Assembly: GCA_046563655.1 (NCBI GenBank)
Contig: CM102285.1
Span: 5,332,001-5,396,000, forward strand
Direction of reading: 5' to 3'
From: Yuukianura sp. NJ FZ-2021
Lineage: Eukaryota
Length of the DNA: 64,000 nt
In this document: positions 1 to 64,000 of the stretch, one piece after another
Position numbering within the stretch: position 1 is the first letter of the stretch
How the letters are laid out: every line of letters starts with the position of its first letter
Translations under genes and position numbers: made by a program
Notes under the pieces: generated by a model
Told to the model about the DNA's origin: nothing
The model's database searches: none
The model's input: the letters and a program-made list of their open reading frames with translations, nothing else

Positions 1-350
1 ACTTTCTTCCCCAGCCAGTTGGGTAGCTGGCTGGCGTATTAACGACTTGTATAAAAGATTCACTGCTCTCCGCGCTTGGCGTAGGTGAAACCGAACGACT
101 AGAAATATTCCGTGAAGGAACGGGTTGAGGGACGGTGTGCCGTCACCTCGGAAATGGTGTAAATTTTGACCTAACCGCTTTGAGGGTGAAGTCGCGACCA
201 CTCGAGAGAGGCGATGACGTAGGACAGAGGTTTTTCTTCTACACCTGTCGCATACCCCGAGGAGCGAAACACAACGAGACTACAAACGAAGCAATGAAAC
301 AAATTACCGAACCTTGGCGGTTCAACCCTGTTGCAGGATACCTGGACGGT

Positions 351-1413
351 ATGACTCTACGGATGCTCCTTGTACTTTGCGTCGGGACGACGCTTGTTGC
401 AGAGGTCGCCGGGACGATGATGTGCCCATGGGCACTGGCGACACGAATTCGACGGAGTCCGGTGAACCCACACCGGTGGACCAAGAGGAACCTCACGTGG
501 ACCCTTGGACCTACCCCATATGACATGGACCGAGAAGAAGCACTGGCGCCAGCCTGGCGTTCGTGAAGTGGCAACTTTACTCCAACTTCACCTTTACTTA
601 CGTGGAGGGGAATGCTGATATCCCCATTACCTTCGAACACGGAATTCATGATGACGCTAGTGACGGACGTGGTGGCACACTAGCCCACGCCCACTATCCA
701 GCATCAGTTATGGGCGGACAAATCCACCTAGACGCCAACGAGACTTGGTCTCTCGGAGAGGACGACGAACACGTCAATTTATTTTCGGTACTCCTACACG
801 AAACGCCTTGGCCTTGCCACACACTCGTGCCATAGGATCTGTGATGACAGCCTGGTACCAGTTCTGGCCGCACGTTACCGAAACAGGAGTCCCCGACGAA
901 GAAGCTCTGAAGGTCCTATACCCACCAGGGTTCATCGACGAAGGGCCGGATGGAGAAAATATCCGAGGCCTGAGTACACTGTGGTACGACCATGTTGGTT
1001 ATCTCAATGGGGACCACCTCCTGTTCCACGGGAAAAGTCACGTTAGAGTTACAGGAGCTGGGACACTACTTCCTACTCCAGTGCAGAATGGCGATTTCTT
1101 CGAGGACTTCCCGCCGGACCGCCGAATCAACTTCACAGTCGGCGTCACGAGTTACCTCTATGTTATGGTTGACGACCAAATCGGAGTATATTCATCAGAC
1201 GGCCACCTAATCACACCAGGACTCAAGCACCGAAGTATCTTTGGCATTACGCACCCAGTTTTGGGATACTTCCCGTCAGAACACACCCTCTGGATCAAGT
1301 TGACCACTGGATGGAGGCCGCTATACCTAGAGAAGGGCATGATACAAAATCGCCTTCGACATTGCCTTCATAATCGTGTCAAAGTTCAACGCTTTTGTCA
1401 TAGACCCTACTAA
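351..1413 (+). pseudogene. Intronless matrix metalloproteinase (M10A), frameshifted, inside an LTR element
   Basis: Joining ORFs 135-566, 563-835 and 745-1413 gives a hydrophobic signal (MLLVLCVGTTLVAEVAG), an RIRR furin-like site, RWTKRNLTW, KWQLYSNFTF..ADIPITF, DGRGGTLAHAHYP, GGQIHLDANETW, NLFSVLLHE, ALALPH and the Met-turn SVMTAWY. A possible hemopexin-like segment follows. There is a frameshift near 545-565 and a deletion inside the HExxHxxGxxH motif near 803. Confidence 0.85.
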
Positions 1414-2320
1414 CCCGGACACGCACGAGCCGCTACAAAACTTGTACAAATCCACGGCGGTCGTTAAGTTATGTTACCGTGGAGGAAACCAACTGAAATG
1501 GATAGAGAGGGATTTTGGAGTAATCCCAATCGGAGAGATTGATATTGAAACTATACGCCTACACACCGACAGTCTGCCGTGTCACGCGTCACCGACGCAA
1601 ATTCGGAACAAGTTCCTTTCAACACTTGAGCTGCCCTTGGGATTTCCACACGCTGTTCCAAATTTGGATGTTAACGCTATGAAAACTGTGGTCGTAACAA
1701 TTGTGAAACTTTGGGGTGACATCTCCGAGCAATTACACAACCTGGACACTCTGGAAATTCAGGCCCTGATTCAGAAGATGCTTAACAGCACACACGAGCA
1801 AACTGCAGACCAGTTCCGGCTGACTCATTTCTTTACGCATGTTTCGGTACTCAACGTCAAGGATACAAGGATCCGACTAAGCCTAATTTCCGTGGCCCGG
1901 CAGCTCAATCTGACAACAACCGTATTTTGTCAGGACTAAGAGACTTGGAAAACAGAGACGGAGGCAGAATTTTTGCGAGAACTACTGCAGAAAGTCCGAA
2001 CCTTGTCGCGATCGGATGGATTGGACCCAGTACAACATGCATTAATAGTTCCACACCTCGCCGCGTGGTGGCGTGATTGCCGAGTGCGGCCTGAAACCGT
2101 CACGAGGCCTGTTGTAGTACCACGCCGGGGCCCGTATGCAACGCCCATTCGCCCCACCAGTGCCCGCACGCCACCACCAAACGACGCCAGACACCCCACC
2201 ACCGCTCCACCATCCCTCATGTCACGGATCCACGCATTGGAGCAACAACATCTGGAGCTCAGCCGCCCTAGGTCCGAAAGGAGGCTTTTCGAGCTTTTGT
2301 CGGGACGACAAAAAAAATAG
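1343..2320 (+). pseudogene. Rrp6/RNase D (DEDDy)-like accessory ORF, copy 1, one premature stop at 1937-1939
   Basis: ORFs 1376-1939 and 1973-2320 are in the same frame and colinear with the ORF at 7340-8239 (QD*ETWK vs IDYDAWR). Motifs are KIAFDI, AFVIDP and LYKSTAVVKLCYRGGNQLKWIERDFGV. Confidence 0.6.
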
Positions 2321-2331
2321 GCGTTGGAGAG

Positions 2332-2548
2332 TGTTGCAGCAGTATTAATTCAAGATTTATTTTCACAACTTACTTTCACTAAGCCAAGGTCACACGTACA
2401 CTTAGTCACTTAGTCGCTAAGGGACCCCAGCACTTGTATTTAGTCACTAAGCAGGAAGTGTTAAAGCAAGGCCAGGTAATTAAAACAAAACCGCAAGGCC
2501 AACTTGATTAATGAATTAGCCCAATTAAGCCGACCACAGCCGCCGCTA
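2332..2548 (+). mobile_element. Truncated 3' LTR (family A)
   Basis: Starts TGTTGC right after GTCGGGACGA...GGAGAG (gypsy-type pre-LTR/PPT region). Contains the shared core AAAACCRCAAGGCC..TTAGCCCAATTA..CCACAGCC. Confidence 0.75.
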
Positions 2549-2824
2549 TATTGAAATTAAAATATGAAAATTTTGAGGAACATTACAGTGGATTCGCTTG
2601 AACTGAAGACGGAAAATGAGAACAGAAGAAAGACAACGGACACACAGGATGTGATAACACCCTTCTTAAAATTTAAGCTGAGACAATGTTTATTCGTTAG
2701 GGAGTGTGAGGGCCAGAAAATTCTCCCTCACCAACTTCCCTCCCCCCATCATAGATTAGGCTAAGTCACCGTACAAACCAGATTGGCAATAAATGAGACA
2801 GCCAGCATTTGCACAGCAACTTAA

Positions 2825-2920
2825 CAAGTACCAACGTTCCTCGGCTGTACTGAGTACAACCGCCGCTTCATCAAGAACTATAGCCAAATTGCTAAACCCC
2901 TGACCGAGCTCACCAAAGGT
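2825..2920 (+). mobile_element. Ty3/gypsy reverse transcriptase thumb fragment
   Basis: Translates [30 protein letters not shown], matching the gypsy FLG..YYRRFI..A.PL..L motif. Confidence 0.8.
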
Positions 2921-5687
2921 GCTTTAGGAGTAGCTAGATTGGACGGAATTATGTGACTAGCCCGGTCTAAAGTTCATTTGAAAAATCGGACACCTGCACA
3001 AAATCCCTTGATTGATCATTTCCTGAACGTCATCTAGGTCACATTAATTAGTCATTTCCTAACTATCAAACCTCCAATTTTTTAAAATGGATGAAAACCC
3101 GCCAAAACGCGTGAAAAAAAATGCCTGGGTAAACAACAACTTTCTCGCCAAAAATACATGCGTCACTAAAAATTATTCCATGCACTAAACCATAAATTAA
3201 ACCTTTTAATTCCAATTAGTCATTTCCGGTCTTACCTAACCATTACCGGTAACTGAAGGTCACAAAACAAAAAATCACTAATTTGTTCGGGAGAAATTTT
3301 GAATTTTTTTTATGTGGCAGGTCAAATTTCTCCGAATCAAGGTCATTGAAGGTCAAAAATGAGCTTGAAATTTATTAAGTTTTCTTTTTGTTAAAATTTA
3401 AGCCGGTTAATGTGTCATGAAATTGGTCTAATTGGTCTAATTATGGGTTAATTAAAAGTTCCATCGAAAAAGGACAAACAAACAGTTTTAGTTTAACCTT
3501 TGACAATTAGAAAACAATTAGAAAACTGTCATAACTTTGACAGCGTTAACTTTGGAGAACGTTTTATAGAGTCTCACTTGGCATACAAGTTTTCAAAACA
3601 TAAAACAATAGTTTTTGTTAAGGAAGGACAGTCTGACACCTCTTCCGACTCAAGTGATGAAGCCGATGGAGGGCTTACAAGACGCTATTGGCGTGCACAC
3701 ATTAAGCCCATACCCTACCTACGTCCAAGGACAGCGGGAATCCGAAAAGCATTACAAACGTAAAAATTAAATGTAACTCTGTCATAAGGTTTTATATTAT
3801 TTCTTTTATTTGTTAGTTCCTGCACATTCAGTCACACAATCATCATCATGATGCTGAGTATGGGGTGGAGGGAAGGTCACCCTATTGGAAAGCAAGAGAA
3901 TGGCTACGCTATCCTGTAAGAAATAAACAAATCAGTTTAAAAATTCATTCTTTGGTTATAATTTCCAAATTTACCGGAATTATAGTGTTGGTATTTTCTA
4001 GATCAACACGGCCGGTGGAGAGAAATAGGGAGAGTATTTGTATGGACGCGGCTTCGGAGCGCAGGAGTAACTTTTACATCAGTCACAATCTGTAATTCTT
4101 TTTTAGCACATATTCTTGTCAATATTTTTGTTGTAACTTCTGTTAATGAATCCATCAAGGTCGTTGAACAAATGATATGAAATCAATAAACATTTTGAAG
4201 TTTTATGCGTATGTACTTTTTAAAACTGTTCTTTGAAAACAATAATTTATATTTGGTCAATTCCACTTTTCTCTTCGTAAAATTCGAAGACATGTAATCC
4301 CCTGTGCAATCATAGGATCTTCCCTCATCTAAAATTTTTGAACATATGAAGAAAAAAAATATTCTTAGTATACAAGCATTTTTTCGAACGTCTAAACTCA
4401 ATTAGCGATTTCCTCATTACAAAGCATTTTACTAGAGCTTGAACTCAATTGGCGATTTCCTTATTATAAAACATTAATCGAATTAAGCTGATCCTATTTA
4501 ACTCAGAACAAAATTGAATTTTCACACATTCAAATTCTAATATGTACATCACTTCAATTTGTTGCCTCTACTATTGGAGTTGTGACCTTTAGGCTCTAAA
4601 GCGTTTTTGTACTGTTGTTGAACCAATAGATTACAATTCCATCATAGAGGATTCATCATCTGGATTCAACATTTTGGAAATTAGGACTTAAACAAGAACT
4701 CTACATTATCATTACTCAATTGTCCTTAAAAGTTATTTTAAAATTTAAGACTGTTGATTACAACGATAATACAAATATTAACTACAATCCAGTTGTTTCG
4801 CAAAAATAGCGGAAAAGCGCCGTATGGACTGAATTCGTCCCAATAATCTCACAGATTATACTTTAAAAATAATCTATGTAATAACAAATTCATTTAATAG
4901 TTTTACATGCTAAATCTCAATGCCAGAATGTTCGAGAAAAAAAATTTGTTTTATTTGTTAAATCTCCATGCCCAGGTGTTTGAAAAAATATATATTAAAT
5001 TCTGATAAGTACTACAGTACAATTGGTGTTTTTACAATCTATGGCACAGTTGTACTTATTAGAATTTGAAAAAAGAATCACCATAATTATTCTAAAAAAC
5101 CGTAACCGTTAATTCGTATACCTAATTTTATGTAAATTGGAAACTGTTACATTTACGCTTGTTCTAATACCATTCACAAGCTAACAACTACTACTACTTA
5201 CTGAAAAGTCTGAAACAGGAACATTTTTACCAAAAAGCTCATTTCTTTAGAATAAAATCTTAAGTATTTCCGATACTACAAATGTCTTAATTAGACATAA
5301 TTTATTGAAACTCGTGCAAAGTCATGTAATTGAAGGAAAGTTACAAAAAAAAGAAAACAGTGAAAGGTCAAGTGAAGTGAACACTTGGAATTTTTTTCAA
5401 CTCCATAAACGCTCTCTTCATAACAAAAAATCAACTTTTCCCGCCAAATTTAATAGTTCATGTTTAAGTGTCAGTTTTTAGGTTTTAAATGACGTTACTG
5501 CTGTTCAAGAATGGAAAAAACGTTTACAATAGATTCATTTTACTTTTTACCAAAATAAATTTTCAAAGAATGGAAAAAAGTTCACAATAGATTCATTTTA
5601 CTTTTTACCAAAATAAATTTTCCAAAAAAATAAAGCAAAAAGAAGAAAGTCATTTTTTTTTAAATTTCAGTAGTGGATGATTCGAAA

Positions 5688-6278
5688 TGTTGCATCAGTA
5701 ACTAGTAATTTTGTTGCACTTTCACTTCACAATGTCAAGGTCGCACATTCACCACTTAGTCACTAAGCACAGTTAGTCACTAAGAGGAAACAGAACCAAG
5801 GCCTATTCTATTGAAGGGAAAACCACAAGGCCAATTCTATTAGCTAATTAAGCCCAATTAGCACAACCACAGCCAGCGCCGCTAATGCGGTTTATGACCG
5901 AATTCTCTTGTAAAAACCACTCTAATTAGACACCTCCAATCTAGGCAATTTAGAATTTCAGTTAAATAGCCGGGAAATGCAGTGTAGAAAGTAAGTCAGT
6001 AAGCCAGTAAACAAAAGCTAAGCAGAGAAAGGAAGACTAGAGAAGGAAGCCGGAAGCACTAGCACTAAAAGTACTTAGACCAATAGAGAGCACAGTTCAG
6101 AAAAATCAGCAACCAGAGGTATGAGTACACACAAATGTAAACATTTATTTATTTGCACTCCACGACTAAGACGAACTCACGCCAAGATTGGGGCCTTAAG
6201 ACCCTTGACCCCTCCGGGAACATTCGCTGACCCTGTGGGCACTTCTTTATTGACATACGTTAAAATCTCAACGTAACA
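5688..6278 (+). mobile_element. Complete 5' LTR (family A)
   Basis: TGTTGC...CGTAACA ends, family A core, CCTTAAGACCCTTGACCCC block shared with the other LTRs, followed by a PBS. Confidence 0.85.
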
Positions 6279-6280
6279 AT

Positions 6281-6294
6281 TGGTGCATTTGCCG
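6281..6294 (+). promoter_or_regulatory. Primer-binding site complementary to the tRNA-Gly 3' end
   Basis: TGGTGCATTTGCCG lies 2 nt after the LTR end and matches 13/14 to TGGTGCATTGGCCG, the complement of the typical animal tRNA-Gly(GCC) 3' end. Confidence 0.75.
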
Positions 6295-6653
6295 ACATGC
6301 CCTCTACTGCTGTTTTCTCTTTCTTTGAATCAATAGTCACTATTGTTGTAAACTTTAGTTACTGTAACTATACCTTAAATATGATGAATGAATGCGTGTG
6401 TGAATAACATAACGATACAATAACATATTATAACAATAGCAGATTAGAACAATACCGACTGCGTCGAGTGAATTCCTACGACACCACATGCTACGAAGTT
6501 AACAAAGACTTGGAACTCTCCCCCCTCTGGTGAGCAAGAGGTGAAGGGCATCGAACAGGTACTGTGGAGAAGGTGACCCTTGTAGAGGCGAAAGTCCTTC
6601 ACTGTTACCACATACGCTCTGCCGAAGGCCAAAGCTCACCTCATAGGGCAATG

Positions 6654-6760
6654 ATGATGATGTGCCCATGGGCGCTGGCGACACAAACTCGACGGACTCC
6701 GGTGAACCCTCACCGGTGGACCAAGAGGAACCTCACCTGGACCCTTGGACATACATCGTA
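6654..6760 (+). pseudogene. Fragment of a second MMP copy (N-terminal part)
   Basis: MMCPWALATQTRRTPVNPHRWTKRNLTWTLG, about 90% nucleotide identity to 414-520. Confidence 0.8.
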
Positions 6761-7339
6761 CAACGAGCGAGAACGAGCTCCTTAGTCAACCTTGCCGAGC
6801 GGATCGAGACGGAGTACGAGACGATCAACGAACTCCACCAGACCACCCAACTACCGGAAGCCCCACCGAGATCCTATTATGATTACCCACCACCAGAAAC
6901 AAGACCGGTTTCGTTTGATGTTGAGCCTAATACGGGAACCAGCACCAATTCCGACCCAGAATATGACTACAAAGAGCGCGCTCGACTCGATTGACAAACC
7001 CGATGACGAACCAGCGACAAATAACCGATACAAACTTGTTTTAGTTTTGACCTTCTCAAATACACAGTAAACCTCTTCAGCAAATTGGACGCTGGCATCG
7101 CATCACAACTTCGCTACTCGTAAACACATATCAAGCACGTCACCGACGGACAACGACTGGCTTGCCCTGAACGACTAGGAGTCCTCAACATTAATGAAAG
7201 CAAGGTGTACGACTCCCGTTGGATGCCAGACTGGCCCATACCGACATGCACCCCGGACACCTTGACAACGAAACGAGAAGTCGCAGACCACGCGCCGAAG
7301 CCATCGGAATGTTTCCCGTAGTCTTCTCGTGAACGTGGA

Positions 7340-8239
7340 GTGAATGCTTTCATCATCGATCCCCTGGATACCGACACCCACGAACCGGTGAGAGCCCTAT
7401 TCAAGTCACCACACGTCATGAAGATCTGTTACGGTGGAAAGATCCAGCAGCAGTGGATCGAACGCGACTTCGGAATTATCCCACGCAGCGTCTCGGACAT
7501 CAAACCGATTCGCATACACGTTGCTGATTTACCAGACCACGCTACGCCGTCCGACATCCGGCGATTTTTCGAGTCCGACGTAGACTTCATGTTCGGTTTC
7601 CTTCGCAACACTCAAAATCAAGACCGCGAACTCATGTTGGATGCCACCAAGACGGTCGCCTTACTCTGGAGGGACATCGACCGTTATTTACAAGACGGTC
7701 ATGCTTCTGGAGGAAGAGACATTCAGATGCTCCTGCAACAGATGCTCATCAGCACACACGAGCAGACAGTAGAGCCGTTCCGCCTCAAGCTCTTCTTTTG
7801 GGACACTCCACCAGTTGACTTTGGGGAGGCACGGATCCGCGCCAGCATTGTCTATGTGACATTGTGCCGCGCCATGGACCTACCAACCAGCCTGTTTCAG
7901 ATAGATTACGACGCGTGGAGAAACGGTTCGGACTATGCATTCATCAGTGGACTACAGCAGAAAATTTCCATGTTCCCGAAACCTGACGTGATGACCGAGG
8001 CTCGGCAACTCATTCCCCCGTTGTTCATCTGGTTCGGGACCGACTTCGGGATAGGCACGCGCCCAGCCGATACACACCCCACCGTACCCACCGCTCACAG
8101 ACCCAGACGCATGACACAATACTCCGCTACAAGTCGACAACCCCTCGCGCTTCGTGACCTACCGCCGCCTGCCGTTCCTATCCCCGATTTAGTACGACAA
8201 GTCCAGGATCTGCAGACAAGGATTCAGGAACTCGAATGA
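7340..8239 (+). CDS. Rrp6/RNase D-like accessory ORF, copy 2 (299 open codons, 5' part disrupted)
   Basis: AFIIDPL..LFKSPHVMKICYGGKIQQQWIERDFGI..SVSDI aligns by eye to Rrp6 DFIIDTL..DPAIVKVFHGADSDIEWLQKDFGL..NMFDT. It has a Pro-rich linker and a coiled-coil C-terminus, and ends just before the PPT/3' LTR. Confidence 0.6.
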   Translation: MNAFIIDPLDTDTHEPVRALFKSPHVMKICYGGKIQQQWIERDFGIIPRSVSDIKPIRIHVADLPDHATPSDIRRFFESDVDFMFGFLRNTQNQDRELMLDATKTVALLWRDIDRYLQDGHASGGRDIQMLLQQMLISTHEQTVEPFRLKLFFWDTPPVDFGEARIRASIVYVTLCRAMDLPTSLFQIDYDAWRNGSDYAFISGLQQKISMFPKPDVMTEARQLIPPLFIWFGTDFGIGTRPADTHPTVPTAHRPRRMTQYSATSRQPLALRDLPPPAVPIPDLVRQVQDLQTRIQELE

Positions 8240-8326
8240 CAGCGCCCTAGACAAGAATAAGTCATCACATCCGCAACTACCATTCATTGTATTGTCGGGA
8301 CGAAAAATAGATTAGGTCGTGGACAG

Positions 8327-9979
8327 TGTTGCACATGCACTTTGTTAAGTCAGCCTAAGTCAATTCACTTTCACTTTCACAATGTTAAGGTTAAAAACTG
8401 CACTTGGCCAGTGTCACTTAGTTGCCATCCCCGGAAACAATTCATGCATTAGAGACAAAAAGTAAAAACCGTCAGCATAACGTAGCTGGCTGTCCAAGGT
8501 TTTAGCGTCATATTGGCGCAATGCAAGTATCCGTGGAGGACGCCGTTTCAAAATCTTAAATATGATGCAATTCCGGAGGCGTCAAATTGAGGTTTGGAAC
8601 ATACTCCAATTTGACGCATGCAAAAGATAGAAAAAAAACTCTTCTCCGGAGTTTCGAACCAACAACCTTCACTTCTCTCTTATTGCTGATCTATCACACT
8701 ACAAACTAAGCTACGAATGATTTATTGAAAAACTAGTCGAAAGTTGTACTACTTATTCCATGCATTCGGAACTTAAAATTCTTACGACTAAAATCAAGAA
8801 AAAAACTTATAACCTGACATCAATTATGTGATTAATTGGTTAAGTTACGGTAAGTATGGTCACCTTTGTACACATACAGACAAAGTGACGTAATTATCAG
8901 CTGTCACCGGCATAGTTAGGTGGATTCAGCATCTCTACATGTGAGCGAGCAGTTTAAATGCTCTAAATGACACGGAACCATGTATGTCTTATTTGATTAG
9001 TTATAAAAATTAGCATCCAATTCGATTGTTAATTGGTCATGTGGGATACGAAACTATAAGTTTATCCGAAGTTTTTAGACGATGTTTGTCCCGCAACAAA
9101 AGAACGTGTAGCAATGACATTGGTTGTTTAGTGTTCTAATAATTGCGTCTGGAAGCTGTCGGGACGGACGCATCATATTGACTGAAGGAAGCTTCACTGC
9201 AATTTTACGCACTTTCCATGCAATACAAATCTTGCAATATTTGAATGATTGGAAACAAGCGTCAGAATCATGCAATTATAATTGCGCCTCTTTTGCAGCG
9301 AATCGAAGGCGTAAATTTGTGCGCCTCATTTCTGTCCTCACAACAACATGCATGCAACTAACTCAGTTTTTGCAGAAATATAACGCCAGGCTTACCCTAC
9401 TCATAATGATGCCAGCGTGAGCGCATCATTTTTGAATCAAAAATGTGTAATCGTCATTGTAATTCCCAAAACTGACGCAATGCTGACGGTTCATACCCAA
9501 AAATTGTTTCCGGGGATGTACTTATCGTTAGTCACTAACAGGAACAAAAGCAAGGCCAAGACGATTGAGATGGAAACCACAAGGCCAAACTTATTAATTA
9601 ATTTAGCACAATTAGCTCAACCACAGCCTCTGCCGGTAATGCGGTTTTAGGACAGAACCTACCCGGAAACCACACAAATTAACAACCCCCAATTAGGAAT
9701 TATGTTAAATACCCGGTAGTCACTGCTTAGAAGTAAGAAAGGTCAGAAGTCTAAAGAAGGCAAGGAACCAGCCCTACTAAGTACCCTAACAAAGCACAGT
9801 TACAGCAGCAGAAGGTATGGTCACACTCATTTATATTTACTCATTTATTTCAAAACCTTACACAGACAAAGGACGGACTCACGCCAGGAAGGGGTCCTTA
9901 AGACCCTTGACCCCTTGGGCAAGATGACTGTTGACCCCAAGGGCCCTTCCAACGGCATTACGCGAATTTCGACGTAACA
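8327..9979 (+). mobile_element. 3' LTR (family A) split by a DNA transposon
   Basis: TGTTGC at 8327 follows GTCGGGACGA..GGACAG. The LTR resumes at 9519 with the family core and ends CGTAACA at 9979. Confidence 0.8.
8426..9518. mobile_element. Non-autonomous DNA transposon (~1.1 kb) inserted in the LTR
   Basis: 17-bp TIR CATCCCCGGAAACAATT plus subterminal inverted AACCGTCAGCA. No clean TSD (TGC vs TAC). Confidence 0.8.
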
Positions 9980-12566
9980 CACATGAGGAGTCAAAACCAC
10001 AAGCACAAAATCAAGAAATTCTAAAAGTGCTATTTTGACAAAGAGTCTTACTAAAACCGCTAACACCAACTCCCTAAATTCATACCTTGTAAAATTATGT
10101 TTTGAGAAAAACTGCAGACAGCTGAAAATAAATTGGTAGAAAGTTTTGTAAAGAAAATTTATTAGAACTAGTTTTTTTCGTAAAATGATCAAAGCCACGG
10201 ACGAAAAATTAGTGTCATAGTATGTATAGATGTTTTAAAAGTCGTTAAGCCATAGCCATTTTTTTTAAAGATTCCATTTGAAACAATCAACGGATGCTGA
10301 TCGAAAGGGGAGGAGGATCGTTGGGAAGTAGGGAAGTAGGTAGTGGGAACCTAACCTGCACAAAATCTTTTAATTGGTCATTTCCGGTCTCTAAATTAAC
10401 TGACCATTTCTGGTGTACAACAAACGTCATAGGTCTAGGAGCAATAAGGCACTAACTAGTCATTTACGGTAGACCAAGGCACTTCAAGAGGTATATAAAC
10501 AGCAGAGGCTGGGATCTAAGGGTGTTGGATTTTCCCTATTCTCATCTTGTACGTTACCCTTTAACAATTACGGAAACCATAAAAGTATGATAACTGACCA
10601 GTTGCTGTATATCTGTAAGACATAGCGTCATCCTCTTTGGGATTTAAACTACAGCCCGATCAATTAATACACCGTTACTAAGAATTCCAATTCTCACGGC
10701 CCGTCCTTTCACAGGATATTTCATTGTCGGTCCCATCCATCATATTCATGTGATTCATGTTCGGCCGATGCTCGGATATCCTTATCCAACTTGCGTTGTC
10801 TTATGGTCGCTCATATTGGAGAGACTAACTGTCCTCTTGACTTCGGTCATCTTGGATTTTCTTCAGACATTTCTGACACGTCTCAAATAGTCATTAATAT
10901 GTGTCGTGGTTCTCCCACAGGAAGGAGAATTACTGCAAAAGAAACAAAACCCCTTCACAGGATTCAAGGGTTTTTCCCAAAATTCCACCAGTTCGGCTAA
11001 ATTCAATATTTGAATGTTAGCCGTCACATTTAAATGTTCCAAGTGAATTAAAAACAAAGTTCACAAGAGCATTTTCTGTGTTACCACTCAACACCCGGAA
11101 TTGCGGTGGTATAATTATCTTGTGGTTTCATTACTTAAAGGATTAAGTGGACATCTCGTTTCATGGTAGTGCCCAGAACGGTAGAAACCTTCCCTAGGCC
11201 TCCGGTTTTCTTAACAAAAAAAAAACGCGTACGTTAATTCGACTTGTAGACAAAAAGTATGCCTATGAGCGCATGCTTAATTTCATTAGCTACTTTTACA
11301 CGCACAAAAAAAAACTAGTGGGAGCTAGGGTTGATTATTTTAAGCCTATAAGTCCAGACACTCATCCAGTGGTCGGGAAATTTTCGTTACGTAGTTGTAA
11401 ATTTGTAAATTCTAGCAACCTCAGACAGCGAGGCATGAATAATGGGTAGTCGTACATTTCCTATTACGCCCGGTGTGAGTCGCCAGGTTCCCTGGGCACA
11501 TGGCACTCACGGAGACCTGGTAAAGAAATACAATACCCCCCAAATTATAAAAGAAATCACTTAGCATTTTTGCTTCATCTAACTATTGCAGGATGGTTAG
11601 GTTAACCTAACCTAACCTTTTAAGTCACTTATTAGTGGGAACGCCGTTCTTTACTCATGACTGGGCCGCGTTTGCTGGGCTATTTATGCAGAAGGCGGGA
11701 AATCCAATCACACTGGAAATGAATGCTCTTGTTAATCTTGTAAAGTTTGAAGTGCGGCGCCATAGGTGCGCTTTTTAGACTGAGCGGGTCTTGTTCGCGG
11801 GAAACCGACCATGGGCGTCGGTAGACGACAGACGACCAAGGTTATGCGCTTTAATACATAAAAAGAGTCTTGAGGAATTTCTAAGAATTAATGAAGTGGA
11901 GGCGGCGACTGTCAACGTTCATCGTTGGATAGAGGAGGAGCGAACCATCGCACTATCTGATAATGCAGCCGAAGGGGAGGAAATGGTGCCGGTATCATAC
12001 TCTCAAGTCTCTCTGAGACGGAGCCTGATTTAACACTTTAAAACAAATTCAATAAACATAATTCGAGTTCCTACAGGGAAATTATTAAAAACAAAAAAAA
12101 AAGGATTTTGCTGCCAACTGTATAATGCTAACCTGTTGCTTATCGTCTATATTTTTTCAAGACGTCTGGGATAATGACTGGTAAGCTACTTTTTAAATTT
12201 AATTCTGTGACTAATTTTTTTCCTCTTAGGAAACCACTATGAGGAACAGGTAGAACGTCTTCTGGGTGCAATGCTGGTAATGATCAACTGGAACGGTCCG
12301 GTTACTATGGAAGGAGTAACTGGTCTAACCTCACATACTACCGGGAACATCCGCAACACTGCGCAAAAGCGGTAACCTTTATCGCAGTTATTGGAAAACG
12401 GAATTGTGTGATGGGCTGTCATTCGACGAGCTTTTTAAATCACAAATTGACAACAGCCACACTTCCCATCTTACAATTTATGATGAGGCGGCAATGTTCA
12501 TTAAAAATTTTTTGGGTGAATTACTGCAGGAAACTTATGAAGCAAATAAATAAAAACTTAGTCCAT

Positions 12567-12960
12567 TGTAGCACCAGCACTTAGTTCACTCAATTGTTGC
12601 ACTTGAACTGCTCAACTTTCACTTAGTTACTAAGAGGGACTTACAACAACGCCAATTTCGTTCGGAGTGAAAACCACAAGGCCAATTGGCCACAAGGCCA
12701 AGTGATAGAAAATTATTAATTAATTTTTATCCAATTAGCAGAACCACAGCCAACGCCGGTAATCGGTGTAGGGACCAAAAACTGTTATCCTCTACCTGTA
12801 ATTAACAAGCACTTAGCAACCTTAATTGGCTAATTAAGCACCTAGCATAAATACTGTTCAGTCACTGCTTAGAAAGAAGAGAGGACAGAAGTCAGTAAGT
12901 CAGTAAGAGGACCAGCAATCAATACGTACCACTAACAGCTAAGTACCCCGGTACTTCACA
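12567..12960 (+). mobile_element. Truncated LTR (family A)
   Basis: TGTAGC start; AAAACCACAAGGCC, CCAATTAGC, CCACAGCC..GCCGGTAAT and GTCACTGCTTAGAA are shared with the LTR half at 9519-9979. Confidence 0.75.
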
Positions 12961-12982
12961 ACAAATAAACCTCGATTTAAAG

Positions 12983-14206
12983 ATGACACTGCGCTTAGAC
13001 AACAACGAGCCAATTGTTTACGTCAGAGCAAGTGAAATTCCAAAGAGCTCATTTTGCAAATTTTGGAGCAAGCTGGGCGGAGATTCCTAGTCGCCGGCTA
13101 TAGAAAACTTACGCGTGACAACCTACATCACTTTGCGCTTGGCACTGGGACTTCGGGGATTCCATAAAACAGCAACATGGAGCTGGAGCATCAGTTTATA
13201 TTTTCTGAAAATCAAGTATCATTATGGACCCTAGACGCCCGTCACCCATGGCAACGGTTCATGTCGTACGAAGATATTCGGAATACAATAATCAACATTT
13301 TCAAATACTATGACATTCTGAAAGAGCCCGAATTTGAATTGTTCAAGTGGACTAGTTACATGGTTATGGACAATGCCAGCTTTCCATTTCCGGCCTCGGT
13401 AGTATTTTAAGCAGTGCACAGTGGCTAGTTTTCATCAGTCTCAACTTGTGCTTCAAGATGGAAACACCTACTTCTTCTCTTCCTGTCCTCCCAATGCACC
13501 GTACCATTACCTCCAACAACCTTGTGAATAGTGAAAGTGAAAAATCATTTCCTAGAAAAAAATTTTTACGTCTAAATTCAAAGCTTTCAACTCTGCTGTG
13601 GTGGACGTCATCGATCAAGGCCGAACTTTTGGTTTCTGGTTTTCAGGGCCAAAACGTGCGCTTCCTTTTCCTTATGAAACTTGTGCCGCACTGTGGAACC
13701 TAATGATCACAACTTCAAAAAACCCAAAGCTTCTCGAGTCGAGAATGAATATGAGGATCATGGACATGGCGGCAATTGCGCCGAATTTGGTGGAATGTGA
13801 AAACGCCCTCGTCGTGTGCCCCAGACCCTACATCATGTTCAAGGCCATGAAAAAATTTTGATTTCCGGAAAAAAGTGGTGGAGTCTTTGACGTCATCCGA
13901 AACTATCGACTATTTACTGGAGAAAACGACGAATACGAGGAGTTTAGAGTTTTGGAGGAGGAGACGACTTTGGATGCAGTGATAGATAATTTCAAATTGT
14001 ACTTTGTGGTTTCAGAGAACATTAAAAATGTGCTCGGTAGCAAATTGGAAACTTTACAAAAAGTGTCTATTGTGATTATTATTCACTACGACCAAATCCA
14101 AGTTGATCAGGTTCACAGGCTGTACGAGAAATTCAAGGAAAAGTTGGTGTTCATCGGTCATCCCATACACAGGGGGACAAACGCAAAATTGGTCATTTCT
14201 AGTTGA
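12983..14206 (+). pseudogene. Decayed ~400-codon intronless ORF of unknown function
   Basis: ATG at 12983, then successive protein-like pieces (13177-13410, 13598-13861, 13952-14206). The last two are in frame across one stop. Confidence 0.45.
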
Positions 14207-15563
14207 TAAGTGTTATCCTGTTAGCACAAGCAAATTGCAATGAAATGTACTCTAGAATATTTTTTTTTACTTTTGTAGCCTTGTAAATTGATAAACTAAA
14301 ATTGAGCCTTGTAAATTTTGTCTTTTACTTGGTTTTGTTTTAGGATAATCCATTTTATATTCTAGTGTAGTTATTCTTTTCTTTTCAAACTTTCTGTACA
14401 GCCACTCACAAAAAAAAATAAAACCCAGCGTGGGCAAAACTGTGTTTGGCTTCAAGTTTATTTTTAACTTCTTTATAAAAGTTGGCGTTTGAATTTTTTC
14501 TTTGGATGGAGTCGCACACCAGAATATGTGCCAAAGAAACTTGCATTTGCGCCTATCTGTATGTAGCTTTATTGTCGTTTGTATTTTTTGGATTAATTTG
14601 GTTTTTCACGATTCCTGGATTCTACAGTGGCTGTGGCAATGTACGTTCCAATCACAGTTGATCCAGATCATCTTCATCAGCTAACACCCTCGCAAACTAA
14701 TCAAGCACACTGCATTAAACCTAGTTAGGTCATACGGTTAGGCTAAGCACTTGGTTATGCGTTGAGCAATTGGCAAGCAATAAATCAGAACATCTTAGCA
14801 CTCGAACTTAACAAGTTATGGTGCCGAAAGATGTTCCTAGGGAAATCTAGAGTCAATCGACCAGTGTTTAAAAATCGACTGACAGTGATGCGAGAACGGG
14901 TATGTCCAAAATCCACCAAAACAAACATATTTGTTTAAATTCTGAAACCACCCGAGTATCAAAAAGAAAATTAGGCATAACTTCGGATTTCTCCGAGGGA
15001 TTACATACATCAAGAACGAGTTCTGTCAGTTCCACACACGACGTAGATATCAAAAGTGCATCACATTCGGATTAAGATCCCCTAAGCTGATTCTGTCAAT
15101 GATCATAATCTCTTAGTCGAGAACCTTCCAAGTGACTCTCACCATAAGCTGACTACACTACTGTTTCCAGTAGATATTGATCAATTGATCGAAACACGAT
15201 TAGACAACCTTATCCTTGCCTTACGCGAATGGCAGATGCCCCACGAGTCACAATAAGAATTCCGGCAATGACGTCATTGATCGACCTTATGCTTAAACCA
15301 GCCCACGACCGGAACTACGAAAGCCAAACTGTTTTCTCTAGCTTAAAATCAGTTTTCAGCGAATCTTGACACGTCGGCAGACCACGACTCAATTTGACGG
15401 AATTAGCCAAGTCAAGGATGTGATGGTGTCCAAATTAATACCCATCATCTCACATTCAACTAACCCCGTCATAATCATCTGGAATGTTAGCCTTACGATG
15501 GGAATCAGGTTTTTACTCTACAAACAGCTGCTAGCCTATCTATGTATGTGTAACAAACGATAG

Positions 15564-15790
15564 TGTACCTAGCTAATAATGCGCACTATAATCTACTTAA
15601 GCTACCTGCACGCACGCACGGAAAAAAGACGCTAATTAACTAACGTAAATTAGAGTTCCTGTTTCGACAAGTTTATGCACCACAATTAACGGAAGAATTC
15701 GCTTAGCAACACCATCACCGCCAGAAATGATTTGCTAATTAAAAGCACACCATTGGTTTAATATATAATCCCCGTTACACCGGCGTTATA
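15564..15790 (+). mobile_element. LTR-like repeat fragment (family B)
   Basis: Homologous to 19530-19750: GCACGC..GCACGGA, GCTTAGCAACACCA and TATATAATCCC..GTT.CACCGGCG. Confidence 0.55.
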
Positions 15791-16115
15791 TATATATGTT
15801 TATTGGGGGGAGCAGTCACCTATATTTAGGTGACTGACTCACGCTGAGCATTCACTTATACGAAATATTTCAACATCAACCCCTTTAGAAACAGCGTTAT
15901 TTTTTGTCCTTTGTGACCAAACACTCATTATGGTAATCCAATTGCTATCATTATACGGAGGTCGTCCGTATTCTGATAAACAAATCAGATTGGATGAGTA
16001 TTTTTTGTCTATGGACTGGTTCAAGGAGTAGTAATTTGTAACCACCACAGACTGCGAAGCTCTTACCTGCTGCTCCAAAGGATTACAGACCTCTGACTCA
16101 AGGCCAGCTTGGTAC

Positions 16116-16350
16116 TGTAACACAGCAGGCAGTTCTTGCAGAAGCGGTCGCCCCAACACACACTCCTTTATCTTGGGGTGTCCACAGAGCAGCCCCAGGA
16201 AAAGAGAGAAGTCCAGCACTTGTCTCCCTGCTTCGGGACAGGGAGAACCCACGGCCTCGACTTCTTTTTTCCTTCCCAGGGGCTGGTTGCGAACTCACGT
16301 CGGCCAGTGGAAAAGCATTGACGGCTTAACCACTGAGCCAACTCGCCCCT
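16116..16350 (-). mobile_element. tRNA-derived SINE-like or LTR-like segment
   Basis: The minus strand reads GGGGCGAGTTGGCTCAGTGGTTAAG (A box) ... GTGAGTTCGCAACC (B box-like); the segment ends TGTTACA. Confidence 0.4.
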
Positions 16351-16843
16351 GCACCGGGGTTAGAACTTAAGTATATTCTGCGCCGATTATCAGAAAACAG
16401 TGAAAAGACACGGCAAATCAGCATGGGCTTTTAGCATACTGACAAAATACCGTCCTATATTGCTACTCCGCCAGTTTGAAAAACTCGCAATAATTTGCCT
16501 ACAACAGCTTTGTTAATAGAAGAAGAACACTTCTTTGTTGTGATTTAAACAAAAACTAAACCTTTTTTTTATAGTTTGTACGTATTATCCAAGGAAAGGC
16601 AAAGGCATCTAAGTTAAGTAACTATTTTTTTTATAAATTTCGAATTTTATTTTAATTTTTAGTCCTTGATGAATTTTTTTTTCTGAATCAAACGACGCTG
16701 GGAGTTTTGGATCAGTATATAACTTTTGTAATTACTTTTTTTTTAAGTCCATTTCCTCCAGCACACAAAAAACTGAGTTACAAAAAAAGAAAGTTGTTAC
16801 ACAGTATTTTTCAAAAAAACCATAAAATGGCTTTTCTTTTCAG

Positions 16844-17160
16844 TTTTCCGCGGAACAGAAGGTTGTTGACAATATAGTATGGCTATATAAATCAGTTGCA
16901 TATCCAGATTTTGCACGTGCTGACGGACGGTTTGTTACATTTAATCGTTTCGACACGGACTGGACGATGGCTGTAGGCTGTAGTTAACAAGTTTATCAAG
17001 TATGGATTTTTTGTTAAACATTCTTATCCAAAAATTATGTTACAATGTCATCATTGTGGGGTGGAATGATTCCATGTCCTACCAAACTACAAAGCTCGGT
17101 TCCGGCACAACGGGAGACTTTGCCCCCTCGTCACAATAGATTTTTGGACTCCACCAAATT
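16844..17160 (+). pseudogene. BIR (IAP repeat)-like domain, disrupted
   Basis: Removing a 7-bp tandem duplication (GGCTGTA, ~16969-16982) gives AYPDFARADGRFVTF..KFIKYGFF..LQCHHCGVE*FHVLPNYKARFRHNGRLCPLV, i.e. C-x2-C-x16-H-x4-C. Preceded by a pyrimidine-rich CAG acceptor. Confidence 0.6.
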
Positions 17161-17334
17161 AAATTTCTAATAGGAAATGTGGGAGAGACTGCAAAATATG
17201 AAACCAAATCCTTCCCAATGGAGCAGACGTATTGATTATTCTATACTTTCATGTTGCACTCTGTACAATGCATGCGGAATTGTTTAATTTAACTTTAATA
17301 TAACTTTACTTCCACCTTTTCCTCTGCCACGTTG

Positions 17335-17620
17335 TGGACTTCCCCAGGCAGTTGGGTAGCTGGTTGTTGTACTAGGACTTGTCTAGAGGACTCACTCGCT
17401 ATCCGCGTTCGCCGTGGATGAAACCGAAGACCGATAGGTAAATTTTCCGTGAAGGAACGGTTTCAAGGACGGTGCCCATCTCCTTGGCAACGGTGTAACA
17501 ATAAACCGGGCTGCAGTACAAGAAAGTCCCAGACCCTGCAGCATGCGATCGAAGTCACCTTGAGGGCGGAGTCGCGACCACTCAAGAGAGGTGATAACGC
17601 GGGATAAGAGACTTAGGACT
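17335..17620 (-). repeat. Internal block homologous to 1-235; probable antisense ORF relic
   Basis: Shared CAGTTGGGTAGCTGG, TTCCGTGAAGGAACGG and AGTCGCGACCACTC.AGAGAGG. Minus-strand translations are SRVITSLEWSRLRPQ vs SYVIASLEWSRLHPQ. Confidence 0.65.
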
Positions 17621-17756
17621 GAGGAAGCACCCAAACCCATAAAGCAATCCCACCAACGCTGCCACGCCCATGAGCAACTGGTGAGCGCTAGCCATTCCGC
17701 CTCCGAATACCCCATAACGTTCCACCGACGGCAACTGGGTTTTCGCGAGAAACGCA

Positions 17757-18322
17757 TGTTACACCCACATTTAGAGTACTTAGAGCACTAAGACACGAGG
17801 CACTTAGTCACCAAGCACTTAGATCCCAAGCAGCAAGTGTCACTGCAAGGAAATGTTAATTAAGGCAAAACCACAAGGCCAAATGTATTAATTAATTAGC
17901 CCAATTAACCTAACCACAGCCTCTGCCGGTAATGCGGTTTGAGCCTAGAATTTTCTAGTTAACCACAGCCCTTAATTGAGCAATTAGGAGTAATTAACAT
18001 TTTAGTATAAATGCGGAAGAGGAATTGTTAGTTGGTACCTCCTAGCTGTCACCCCTTGAAGCGCAGGGTGTGCGCGGGGGAGGAGAGGTCACGATGGAGA
18101 AAGGTGAACTGCACAATAAAAAGAAGAAATAAAAATTATAGTTTCACAAGTCAAAACGGCTTAGACTGCCACCCAGGTAACCCTTACATTTAAACAAGAG
18201 AGGAACTCAAAACCGGAAGGGGAGTCCTTAAGACTCTTGATTCTTGCCGTGACTACAACGGGACTCATGCCAAGGACCCATTCTTACGGGTAATTACGAA
18301 TGACAATAAATCAGACGTAACA
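17757..18322 (+). mobile_element. Solo LTR (family A)
   Basis: Perfect TGTTAC...GTAACA ends, family core, TATAAA at ~18007 and AATAAA signals. Flanks CGCA/CGCT are a possible 4-bp TSD with one mismatch. Confidence 0.85.
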
Positions 18323-18544
18323 CGCTCAAGACAAATTTCACCGGGCGATGGCAGAGAAGATAAAAATCCAAATAAAAATACAAGGTCAGGTTAGGTTAGG
18401 CTAACCTAACCCTCCTATACCGATTTGCCTCCAATCTATTCTGTTTCCACAAGAAGGGTAATGGACCAAACAGCTTCGAGAAACCCGGCCCGGGAAAGCT
18501 TATTACCACCGTATATTTTTTGCGCGGCAACAGGGTGAAACTCC

Positions 18545-20000
18545 ATTCTTCTTTGATAGATACTGATACCGCAGATTGCTTTATCCGAGTTAAGATGACA
18601 CATCACGGCGAAAATAATAAAATTGCTTTGTAGCAGCAAATATAAAAGACATCCCGGTGATGGTTACTACACGACGTTAGAGGTTTGTAAATCGCGACTA
18701 CTTTAGGAACATGTTCAATTTAACGTGTTAAAAGAAGTCGAGGTATGGACGAACCAAATATTTTCAACCTTGAACTTGACAAAGCCTTGAGGCTAGGTAT
18801 TAACACGATCCAGCGTGCGGCAAAGGTACCAGCGGAAACTCCTGATCCGTTTTCCTATAGTGCGACGACCGTTGGTGAGACCTTACTCGCGCCTTTTTCA
18901 ACAACAATGGTACATTTGTTCCCGTCTTCCCGGCGCATTCCATCAAGGGAACGTTGGCTTTTGAACCAAACAACCCTACACTTTGCTAAGCTTGGGATCT
19001 TTCCAAATGTTGCCGATATTCCAGAGGGAGATTTCGAACCATCAATAGACAAACCACCCATGTAAATTGTATATGGAAGTTAACATTGGAATCATCTCTA
19101 CGGTAACTGTGAGAGAAACAACCTCTGATAGCGGCATCCGTAGACAACGCAGTGCCACTACAATGCAACGCAATAACAAGGTAAATAACTACCCAGACTT
19201 AAGAACTGAGTTGCCGAAGCGTCTTAGGCGCTTCATCTTCAATTATACAGATGTTTTCGCATGGGATCTCGAGCATCTGAGAGAAGCAGAGGACGTTGCA
19301 TTTAGAATTGACACTGGGGACTGACTTCCAATTAGTTGGCCCCCATACAAGGAAATGCCAACTGAGAAGAAAATCATCGAAGACGATGTAAATAAGCTAA
19401 AAGGTGTCTACTAATTAAGTAAAGATTTTTTTTCCACCACTCATTTCTATTTTTACACGAAACGTTTTACGGTTCATGAAACTGTAACAAGTCAAAAGGG
19501 TCATTTAAGGTCAACTAGCTTAATAATATGTAAAGGAAAGTTGCACCCGCACGCGTGCACGGACAGGCCGCGGTGATGGAAGAAGACAATAATTAACCGC
19601 AGTTAATTCCCGTCTTCTATTTCGACCAGCTCGTGCACCGTAATTAAATTAAAAACAGCTTAGCAACACCAGCACCATCGTAATTAAATTAAGATGATTA
19701 ATTAAGGGCACCCAATTAGCTTAGTATATAATCCCCGTTCCACCGGCGCCACGGGCTAAGTCTTTTCTGGCGGTGGAAATTGGAAAAACACTCTTCACCT
19801 ACTAATCCAGCAACGATTAAATTCGGACATTATTTGCGCTGAGCAAGAAAAAAGGTTCTGAACACAAATATTACACCATTTTATTATTAGAACCTTGGCG
19901 CTAACACATCTTATTTCATAGCAAATAAAAAATCTCTTTACTTAGTAGACACCCTTTAGTAGAACTCGGGATTATTAAGAATAGCAAATCGCCATGGCCG
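18545..20000 (+). mobile_element. Ty3/gypsy pol remnant (protease and start of RT)
   Basis: LIDTDTADCFI (degenerate aspartyl protease), then YTDVFAWD..FRIDTGD*LPISWPPYK..EKKIIEDDVNKL, which resumes after the insertion as VELGIIKNSKSPW. Confidence 0.8.
19400..19956. mobile_element. Tc1/mariner-type non-autonomous element with TA TSD, containing a family B fragment at 19530-19750
   Basis: TIR AARGGTGTCTACTAA with TA on both sides. Excision restores the pol frame KL-VELGII. Confidence 0.8.
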
Positions 20001-20692
20001 CAGGGGTTTCGAACTCACATGGAACGAAATTAGGCCTATTTTAGTTTATTTCACTTGTGTTTTTTTTTCAGTCTCAGGTGCATTGCATTTTATTGCATTG
20101 CGCGTGGAAAAACACAAGAAAGTGAAACAAATGAAAAATTTGCAAGAATTTGAAAAAAAAAACCGAAACGAAGGACTAAGGACTGCGTTGGTAAATTGCG
20201 CTCACTTCAGGCTAATTTGGCATTGCGCTTATTAGCGCTGGAATTCAGGGTAAACACTTCTGAAATTTTTCATATTGTTGCATGCCATGCAAATCTGCGC
20301 CCAAGCCTTTTAAATGTTTGTCACTAAAAGAAGATGCATTTTGTTGTTAACTGTTACGAAGTAAAAATATTGGCATTTGAGTTTCAGATACTGCTCCAAA
20401 CCTCAAACTTCAGATGAAGCTCTAAAGAGAATAAAGCTAAGAGGAAAGCTTAAAAGTTTGTCAGTAAACTTCCTATCCACTAATTTGGTGTCAACTGTCA
20501 TGTAAAATTATCACACTTAATTAACTCTGCATACCCTATGTCAAGTGCTATGGAATAGTAACTTGGAGTAAGCCAAATTAAGAATAAAAACATTAAAGAG
20601 TATGTTAGAAGTGCAGATTGGTGTCAAGATGTGCTTGGGTCAAAATGTGCTGAAACTTGTAAATGAAGGTAGTACTTGAAATGATGATGATT

Positions 20693-23600
20693 CTATTGTC
20701 CAGCCCCTTGAAGGAAGTTTTGCTTGAGTTCTCGACGTAGTATCTTGCCTGAAGGAGCTTTCGGTATGACCGGAACAAATTGAATACCGCCCTTCAATTC
20801 CTTATGCTTCGACACTTTTCCTGCCAGAAATTGGTGAACTTGAGATTCGTTGAGGCGGCTCTCCGCCTTTTTGACGATGTATGCGCGTGGCAATTCCCCG
20901 CACCTTTCATCCGGAATTCCAATTACCGCAACGTCAGCCACATCAGGTAGTTGTCTCAATCGATCTTCCAGCTCAGCAGGAGCAACCTATTTAGAAAGAA
21001 AAACTCTTGAAAAAAAGTTCCACAAAATATTAAATAACTTAACAATTTTCAATAAATCACCTGCAAACCGTTGACTTTGATCAATTCCTTTATTCGGTCA
21101 ACCACAAAAAAGCATTTGTCTTCATCGTAAAAACCGACGTCTCCCGTATGCAACCACCCATCAGCGTCTATCATGTCATCCGTGGCTTTCTTGTTTTTAA
21201 AATATCCTTTCATGTTCTATGTAACGTAAATGATAAAAATGGTTGAATTCAAGTTACAAACTGTATGAGTTTTGCTTATAGGTATTCTGTTGTCGCGTAC
21301 CTGAGGCCCCTTTATACACAGTTCTCCATTGGAATTCGGACCAAGCGTTTTCCCAGACTCAATATCAATGATCTTCAGGGAAGTATTTGGAAGGGCGTTG
21401 CCACATGATCCGACTTTTGAATTGCCGAATTTAGGATCCAGTACCAAAGCTGCTGGAGACGTTTCTGTTAACCCTGAAAACGCAAAGAACATTGGCTGTC
21501 ATGAATGATGCAGAATTTAATGATTTGCTTAGTAATAGAAAATCCAAGCAGAACTAAAGTTTCATTTTTTGTGAAAATATATCACTTTCATGAAACAAGC
21601 TTTGAATCAAACCTTTTTGATTTTTGTGCTCGCTGAATATTTTGCTACTTACCGTACATGTTCTGAACAAACAAATCTTTGCCAGCTTTGTAGATGAGTT
21701 TCTCTATTAACGAGGAACCCAAAGGAGCAGCGCCAGACTGAACGCATCGTACATGTTGTAAATCTTTGACTGTAATTTCTGGATGATGAACCAAAAACGC
21801 AATGATTGGCGGGACCAGGGTTAGAACATGGCCCTAAAAATTCAAAACGCCAATTAATTTCTCTGATTAAAAGAATTCCAGCTGAACTGTTGCTCAAGCA
21901 CATACCTTAATTTGGCGTAAGTTATTTAAGAATGTATCGGCGCCAAATTTTTGGATGCATAGAGTATGATTGCCGCAGTAGAATCCCGTTACCAAACTTG
22001 CCATTAATCCATAGCTATGGAAAAATGGAAGTACCTATATGTACGAAACATGGTTAGCGGAGCACTAGAAATAAATAAATGATGTCATACTAATGTACCC
22101 CAATAAGTCTATCCGGTTCTTCCCCTCGATCCACATTTCGAAGATTTGCACAACCAGGCGTGATGAATTGTCGCATGTTGGCGACTACATTGCGATGCGT
22201 AAGTTCAACACCTTTTGGAACTCCAGTTGTCCCACTAGAGAAAGGAAGAATGGCAACAAAAGAAGCAGTGTCAACATCCGAACCTTTCAAGAAGCTGACA
22301 CCGCTTGGGTCCACTTTCGTCATTTCCGAGAAAGTGTGACATCCCTCGTGAGGTTCCCCAACGACAATGATGGATTTTAGGGTGGGGCAATTTGCTGCCG
22401 CTTGACGAATTGCTGGCAGTAGAGAAGGAATAGTGACAGCAAAAGTGGCTTCTGAGATCACGACTTGTCGCACGATTTCGTCTGATGAAAACCAAAAAAA
22501 AAAAAAAAACAGCTTTTAGTAAGCCATGTTCTGTTCCTATGAGCATTTGTTCGATTTAAAAAAAGAAGAATTAATTAAAATTTTCTCCATTTTGATGTTC
22601 ATTCTGACTGGTTATCTATGACGTACAACCAGTACCCATTGAAACCTGTTTTTGCTCTAAAATGCATAATGCTTTCTCACCTAAAGTGTAGGACGGATTA
22701 ACCTGAAAGCAAAATAATTATCACTTTTAGAACGTGCGTGAAAAGCAATACGCTTGAAGAAAGATTTTCTTACCGGAGAAAGCAGTCCGCCTGGATTAAT
22801 AAAAAAATTCTCACTCACAATCAGTAAAAACTTTTGTTTTAGCTGTAGTTTTTAGTAAAAGTGAAATGTACCTGCGTCCATAATTCCAAAGGCAATAAGT
22901 GGAAATTCGAAGACGTTTGGAAGTGCAACGCTCACCACTTGACCTCTCTTCAAGCCGGCTTTAATCAGTGCCGCCGCAAATCCCCTGCTTTGCCTGTACG
23001 CCTGTCCATATGTCAGTTGCTGACCAGTTTGAGAGCATTCCTACAAAGTGCCATAATAAAAACATTGCTCACTCAGTAAGTAATATTTTTAAGTGATGCC
23101 TACTTTACAACTTTATTTGAAATTAGGGTAGAAGTGATTCTGAAAATACAGCAACCTGTGCAATGTTATTGGAATTATAAATTCCAAGTTATATATGTCT
23201 CACCACGCAAAGTTAAAATTAACGCAAAGTTATCTCACCTATACATGTGTATATGAGAAATCTTAATTTCATACAAAAGACAAAAACAAAATTTCACCAC
23301 ATTTGCGCTGTTGTTCAAAGTGCAGAGAAAGCCGTTTGGTTGGACTAAAGACTGACTCTGGAGAAGTGTCTACAAGCGATTTAGAATTTCAAATAAAAAT
23401 TGACAGATTATTTTTAACACGAATTTGCCAGGTCATTTTGAACCGCATGCCGATTTAACAGGATATCACGAAGGAACACGGGATTCGTTCGTATTGTGTT
23501 TAGAATTAATTTTTAAACAATTAAAGCTAAAAGTACAACAGTTTAGTGCATTTCAGCGTCAATTTTTTTTTGCTGCCGTCAAACATGTTTCATGATCAAC

Positions 23601-23994
23601 TCTACAAAAAATGCAAGAACGCCAGAAATGCTAAAATGAGTCTTTAATTTCCCCCTCATTTGCACAATAGTTTAATTTATATCTGACTTGCAGAACTTGT
23701 TACGTAAAGAGTGAGCGAATCTTCTGATTTGATTATGTTATAATGTAGTAAACTTACAAATGCAATTCTATTTTCCTTTAAGTGAAGGTTGGACCAAACT
23801 GCTTCAGGAATTGTTAGATTTTCAAAATCTGTTATGGACGGGTACGAAGAATGTACCACATTTTCAGATTGGTCTTGTGCAGCTTTGCTATACTGGACGT
23901 GCTGCGATGCCAATCCGTTGAAACTGTTCTTCCCACTTAGCAGTTGTGTAGTTCGTCTTGCAATTACCAAACCACTCGAAACTGCTTTCCTCAT
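20693..23994 (-). CDS. 4-coumarate-CoA ligase/luciferase-like acyl-CoA synthetase (multi-exon)
   Basis: AMP-binding [55 protein letters not shown] and [12 protein letters not shown] motifs, with GT-AG introns. Confidence 0.93.
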
Positions 23995-25827
23995 GTTGAA
24001 TACCACTTTTTTCTGTTAAAATCATAATATATAAATCGGTATTTTAAGAAAATATTTTAGTACGAGAAACGAGCGAAACAAAAACTTCAAGACGCAGAAC
24101 TAATGATGCTTCTCTTACATTTGGAATGAAACTGATGGAAACGCTGATGCGTCCGCGGTGGTGTTGGAGCTGGCGTCTTTTAACGGACAAACCGCAGAAG
24201 ATTAAAACAAAAGTAATCAACCGGACACAGGCTGCGTGTGATCAATTAAAACCACCAAAACCAAAACTTGGATGAAGTGTGAACATAAACCAGTTTTCGA
24301 TTAACCGAACAGAAGAGGAACAGAGTAGTCGAGGACGAGAGGATGGATAAGACAGAAATGATCTAACCACATAGTATAGTAAGTCCAAATCTACGCTAAA
24401 CAGTTGACACTTCCATGCAATTGTTTTGGAAGCATCTTCTCACGAGTAATCTCCCACCCAACTCCAACTCCCAAAAACAACGAATATTTCCAAGGTTCCT
24501 ACAGTAACAAAATAGTTTTTCTTTGACTAACTTTAGAAAAAAAAACCGCTCCTTCGACTTTGGCACAAAGGTCAAATGTGTAAATATGTCTAAGTACGGG
24601 TAGATTCAATTGGATTTTGCCTGGTAGGAAACATGATTCATTAAAGTTGTGATTAGCGTACAACATGTGCCATGTGCCAACCTACTTTAGGAATGAGGTC
24701 AGACAATATTTTTTTCAGATGCATATTATTTTTTCTTATGTAAAAACCCGAGCAAGGGGAGTTTTAAAAAAAAAGACGTCTGACAGAATAAGGTCTAATG
24801 TTTCAATTTCGTTTTTTATTTATTTAAAAACCCGAATAAAAGGCGAGTTTAAAAAAAAGTATTCTCACTTTATAAATTTCTTAGACTATTCTTTATCGTA
24901 TAACTACTAATAGCCTTTGATGACTTTGCAGTTCACGCGTTTGACACAATATGGAGGTCCATGAAATGCTGCCTCAAGGTCACAACATCAGATTTGTACA
25001 TTCAACTTAAATTCTGCAAAATACTATGAGTCTATTTCATTTGTTACAAACTTTCCACCAATTACTGTACCAAATACAAAAGCCAAGGTGACCTTGCTTA
25101 GGAAATGTGTTTTAATGGGGAGCTAAAATTTGATGAGCAAAAAATGTAACACACTTCCACAGATGACCTCATTAGTGCAAAATCCACTAACTTACTTCAG
25201 TCCCATTTCACAATGATTATTTAAACGCACTTTCGACCTGTCAAGTGAAGCGCTCGAAAATGGAACATGCAAAAAATACTGAATCGAAAAAGTGATCGCA
25301 GAATTGACCTCTTGGGAACTCATATCTTTAGTGGATTTTGCCCTGGCACGTGTAAGACTCACAGGCAGAGTCCGGGTCGATGTTCCAAATAACATGATGA
25401 CGTTATTACCTATTTAAGATTAAAGCAACTTTAAATTTTATGTGCTGGTTAATTTTGCAACCCGAAAGTTCCACTTCCAATTCGACGCGGATTTTAATCA
25501 ACTGGAAATAAATGATTCAGGAAAATTCTTTCGAAATTCATGGCTTATAAGTTGAGATTCTAACAGGTCAGTGCTGAAAGCTGAAATCTTGCTAAGATCT
25601 TCCATGAAACTTAATAAAAAAGACAAGAAAGTTTTCCTGATTATGTCCGAATTAATATAAACGAAAAGAATCCAAACTGCGAAAGTCATTATCACTGCAT
25701 CACCGCAGTTTATTAATTATAATTATTCACAAACGTAATAAGTTAGTCCTTATTATTGAATCCGCGTAATATAAAAAAAATAGAAAATTAAAAAAAAAAG
25801 TAAATTATGAACAAAACCTAGAGAGTC

Positions 25828-26367
25828 TCAATGGACAGAAGCCAAATTCGGCAGGACTTTAGCTGTCAATTCTTCTGTTTTCTTTTCCAGTCCAAACCTC
25901 TTATGAATTGGTGAATAGTCGTAACCAACTACTTGACTGTGCTCTCCCTTGCCATACGTGTGGCCACTGTCGAAGACAAAGTGTGGCCCATAGTTGGCAT
26001 GGGAGAAACTGGAGTGACGATATCCCGACCAAATCAAATACAACAGGCCTAGTCCAAAAATCGGTAAAAAAATTAATGGAATGATTGTTGCTCCAAGTAT
26101 TTGAATCAGCAGCATTGCAATGTTGTTGTGGCTCAACAAGGGCTGCTTTGGCTTTCGTTGTGGACCGCTGCCATGATTTTCACTGTACGCAGGTTGTGTA
26201 CTTCCATAGAAAATGTTTTGAAAGGAATCCTGCGGGAAGTAAGAGCCCATGGCGAGTTCGTGTTCGCCAAATTCCGGTTGACTTGGATTTTCCACAGATA
26301 TTGTTATGGGATCCCCTCCAGATACTTTGGATATGATCACAAAAATTGCACACACTGTCCACAACAT
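25828..26367 (-). CDS. Orphan single-exon protein with signal peptide and one hydrophobic TM segment
   Basis: MLWTVCAIFVIISKVSG signal, IAMLLIQILGATIIPLIFLPIFGLGLLYLIW hydrophobic stretch and an H/Y/G-rich tail. Confidence 0.6.
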   Translation of the reverse strand: MLWTVCAIFVIISKVSGGDPITISVENPSQPEFGEHELAMGSYFPQDSFQNIFYGSTQPAYSENHGSGPQRKPKQPLLSHNNIAMLLIQILGATIIPLIFLPIFGLGLLYLIWSGYRHSSFSHANYGPHFVFDSGHTYGKGEHSQVVGYDYSPIHKRFGLEKKTEELTAKVLPNLASVH

Positions 26368-26962
26368 TTTGAACACACAAAACACAAATGGAATGCAATC
26401 GTAAATAAGTTTTATGATTTTGTGTGGTTAGTTTGTAAAAACGAAAGGAAAAGTTTTGATGCTGCTCAAAAAAAAATGTGTAAAAGCAAAAGTGGGTGAA
26501 AACTGAAACGCACAAAACCTGTTTCTTTGCAACGAACGCTTGGACGAAACTAGTTTTGTCAATTTACTGGGTTGGTGTTAGTAAAAACTTGAACTTGAAG
26601 AAACCATATGGATTTCTCACATTTCAGCATCGGGGTCACTTAACGCTTTCACGAGCAACTTGAATTTGTTGTTATGGCAACTAATGCCACAAATATGTTT
26701 TGTTTACAATAAATGATCACTGGACTTTTCGAGCTCAATAGCGTTAAAATTTCCATAGCGACGTACATTTCATATAGACGCATATTGATTCAACTTTTTG
26801 TTTGATGGTTTTGGAAAGGACTTTCTTCGGAGTCAAGTCGAATCTCTCTGCTGCTGGAAGGACGTCGACGTTTGCTGCTCATTTCAAGACTTTACTGGCC
26901 AATTTCCTGAACTCCATTTGAATTTGAAACACAGAAGTTGAAAAGCATCAACTGATTTCGAC

Positions 26963-29815
26963 ATGGCATGTCGAAATGTGGAAGGGCTGCCCCATTTGCC
27001 AGGGAACAGTTTCACTGACCCCACGGTAAGGTTCAAACGTTCTAAAACAAGCACTATGATGGATACTTATACTCATATGCCTCTGCCTTGTTTATTTATA
27101 GGCAATGGACTTCCGAAAAAGTCAAACATTTGAATACGTCAATGGCTTCCGCGTACCGAAATCGACGTACTTGGGCATCGGCTGCTTTCCAATTCCTGAG
27201 AAAGCGCTTACAGTCAAGGATATATTCGACACTTACAAGTAAAGACATGTTTAATTGCCGAGTTTCGAAAGAAATTATTCCAAAATCTGTTTCTTTGCAG
27301 TTATGATCCTTGTTTGACCTATGGAAAGCCGAAACCGAAGGCTCCGCCTCCAGTAATTCCAAGATTTGTGCAATTGGAGAAAAAGGTAAAAGCTAAAAAA
27401 AGAATTTGATTCGATTCACTTTACTTTCATTTTTGTGTTTTAATGCTTCAACTTTTTGATTAATTTTCAGGTTCTCAAATTCTTTGCGTACTACAAAGAA
27501 ACTGTGTTCAACTCTCAGGATGAGTTTTACCGAGTTCGTCCAGTCGAAATTTGGTACTACTTGGAAGATGACACCATCATGGTCAACGAACCCGTGGTCC
27601 AGGTACTTGTTTTTTGCTGAAACACAGTTACCAAAATACTCGTATTGCACGTGACTTACTAATTTACATGAATAATGTCACAGAACTCTGGACTGATGCA
27701 AGGAAAATTCTTGAAGCGACATCGCATTCCGAAAAACAATAACTGCGGAACCTGGCATTGGAAAGATCTCAACATCCAATGCAACATCACATTCTACAAC
27801 CGAGTTTTTCGTGTCGTCGATGCCGATTGCTTTACAAAAAACTTCTATGAGAGCGAAGGTGTCATTCTGAACAATCCTGAAGAAATGCCGAAGGATCCAT
27901 ACATTGACAAGCGTTACATGCTGCTTCAAAAGCAGTTCACTTGTTCTGGCGATGTAAATTGAAAATTTTTTCTGAAAATTTTAGCTTCTGGAAATTTAAA
28001 ATACAAACAACTCATATTTTTTGTGTTTTTAGGTTATGTGCGATGGACGGAAGAAGTTTCTGGAATTTGAGAAAAAGGCTTTGCGTTTCAATGTTGTCTG
28101 GGATGATCGTGAAGCGGAATACGGATACCTCCGGAAGCTAGAGCTACTCTATCACTTGAGTGACGATTGTGTCGAAGTAGTGGACGTTCCGGAACCGAAC
28201 TCTGGACGAGACCCCTTCAAACTTCTGCTTCGTAAAACTCGACTTCCAAAGAAATGGAAGGATTTACCTCGTAAGTTTCAAAGGAAAATGAGAATTTTTT
28301 AGCCATTTTAAACTTTTGAATGCAAAAGTGTTACTGATTTTGGTTTCAATTTCAGTTCTCTTCCCTTCTGTGTCACTGGAAGCTTCGAACCGTGAAATTG
28401 TGGAGTATTACGAACCGAAGGATTTCAAAATCGGCGAAACAATTATTGTCTTCGGTCGACGAATGCTCATTTACGACATGGACGAGTACACCAAGAACTT
28501 TTATCGGGAACATTTTGGATACACGGACTTTACACCGATCTGCGTCTTTCCACCGAAGGACCCTCCGCTGAAAATTGTAAATGGTCTAATTATTCGTAAC
28601 TTAATAGATTTAATTAATTAATGTATTTGATTTCAATAACTTTCTCAATAGGAACCGCCTCCATGGAACGGCTGGGGTTCTCCTGAAGACTCCATCCAAT
28701 CTTGGCTCCACATTGTTCCGCGTCGTCCTCGATACGACGCCATGAAAACACTCATCTTTGATCTCAAAGTATTGAAATTTGGCGCCGTTTTGGACTCGAC
28801 GCGTCCGGAAGACCAAGGTCGAGAATTCACCATTTCCTATCGCCTTGTGGATGATAAGTTGTCTGTCTACGAGCGCCCAGTTCGTAACTCTGGATGGATG
28901 CCCGGGAAGTTTTTGGATTTCTGTCGCATTCAGAAACCAGGATCTTCAAACGATGATCCAGTTTACTACGGTCCACATGATCTGTACATCGGAGCCATGG
29001 TAGATTTTTACGGATATCGCTTTTGCCTCAAGTCTGCCGATGCCTTTGTCCTTGAATTTCTTGAGAAGAATCCAGATTGTTTCCCGGATTGTGTCAAGGA
29101 AAATCTTCGAACTTACTTCGAATGCGAGAAGCGTGTTAATCCTGCGTTTGCGGCTGAGAAACCTTGTGACCCAGGTAAATCATAATTTTTTAAACCCGAG
29201 GATAGAAAGTGGAACTTCTAATTAAAATCAGTTTCATTATCGCAGGTCGACCAGTTTGCGAAGAACCGATCGGAGAAGGATTCTTTGAGCATTTGGGACT
29301 CGGGACAGATCGTGTTGACGAGAATCCATGTACTGAGAATCCAAATCCGTGCAAGGAACCATACGACTGGGATATGTGCAAGAAGTTGGGTTACAATTGC
29401 GGCTTCAAACGTCCAGAACATGGAGCAGATGAATTGGAACCGATTGACCAAGTTTGTGAGAAGCCTTGTCCAGGAAATCCAGACATGTTTGAGCAAAAGG
29501 AGTGTGCGGTTTGCCAACCGGAAAAATACCTTGCTCCTGGTGAGGCCATGCTGATTTCTTTTTTGAAACTGATGAAATTTTGGTTACTTTGCTCTCCTAT
29601 TTAAATGCTCCTGTTTGAATCCTATTTCAGATCCAATCATGCCAAATCCAAGACTGGAAGACGGACTGCTTGAGAAATTGGGCCCAGAAGAGTATCAAGA
29701 CCTCCGAGCACATCGTTTCGATTGCTACAATCCGCCAACACTCGAAAAACAAATGGATATTCACGAGAAGCGTGTTCGATTCAATTGTCCTTGTCCCCCG
29801 TGCGAAGGGAAATGA
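26963..29815 (+). CDS. EFHC1: EF-hand domain-containing protein 1 (Rib72/myoclonin), DM10-domain axonemal protein
   Basis: N-terminal GLPHLPGNSFTDPT and three DM10 domains (VLKFFAYYKE..YYLEDDT..NSGLMQGKFLKRHRIPK; LRFNVVWDD..NSGRDPF; VLKFGA..RNSGWMPGKFL). Spliced. Confidence 0.9.
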
Positions 29816-30792
29816 GACGTTCTTCAACCCTGCTATCAAATGTCAAAATACATCAGAATTATTCAATAAGTCGTAAAAAAAGTAAAACAAAAAACACACC
29901 AATAAATTTGTATGCTATCCAAAATTTAAAATCGAAAATCAATTTGTTTCTTCTAAACCGCTTTCACTTGTAATTCATAATACATGTGTAATTCTCTAAA
30001 CTTCCAAACTTAACAGAATGCAGAATTCTGTAATTAAAGTGAATCTTCACTTCACCGCTGTCAAATCTCGACGACGGTTTTTGGATTGCTCATTTCAGGA
30101 TAATCGTATCATCCGAACCCAACCGCAGTTAAAATTTGCGTCTCTTTGTACTATTCTATGAAGAACGAAAGCAAGGTCGAGGTGGCGTCGGTAATATGTA
30201 GTGGAGTGGGTTAAATTTGGAAGCGTGCAAAATCCGACGTGCAAAAAGCAAAAAAACTGCATCGTTTGTAAATTTTTTTTTGCAATTTCGTGAAACCACT
30301 GCTTGCAGTAGAGCTTTAGTGTGAAAGACTCCCCCAAGTTTGCATCTGAAGCATCTTTAATAGAATTGAGTGCGCCCAGACGATGCGCACCAACCCAGAC
30401 AGTCCTATCCTTTCCCGTCTCGTCTCAGTAAAAAAATAAAATCATTTTCAACACAAAGAAAGATTCTTGGGTTTTGTGATAATCTTGAAGTGTCCATTAA
30501 TTATATTCGATTAACACGGTAATTAATTAAGCCGGACAGTGAAACAATGTCATGTTCCGTCGTAAGGTCATTATTGTGAGTGGAAGGTAATAGTGATTGT
30601 TTCCAGCATTAAGTGTTAGAATAACTTGCGAGATAAGACGTTGCGAGACTTATAGACTTGCGAAAATTATAGTAGATTAGTGCACAGACTGCAGAGTGCA
30701 AAGTAGTAGTAAATCCAACATACGTTTCAAGTCTCATTATATTTTGTTTACTTTCAGAACTCCAGGAAGAGTGCCGTTACTGTACTGCTAAA

Positions 30793-33354
30793 ATGAGACC
30801 ACGTCCAGGTCCGAGGACGTACCTAATTACGAAAGCCACTGCTAGTATATTTGTTTTCTGCGCATGTGTCGGGTTTTGGTCGACGAATGCCGCAGCAGAG
30901 AACGTTCGGAATTGTGATTACAAGACAGCAACGTCAGGAAAGGAGGATGACTATAGCGAATATGAAGTAATTTGTACTACTATCTGTGTAACCTTAACCT
31001 TACGCTGGAATTTGACAAACTGACGAACTTATAAGTGCTTGATATATTAACACTCGGGTAATTTTGATTTTCAGAAAACCGTATCGGTGTGTTCTCACGA
31101 ATCTCCATTCTGCTTTGCCTATTGGACGGAATCAAATGTAACTGGAGAAGTCATTTTTCTTCAGCAAGGTACAAACCATTCTGACTGAATACAGTACTTT
31201 ACTTGGCTTAGTACTTATTGCAGCAGTAGCATGTGTCTGGACTCATGTATCGAATGCATTTTGTGAATCGCTAAGCTTAAGCTTAATGATTATTAACTTT
31301 TTTTAGGATGTTGGGGTGCTTCACCGAAAACGCCATGTGAGTCAGAGTCTTGCATCACTACTGTTTACAAGGGCTCTGCTAGGCAACCACACAAGTTTTG
31401 CTGCTGTTCCAGCGATAATTGCAACAATAACGTGACAGTGGTTGAGGTTGACCTGCCGCCTGCTGTAACATGGGAAGTGGAGGATCAAGAGGAAAGACCA
31501 AGTTCCTTTGGTTGGATTTTAACTGTTGCCATCGTGGGAGCTTCGATTGCAATAATTCTTTTCTTATCTACACTAACGTTGCTTTCATATGTTCGGAACA
31601 AGAAACAGAAGCTGAGTGAGAAGTTAGAGAACATCGAGGCTGGTGAAAAGCTTATGGAAACTGAACCCGTCACTGATGAAAATTGGGAAGTTCCTGATCA
31701 AGTTGTCTTGGGACAAGAACTCGGTACGTTTGTATGCAATGAGGAGTGTGATACAAAAATGTAACCCGAATGACTACCATAAACCGTACATGTTTAATTA
31801 ATTTTGCTTTATTCGCCATTTTTCCAGCTCGTGGAAAGTTTGGCACCGTGTATTCTGGAATCACTGGTGGATGCAAAGTGGCTCTGAAAGTATTTACATC
31901 TGACCAACGTGAATTTTACGTCAATGAACGGTTCATTTACCACATGCTGGGCGACACTTCGGGAAAAAATATTTTAAGATATCATGGTTAGTGACTTAAA
32001 ATAATACTGTAAGGTTATTGTTCATGGACTGAAGGTCTAACGTTAACGCAAATCTCTTCTCGTGAAACTTAAGTGTTATCGATAATTCTTAGGGTGGAAG
32101 GAATTCTCAACTTTGAGCTCGACTAACTTGATTCTGGTTCTGGAAAAAATCGTGCCTGGGAATCTGCGGGATTTCTTGCAGTCCACGAGTCTCAGTCTGT
32201 GCCATGCCCTCAAATTGATGAAAGGGATAGCAAATGGTCTTTCATTTTTGCACGGAGAGAATAAGAATGGTTTAGTGGTTGCTCATCGGTAAGTTTGGCA
32301 ATCGCAATCGAACGCTATTGTTAATTTTTCCACGAATATTCTTATAGAATAACGTTTGTGTTATTTATCAGGGATTTGACTTCAAAGAACATATTGGTTG
32401 ATGGAAACTGTACTGCCTACATCTCAGACTTTGGACTTTCACTTCAAACTTGTGGATCGAAGTACTATTTCGCTGGAAAGGAGCGACAGGCGGAGTTCAA
32501 CAGCTTAGCAGAAGCCGGGTACAGCTAAACTTTTGCTTACTTATACTAAGTTAAGGCGAAGTTATAATGTCTTTGTATTTATTCCTACACACAGAACACT
32601 GCGATATATGGCTCCTGAGCTGCTCGAGGGTGCTGTCAATTTGAAAGACTGTGAGAACGCATTGAAACAAGTGGACATTTACGCTGCTGCTGTGTTACTT
32701 TGGGAAATAGGACATGTGTGCTCGGATATTCGACTTGGGGAGGACGTTTCGTATGCCTTGCCGTACGAAGTTGAAATAGGTATAGACGATCAGTTCTGAC
32801 TTATTCCAAATATTTTATTATAATTTACAATTTTCGTTTGTATGTTTTATTCTTTGAAATCAGGAAAAGATATAACAATGGAGACGCTGACACGCTTTGT
32901 CGTCACTCGCCGTGATCGTCCATCCTTTAGCCAATGGCGTGATACTGCCGTATCACGTGGAATTCGGGATACTCTGAACGAATCGTGGGATCCCGAACCA
33001 GATGCTCGTCTAACTGCCCTATGTATCGTTGAGCGACTCAATGATATCAGCCAACTCACTTCCAACAAGTCCGACTCCAACTCCACTACACCGCTGGAGA
33101 CTGTAACAAGTTCACCCTGGACCGGGAGAAACAGTTGCCTGGAGCGCAACCTCTTGGATCGATCTGAAGACAAGTCTACTGAATACTTACTCACTTCAGA
33201 GAAGCACAGGAATCCATTCTATTGTAACAACTCTACAGAAGGCGAAAGTATGGTTACAATGAACACAGATTTGTCGAATGGATCTGGACTTACGCCTACG
33301 GTGGCGGTAGGGCCTACGCCAATCCCCTTCCTCCAGAACATCCGTCGAGTTTAG
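30793..33354 (+). CDS. wit: BMP type II receptor Ser/Thr kinase (wishful thinking/BMPR2)
   Basis: Signal peptide, Cys-rich ectodomain (QGCW, FCCCSSDNCN), TM segment, kinase motifs HRDLTSKNILV, SDFG and GTLRYMAPELLEGAVNLKDCENALKQVDIY, and the tail motif GRNSCLERN. Confidence 0.9.
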
Positions 33355-34759
33355 CGGATAAAATTGACGTGAGCATAATTTTGGTTTTGTTTAGGTAATG
33401 CACGCTAGCTAATGACTTACATAAAATACTCTAACTACTATTAAGTTATTTAAGGATTGGAAATGTAATTGGAGATGTAGCTTGGACAGGAAGTGGTTTA
33501 GTTAGGTGTAGGAGGTAGCACCTTTTCAACAACATGCCAACACTGTCAAGTCAACAAGCTAATCAAGCAGCATCATCATTTACTGGATACATTCATATGA
33601 ATCGCTAAAAGATCAGCCATATAACAAGTCACTGGTGGTAACTCCGGTCCTATTCACTTGGATTTGGAATTGCAGTCACGTCGTAAGAAGTTAGCAGTTC
33701 ACCGCGTAGAGTTATTTTGTTTTCCATGGGCTGCAAACTTTATTAACTTTTAGTAAATTAATTAGTGTTAACTACTTAACGCGAGATAGACAAAACATTT
33801 TATCTATGCCATAAGAACTAAACTTACGTTTACGTTAGGTACATCTAAAATATACAAACAAGTTAGATTCTTTTTCTTTCTAATTGCCTAACTTCACTAG
33901 AGAGATTTACGTTTTAACGCCAAATTCATTTAAATCGTGAGGTACGGACTCTCATATTTTAAGAAAATGATGGCTTGGAGGCTTTTGAGCTTTAATTTTT
34001 GTTTACGGAAAACCAATAACTTACCTAACATTGAATTTGAATTTCACTTTGACCACTCTAATAAGCCGTAAGGATGTCTCGTGCCGAGTGGGAGGTTGGT
34101 TGTCAACTGGGGTTTGAAGACTGTAAAAATGTTGTCACTATTAATCAGGAAGGAATTAAAACTCCAGAGGTTACTATTGTCATTACCACTTTTATTTTTT
34201 AGAAAAAAGCGTCACAAGGTTACTTGACACGAGTGATGGGTTAGACACGAATGTTGGTTTCGATTTATTTTAATCGTTTTGCAATGACGAGATCACATTC
34301 TTACGAAAGTGCTAAAAACTTGAAAAGAATAATGCCGTAATAAGCATCAGCAATGGAATGGCAACCATTCGTCGAAGAAATAGGAGACGGATTAAATGTC
34401 GGGAGGCAGCTGCCCAAAAGTTAAAATATTGTGATTTGTTCTCCTACGTTGCTAGGCATTGTATTCATTACTTAAGTTAGAATATGGTTGAGTCTAATGT
34501 TTATTTATTTATAGTTTAGTGTTCAAGTCTACGAGATACTCCCCGAGTTGGAAATAAATAAGCATTTGGTATAGTAACTAGAGTTGTCACAATTTGTCTG
34601 CGTGGTGTAAATACTTGATGATGCCTTGTAGCGGGCGTGATTGAAATGAGATTTTGTTCTAACTACGATAAACAGACGACAATACATAGGGAAATTAGGC
34701 TTTTAAACGAGTTGGAATTAAAAACACACTTCAGAAAAAGTTTTTCAGAATCTGGTCTG

Positions 34760-37024
34760 CTACGCTCGAAGTAGTTCTGTCAGCGCTTCTATCCGTTCGT
34801 CTCCACGAAATGCGATTAGTCCGCCGGTATTTGAAAAGTTCTTCTGGATACTTGCGTCGTCTCGTTTGTAGGTAATTTCGTATGTTCCTAGCGAATTTGG
34901 AATGTTCCTCAAGTGACCTTCAAATGAATCCACACCTCCTCCTAAAGACTTCAGAATTGCGTGAGGAGCACAAGTGTCCCTGCAGTAAAAATATACAAAA
35001 GAATCAAAAATAAAGTAAATAAATATATCCTGAAGATATTCTTAAATTTTGTGTCGTCGATGCTTGTTTACCAGCTATAGGTGGAGTTCTTCGAGAGCAC
35101 ATAAAAATCAGCAAGGCCAGTGATGACACACAGTAACTTATAGCCAGCCCCTGGTGCCTGTGTTATTTGGAACTGCGAACTTAGCAAGTTCTTGATATGT
35201 TCTTCCTCGTTGTCGCTTATTATAATCACAAGCGGCGAAGATTTCGGTGTAGGTGGAATGTTTCCTAAATTATGGGCTCTAAAATCCGCGGCAGAAACTC
35301 CCCAGAACACGCGGCCCGTCCACCTAATGAAAACCAAGGAAAACTGGATTAATTATAATCTGCAGTGTAAAGGTAAACAGTCTTATTGCAACAGCAGCGG
35401 GGATCCTTGTTCATGGACGAGAAGCCATGACCTCTCTCTTCTGGACATTCGAAGCGTAGGTATTTTTCAGCTAGTTATGGCTGACGGTCTAGAACGATAC
35501 ACTATATCGTCCAAACGACCGTCGTCGTATCTATGTGTCCAGGAATTATACTTGAACTAAATACTAACGGAATAGGCCAGAATAACCGGTATTCCGGTAT
35601 TACCTTTCAGTTTCAGGCGTAAATTTCCAGAACGGTTGGTTAATGACCCCTATCATGGAGATCCCAGTTTCCAAAGAGTAAACACCAATGAGAACCGTGG
35701 CACAAGAAAGGCCCCCTTTTGTCCGGATTCGATCTTCGGTATCGTCGTCTGCTGTTTGAACTTGGCCTTTGATATATTCGCTCGTAGCATCTAACATAAA
35801 CATGATTTTAAATTAATATTTTTACATAAACCCATGCTGTTTGTTGCGGATTTACCAATTGGATCAATCCAAATCCCAAGCTGTGAAGTCTCTGTTACAT
35901 TCGTAGGGAGTTGTATGATATCGTCAATTACATTGCCCGGCAGTACTGCCGGACTGTAAACTTCCTTGGAGAGCATGTCGGCTGCTCGAGCATTTTGAAA
36001 CAAGACTCGTTGCAGACTTTGCTGAGTTTCTTCCAGGTTCCCTTTGACTGTAATTTTGACACTCTCTCCGGCACCATTCGTAAACAGGTTCGATTCTTCC
36101 CCGAAGATTTCTATTTCCGGAAACTAATGAAACCAAACAAGTATTAATTTGGTTATAGTAAACCGTTCTAGTCCGTTTTACTTAGTCGTTTTTTTGAGAA
36201 AAACATGACCTCAGACAACCCAAAAAATGACCTCTATAAAAGTTGTCGGGCTTGATGAGTAGATCATTTTTTGTCCTGTGACCTATGACCCTGTGACCTT
36301 TCGCAGAGGTCATAGGTCAATTTGAAGGTCAAAGCAAAAAAAAACTTTTTTTCATATTTTTCCACGAAACGAACGATTTTCATGGTCCCGATGACCTTCG
36401 TGACCCCAAAAGGTCAAAAACTCGTTTTTCTAACTTTTCATGAAAATGACCTTGGGAGTCACAAAGGTCATGGAGGTCATCGGGACCATGAAAATCGTTC
36501 GTTTCGTGAAAAAATATGAAAAAAAGTTTTTTTTTTGCTTTGACCTTCAAATTGACCTATGACCTCTGCGAAAGGTCACAGGGTCATAGGTCACAGGACA
36601 AAAATGATCTACTCATCAAGCCCGACAACTTTTATAGAGGTCATTTTTTGGGTTGTCTGAGGTCATGTTTTTCTCAAAAAAACGACTTGAGGTCATGTTT
36701 TTCTCAAAAAAACGACTAAGTAAAACGGACTAGAACGGTTTACTATAACCATTAATTTTAATATCAATAACGCTAATTTAAGAAAATGATACAATAGAAT
36801 AGGATGAGTTTTATTCTCACCGAACAACAAACATCGTTACGAACAGTTTCTTGTATCAAAACATCTGCAAGAGTTTTAAAATCTGGAACAAAAGTATCAT
36901 TTCTTTTTTTCCATTCCTTTTCTTCAATTAACAATTTGAAAAGTTCTTCCTCATGACGAATTAGTCGAGCAATGTTAGCCGCTTTCTCTGACGCGTACAC
37001 CAACACTTTCACTAAATCCCTCAT
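34760..37024 (-). CDS. INPP1: Inositol polyphosphate 1-phosphatase
   Basis: ASEKAANIAR, DFKTLADVLIQE, GIWIDPIDATSEY, GVINQPF, GAGYKLLCV and WDTCAPHAIL. Confidence 0.92.
36151..36750. mobile_element. Palindromic MITE in INPP1 intron 1
   Basis: Near-perfect inverted arms of ~250 bp starting GGTTATAGTAAACCG, 8-bp TSD ATTAATTT, and a ~29-bp tandem duplication in the right arm. Confidence 0.9.
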
Positions 37025-37630
37025 TATGAATCAATTGTCAGCTGTTTGATCGACGTTTCTTAAATTGACTAGTAAACTCATTTGGCGAATAAATTCATCA
37101 CTTCAGAATGCAGGAGCAGGATACCCTTTCGCATCTTGAAGGAAAATCTAAGGAGTAAATAAAAGATAAATAATATGTATATTCCGCGCAAAATAACTCG
37201 ACTAATAACGTTGTTTATGTTGCTCAAATTTTTAGGTAGCGAGGACAATTTTATAATCTTCTTTAAATCAGCCTTCTTTGTATTATTGTAATTCTTTGAG
37301 ATGGATTTAAAACTGGATCCCTAGTGCAAATTACGTAGTACGTGTGTGTTCATGGGAAAGTAGGGTTAGGTTTTCTTACGAACTCCTGAAACCGGCGTTA
37401 CGCGGGGTCTCAGAAAGTAGCGAAAGCGAAAATATTAAACTTCTTTTTTCTTGGAAAGTATCATGGAAAGATATGAAATCCTATTCTTTCAAGGTAAACT
37501 TAAAAAATTTATTTTGTTCTAGGAGACCGTGTAAGAGGACCTTATAAATATGCATGAAAAAATGCGTCACGTCCACGTGCGACAAATAATAATAACGTGA
37601 GTGAGTATAGGTTATGTTTAATTAAGAAAC

Positions 37631-39131
37631 TTATGCTTCGACGTAATCCACCAATGGCTTTGGAGGGGCACTGAAAATGATTTTGCGTGTAGTCAGCGAT
37701 CGAACTGTGTAGACAGGTTTACCCTTCGCTGTTATTGTTTTCTCCAAGACTGCAAATGGTTTCGACATCTCTTGAATTTTGCCATACAGAATGTGATGAC
37801 CAATGATGAGCACTGGTATGCCCTGTAAATTTTTATGAATTATCGGTTGGGGTAAAGCCTCTTTCACACCGGATACGTCGTAACAACTGCCGACGGCAGT
37901 TGTGCCGGCGTAACAAACTGCCGTAGATAGTTGTTGAAGGGTTTCACACTGCACCACCGGTTCTTTTTACGCCGTAAATTTTTTCTACGGAAAGTTACAC
38001 GCCGGTCTCGGTGTGATACAGCTTCATTTGGTCACAATTCTTGACAGGCGCCTTTCAGTTTCATATGGGAAGTAAATGAATTGAAAACAACCAAATGATT
38101 ACAAGTATTCATGTGTAATTGCTCTATTACCATGCTTTGGGAGGAGTAGCCAACGTATTTCCCTATAGGGTGATGTATTAACACAAATTAATAGCTAATT
38201 AGCACAATTAGCTATTAATTAACACTTAAACAATGTTATACTTTTGTTTTTCCTACTTCGGTACTGCTGATTACGTAGAAAGAAGGAGGGAAGGATGATC
38301 AGCTGGGATGAGATGGGAACTGTCCGTCCGGAGTTGGTCCAAAAGTTGAAACTTTTCAACTTTTGGGGGTCCCATCTTCTCCTGTAGGAAGAGTTGACGG
38401 CGTAAAATGTGACGGCGGCAGCCGTGAGGCAATGTGAACACCTCACCCGTCTTCCGCCGTCAACTTTCTCTTCCGTCGTCCAACTCACCGGCGGTGAGTT
38501 GCTTTGGTGTGAATGGATACGCCGTCACAACTGCCGTCGGCAGTTGTTACGACGTATCCGGTGTGAAAGAGGCTTAAGATTTAACGATAGTTATAGATTT
38601 TCGCCGCACGGTGTAGCAATTTTTTGGGAGGCTACCGGGCAGCGCTACTTATGGAGTGGCTCAATGGGCGGCTGGAAATTCCAGCCTGGAATTACATTCG
38701 TTAAACTTTATCTTGACCGAATTATTAGGGTATGTTCTGATGTATATTCATTCAGTAAATCTGCTATTGAAAAGTGAAGGCGCGATGGCTTGCGGACAAG
38801 GAAAACACATCGTGCTTAATGCTGAAGCCATTGTGTACAGCAATCTGGAAAGATCCTTTATAATGTTTGTAACGCCATTTACATGGGGATGGAAATCGAG
38901 AGCGGTGTTGCCAAAGACAATCGGTTACATTGATAGCGTCCGCAATTCTGATTCACTGATTCCTGAGCCACACAACAAAATTACAAAAGTCTAAACTTAC
39001 AAAATTAGCTTACCGACTTAGTATAATGGAAATCAGCAACTAATTTCCTGGTCAGCGAATCCCGGGTACTGAATTGAAGTTCACCTTGAAACTCAATGAG
39101 ACACCATGCTTCTTGTTGTCGTAAATTCGAG
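37631..39131 (-). CDS. CTF8: Chromosome transmission fidelity protein 8 (first exon uncertain, possibly ATGAA at ~40206-40210)
   Basis: Exon 39131-39014 ([21 protein letters not shown]) splices in frame to exon 37822-37631 ([31 protein letters not shown]). Confidence 0.88.
37856..38574. mobile_element. PIF/Harbinger-type MITE in the CTF8 intron
   Basis: About 49-bp perfect TIR AGCCTCTTTCACACCGGATACG..., with TAA TSD on both sides. Confidence 0.9.
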
Positions 39132-40303
39132 CTGAAATCACAAATGAAGGCGACACTAAGATACCATACAATATTAGCGGATATTTGTTGGGACTGGGAG
39201 ACGCTCCGCTACCACTGCCCATTACCGTTACGATGTGAACGATTCCACTGACGTCACCCTCTTCTCTCCCGCGCAATAAAATGGAAATAAGTGCATTTTC
39301 GCAACTTAAGCTATTTGGAAATTGCATTACACAAAGACTTACGGAACGTTAATGAGGATTTGCATCGTTCCAAAGCAAGATTTATCTATCGGTATAAATT
39401 ACGTGAGCACTTGGTATAATTAGAAGGGAACAACAAACGTTTGAATGAATTTAATAGAACTGAACTGAGAGTTCAAGAAATCCACATAACGCTTACTCCA
39501 ACCGGCTGGTACAGTCATTGGAAAATAAACTGAAGGATGACTATTTCTCATAATCCTCAGAGATTCAGATATGCACAGATTTATTACGGTTATTGACGTT
39601 TGTCATTGTCATAACTGTGTTCCTTCTGTACAACCTTTTTTTGATACTGCAGAGCGTGATCTTTCACGCGTTATTATCTGTTAGATGATCAGCACCAATA
39701 AAAATCCAACACGCCTAGCTAACAAAGAATTAGGAAGCATTCCATCTTCATACTTCAAATCGTGTCGTACTTAGCCTGCCGAAAGAGACATTGCGGAGAT
39801 AAGTCAGAATTCAGCGTATTAGTTACACCAAACTCGCGGCTCGTTGAAAGGTTTCCGTTGCAGGAAGGTTTTACGTTAATCCTTGTATCACACATTGTAA
39901 CGGTAGGTGGTTATCGCTACACTGCCTGCAAAGTTTTAATGCCGTTTTGGATTACGTTCTTGTAATAAATAATGCTGAATGGGGTACAAATGTAGCGACA
40001 AAAATGGTAGCTGCGGCGACACAGTGCGGGTAAGTTACAATAAAAGTGGTTAATCCTTACTTCAACCCCGGCTCTTTACTCTCCCATTGTGCCTTTTGCC
40101 GGAGGACTTGCAGAACACTCACCGACTTATCAATCAAGCCAACTGCTGGCAAATTAAACCTGAGTATATCGACATCACACTGTCGCCCTTTTTCGGTTTC
40201 CTTACTTCATCGTTGTTGACTTCTATTAAGGTTACAGTTGAAAACCTGTAGATCGGTCTCTGCATTAGAAGGAATAAAATTTACGAAGTGCAACAAACCG
40301 GAA

Positions 40304-42638
40304 ATGGCTCTGCCACATCGTTCAAGTAGATCGGATCGAGGACAACGAAAGGAAAATGGGTGTCCGTTTGAGTTCATTCAAATGGACAGTTTGGTAAGTC
40401 ACTTGAAGTTGGAAAAACTATCGTTTTCCATTTCAACGATTATGAAGTGAATGTTTACAATTACCAATGTATTACGGCATGTAAATGCAATCATATGTAG
40501 TCTGTAGTAGTAAGTTGATGCCCGATGTTATGCAGGGTTTGTGAATTGTGATTCGGCACCCAAAGTTTGGAATTACAAACCCGCACCCGACATCTAAAGG
40601 ATCCTTAATTCACCCGTGTCCGGTTGACAGACAAAACCGATCCCCACCAATTCGCGTCGCGATGAGTTGAGAAAAAAAAGGTTAAAAGGTTCAATCTTGT
40701 TCTGCGTCGGGAATTCTACTTAACTCAGTCGTGGCGTAATCGGTCGTCTAATTCTGAAGCTAAAAAGACCTAAAAAGAAAAAAGAAAGAAGTTTCATGTC
40801 ACAAAGTTTAATTGCACACTTTTAGCAAAACTAGAAATGGATTTGTAGGTATTTTTCCTTCCTCCAGTTCGTAGTATTACGTTTACTGAAAAATGATGGT
40901 GCTCTTTACTAACTCGGTATAATTTTTTGTTACAGGCACTTATGAAAATTATCAAGCATTGCTATGAGGAGCGGTCAAACATTGAGGTTCCGCGTGGAGG
41001 TTTGCTCGGCCTGGTGATTGAAAATCGTCTGGAAATTACAAATACTTTTGCCTTTCCAATCACGAAAGCCGATGAACCAATTGATGAAGGTAAACTGATA
41101 ATAACCATGCACTTTTCGTGCATTAAATGTTGAAGTTGACCAGCGTTCGGGGAACAACTATTGTTTTGCAACAACGGTTACCGTTTTTCTTTCAAGTTTG
41201 GAGGGATAGGAATCGCGATGTTCACTTGAGATTAGAGATTTCTATCTTTATGTTTCGTGTTGAAAAATTTCCAAACAGCTGGAATTGTGTATCTCACATT
41301 TTTTTCAAAAGACAGTACATTTACTAGTAATTAATGATAATTCTTTACTTATTTTTAGAGTATACGACAAGTATGATTCTGCATATGAAGAAGATCAATC
41401 AAGACTATCTTCATGTGGGTTGGTATCAGAGTTGCGAGATAGGATCCTTTGTTAGCTACGAATTCGTCGTAGCCCAACTTGGCTACCAGGACTCAATCGA
41501 GGAATCAATTGTTGTCATTTATGGTAATCAATTTTTTTAAATCGTTTGTTGTGATTTGCTTAATATGGTATTTTCTGGAATCTTTTTCTTTTTAAACTCC
41601 ACCTAAGTAACGAAAAGAGGCAGCAGGCAGCCCTACTTTGACATTTGATTTTTTCTTACAGATCCAAAGAAAACTGTGCGTGGATTCTTATCTTTGAAAG
41701 CTTACCGTCTGACACCCGCCGTGCTGAAAATGTTATCTGAGAACGAACACTCTGTTTCTCCTGAATATGTCAAAAACCTTCATCTGAGTTTTGACAAGAT
41801 GTTCCATGAGGTTCCAATAATAATCCGTAACTCTCCATTGGCGAATGCTTTGTGTTGCCAAATTGTGGAAATGAAACCGACTGACAATGGAAACCAGTTT
41901 TTGGACTTGGGAACGTCGTAAGTTTTCACATTGACTAACATACCGAAAACATGGTTTTAAATAGTACTCTATCCTGTTATTCCTAGTACCACGCGCCATT
42001 TCCCGCCGTACAATTTTGAGTTAGTTATTTTAAATATTACAGGATAATTGCACAGCAACAAATCCAGTTTTTTTAAAATCAGATTTTCACTACATTTTGT
42101 AACACATTTTCGCGGCGGGAAAGGACGGGTGAATTTGAAAACGGTACAATTGGTAGTTTGACGTTACGTGAATAAAATAATTTCTTTTGTTACACAGGTC
42201 AGTTTTGGAGAGTCAGCTAAAGACCTTGCTGGAGAAGGTAGACGACATACATCAAGAAGCTTACAAAACCAATAAGTGGGTCATGCAAATCACGAAGCAA
42301 CAACAGGAAAAGGGGAAATACATTCATCAAAGGGTAAGTACTAGTGGGTAAGGTAACTGGTTAGCATTAACTAAAAACGAACCACGTCAGTAAGACACCT
42401 CAATCGTTTTCAATAGGCTCTGGAAAACGCGGCGAGACAAGCCAAAGGAGAACCACCTTTGCCCGAAGAAGACTTGAGTAAGTTATTTCGGCCGATCCCG
42501 CCTCCCTCTCGACTTCCTCAGATGTTGGCCTCGAGTCAAGTGGAATTGTCGTGTCAAGAAATCAATTCATTCTGCGCTCAAGCATTGGGGAAACTGTTCA
42601 TCTCGGAAGCCCTACAGGCAACTCCAGGAGAGCAGTGA
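40304..42638 (+). CDS. eIF3h: Eukaryotic translation initiation factor 3 subunit H
   Basis: MKIIKHCYEE, GLLGLV..RLEITNTFAFP, HVGWYQS, YQDSIEESIVVIYDP, GFLSLKAYRLTP, EVPIIIRNS and GEPPLPEEDL..P..PSRL. Confidence 0.95.
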
Positions 42639-42803
42639 CCTACTTTCTCAATATGAATTAAGGTTTCTTAAATAAAATCCAACTCTGTGAAGTGATTTAC
42701 GGATAATTACAGACCTAACACACAGCTAAGATTCACATTCACAAAAGTAGGCGGAATTTTAATAAAAAAAAATAATAATTGAAGAAAGACAATGTTGTCA
42801 GAT

Positions 42804-58685
<15,882 letters not shown>

Positions 58686-59722
58686 TATAAGTTGTTCGAG
58701 TTCAATGAATAAAAAACAGACCAAATATCTTTACTATAACCGTAGAAATGCTGTGAAAATAACGTCACGAATTAATAGTTAACTCTAAACTTTAACTGAC
58801 CATAGTCGGGGAATAATGTTTCAATATTTAGTCTTTGTACGGGTCAAAATTCGGATTTCAAATCATTTAAAATGAACAATAAAAACTTTTCAGTTTGTTG
58901 ACGTCTTGGGTGAAGTAAGCCAACTCGCACCTCATTTGCAATCCCGAGTTATAATTACCATAGAAGCAAACCTCCTGCTGCTCGTGCCGTTTATTTCAAC
59001 CCTTAAACAGAACCTTGAAATGCGTTAAAATGTAGCTTGCGTTATACTCTAAGTTGCGTTAGGTTTATGCTTCGGTATGATGCAAATTATAGCTTTTAAG
59101 TTACCAGAATTCCACTCGAATAGGGGGTGTTATGTTATGGATACAACCATTGGCAATAAAACTTATGTCCCACACATGGCTGGAAGTGATGAATATAAAA
59201 TAAAATGTGCTGACCAATCCGCTGACTTCTCTGAATTTATATTTTCGGCTATCATATGACCATGGCTGATGCAAGGTTCTGAGTAAAAAAAAAGGTCTAC
59301 AGTGCTGTCCTAAGCAACATAACTTTGTAATGCTTTTTGATTTCGTTACAAGTATCTCTGAAAATGCTGTTTTCGTGAGACCAATCTTCACAAAAAGCGA
59401 CTTTGGCCGTGATTGGAAGTTTATTTCTCAAAATTTTGACCTAGGTCACTCGACCAACATGAGGTTATTCAAAACCTCTGTTATTTTTCATAATCAAAAC
59501 GAAACTTCAAAAAGAAAGGAAGGCTGAATTTCTTCGATGAATGAAGTGTTACTAACGATAAGACAATTTAAATTAAAAAAAATAAATTCACACTTTCAAA
59601 AATCAAAAATTCGCTTACAAAGAAAACGTTTTTACAATTTACCAAACCAAACGAAAATGTAATCAACAAATTAATGAGGCGATTTACAGATTCGCTTATA
59701 CGCAATTTCCCATAAGACTTAA

Positions 59723-60029
59723 GGTGCATATCCTATATGATTGGTTAGGCGCTCAAAAAACTACGACCACACTTTTCGCATTAGCACACGCTGCTCCACA
59801 TCCCGAGAATCTGCTACCGGACGAAAACTTGACCCTTCGTCCACAAAACATAGGTTTTCTGGATGACGTTCCAGAAATCCTCGGATTTTTGGCTTCTTTT
59901 CCTACGCATGGCCAAACGGTTGAAGATTCGTCAAATTGCAGATTCTCGGGATGTGGAGCAGCGTATGCTAATACGAAAAGTGTGGTCGTAGTTTTTTGAG
60001 CGCCTAACCAATCACACAGGAAATGCACC
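59723..60029. mobile_element. MITE with ~90-bp TIRs upstream of ATM
   Basis: GGTGCATATCCTATATGATTGGTTAGGCGCTC..GAGAATCTGC is inverted at the other end. Flanks TAA/TGA. Confidence 0.8.
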
Positions 60030-60404
60030 TGAAGATAGGGTCAGAGTTCACGAATTTTGTGTTTACAATTTACAATTTCGTATTACGTCACCAAGAGTTG
60101 GGGCAACCTGAGAATTGAGACTAAGAAATGGCTCACCCACTTCGTCTGAGTGAAAAAAATTTTTTTTTTCTTCGCCTGACAGTTTTAGAAAAACCACGAA
60201 TGGTTCTCAAATTTGAAATTTAACGCAGTGATTCGCGAGTTAGGCTGAGTTGTGCAAAATTTCAATCGTAAAGAATCCACCCGGTTGGGTTTTTCATGAT
60301 TACGTAGTTCTAAATTCTCAATTCTCAGTCGTTGCCATGTCTACAAAACGTTCTTTGGCGTTGTTTTTATTGACCTGATGTCTCTCCTTAAGCACAAAAA
60401 TAAC

Positions 60405-62125
60405 TTGCTAGTTTTGTAAAAATAATCCTCGAAATTGAGAAACAGTGGAAAAATTCGAAGAATAAGGAGTCCTGACCCAGGTGAGGAAGCGCTGAAATGC
60501 CCAATCCATTACATTATTTAACAAAAGTTATCCGATGAATCAACTCGCAAATTCCCGCGAACAGAATCTACTCTTTAAGCTGCTAATTTGATAAATTTTG
60601 ATAAATAAAATTGACGGAATTTCAAAATACAGCGACAAAATTCACAAATTAACGAATCGTGGCCCACGTCACTAAACCCTGAAACATACCCTGCAATGTA
60701 ACATTTAGCCGCAATATTCCGACGCGACCAATTGCAAAGTACTAAATTACCCCTAGTTTCTATTACCTGTTAATTTTGTAAAAATAATCCTCAAAAAAGT
60801 TTCAAGAAACAGTGGAAAAATTCGAAGAATAAGGTGGGCTGACCCAGGTGAGGAAGTGCTGAAATGCCCAATCCATTACATTATTTAACAATAGGTATCC
60901 GATGAATCGACTCGCAAATTCCCGGGAACAGAATCTACTCTTTAAGCTGCTAATTTGATAAATAAAATTGACGGAATTTCAAAATACAGCGACAAAATTC
61001 ACAAATTAACGAATCGTGGCCCACGTCACTAAACCCTGAAACGTCGCCTGCAATGTAACATTTAGCCGCAATATTCCGACGCGACCAATTGCAAAGTACT
61101 AAATTACCCGTAGTTTCTATTACCTGATAATTTTGTAAAAATAATCCTCAAAAATGTTTCAAGAAACAGTGACAAAATTCGAGAAATAAGGAGTCCAGAC
61201 CCATGTGAGAAAGCGCTGAAATGCCCAATCCATTGCATTATTTAACAAAAGTTATCCGATGAATCAACTTGCAGGCTTACGGATTCCCATCAACAGAATC
61301 TAAGCCTTTTCGGCTGACAATTTGATAAATAAAGCTGGTGGATTTTCAAAACGCAGCGGCAACACTCTCGAATTAATGAATCCTAGCCGCGTCATTAAAT
61401 CCTGAAACCTCGCCAGCAATGAAACATTTAGCTGCAGTATTCCGATGCCACAACTTGGAAAGTACTAAATTACCCCTAGTTTCTATTACCTGTTAATTTT
61501 GTAAAAATAATCCTCAAAAATGTTTTAAGAAACAGTGACAAAATTCGAAAAATAAGGAGTCCTGACCCAGGTGAGGAAGCGCTGAAATGCCCAATCCATT
61601 ACATTATTTAACAAAATTTACCCGATGAATCAACTTGCATTCCCGCGAACAAAATCTACTCTTTAAGCTGCTAATTTGATAAATAAAATTGACGGAATTT
61701 CAAAATACAGCGACAAAATTCACAAATTAACGAATCGTGGCCCACGTCACTAAACCCCGAAACGTCGCTTGCAATGTAACATTTAGCCGCAATATTCCGA
61801 CGCGACCAATTGCAAAGTACTAAATTACCACTAGTTTCTATTACCTGTTAATTTTGTAAAAATAATCCTCAAAAATGTTTCAAGAAACAGTGGAAAAATT
61901 CGAAGAATAAGGTGGGATGACCCAGGTGATGAAGTGCTGAAATGCCCAATCCATTACATTATTTAACAATAGGTATCCGATGAATCAACTCGCAAATTCC
62001 CGCGAACAGAATCCACTCTTTAAGCTGCTAATTTGATAAATAAAATTGACGGAATTTCAAAATACAGCGACAAAATTCACAAATTAACGAATCGTGGCCC
62101 ACGTCACTAAACCCTGAAACATCGC
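60405..62125. repeat. Tandem repeat, ~360-bp unit, ~4.7 copies
   Basis: TTTGTAAAAATAATCCTC recurs near 60413, 60775, 61132, 61497 and 61853. The third copy is the most diverged. Confidence 0.95.
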
Positions 62126-62148
62126 GGCGATGGTCCCCTTCCCCACTA

Positions 62149-64000
62149 AGTGGTCCATTTTTTTATCTCGATGGAGAACCGTGTTCTGGGGGGGGGGATT
62201 GGCATATTTAAATTTCTTTTAACCGCAACTTTGAGGTGGTTCATTTTTATCGGAAGGGAGAACCGTGTTCTGGTGTAGACATATGTAACTTTCTTTTAAG
62301 CCTAGCTTTGAAGTGGTCCATTTTTATCTCGATGGAGGACCATGTTCTGGGTTTGGCATATTTAAATTTCTTTTCAGCCTAACCTCGAGTTGGTTCATTT
62401 TTATCGCGAGGTAGAACCGTGTTCTGGGATTGGCATATTTAAATTTCTTTTAACCGCAACTTTGAGGTGGTTCATTTTTATCGGAAGGGAGAACCGTGTT
62501 CTGGTGTAGACATATTTAACTTTCTTTTAAGCCTAACTTTGAAGTGGTCCATTTTTATCTCGATGGAGAACCGTGTTCTGGGAATGGCATATTTAGATTT
62601 CTTTTCAGCCTAACCTCGAGTTGGTTCATTTTTATCGCGAGGTAGAACCGTGTTCTGGAGTTGGCATATTTAAATTTCTTTTAATCGCAACTTTGAGGTG
62701 GTTCATTTTTATCGGAAGGGGGAACCGTGTTCTGGTGTAGACATATTTAACTTTCTTTTAAGCCTTACTTTGAAGTGGTCCATTTTGATCTCGATGGAGA
62801 ACCGTGTTCTGGGAATGGCATATCTAAATTTCTTTTCAGCCTAACCTCGAGTTGGTTCATTTTTATCGCGAGGTAGAACCGTGTTCTGGAGTTGGCATAT
62901 TTAAATTTCTTTTAACCGCAACTTTGAGGTGGTTCATTTTTATCGGAAGGGAGAACCGTGTTCTGTTGTAGACATATTTAACTTTCTTTTAAGCCTAGCT
63001 TTGAAGTGGTCCATTTTTATCTCGATGGAGGACCATGTTCTGGGTTTGGCATATTTAAATTTCTTTTCAGCCTAACCTCGAGTTGGTTCATTTTTATCGC
63101 GAGGTAGAACCGTGTTCTGGGATTGGCATATTTAAATTTCTTTTAACCGCAACTTTGAGGTGGTTCATTTTTATCGGAAGGGAGAACCGTGTTCTGGTGT
63201 AGACATATTTAACTTTCTTTTAAGCCTAACTTTGAAGTGGTCCATTTTTATCTCGATGGAGGACCATGTTCTGGGTTTGGCATATTTAAACTTCTTTTCA
63301 GCCTAACCTCGAGTTGGTTCATTTTTATCGCGAGGTAGAACCGTGTTCTGGAGTTGGCATATTTAAATTTCTTTTAACCGCAACTTTGAGGTGGTTCATT
63401 TTTATCGGAAGGGAGAACCGTGTTCTGTTGTAGACATATTTAACTTTCTTTTAAGCCTAGCTTTGAAGTGGTCCATTTTTATCTCGATGGAGGACCATGT
63501 TCTGGGTTTGGCATATTTAAATTTCTTTTCAGCCTAACCTCGAGTTGGTTCATTTTTATCGCGAGGTAGAACCGTGTTCTGGGATTGGCATATTTAAATT
63601 TCTTTTAACCGCAACTTTGAGGTGGTTCATTTTTATCGGAAGGGAGAACCGTGTTCTGGTGTAGACATATTTAACTTTCTTTTAAGCCTAACTTTGAAGT
63701 GGTCCATTTTTATCTCGATGGAGGACCATGTTCTGGGTTTGGCATATTTAAACTTCTTTTCAGCCTAACCTCGAGTTGGTTCATTTTTATCGCGAGGTAG
63801 AACCGTGTTCTGGAGTTGGCATATTTAAATTTCTTTTAACCGCAACTTTGAGGTGGTTCATTTTTATCGGAAGGGGGAACCGTGTTCTGGTGTAGACATA
63901 TTTAACTTTCTTTTAAGCCTTACTTTGAAGTGGTCCATTTTGATCTCGATGGAGAACCGTGTTCTGGGAATGGCATATCTAAATTTCTTTTCAGCCTAAC
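62149..64000. repeat. Satellite: 231-bp higher-order unit of three diverged 77-bp monomers, ~8 units, running off the window end
   Basis: CGGAAGGG recurs at 62251, 62482, 62713, 62944 and 63175. Monomers share TGGT.CATTTTTATC..GAACCGTGTTCTGG..CATATTTAA. Confidence 0.97.

Follow-up and report, generated by a model that had tools for sequence, protein, structure and literature searches.

What kind of element could bring together long terminal repeats (LTRs), a matrixin (MMP) gene and an exonuclease-like open reading frame is the question raised by positions 1–18322 of the window, the 64,000-nucleotide stretch of Yuukianura sp. NJ FZ-2021 DNA analysed here. The region contains old, broken LTR retrotransposon copies that are clustered and all lie on the + strand. 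We consider it reasonably likely that they form a nest of defective old copies of a single LTR-retrotransposon family, with the ancestry proposed below for one frame, ORF3, and with a captured MMP. The elements are defective LTR elements, probably non-autonomous, carrying an accessory ORF of a known kind.

LTRs and junctions of the element family

The LTR family claimed in the first-pass annotation (family A) was borne out, with five same-strand copies found in 2332–18322, all of which begin with TGTTRCA. The three complete LTRs, which end at 6278, 9979 and 18322, all terminate in ACGTAACA, and two core motifs are present in the five copies against chance expectations of 0.18 and 0.06 matches. 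Pairwise identity among the LTRs is 68–78%. LTR A1 (2332–2549, + strand), the 3′ LTR of copy 1, starts with TGTTGCA, carries the core motifs at 2488 and 2522 and is 75–78% identical to the other copies; the likeness stops at 2549, leaving the first 218 bp. LTR A2 (5688–6278, + strand; 591 bp) extends from TGTTGCA at 5688 to ACGTAACA at 6271–6278; it aligns with the 3′ part of LTR A3 (8327–9979, + strand) at 76% identity and with numerous gaps. LTR A3 has the TGTTGCA start and the ACGTAACA end, and contains a 1.1-kb insertion at 8427–9526 that is skipped in contigs from public sequencing runs, with a joint from 8428 to 9527 in all four runs and from 8426 to 9527 in three of the four. LTR A4 (17757–18322, + strand; 566 bp) extends from TGTTACA at 17757 to ACGTAACA at 18315–18322, and LTR A5 (12595–13118, + strand; 3′ end approximate) starts with TGTTGCA at 12595 and has its core motifs at 12671 and 12732.

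A 16-mer starting with TGG that resembles a primer-binding site (6281–6296, + strand) lies 2 bases 3′ of LTR A2. At the other end of the internal region, GTCGGGACGA, an exact 10-mer found at both 2299 and 8294, is followed by a polypurine tract in copy 1 (2299–2331, + strand; 18 of 22 purines in 2310–2331) and in copy 2 (8294–8326, + strand; 16 of 23 purines in 8304–8326), and both tracts abut the TGTTGCA of an LTR, at 2332 and 8327, respectively. A junction-like motif lacking a polypurine tract (376–417, + strand) consists of GTCGGGACGAC, 3 bases, TGTTGCAG and a near-copy of the 10-mer, so arranged that the exact 10-mer is at 381, TGTTGCA at 395 and the one-mismatch copy at 408. The GTCGGGACGAC...TGTTGCAG junction flanks the block of MMP and ORF3 on both sides (381–402 and 2299–2339), and the 376–417 motif aligns to the junction between LTR A4 and the non-coding block upstream of it. 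This block (1–394, + strand), which is cut by the start of the window, aligns to 17334–17756 (+ strand), where its other copy, assigned to copy 3, runs straight into LTR A4. The recurrence near 17335–17620 noted in the first-pass annotation is confirmed by segments of 78.5% (6–162 and 17339–17498, E = 8.7e-27) and 87.5% identity (180–219 and 17560–17599); the indels between the two blocks, of 4 and 44 nt, are not multiples of three.

Additional genomic copies of the element are present in the public-run contigs. Contigs from other copies connect LTR ends (9955, 9963 and 18303) to 6272–6273, and others track the window up to 6295 and diverge until 6548. Target-site duplications were found neither around the A2–A3 unit (flanks CGAAA and CACAT) nor around LTR A4 (ACGCA and CGCTC). 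Copy 2, the sole copy bounded by two LTRs, has an interior of just 2.05 kb; since the LTRs are only 68–78% identical and none of them forms a demonstrated true pair, it may be a recombinant.

No gag, reverse transcriptase (RT) or integrase family was detected by Pfam among 150 ORFs of at least 50 aa in 1–20324, or in + strand read-through scans of 2550–5692, 9980–13602 and 18323–21003, so that the element class is assigned from LTR features alone. With these genes missing and a two-LTR interior of that size, the proposed large virus-like gypsy lineage is not sustained. As gag and pol are found in none of the copies, movement would have required the enzymes of an autonomous relative, and the family as a whole may be non-autonomous.

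ORF3 adjoins the polypurine tract

In two long-diverged copies, ORF3 occupies the 3′-terminal part of the internal region, directly upstream of the polypurine tract. In copy 1 (1343–2320, + strand) it contains one in-frame stop at 1937–1939, after which the frame resumes in 1940–2320, aligns with the C-terminus of copy 2 and terminates within the polypurine tract. In copy 2 (7322–8239, + strand) it comprises 305 open codons, with its first Met (residue 33) lying past the start of the conserved part and five same-frame stops in the 330 nt upstream. An open frame of this length between such diverged LTRs is unexpected under neutral decay. The translations of 1343–1936 and 7322–8236 share 44% amino acid identity over 185 aa (E = 2e-49). 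Across 290 codons, pN is 0.41 and pS 0.77, with saturated synonymous sites, and identities at the three codon positions are 0.53, 0.62 and 0.355, showing conservation of the first and second positions. Judged from these codon patterns, ORF3 is an old, fast-evolving coding sequence with strong purifying selection in its past, and it would represent a 3′ accessory gene belonging to the family itself.

ORF3 shows a weak but repeatable alignment to RNase D/Rrp6-type exonucleases, in their ExoII region. Copy 2 matched PF01612 at E = 0.0012, its 19.2 bits lying below the cut-off of 23.6, and was the only one of the two copies to do so. In hhalign, the two-copy profile aligned to residues 45–100 of RNase D (probability 50%, E = 1.6e-4) and copy 1 alone to residues 47–100 in the same register (13%, E = 2.2e-3), compared with 0.8% and E = 0.066 for an unrelated control ORF. 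The earlier label 'Rrp6-like' is therefore retained as a sub-threshold family match in one copy together with a weak profile–profile match. The ExoII catalytic Asp is replaced in both copies, which makes the suggested role in RNA-surveillance evasion speculative. The ancestor of ORF3 was most likely a DEDDy (RNase D/Rrp6-type) 3′–5′ exonuclease that has lost at least the ExoII catalytic Asp, and the product, if active at all, would bind rather than cut.

No homologue of ORF3 was found among 1.84 billion protein representatives, a search for proteins of near length gave none, and the PDB gave no match at E ≤ 10. The fold model (mean pLDDT 38.9) is too poor to be of use; it is all-helical at low confidence, with a C-terminal helix at residues 288–304. 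Such a model, the lack of sequence homologues that is common for gag, and the position of ORF3 as the sole long ORF between A2 and A3 would suit a gag-like structural protein of a non-autonomous LTR–primer-binding site–ORF–polypurine tract–LTR element, the exonuclease match being due to chance. This explanation appears unlikely: both ORF3 copies, and not the control ORF, matched one common segment of RNase D, Pfam detected no Retrotrans_gag or zinc-knuckle family, and in copy 1 ORF3 follows the MMP and has its end in the polypurine tract, a 3′ accessory position and not that of gag.

The intact frame of copy 2 could also be read as a domesticated, single-copy host gene that arose from the element and was kept by selection while its LTRs decayed. 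It has stayed open despite the gapped, 76% identity of its LTRs, its past selection was strong, and none of the variants listed from the public runs falls in 2281–4349 or 5033–9743. However, the frame lacks an ATG ahead of its conserved part and follows a run of same-frame stops, A2 and A3 are not necessarily a pair, and ORF3 has no homologue in any searched database; we regard domestication as improbable.

A matrixin gene inside the element unit

The accessory content with which ORF3 is associated is an intronless, broken MMP gene in copy 1 (351–1413, + strand; frames 351–566, 524–835 and 664–1413). Positions 524–832 (+ strand) match Pfam Peptidase_M10 (PF00413; E = 2.8e-20, 73.2 bits, cut-off 24), and a PDB search gave 111 chains at E ≤ 1e-3, with MMP-1 (1fbl_A, E = 3.7e-12) and MMP-16 as the best matches and 45–48% identity to animal (vertebrate) MMPs over 84 aa, as counted on the PDB alignment. 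An ATG at 351 opens a hydrophobic, signal-peptide-like N-terminus, and a Cys and an RIRR site precede RWTKRNLTWTL. The catalytic domain is uninterrupted in the DNA, with no introns, and frame changes occur near 540–552 and 800–806, the second inside the HExxH zinc motif. The C-terminal ~190 aa have no match in Pfam or the PDB.

Copy 2 retains an MMP remnant (6653–6779, + strand) of ~42 codons with a stop at its end, corresponding to residues 23–64 (78.6% identity over 42 aa by tblastn; 92% DNA identity over 102 nt between 413–514 and 6653–6754) and situated between ORF3 and LTR A2 with its primer-binding-like site. The likeness has an identical 5′ limit in both copies (413 and 6653), upstream of which the sequences are unlike. 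The order of MMP, Rrp6-like ORF, polypurine tract and LTR is common to the two copies, as had been claimed, with the MMP of copy 2 reduced to this remnant. Variant letters across 448–1300 appear in up to 7 contigs of one run, among the variants listed, and the 6 synonymous and 7 non-synonymous changes listed between MMP copies form a small, selected sample that shows no clear constraint on the MMP.

These features bear on the proposal that a duplicated host locus supplied both the MMP and the ORF, as genes or pseudogenes, and that LTRs inserted nearby, with no cargo involved. Animal MMPs are the closest relatives, segmental duplication could yield several copies, and neither target-site duplications nor a true LTR pair were found. 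Against this, the join of ORF end, GTCGGGACGA, purine tract and TGTTGCA is retained in two copies whose ORF synonymous sites are saturated, the copy 2 MMP piece sits inside the element unit, the MMP is intronless, and GC3 is 0.52–0.61 in the cargo ORFs versus 0.37–0.47 in six host exons in the window. We consider such a host locus quite improbable.

The cassette proposed earlier holds in two of its parts, the MMP inside the element unit and the exonuclease-like ORF, and is not supported for IAP. The 'BIR-like' stretch (16977–17159, + strand) is a CxxC...H...C pattern spanning a stop; 16800–17341, translated in three frames with stops read as X, gave no Pfam family at E ≤ 1, and PDB sequences at E ≤ 10 included no BIR chain and one unrelated match. 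MMP and IAP genes are known from baculoviruses and their relatives, and the cargo has a higher G+C content than the surrounding sequence, as might be expected of integrated fragments of a large DNA virus (MMP, IAP and exonuclease) that LTR elements invaded later. This origin is highly unlikely, given the missing BIR signal, the absence of any other viral gene family from the 150 ORFs, the end of ORF3 in the element's own polypurine tract, and scans of IMG/VR for ORF3 relatives and MMP patterns and of JGI metagenome contigs for relatives, all of which were empty. The earlier link to large DNA viruses is also at odds with the likeness to animal MMPs.

Under the preferred reading of a captured MMP in an LTR-element family, one sublineage would have gained an MMP copy, 5′-truncated and intronless, from a metazoan-type mRNA, likely through template switching during reverse transcription. 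The insertion would have been upstream of ORF3 and downstream of an element-derived ATG and hydrophobic leader, with a secreted, furin-cleavable protease as the predicted product. The copies within the window are dead: two frame changes disrupt the MMP, one of them in its zinc motif, a stop interrupts ORF3 in copy 1, and copy 2 lacks nearly all of the MMP and a start codon ahead of the conserved part of ORF3.

Comparison with known elements

Granuloviruses carry MMP genes, likewise a case of an invertebrate mobile or viral genome with a matrixin; theirs is a DNA-virus context, to which the empty IMG/VR MMP-pattern scan reveals no likeness here. Non-autonomous LTR elements include the LARD, TRIM and TR-GAG types, and maize Bs1 is a transducing retroelement. 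The present copies share with these an LTR, a primer-binding site, a short pol-less interior enclosing host-derived sequence, a polypurine tract and a second LTR, whereas those plant elements enclose mostly gene fragments and the family described here has one ORF with long-term coding constraint.

LTR retrotransposons can capture ORFs downstream of pol (Arkhipova and Yushenova 2019, PMC6431247), as in planarian Burro, where the ORFs have BCL-2 and TRAF-like domains. The present family resembles these capturing elements as an invertebrate LTR element with host-like accessory or cargo ORFs, although they are full elements with gag and pol and are often giant, whereas the copies here are short, pol-less and decayed. 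The cargo here is an extracellular matrix protease, a type not mentioned for captured-ORF elements in the portion of that article considered here, and an MMP as LTR-element cargo is previously unreported.

A close parallel to ORF3 comes from bdelloid rotifers, in which the Juno and Vesta LTR retrotransposons and the Athena/Terminon elements carry a DEDDy-type exonuclease ORF3 (Rodriguez et al. 2017, PMC5408684). The rotifer ORF3, as described in the parts of that study considered here, has strong exonuclease homology, keeps the invariant residues (DEDD to DEED) and has no coiled coils, whereas the ORF3 reported here is a sub-threshold match with the ExoII Asp replaced in both copies, a predicted C-terminal helix and no pol attached in the window. 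The rotifer authors liken such ORFs to DEDD derivatives that are inactive, EXD1 and Maelstrom among them (PMC5408684). As in Juno and Vesta, an extra ORF of putative RNase D/Rrp6-type exonuclease descent lies in the 3′ portion of the LTR element.

LTR copies, their junctions and the surrounding DNA

Two core motifs of one LTR family each occur five times, all on the forward strand and all inside 2488–17921, against chance expectations of 0.18 and 0.06. The five LTRs to which they belong (A1–A5, all on the forward strand) begin with TGTTGCA or TGTTACA (TGTTRCA) at 2332, 5688, 8327, 12595 and 17757, and the three complete copies end with ACGTAACA at 6278, 9979 and 18322. LTR A2 (5688–6278, 591 bp) and LTR A4 (17757–18322, 566 bp) are uninterrupted; LTR A3 (8327–9979) is complete and carries a 1.1 kb insertion at 8427–9526 that contigs of other genomic copies skip; LTR A1 (2332–2549) is cut off; and LTR A5, which spans 12595 to roughly 13118, is decayed at its 3' end. 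The family therefore has direct LTRs with TG...CA ends, as is typical of LTR retrotransposons, and the complete ones are 566–591 bp long without the insertion. The insertion in A3 is also present elsewhere in the genome, on an 825-nt contig with 5 differences. A 58-bp unit occurs twice at 5507–5622 (96% identical), in an A+T-rich stretch immediately before LTR A2.

The exact 10-mer GTCGGGACGA precedes LTRs A1 and A3 (at 2299 and 8294) and is followed in each case by a purine-rich run that abuts TGTTGCA directly, with 18 purines in 22 positions before A1 (2310–2331) and 16 in 23 before A3 (8304–8326), so that both LTRs are preceded by a polypurine tract. Primer-binding sites begin with TGG, and a 16-mer with this start lies two bases after LTR A2; it may resemble the end of a glycine tRNA. 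Other copies share the sequence up to 6295: their contigs join LTR ends to the same point as the 16-mer after A2, and some match the window exactly to 6295 and then diverge. No tRNA gene was found within the window, and no Rfam family was found in 1–22000. An element of 7.8 kb running from A3 to A4 was considered and dropped, because no primer-binding-like site follows A3.

No target-site duplication was found, as the five bases on either side differ for A2...A3, for A2 alone and for A4 alone. The copies are only 68–78% identical to one another and are therefore either old or derived from different subfamilies; no true LTR pair was found among the five.

The DNA beyond 20 kb contains host exons encoding part of an AMP-binding enzyme (22093–22515, reverse strand), a DM10 domain (28652–29182, forward strand) and the FAT domain of a PIKK kinase (47549–48247, reverse strand), which places the LTR copies in repeat-rich DNA beside eukaryotic host genes; their host is a eukaryote, most likely an animal. 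The FAT-domain exon belongs to a large PIKK-type kinase gene (47549–56347, reverse strand), the exons of which are long and reach 390 codons. The sequence at 31297–31764 suggests a receptor ectodomain followed by a membrane-spanning segment, although it matches no Pfam family. The G+C content is ~0.40 overall, 0.51 in 1–2000 and 0.49 in 6001–8000. Two adjoining tandem satellite arrays occupy the end of the window, one at 60400–62125 with a period of about 360 bp and units 84–93% alike, and one at 62148–64000 with a period of about 231 bp and 95–97% likeness between units one period apart, which continues past the end of the window.

Five public DNA contig sets contain the DNA of the window, and four were compared with it at 80% likeness. 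Summed contig depth is not copy number and was not used as such, and baseline depth (e.g. at 7338–8004 and 16676–17342) means just that no further contig aligned at 80% likeness. In each of the four runs, the depth summed over contigs peaks by a wide margin, within the first 20 kb, on a repeat at 15342–16675, which has many variant contigs, loose ends at 15793–15826 and 16349, and ORFs on both strands in which no Pfam family was found; its segment 15623–15785 is 70% alike to 19580–19748. Just downstream of LTR A5, a decayed frame of ~345 codons (13168–14206) with two frame changes and one stop has no Pfam family and only a faint PDB match to the C-terminal part of VPS25 (E 1), which may be chance.

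The matrixin gene

The segment 524–832 encodes a matrixin (MMP) catalytic domain, which matches PF00413 with 73.2 bits against a cut-off of 24 over profile positions 28–116 of 159 and is matched by 111 PDB MMP chains at E ≤ 1e-3; its identity to MMP-1, counted on the alignment, is about 45–48% over 84 aa. No intron interrupts the domain. The gene (351–1413) starts with an ATG at 351 and a hydrophobic, signal-peptide-like stretch, followed by a Cys, the sequence RIRR and the catalytic domain; a propeptide with a cysteine switch is absent, its place being taken by no more than a short segment with the Cys and RIRR. The 190 aa beyond the catalytic domain match nothing in Pfam or the PDB. A hemopexin domain was considered for this region and dropped, since nothing in Pfam (E ≤ 0.1) or the PDB (E ≤ 1) matches the 249-aa C-terminal frame. 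Of 36 word-sharing candidates among longer proteins, none reached E ≤ 1e-5.

This gene copy is spread over three frames, with frame changes near 540–552 and 800–806. The second change falls within HExxH, the second His of which is encoded in neither frame, and no single frame of copy 1 (the MMP gene, ORF3 and LTR A1) contains the complete HExxHxxGxxH zinc site. In copy 2 (from LTR A2 to LTR A3), a remnant of ~42 codons (6653–6779) with 92% DNA identity to copy 1 is separated from ORF3 by 540 nt of unrelated sequence. The first-pass annotation had placed an MMP segment in both copies; the catalytic domain is borne out in copy 1, and copy 2 retains the remnant only.

ORF3 and its relation to exonucleases

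ORF3 is an exonuclease-like accessory ORF. In copy 2 it comprises 305 open codons (7322–8236), and in copy 1 it is open at 1343–1936 and runs on in the same frame to 2320 past a single stop at 1937–1939. In copy 1 its end falls within the polypurine tract, and in copy 2 it stops 55 nt short of the 10-mer. The two copies are homologous along their whole length (44% identity over 185 aa, E 2e-49). Across the 290 codons of their alignment, the share of identical bases is 0.53, 0.62 and 0.355 at the first, second and third codon position, and pN is 0.41 with a saturated pS of 0.77; the split between the copies is therefore old, and both evolved under constraint as coding sequences for protein. The conserved part opens with NAF(I/V)IDP, and no ATG precedes it in either copy. 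In copy 1 the MMP frame 664–1413 overlaps the start of ORF3 at 1343, and because of this overlap MMP and ORF3 may have formed a single reading frame in intact elements.

A match to PF01612 (DNA_pol_A_exo1) was obtained for residues 6–67 of copy 2 only (E 0.0012, 19.2 bits, below the cut-off of 23.6), and copy 1 had no match to this family at E ≤ 0.1. With hhalign, a profile of the two ORF3 copies aligned to residues 45–100 of an E. coli-type RNase D with a probability of 50% (E 1.6e-4), and copy 1 alone aligned in the same register with a probability of 13% (E 2.2e-3); an unrelated control ORF of 249 aa did not align (probability 0.8%, E 0.066). The RNase D profile in these comparisons was nearly a single sequence, as the relatives found for it were all 88–100% identical. 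Both ORF3 copies have a Gln opposite the catalytic Asp of the RNase D ExoII motif, and ExoI and ExoIII lie outside the aligned region. With the frame uncertain at 1349–1369, the string there was dropped as a definite ExoI motif and is at most an ExoI-like candidate. An AlphaFold2 model built from the two-sequence alignment (mean pLDDT 38.9, pTM 0.25) was too poor for a fold search. The ORF had been called Rrp6-like in the first-pass annotation; what supports the name is the sub-threshold Pfam match of one of the two copies together with the weak RNase D alignment. Judged from the sequence, it is likely but unproven that ORF3 descends from a DEDDy exonuclease and has lost catalysis.

No homologue of ORF3 of near length was found, none appeared at E ≤ 1e-3 among 1.84 billion protein representatives, and no PDB chain matched at E ≤ 10. 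A link to viruses had also been proposed; IMG/VR yielded no relative of ORF3 and no match to the MMP pattern, and JGI metagenome contigs yielded no relative of ORF3. The IAP or BIR domain suggested for 16977–17159 fared no better: three frames matched no Pfam family at E ≤ 1, and no BIR chain turned up among PDB sequences at E ≤ 10; what remains is a CxxC...H...C pattern spanning a stop.

Recombination, autonomy and known accessory genes

The likeness between the MMP sequences begins at the same position in both copies (413 and 6653), and the sequences upstream differ, with an LTR leader in copy 2 and, in copy 1, a non-coding block (1–394) that recurs at 17334–17756 directly before LTR A4; this position is thus a recombination boundary. 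The interior-to-LTR junction string GTCGGGACGAC...TGTTGCAG occurs at 2299–2339 and again, without the purine tract, at 381–402, where it lines up with the point at which the upstream block meets LTR A4. The MMP–ORF3 block is therefore flanked by two versions of one junction, which we take as a putative trace of copy-choice recombination. The 102 nt at 413–514 and 6653–6754 are 92% identical, although the adjoining ORF3 genes are saturated at synonymous sites, and this suggests either that diverged elements exchanged sequence recently or that the stretch is a constrained cis element.

Other genomic copies carry variants of both genes. At single sites in 448–1300 of the MMP gene, up to 7 contigs in one contig set (X2) and 1 in another (X1) have another letter, and ORF3 of copy 1 has variant contigs of 519 nt in X1 and 948 nt in a third set (X3), with 30 and 20–35 differences per piece. 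Some contigs mix copy-2-like and copy-1-like sequence around the 10-mer. Among the printed coding variants, 12 of 26 are synonymous (6 of 13 in MMP and 6 of 13 in ORF3), which is only a hint, as the list is a selected one.

The elements had been described as a large virus-like gypsy lineage, a description that the searches do not sustain: no gag, protease, RT, RNase H or integrase Pfam family was found in the 150 ORFs of at least 50 aa in 1–20324 or in read-through scans of 2550–5692, 9980–13602 and 18323–21003. The read-through scans covered the forward strand, and the ORFs of at least 50 aa alone covered the reverse strand and 13603–16799. A G-patch match in the read-through scans (E 0.0024) was set aside as being at chance level. 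Two short forward-strand peptides resemble parts of Ty3/gypsy pol, one the RT–RNase H link and the other the RT start. They lie at ~2830–2930 and ~19200–19400, 0.5–0.9 kb downstream of A1 and A4 and outside the LTR units; they are too short for Pfam and are tied to the LTR elements by adjacency only. The copies in the window are defective and probably non-autonomous members of one LTR family. Because the window contains dead copies only, they belong to the natural history of transposons rather than to a working system, and the decay of all of them limits the interest of the finding, which we rate as moderate.

Extra genes in LTR retroelements show both the gain of virus-like abilities and host genes turning mobile. 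The capture of ORFs downstream of pol is known in LTR elements, and the planarian element Burro carries apoptosis-related domains, according to PMC6431247. For an MMP within a retrotransposon, a full-text literature search found no publication on the subject by title and abstract, and MMP cargo in an LTR element appears to be new. We consider it unlikely, yet worth stating, that the window samples an LTR lineage that would carry a secreted, furin-activated MMP where errantiviruses carry env, together with an exonuclease-like protein that binds RNA or DNA but has lost catalysis, the two perhaps joined in one long protein. Such an MMP would aid particles or infected cells in crossing basal laminae to the germline. 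It would be the retroelement parallel to the MMPs of insect DNA viruses, taken up from the host in a separate event, and intact, active members of the lineage would reside elsewhere in the genome. Intact copies, if they exist, would make it possible to test a retroelement that carries an enzyme of tissue remodelling.

ORF3 itself represents a known type of accessory gene in a very diverged, probably inactive form. Accessory domains of LTR elements include a DnaQ-like exonuclease, as listed in a 2019 opinion paper (PMC6338049), and DEDDy-type ORF3 genes are described for LTR retrotransposons of bdelloid rotifers in PMC5408684. The rotifer ORF3 proteins keep the invariant residues in that account, whereas in the window ORF3 the ExoII Asp is replaced by Gln. 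The window ORF3 would be a second, far more diverged case after the rotifers and would widen the pattern of exonuclease-type ORF3 genes.

Follow-up and report, generated by a model that had tools for sequence, protein, structure and literature searches.

Errantiviruses, the env-carrying Ty3/gypsy retroelements with an F-type ENV, combine LTRs, a primer-binding site (PBS), gag, a PR-RT-RH-IN pol, and env, and they occur in multiple young copies (Chary & Hayashi, eLife 2026, PMC13524379). In the portion of that account covered here, the movement of env-bearing retroelements from soma to germ line is described as unexplained outside Drosophila, and the covered parts of its main text and 7 supplements hold no mention of metalloproteinase, matrixin, or hemopexin. 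Granuloviruses and entomopoxviruses are known to carry matrix metalloproteinases (MMPs) (PMC3877225, PMC4411684).

The window, that is, the whole 64,000-nucleotide stretch of Yuukianura sp. NJ FZ-2021 DNA analysed here, contains the decayed remains of an MMP gene. In the clade of env-bearing Ty3/gypsy elements to which it belongs, this gene is the first ORF. The elements of this clade likewise have LTRs, a PBS, gag, pol, env, and multiple young copies. Our preferred reading, with a probability of roughly 0.55, is that the product is a membrane-anchored zinc protease that loosens the extracellular matrix surrounding cells in which the element is expressed, and that this may give particles or infected cells access to new cells, those of the germ line included. 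The spread of errantiviruses in other animals without a reported MMP (PMC13524379, as far as covered) counts against it.

The window copy and its surroundings

The MMP gene and the adjoining parts of its element are laid out as follows.

C3 ~5,330,777-5,331,380, just upstream of the window: 5' LTR and PBS of the window copy
1..293 (+): 3' part of the ~1-kb leader, 92-98% identical to the leaders of full-length copies
351 (+): ATG start codon of the MMP, with an alternative in-frame ATG at 294
351..413 (+): predicted signal peptide (hydrophobic stretch; cleavage site judged by eye)
414..455 (+): 14-aa mini-propeptide, with the lone Cys of MMCPW at 423-425 and the furin-type site RIRR at 444-455
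456..927 (+): MMP (M10A) catalytic domain (PF00413), frameshifted at ~548 and ~804
797-802, 820-822, and 844-846 (+): HE, the third His, and the Met-turn of the catalytic domain, respectively
952..1349 (+): hemopexin-like domain, N-terminal part only, with 94% aa identity to a sister copy up to residue 337
1364..2320 (+): remnant of an exonuclease-like (PF01612-like) 3' cargo ORF from a related subfamily, interrupted by a stop at 1937-1939
2321..2548 (+): polypurine tract and 5' part of the 3' LTR, which starts with TGTTGCA at ~2334 and is 73% identical to the C7 LTR

The signal stretch, the MMCPW Cys, RIRR, the catalytic domain, and the lack of both PRCGxPD and introns, all reported in the initial annotation, are seen in the sequence. 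The Cys follows the predicted signal cleavage site by 4 residues and precedes the last residue of the furin site by 10, and the middle piece of the gene matches PF00413 with an E value of 2.8e-20. A single break, in the zinc motif, had also been described. It is present at ~804, inside the motif and just after HE, but it is accompanied by a second frameshift at ~548; relative to a natural uninterrupted copy, 7 nt and 4 nt are missing at these two places, respectively.

Similarity to MMPs stops at 1349, and positions 1350-1413 are an out-of-frame read-through over the exonuclease-like ORF of a related element; thus, the last 21 codons of the window ORF are not MMP sequence. The two ORFs are joined at ~1349-1363, and the exonuclease-like remnant has 69% aa identity to a copy on C9 and 45% to one on C7. 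Missing from the window copy are the remainder of the hemopexin-like domain and the membrane anchor, along with gag, pol, and env. Among public contigs, one from a second study (run X4, aligned to window positions 1-620 with 3 differences and no gap) has the ~548 break in common with the window but not the ~804 break, where it has 7 more bases. None of the public contigs from 4 runs bridges the join at 1349, and those of X2 and X3 continue into the normal 3' half. The join and the ~804 break may therefore be private to the assembled haplotype, or they may be assembly errors.

The rest of the window holds further pieces of the family, as well as host genes.

5714..8405 (+): second, internally deleted element copy, from repeat and sequence comparison
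5714 onward (+): 5' part of this copy, with its LTR, a PBS at 6281-6294, the leader, and a 102-bp MMP 5' fragment at 6653-6754
~6780-8405 (+): 3' part of this copy, with an env tail at ~6780-6970, an exonuclease-like ORF at ~7064-8239, and the start of an LTR
1-19400: decayed pieces, namely LTRs at ~5714, 9528, 12670, and 17800, env at 15190-15539, leader at 17339-17599, and pol at 2826-2920 and 18742-19399
22090-22515 (-): acyl-CoA-synthetase-like host gene, by eye
28652-29604 (+): EFHC-like host gene, by eye
31297-33354 (+): BMP type II receptor-like host gene, by eye
~42800-56400 (-): host ATM kinase gene

Positions 1-19400 thus form a cluster of decayed pieces from the MMP element family, possibly a graveyard resembling a piRNA cluster. 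A repeat at 10602-12065, which is also found at a C9 locus (71-88%), is separate from the MMP element.

An MMP gene carried by a family of env-bearing elements

The host's own genome (98.7 Mb, 22 contigs) was searched for further copies. A DNA search returned 9 matches, among them five further MMP copies at 91-94%; a protein search returned 29, made up of 27 rows from 23 element copies plus 2 host exons; and a family search added one element fragment and brought the intron-bearing host MMP genes to 7 in all. Element MMP copies number 24, all of them intronless, and they fall into four subfamilies (A to D) with 30-35% aa identity to one another and pol genes that are 55-64% identical. Intact copies, which the initial annotation proposed to look for, do exist: half of the copies (12/24) have uninterrupted ORFs, and the zinc motif HExxHxxGxxH is exact in subfamilies B, C, and D. 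Subfamily A keeps the Glu and all three His, with Ala in place of Gly.

Four complete elements among the DNA-search copies consist of an LTR, a PBS, a ~1-kb leader, MMP, gag, pol, env, an exonuclease-like ORF, and an LTR (12.8-14 kb); their LTR pairs are 100, 99.8, 99.5, and 98.2% identical, and they are flanked by 4-bp target duplications. In subfamilies B, C, and D, the MMP directly precedes gag (91-182 nt) in LTR-bounded gag-pol-env elements of ~17-20 kb. Across the family, the order is LTR-MMP-gag-pol-env-cargo-LTR, lengths are 12.8-20 kb, and LTR pairs are 96-100% identical. Overall, LTRs, a PBS (a PBS-like motif was located in sequence L010), target-site duplication, gag, pol in RT-RH-IN order, and an F-type env with a TM are all found, the Baculo_F match of env being weak to passing (E values of 6e-5 and 3e-8). 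The exonuclease-like cargo ORF is present in all four subfamilies, and a dUTPase is present in B, C, and D.

The MMP is strictly linked with the env of its own clade. Among 29 env matches, 12 are near full length at identities of at least 48%, and every one of these has an MMP 5-9 kb upstream (12/12). Close but fragmentary env sequences at three loci have no MMP in place, and none of the six fetched elements with a distant env (22-28% identity) has one upstream.

Several structural details differ among the subfamilies. The uninterrupted subfamily A protein is 523 aa long from the second ATG, and its ~85-aa tail overlaps gag by 155 nt. In subfamilies A and D (L031, L052), acceptor-like sequence (branch-point, pyrimidine tract, and AG-like) is found 20-25 nt upstream of the gag ATG, a hint that splicing could remove the MMP from the message used for gag; no common motif emerged when 6 leaders were scanned for splice donors. 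Among subfamily A copies (L024-L029), LTR similarity is only 66-80%, against 91-94% for the MMP genes, suggesting LTR turnover or recombination. A subfamily C element at C8:6,225,949-6,245,887 (~20 kb; 1,090-bp LTRs, 99.9% identical) lies inside a tandem repeat. Its pol and env are separated by three unannotated ORFs (265-293 aa), and env is followed by an unassigned ORF, a dUTPase, and an exonuclease-like ORF. The subfamily D leader contains an extra ORF upstream of the MMP (L082:1261-1866, +) that has no Pfam match and includes a stretch that we take to resemble a macrodomain. Cargo ORFs past env start with a stretch that looks F-box-like by eye (L117:921-1655, +; L119:5178-5900, -), also with no Pfam match.

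Pairwise Nei-Gojobori estimates of dN/dS for the MMP are 0.074-0.141 in 10/10 pairs (dS of 0.08 to 1.96), compared with 0.02-0.08 for pol and 0.03-0.07 for env. The gag-overlapping tail of subfamily A is under relaxed constraint (0.68-0.85). The three pieces of the window MMP give 0.06-0.35, which indicates that most of their divergence is older than the decay. The pol genes of MMP-bearing elements form one clade relative to five other pol genes (SH-aLRT of 100). The MMP tree joins A and B (91) and the pol tree joins C and D (98), which is the identical unrooted split, AB|CD. At full length, the element MMPs form one group relative to 6 cellular MMPs (99); with the catalytic domain alone against 34 rows, their monophyly receives only 83/63, and we count this against the preferred reading. 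In a quick-method tree of 116 rows (116 of the 256 excised domains, together with host rows), P0057 fell inside the element group, a placement that was not repeated in the 39-row or full-length trees. With its position between leader and gag, its LTR-bounded young copies, its intact catalytic and structural-zinc residues, its strong purifying selection, and its co-descent with pol, the intronless MMP with minimal prodomain is borne out as a genuine retroelement gene, and it is nearly certain that it is a selected one.

Anatomy of the encoded protease

All subfamilies have the same layout: a signal peptide, a propeptide of 14-27 aa, an MMP catalytic domain, a hemopexin-like domain, and a C-terminal hydrophobic anchor. 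Cellular MMPs have an ~80-aa prodomain, and such a prodomain, with its PRCGxPD, is absent from the element proteins, which have no PF01471 match. Over the N-terminal 58 columns of 11 aligned copies from the 4 subfamilies, the start, one Cys, and the first Arg of the furin site are nearly the sole invariants. RxxR is present in all subfamilies, and the Cys precedes the cleavage point by 10-14 residues, at the place occupied in cellular MMPs by PRCGxPD. Because its position matches that of PRCGxPD and it is invariant while the rest of the propeptide varies, the lone Cys is likely a shrunken, minimal cysteine switch rather than the trace of a lost one. The initial annotation, which took the switch to be absent, was probably wrong on this point. 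Some cellular or unnamed MMPs (P0021, P0064, P0115) have short propeptides with a Cys as well, so the mini-propeptide alone is not specific to the elements. One of these, P0064, is a 400-aa MMP with a signal, a short Cys-bearing propeptide, hemopexin repeats, and a hydrophobic tail, and it lies outside the element MMP group. The 14-27-aa propeptides offer a natural test of the cysteine switch without its helical scaffold.

The catalytic domains of subfamilies A to D match PF00413 with 127-163 bits against a cut-off of 24. HExGHxxxLxH, the Met-turn, and the H/D/H/H ligands of the second zinc are invariant or nearly so, and the second-zinc ligands and Met-turn align residue by residue with those of MMP-12 and MMP-1. 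Subfamily A lacks two residues of the D-x-x-P-F-D loop, and this loss, together with its Ala, counts against the preferred reading. PF00045 is matched in B, C, and D with E values of 2e-5 to 1.5e-3, above the cut-off only in D, and not at all in A, where the predicted model has four beta-blade repeats in the hemopexin-like domain.

This alignment-based model of the subfamily A protein has a mean pLDDT of 56 (70-80 in both domains and <50 in the termini and propeptide); a single-sequence fold with a pLDDT of 35 was set aside. Foldseek aligns the model with full-length MMP-13 and MMP-1 over 376 columns (E value of 4e-20), and the sister-copy model matches MMP-8 with a Z score of 20.0 and an rmsd of 2.2 A over 155 residues, the alignment rows covering the catalytic domain only.

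The signal peptide of the sister copy has a mean hydropathy of 2.45 over 12 residues, and a 19-residue C-terminal stretch reaches 1.6-2.8 in 5/5 proteins tested. In subfamily A, a hydrophobic helix is followed by a cytoplasmic tail of ~85 aa; in B, C, and D, the protein stops with the hydrophobic segment, which by eye may be a GPI signal. The element MMPs are thus predicted from sequence to be membrane anchored and not secreted. The protein had been annotated as secreted, but in uninterrupted copies the reading frame runs through a complete hemopexin-like domain to a hydrophobic C-terminal segment; the anchorless, secreted look of the window copy is a product of its truncation at the 1349 join.

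Origin, proposed role, and known systems

The element MMPs have 24-41% aa identity to the 7 host MMP genes (~31-38% to host Mmp2), and blastn against 6 of the host loci found no match. The initial annotation proposed a tree with host Mmp1, host Mmp2, and viral MMPs. Such trees reject host Mmp1 (p = 0.001) and host Mmp2 alone (p = 0.035) as the sister, and they retain both a granulovirus-like group joined to the element MMPs (AU p = 0.47) and a sister relationship to the whole Mmp2 group (p = 0.38); grouping with four divergent host MMPs gives p = 0.07. The "GV" and "ascovirus" labels on viral loci in these trees are guesses. Host Mmp1 and Mmp2 are placed with arthropod orthologs, and the host is "arthropod-like." The host MMP genes, at least 7 and intron bearing, lie at C1:903k, C2:549k and 555k, C4:3.50M and 4.13M, C7:3.91M, and C8:13.22M, and four of them form a divergent host-specific group (97/92). 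Searches for relatives in other organisms gave only generic MMPs that matched the catalytic domain (3 matches, 73 matches, the best 150 of 4318, 15 viral loci, and 2 metagenome loci), a result that masked or unannotated elements would escape. Of the two metagenome loci with an MMP match, the one read is bacterial.

Under the preferred reading, the protein would enter the ER by its signal peptide, with the lone Cys of the 14-27-aa propeptide bound to the catalytic zinc as a minimal switch until furin cleaves RxxR in the Golgi. The active enzyme would then be held on the cell surface or the budding particle by the C-terminal helix (A) or by the terminal hydrophobic, possibly GPI-type, segment (B, C, and D), and its hemopexin-like domain would bind the matrix substrate. 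In this way, a surface-held, furin-activated protease could loosen the matrix and let enveloped particles or carrier cells spread. The basal lamina is a known barrier to insect viruses (PMC11865517, as far as covered) and encloses insect ovarioles (PMC4725958, likewise). The help in crossing basement membrane that the initial annotation suggested is plausible. More tentatively, and with less than even confidence, we propose that a long-lived clade of invertebrate endogenous retroviruses brings its own invasion protease, an enzyme like an MT-MMP that is exposed on particles or producer cells. It would be kept latent by a cysteine switch smaller than any other of its kind, 14-27 residues long and lacking the helical prodomain, and would cut basement membrane and open a route from soma to germ line. 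The retention of a membrane-type MMP through 36-45% pol divergence makes the matrix-barrier idea directly testable.

The leading alternative, which we nonetheless consider improbable, is a surface sheddase: by cutting receptors, proteoglycans, or immune proteins of the host, or by trimming Env, the enzyme would aid particle release or block superinfection in a receptor-destroying role. The predicted anchor in all subfamilies and the strict linkage of the MMP with the env of its clade suit such a role, as does the cleavage of the glypican Dlp by Drosophila Mmp2 in the ovary (PMC4725958 and PMC4178971, in part). Env, however, carries a furin-type site of its own, RRKR. The hemopexin-like domain, which classically serves as an exosite for matrix binding, is retained in full and under selection, and this too counts against a sheddase.

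It is quite unlikely that the gene is kept for host benefit or for altered germ-line niche signalling (e.g., stem-cell proliferation) that would indirectly raise element transmission. MMPs do tune niche signalling in the Drosophila ovary (PMC4725958, in part), but the copies lie in young, scattered insertions, half of them decayed after insertion, and selection on the MMP is like that on pol, an indication that it acts while the element replicates.

An enzyme resembling the granulovirus MMPs, secreted, constitutively active, and devoid of a cysteine switch, is less probable again and seems to us very doubtful. Although PRCGxPD is lacking, the granulovirus-like grouping has an AU p of 0.47, and a GPI anchor at the ends of B, C, and D could be shed, the propeptide Cys is invariant, every subfamily has a hydrophobic segment at the C terminus (followed in A by a cytoplasmic tail), and the anchorless window copy is explained by the 1349 join. 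The alternative named in the initial annotation, a one-off processed pseudogene of a host MMP hitchhiking in the element, fits an intronless and broken copy but is refuted by the low identity to the 7 host genes, the lack of a blastn match to 6 host loci, the rejected groupings with host Mmp1 and host Mmp2 alone, a dN/dS of about 0.1, and the four deep subfamilies.

Among known systems, the product resembles the membrane-type MMPs (vertebrate MT1/MT3-MMP, GPI-linked MMP-17/25, and insect Mmp2; MEROPS M10A), with which it shares the signal peptide, furin site, catalytic and hemopexin domains, and predicted C-terminal anchor. It differs from them in lacking the ~80-aa three-helix prodomain and PRCGxPD, in being intronless, and in being encoded by a mobile element. 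The C-terminal half of MMP-16 has an Atlas feature match of 0.81 to the element MMP, which serves as a lead only.

The MMPs of large insect DNA viruses (granulovirus mp-nase, ascovirus, entomopoxvirus, nudivirus, and iridovirus) are likewise intronless viral cargo, mostly without a classical prodomain. Granulovirus and ascovirus MMPs are the top BFVD structural matches of the predicted element model (E value of 2e-17; 16-19% identity). The initial annotation stated that described baculoviral MMPs lack the cysteine-switch prodomain. Of the 7 viral MMP ORFs inspected, 5 have no Cys-bearing propeptide between signal and catalytic domain, one has PRCGVPD, and one is unclear. The element MMP differs in its reverse-transcribing carrier and in keeping both a Cys-bearing mini-propeptide and a predicted anchor. 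Retroelements thus converge on cargo known from large insect DNA viruses.

No MMP in an LTR element was found in the searched literature, a scope that leaves aside subscription papers and Repbase-type annotations. The LTR elements of bdelloid rotifers, with a DEDDy exonuclease ORF3, also carry enzymatic cargo that includes an exonuclease-like ORF (PMC5408684). As far as that source was covered, their cargo includes no metalloprotease and takes the place of env after pol, whereas the elements reported here carry cargo in addition to env, some of it ahead of gag. Compared with errantiviruses as described in the covered parts of PMC13524379, the elements reported here add an MMP ORF upstream of gag together with further cargo, reaching lengths of 12.8 to ~20 kb.

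Follow-up and report, generated by a model that had tools for sequence, protein, structure and literature searches.

A degenerate RNase D/Rrp6-like domain in the last coding module of LTR-retrotransposon-like elements from Yuukianura sp.

Within a window of 64,000 nucleotides of the Yuukianura sp. NJ FZ-2021 genome (contig CM102285.1), two open reading frames (ORFs) belong to two deeply diverged elements of a multicopy, LTR-retrotransposon-like family, in each of which the ORF is the coding module nearest the 3' end. Profile comparisons identify the N-terminal third of the encoded protein as a remote descendant of the exonuclease domain of the RNase D/Rrp6 clade, in the DEDDy superfamily. This domain is most likely no longer a 3'-5' exonuclease, and we consider it rather probable that the elements carry it as an inactive derivative kept for a non-catalytic use.

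The two ORFs (copy 1 and copy 2) and the element features around them are as follows.

1343-2320, plus strand: copy 1 ORF, the paralogue of copy 2, a single frame throughout with one in-frame stop (1937-1939)
2302-2331, plus strand: purine-rich tract of copy 1, before the 3' repeat
2332-2560, plus strand: start of the 3' LTR-like repeat of copy 1, whose likeness to other copies stops near 2560
2825-2953, outside the element: relic of a reverse transcriptase (RT) thumb, 43 residues, best PDB match Ty3 (E 0.09)
5688-6278, plus strand: 5' LTR-like repeat of copy 2, TGTTGCA...ACGTAACA
6281-6296, plus strand: PBS-like TGG... tract of copy 2, 2 nt past the 5' repeat
7322-8239, plus strand: copy 2 ORF, stop to stop, 305 codons plus the stop and no internal stop
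8297-8326, plus strand: purine-rich tract of copy 2, before the 3' repeat
8327-9979, plus strand: 3' LTR-like repeat of copy 2, split by an insert
about 8429-9526: insert in the 3' repeat of copy 2, about 1.1 kb, with terminal inverted repeats

Both ORFs end shortly before a repeat that opens with TGTTGCA (at 2332 and 8327), with a conserved purine-rich tract in between, and the LTR-like repeats are direct and have TG...CA ends. The initial annotation had placed both ORFs in the last slot before a 3' LTR, and this arrangement bears it out. The family is multicopy: summed contig depth over positions 1-2800 is 436-952 per bin, as against about 57-67 for single contigs (run X1), and 323 contigs align at 80% likeness or more in the depth analysis. 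Depth over the region of the copy 2 ORF (7201-8400) is 75-100 compared with about 57 in run X1, near to single copy, and the copy 2 locus is also present in a run labelled organism B, with 3 differences in 713 nt. Joints that bypass the ~1.1 kb insert are seen in all four of the sequencing runs. In aligned columns, the 5' and 3' LTR-like repeats of copy 2 are about 84% alike. The flanks of copy 2 differ (CGAAA and CACAT) and hold no target-site duplication, and we dropped an age estimate from the LTR divergence since the repeat pair lacks a matching duplication. Searches for RT, integrase, protease and gag gave no match among the 91 ORFs of positions 1-24000 and none among 47 short ORFs from 2300-6700, a scope within which copy 1 is truncated by the start of the window.

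The copy 2 frame is unlikely to be open by chance (probability of 305 open codons, given the composition, 8e-6), and directly upstream of the ORF the same frame holds 5 stops in 109 codons. Its start at 7340 is a GTG picked by the ORF program; both copies lack an in-frame ATG where the domain begins, and the copy 2 frame has none ahead of residue 33. An acceptor-like pyrimidine tract followed by AG ends at 7321, directly before this frame. The copy 1 frame extends into the purine-rich tract. As genes, both window copies look like defective relics, copy 1 because of its in-frame stop and the broken gene upstream of it (see below), and copy 2 because it lacks the domain head and an obvious start codon.

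The two proteins are identical at 82 of 188 positions (44%, E 7e-50, BLASTP), or at 36% across 305 residues (tblastn), and only 59 nt of the ORFs can be aligned as nucleotides, at 78%. Protein likeness is thus kept in spite of heavy nucleotide divergence, as had been noticed initially. Identity by codon position is 0.56/0.68/0.38, and the comparison of synonymous with non-synonymous change that the initial annotation had suggested gave a saturated pS of 0.79 against a pN of 0.37. Since 44% of the protein is identical while synonymous sites are saturated, the pattern of substitution indicates that the ORF diverged under purifying selection. Homologous-protein searches with the ORFs, at near and longer lengths, matched no relatives in the host or elsewhere; a profile search of 1.84 billion protein representatives returned 0 relatives of the ORF family, and metagenome and viral contigs yielded none. 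These searches lend no support to a capture from the host EXOSC10.

The relationship to RNase D and Rrp6 lies in the following segments.

1349-1369, plus strand: possible ExoI vestige of copy 1, D-x-A, in a low-confidence alignment with a 12-residue gap
1379-1660, plus strand: DEDDy-like segment of copy 1 (hhalign, TIGR01388)
7340-7618, plus strand: DEDDy-like segment of copy 2, residues 7-99, corresponding to RNase D 50-124, from strand b3 to helix aC
7445-7447, plus strand: Gln at the ExoII position of copy 2 in the best-register alignment

The homology lies within the first ~60-95 residues; about 55-95 of 305 align, opposite template positions 50-124 of 215. Compared by hhalign, a profile of the two copies and one built from 30 RNase D domains match with 89.7% (P 1.8e-6), rising to 95.2% (P 2.8e-8) for residues 1-59 alone; copy 2 by itself reaches 86.7% and copy 1 by itself 61.1% (P 8e-5). 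The real hhalign score is 47.4, whereas none of 150 column shuffles exceeds 23.4 and the highest score among the 61 other window ORFs with 100 residues or more is 21.7. The check for a significant DEDDy match that the initial annotation had called for therefore comes out in favour of homology. The match is specific, in that hhalign finds none to the Pol I exonuclease (P 0.38) or to the small-exonuclease profile (P 0.61). In the domain libraries, the sole Pfam match of copy 2 is PF01612 (E 0.0012, 19.2 bits, under the cut-off of 23.6), which does not match copy 1, and the sole relevant match of copy 1 is NCBIfam TIGR01388, RNase D (E 0.0023, 17.2 bits, cut-off 298.95), which does not match copy 2; these two matches fall on one common part of the domain. 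Among PDB sequence matches of the 61-residue core, 13 of 15 are to Rrp6, EXOSC10 or RNase D. The two-row profile matched no PDB sequence at E up to 10, and a PHROGs search with the ORF gave no relevant match. HMMER and hhalign both reproduce the register that had been aligned to Rrp6 by eye (FIID, K..G...W...DFG...D), so that this alignment stands. The copy 2 segment also holds an internal repeat, 17 residues long, of the aB-b5 unit.

The catalytic signature has been lost, in agreement with the initial reading of an apparently dead nuclease. In the best register the ExoII Asp position is occupied by Gln in both copies (Q42 of the 305-residue frame), again as first noted, although a weaker second register, gapless on the duplicated aB-b5 unit, sets the conserved Asp 59 at ExoII at only P 0.04. 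No ExoIII YxxxD had been visible by eye, and the ExoIII Y...D cannot be aligned: even a permissive alignment has a 21-column gap over W..RPL..Q..YAA.D. ExoI (D-x-E) is missing from copy 2, whose frame opens past the ExoI segment and is preceded by unrelated sequence, and is at best vestigial in copy 1. No register recovers the Glu of ExoI or the Tyr and Asp of ExoIII. With the ligands of both catalytic metal ions lost, the domain is most likely no longer an exonuclease.

The further features that would mark the protein as Rrp6 were not recovered. Across the frame pieces of 1-2400 and 6500-8240, Pfam matches neither HRDC nor PMC2NT, and residues 100-305 align to full-length RNase D no better than P 0.29 by hhalign, a comparison that covers the bacterial HRDC domain. 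The HRDC-like segment suspected in the initial annotation accordingly falls away, and of its Rrp6-like nuclease there stands the descent from the RNase D/Rrp6 clade indicated by hhalign and the PDB matches. Rrp6 itself binds its cofactors and the exosome core through PMC2NT, at the N terminus, and through its C-terminal region.

Directly upstream of the copy 1 ORF lies a matrixin (MMP) gene that the initial annotation had missed.

129-1413, plus strand: matrixin gene upstream in copy 1 (Pfam PF00413, MMP-1 match)
6653-6754, plus strand: island of 102 nt, 92% identical to 413-514 at the start of the matrixin gene

The start of this gene is signal-peptide-like (ATG at 294 or 351) and is followed by a Cys and an RxRR site. 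Its catalytic domain (524-832) matches PF00413 with E 2.8e-20 and 73.2 bits (cut-off 24), and the gene also matches MMP-1 (E 3.7e-12). The gene is spread over three frames that break off near 546 and near 802, the latter point lying inside the zinc-binding motif, and other copies of the family vary in length at both breaks. At 1343-1413 the last of the three frames overlaps the DEDDy-like frame, and the copy 1 DEDDy-like domain may be fused to the matrixin. Some 170 residues after the matrixin domain have a fold unmatched in Pfam and PDB sequence searches; a hemopexin identity for them, seen by eye, was set aside as both searches were empty. A homologous-protein search with the matrixin piece found no relatives. 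The 102-nt island is the sole upstream part common to both copies, and no remnant of the matrixin body was found in copy 2 in any frame pair. An exact 26-nt pattern from the island had no match, Rfam gave none over 1-20000, and an RNA structure for the island was rejected as unconvincing (z -1.4 and -2.4, with differing folds). We found no description in the literature of transposable elements encoding a matrixin or metalloproteinase, and a matrixin gene beside an LTR-element ORF appears to be new for LTR elements.

The remoteness of the homology raises the question of whether the ORFs encode a lineage-specific protein of unrelated fold, with a 55-residue match to RNase D/Rrp6 that is convergent or spurious. 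Matches under the curated Pfam and NCBIfam cut-offs, the two-row profile without a PDB match, the empty search of protein representatives and a remaining protein that aligns to nothing would all fit such a chance likeness. It is nonetheless unlikely, given that two copies as far apart as these each match the same superfamily part in a separate, independent library, that the hhalign P values are accompanied by clean shuffle and real-ORF controls, and that the clade-specific W..DFG helix is held in common with Rrp6/EXOSC10. We also give little credence to the domain still being an enzyme, as a nuclease or otherwise, by way of the shifted register with Asp 59 or a replacement metal site of His and Cys. 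An invariant Asp does come to lie at ExoII in the shifted register, 5 of 6 His positions and the single Cys position are invariant compared with 43% of all positions, and Maelstrom offers a precedent in its proposed 'active site switch' (PMC2628886); but the register reaches only P 0.04 alone, the ExoI Glu and ExoIII Tyr/Asp appear in none, and the His/Cys count is post hoc and drawn from two sequences only.

For copy 2, the frame could instead be open because the host uses it, as a retained (exapted) exon spliced to upstream exons. A fully open frame just downstream of one with 5 stops in 109 codons, flanking repeats only ~84% alike, the near-single-copy depth, the occurrence of the locus in the organism B run and the acceptor-like tract ending at 7321 are what such an exon would look like. 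Against this, the frame lacks a start codon as well as the initial strands of the fold, a purine-rich tract and an LTR follow immediately as in copy 1, and the two LTRs may not truly belong together, which weakens the argument from age; exaptation is in our estimation improbable. More doubtful still is the decoy proposed initially, a dead Rrp6 copy that would titrate exosome cofactors or shield element RNA from nuclear surveillance. Rrp6/EXOSC10 are the closest solved relatives, the protein is conserved though its catalytic residues are lost, and Drosophila RRP6 is reported to be needed to silence heterochromatic repeats (PMC4577213). The PMC2NT and C-terminal regions of Rrp6, however, have no counterpart in Pfam scans of the ORFs, the HRDC domain was found by neither Pfam nor hhalign, and the domain is possibly joined to a secreted-type protease. 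A nuclear RNA role fits poorly with a domain that follows such a protease gene, if both are one protein.

We therefore return to a 3' module of an LTR element with an inactive RNase D/Rrp6-derived domain. Purifying selection on the protein, throughout a divergence of the two lineages that reached saturation, implies that the domain was of use to the element even though inactive. Tentatively, and by analogy with the DEDD-derived binders EXD1, Maelstrom and the Egalitarian EXO domain, it might serve the RNA or RNP of the element by binding, without catalysis, either a partner protein or the 3' ends of single-stranded RNA or cDNA; sequestering exosome cofactors would be one possible, though improbable, form of this role. 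It may also be the inactive counterpart of the DEDDy genes (ORF3) that precede the 3' LTR in rotifer elements. A far more speculative joint reading, which we think very unlikely to hold as a whole, is that the env slot of a retrovirus-like lineage would house a two-part module described in no retroelement, a secreted MMP together with a dead Rrp6/RNase D-type domain. The MMP would then be secreted and furin-activatable, for passage through the extracellular matrix; the acidic site of the domain would have been exchanged for a conserved His/Cys set in a Maelstrom-like switch; and the domain would shield element RNA by binding its 3' ends or by titrating cofactors of the exosome or piRNA pathway. 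Accessory genes of retroelements reveal the host barriers that an element must pass. If true, loss of catalysis under purifying selection would argue that binding, and not cutting, is the useful property of such domains, and this lineage would give a simple construct for asking what they bind.

Comparison with known systems sets these features in context. Like Rrp6/EXOSC10 and bacterial RNase D, which give the best sequence matches, the domain has colinear b3-aA-b4-aB-b5 elements, and it shares the W-x-x-x-D-F-G helix of Rrp6. Unlike them, it lacks ExoI in copy 2, has Gln at ExoII and is missing ExoIII, has neither HRDC nor PMC2NT, carries the 17-residue aB-b5 internal repeat and scores below threshold. 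EXD1 and Maelstrom are described as DEDD-derived RNA binders that are catalytically inactive or act independently of catalysis (PMC5408684), and Maelstrom has replaced the acidic residues by a His/Cys set (PMC2628886). The EXO domain of Egalitarian has RNase D as its closest structural relative and binds RNA independently of the active site (bioRxiv 10.1101/2025.08.03.668247). Our ORFs resemble these three in having an exonuclease-derived domain, for which we propose a reuse in binding; the three are host genes, however, Egalitarian retains its DEDDy residues, and we found no sequence relation of the ORFs to any of them. Dada transposases likewise provide a transposon-encoded DEDDy domain, but Dada is a DNA transposon in which the domain is embedded in the transposase with all four catalytic residues conserved (PMC3706591; Kojima and Jurka 2013).

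The closest parallel comes from the bdelloid rotifers, where the LTR retrotransposons Juno and Vesta and the Athena/Terminon retroelements carry a DEDDy-type ORF3 (Rodriguez, Kenefick and Arkhipova 2017, PMC5408684; Arkhipova 2019, PMC6431247). There too, an RNase D-like, DEDDy-derived ORF occupies an extra slot before the 3' LTR of elements bounded by TG...CA. The rotifer ORF3 is reported to show 'strong homology', to keep the invariant residues (with DEDD altered to DEED) and to have an unknown role in the element life cycle (PMC5408684), whereas here, in a comparison by description only, the homology is remote, extends over roughly one third of the domain and goes with a loss of the catalytic residues. 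The rotifer slot lies between pol and the 3' LTR, while in our window a matrixin gene lies upstream and no pol was seen. DEDDy genes before a 3' LTR are thus already known from bdelloid rotifer LTR elements, and it is the degenerate variant found here that is new.

The window is animal DNA of ~40% G+C, in which two islands of ~50% G+C, at 1-2400 and 6450-8300, carry on the plus strand one copy apiece of a pair of paralogous ORFs. Both ORFs stop shortly 5' of a conserved purine-rich tract that is followed by a repeat starting TGTTGCA, and the initial annotation's placing of them on a transposon, in the last slot before a 3' LTR, thus holds. The relevant features of the two elements are:

129-1413, +, matrixin gene (PF00413, MMP-1), multicopy like the remainder of the element
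413-514 and 6653-6754, 102-nt island, 92% identical, with two open frames in each copy
1343-2320, +, copy 1 ORF, a single frame with one in-frame stop at 1937-1939
2302-2331, purine-rich tract of copy 1
5688-6278, first repeat of copy 2, ending ...ACGTAACA, with a TGG... tract 2 nt later
7322-8239, +, copy 2 ORF, 305 codons stop-to-stop, 0 stops (the GTG start at 7340 was set by the ORF tool only)
8297-8326, purine-rich tract of copy 2
8327-9979, second repeat of copy 2, with the same ending (...ACGTAACA)
8429-9526, inserted element of ~1.1 kb in the 3' LTR of copy 2, with terminal inverted repeats CCCCGGAAACAATT...

The repeat flanks copy 2 on both sides, in direct orientation. The two repeats have ~84% identity in aligned columns (353 matches and 65 mismatches, where shuffled repeats give a mean of 283 matches) and no matching target-site duplication. 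The second is split by the insert with inverted ends, which has high depth in the sequencing runs whose contigs we compared with the window, and 4/4 of these runs have contigs that span the repeat and lack the insert. The element family is multicopy, with a summed contig depth over 1-2800 in run X1 of 436-952 per bin compared with ~57-67 for single contigs, and 323 contigs in all fitting at ≥80% likeness; at this same likeness the copy 2 ORF is near single copy. Both loci are nearly unchanged in a run labelled as another organism. Further pieces of the same LTR-like repeat lie at 12620-12770 and 17800-18240. No gag, pol or integrase was found in the 91 ORFs of 1-24000 or the 47 short ORFs of 2300-6700. 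The only trace of pol is a 43-residue relic of a Ty3/gypsy-type RT thumb (2825-2953, +; FLG..Y.RRFI...S.IA.PL), which adjoins the far side of copy 1's truncated LTR and has its best PDB matches in the polymerases of Ty3 and foamy virus (E 0.09-0.8). Copy 2 is a derivative that lacks gag-pol; copy 1 is cut off by the window start. The AT-rich spacer separating the two elements contains a short ORF (3788-3916, +) with a G-patch match (Pfam PF01585, E 4.1e-5, just above the cut-off).

The wider setting includes three host genes:

20696-22515, -, AMP-binding enzyme
28652-29182, +, DM10-domain protein
47549-56347, -, FAT-domain kinase (ATM-like, by eye), with large exons and short introns

There is also a ~600-nt palindrome at 36150-36751, composed of nested inverted repeats that are 96-100% complementary, and within 60412-64000 lie two tandem arrays, one with a 357-nt unit in 4.8 copies and the other, running up to the window end, with a 77-nt unit and a 231-nt higher-order period (96% matches).

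The two ORFs retain protein motifs despite heavy nucleotide divergence, as first noted by eye: the proteins are 44% identical (82/188, E 7e-50), and 36% identical over the full length, while the DNA alignment within the ORF extends over 59 nt only. Synonymous sites are saturated (pS 0.77-0.79) with a pN of 0.37 over the first 190 codons, and identity by codon position is 0.56/0.68/0.38; a dN/dS near 1, which had been set as a refuting result, is not observed. This pattern indicates that both lineages diverged as working protein genes. At the local composition the probability of 305 open codons by chance is 8e-6, and 5 stops interrupt the 109 codons of the same frame directly 5' of copy 2.

Relatives of these proteins are not readily found. 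A word-indexed search of a 5.8-billion-protein collection, restricted to near or longer lengths, scored no relative, a profile of both copies found 0 relatives among 1.84 billion representatives, and the same two-copy profile had no match to PDB sequences at E up to 10. Each copy has one weak domain match, below the cut-off in both cases: copy 2 residues 6-67 align to positions 49-111 of Pfam DNA_pol_A_exo1 (E 0.0012; 19.2 bits against a cut-off of 23.6), and copy 1 residues 15-67 to positions 46-98 of NCBIfam RNase D (E 0.0023). Two libraries, queried with proteins that are only 44% alike, thus converge on one region of a single superfamily. When the two-copy alignment was compared by hhalign with a profile of 30 proteobacterial RNase D exonuclease domains, residues 7-99 matched RNase D 50-124 at 89.7% (P 1.8e-6), rising to 95.2% (P 2.8e-8) for residues 1-59 by themselves; the single copies gave 86.7% (copy 2) and 61.1% (copy 1). 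The score of 47.4 compares with at most 23.4 for 150 column shuffles and 16.4 for the reversed alignment, and of the 63 window ORFs of ≥100 aa the two copies lead with 44.5 and 34.8, followed by 21.7 for the best of the others. The likeness of the ORF domain is, at the level of profiles, specific to the RNase D/Rrp6 clade: compared with the ORFs, a profile of 10 Pol I exonuclease domains gives P 0.38 and one of 10 small stand-alone exonucleases P 0.61, although each of these profiles matches that of RNase D at 98-99%. In PDB searches with an E limit of 10, the copy 2 core of 61 residues has 15 matches, of which 13 belong to Rrp6, EXOSC10 or RNase D (best E 0.026) and 2 are unrelated; for copy 1 EXOSC10 accounts for 2/4, with an unrelated viral protein as top match. 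These matches bear out the Rrp6-like kinship originally proposed, and our conclusion is that the initial third of the protein is derived from an RNase D/Rrp6-type exonuclease domain, spanning strand b3 to helix aC.

The catalytic motifs of this DEDDy superfamily are poorly preserved. In the best register, which is supported by a W-x-x-x-D-F-G helix that the ORF protein shares with Rrp6 and EXOSC10, both copies have Gln in place of the ExoII Asp, and the ExoIII segment is missing, with a 21-column gap across the W..RPL..Q..YAA.D stretch; both of these by-eye readings by the initial annotation are confirmed. ExoI is absent from copy 2, and the alignment of D-x-A in copy 1 with the D-T-E of ExoI is made by hhalign at low confidence across a 12-residue gap. 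The aB-b5 unit is repeated within the protein, with residues ~42-59 and ~59-77 each aligning gaplessly to RNase D 85-102. With the second unit in the structural role, ExoII would be occupied by D59, an invariant Asp; alone, this alternative register reaches only P 0.04. The accessory domain is probably non-catalytic. The proposed HRDC-like segment was not recovered, no HRDC domain being detectable with bacterial HRDC domains only as reference. 'Rrp6-like' is a fair label for the nearest clade, but on HRDC and PMC2NT the protein does not pass as a member of Rrp6/EXOSC10 proper. Between the copies five of the six His residues and the only Cys are unchanged (6/7, against 43% overall; a post hoc count on two sequences), and the conserved set (H20, C36, H66, H73, H127 and H146, within 7322-8236) may form a metal site.

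Directly 5' of copy 1 is a matrixin gene (Pfam PF00413, E 2.8e-20; MMP-1, E 3.7e-12) that the initial annotation had overlooked. By eye it has a signal-peptide-like start, and a Cys and an RxRR site ahead of the catalytic domain; the ~170 residues after that domain have no match. In copy 1 the reading frame is interrupted at two places, near 546 and, within the zinc-binding motif, near 802, and other copies in the runs vary in length at exactly these two breaks. The final matrixin frame and the DEDDy-like frame have 70 nt in common (1343-1413), and in intact members they may be one protein or two. Copy 2 has only the first 102 nt of the gene, at 92% identity, well above all else between elements that are otherwise unalignable at the DNA level, and no trace of the remainder. 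Gene conversion, a cis element or an exon common to both copies could account for this island. Our literature search, which yielded only papers that are genome surveys by title, found no description of a transposable element that encodes a matrixin or metalloproteinase.

The initial annotation proposed an apparently dead nuclease as a candidate decoy against RNA surveillance. The domain itself is, by profile comparison, a real, remotely DEDDy-derived accessory domain of an LTR-type element. The decoy mechanism is hypothetical; given the adjoining matrixin gene and the defects of both copies in the window, it has a lower likelihood than a function in how the element handles its own RNA or RNP.

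Among known systems, PMC5408684 and PMC6431247 describe DEDDy-type ORF3s in the bdelloid rotifer LTR retrotransposons Juno and Vesta and in Athena/Terminon retroelements; the rotifer ORF3s have strong homology, intact invariant residues and no known role. Compared with these descriptions, the ORF here is only remotely DEDDy-derived. Dada DNA transposons are likewise described with an intact DEDDy domain (PMC3706591). Among host proteins, PMC5408684 cites EXD1 and Maelstrom as RNA-binding derivatives of DEDD nucleases that are no longer active, Egalitarian is reported to bind RNA via an RNase D-like domain whose active site is not needed (bioRxiv 10.1101/2025.08.03.668247), and the His/Cys pattern of the ORF recalls the switch to a His/Cys set described for Maelstrom (PMC2628886). 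DEDDy-type domains in retroelements are already known; the present example is one with remote homology that is probably non-catalytic.
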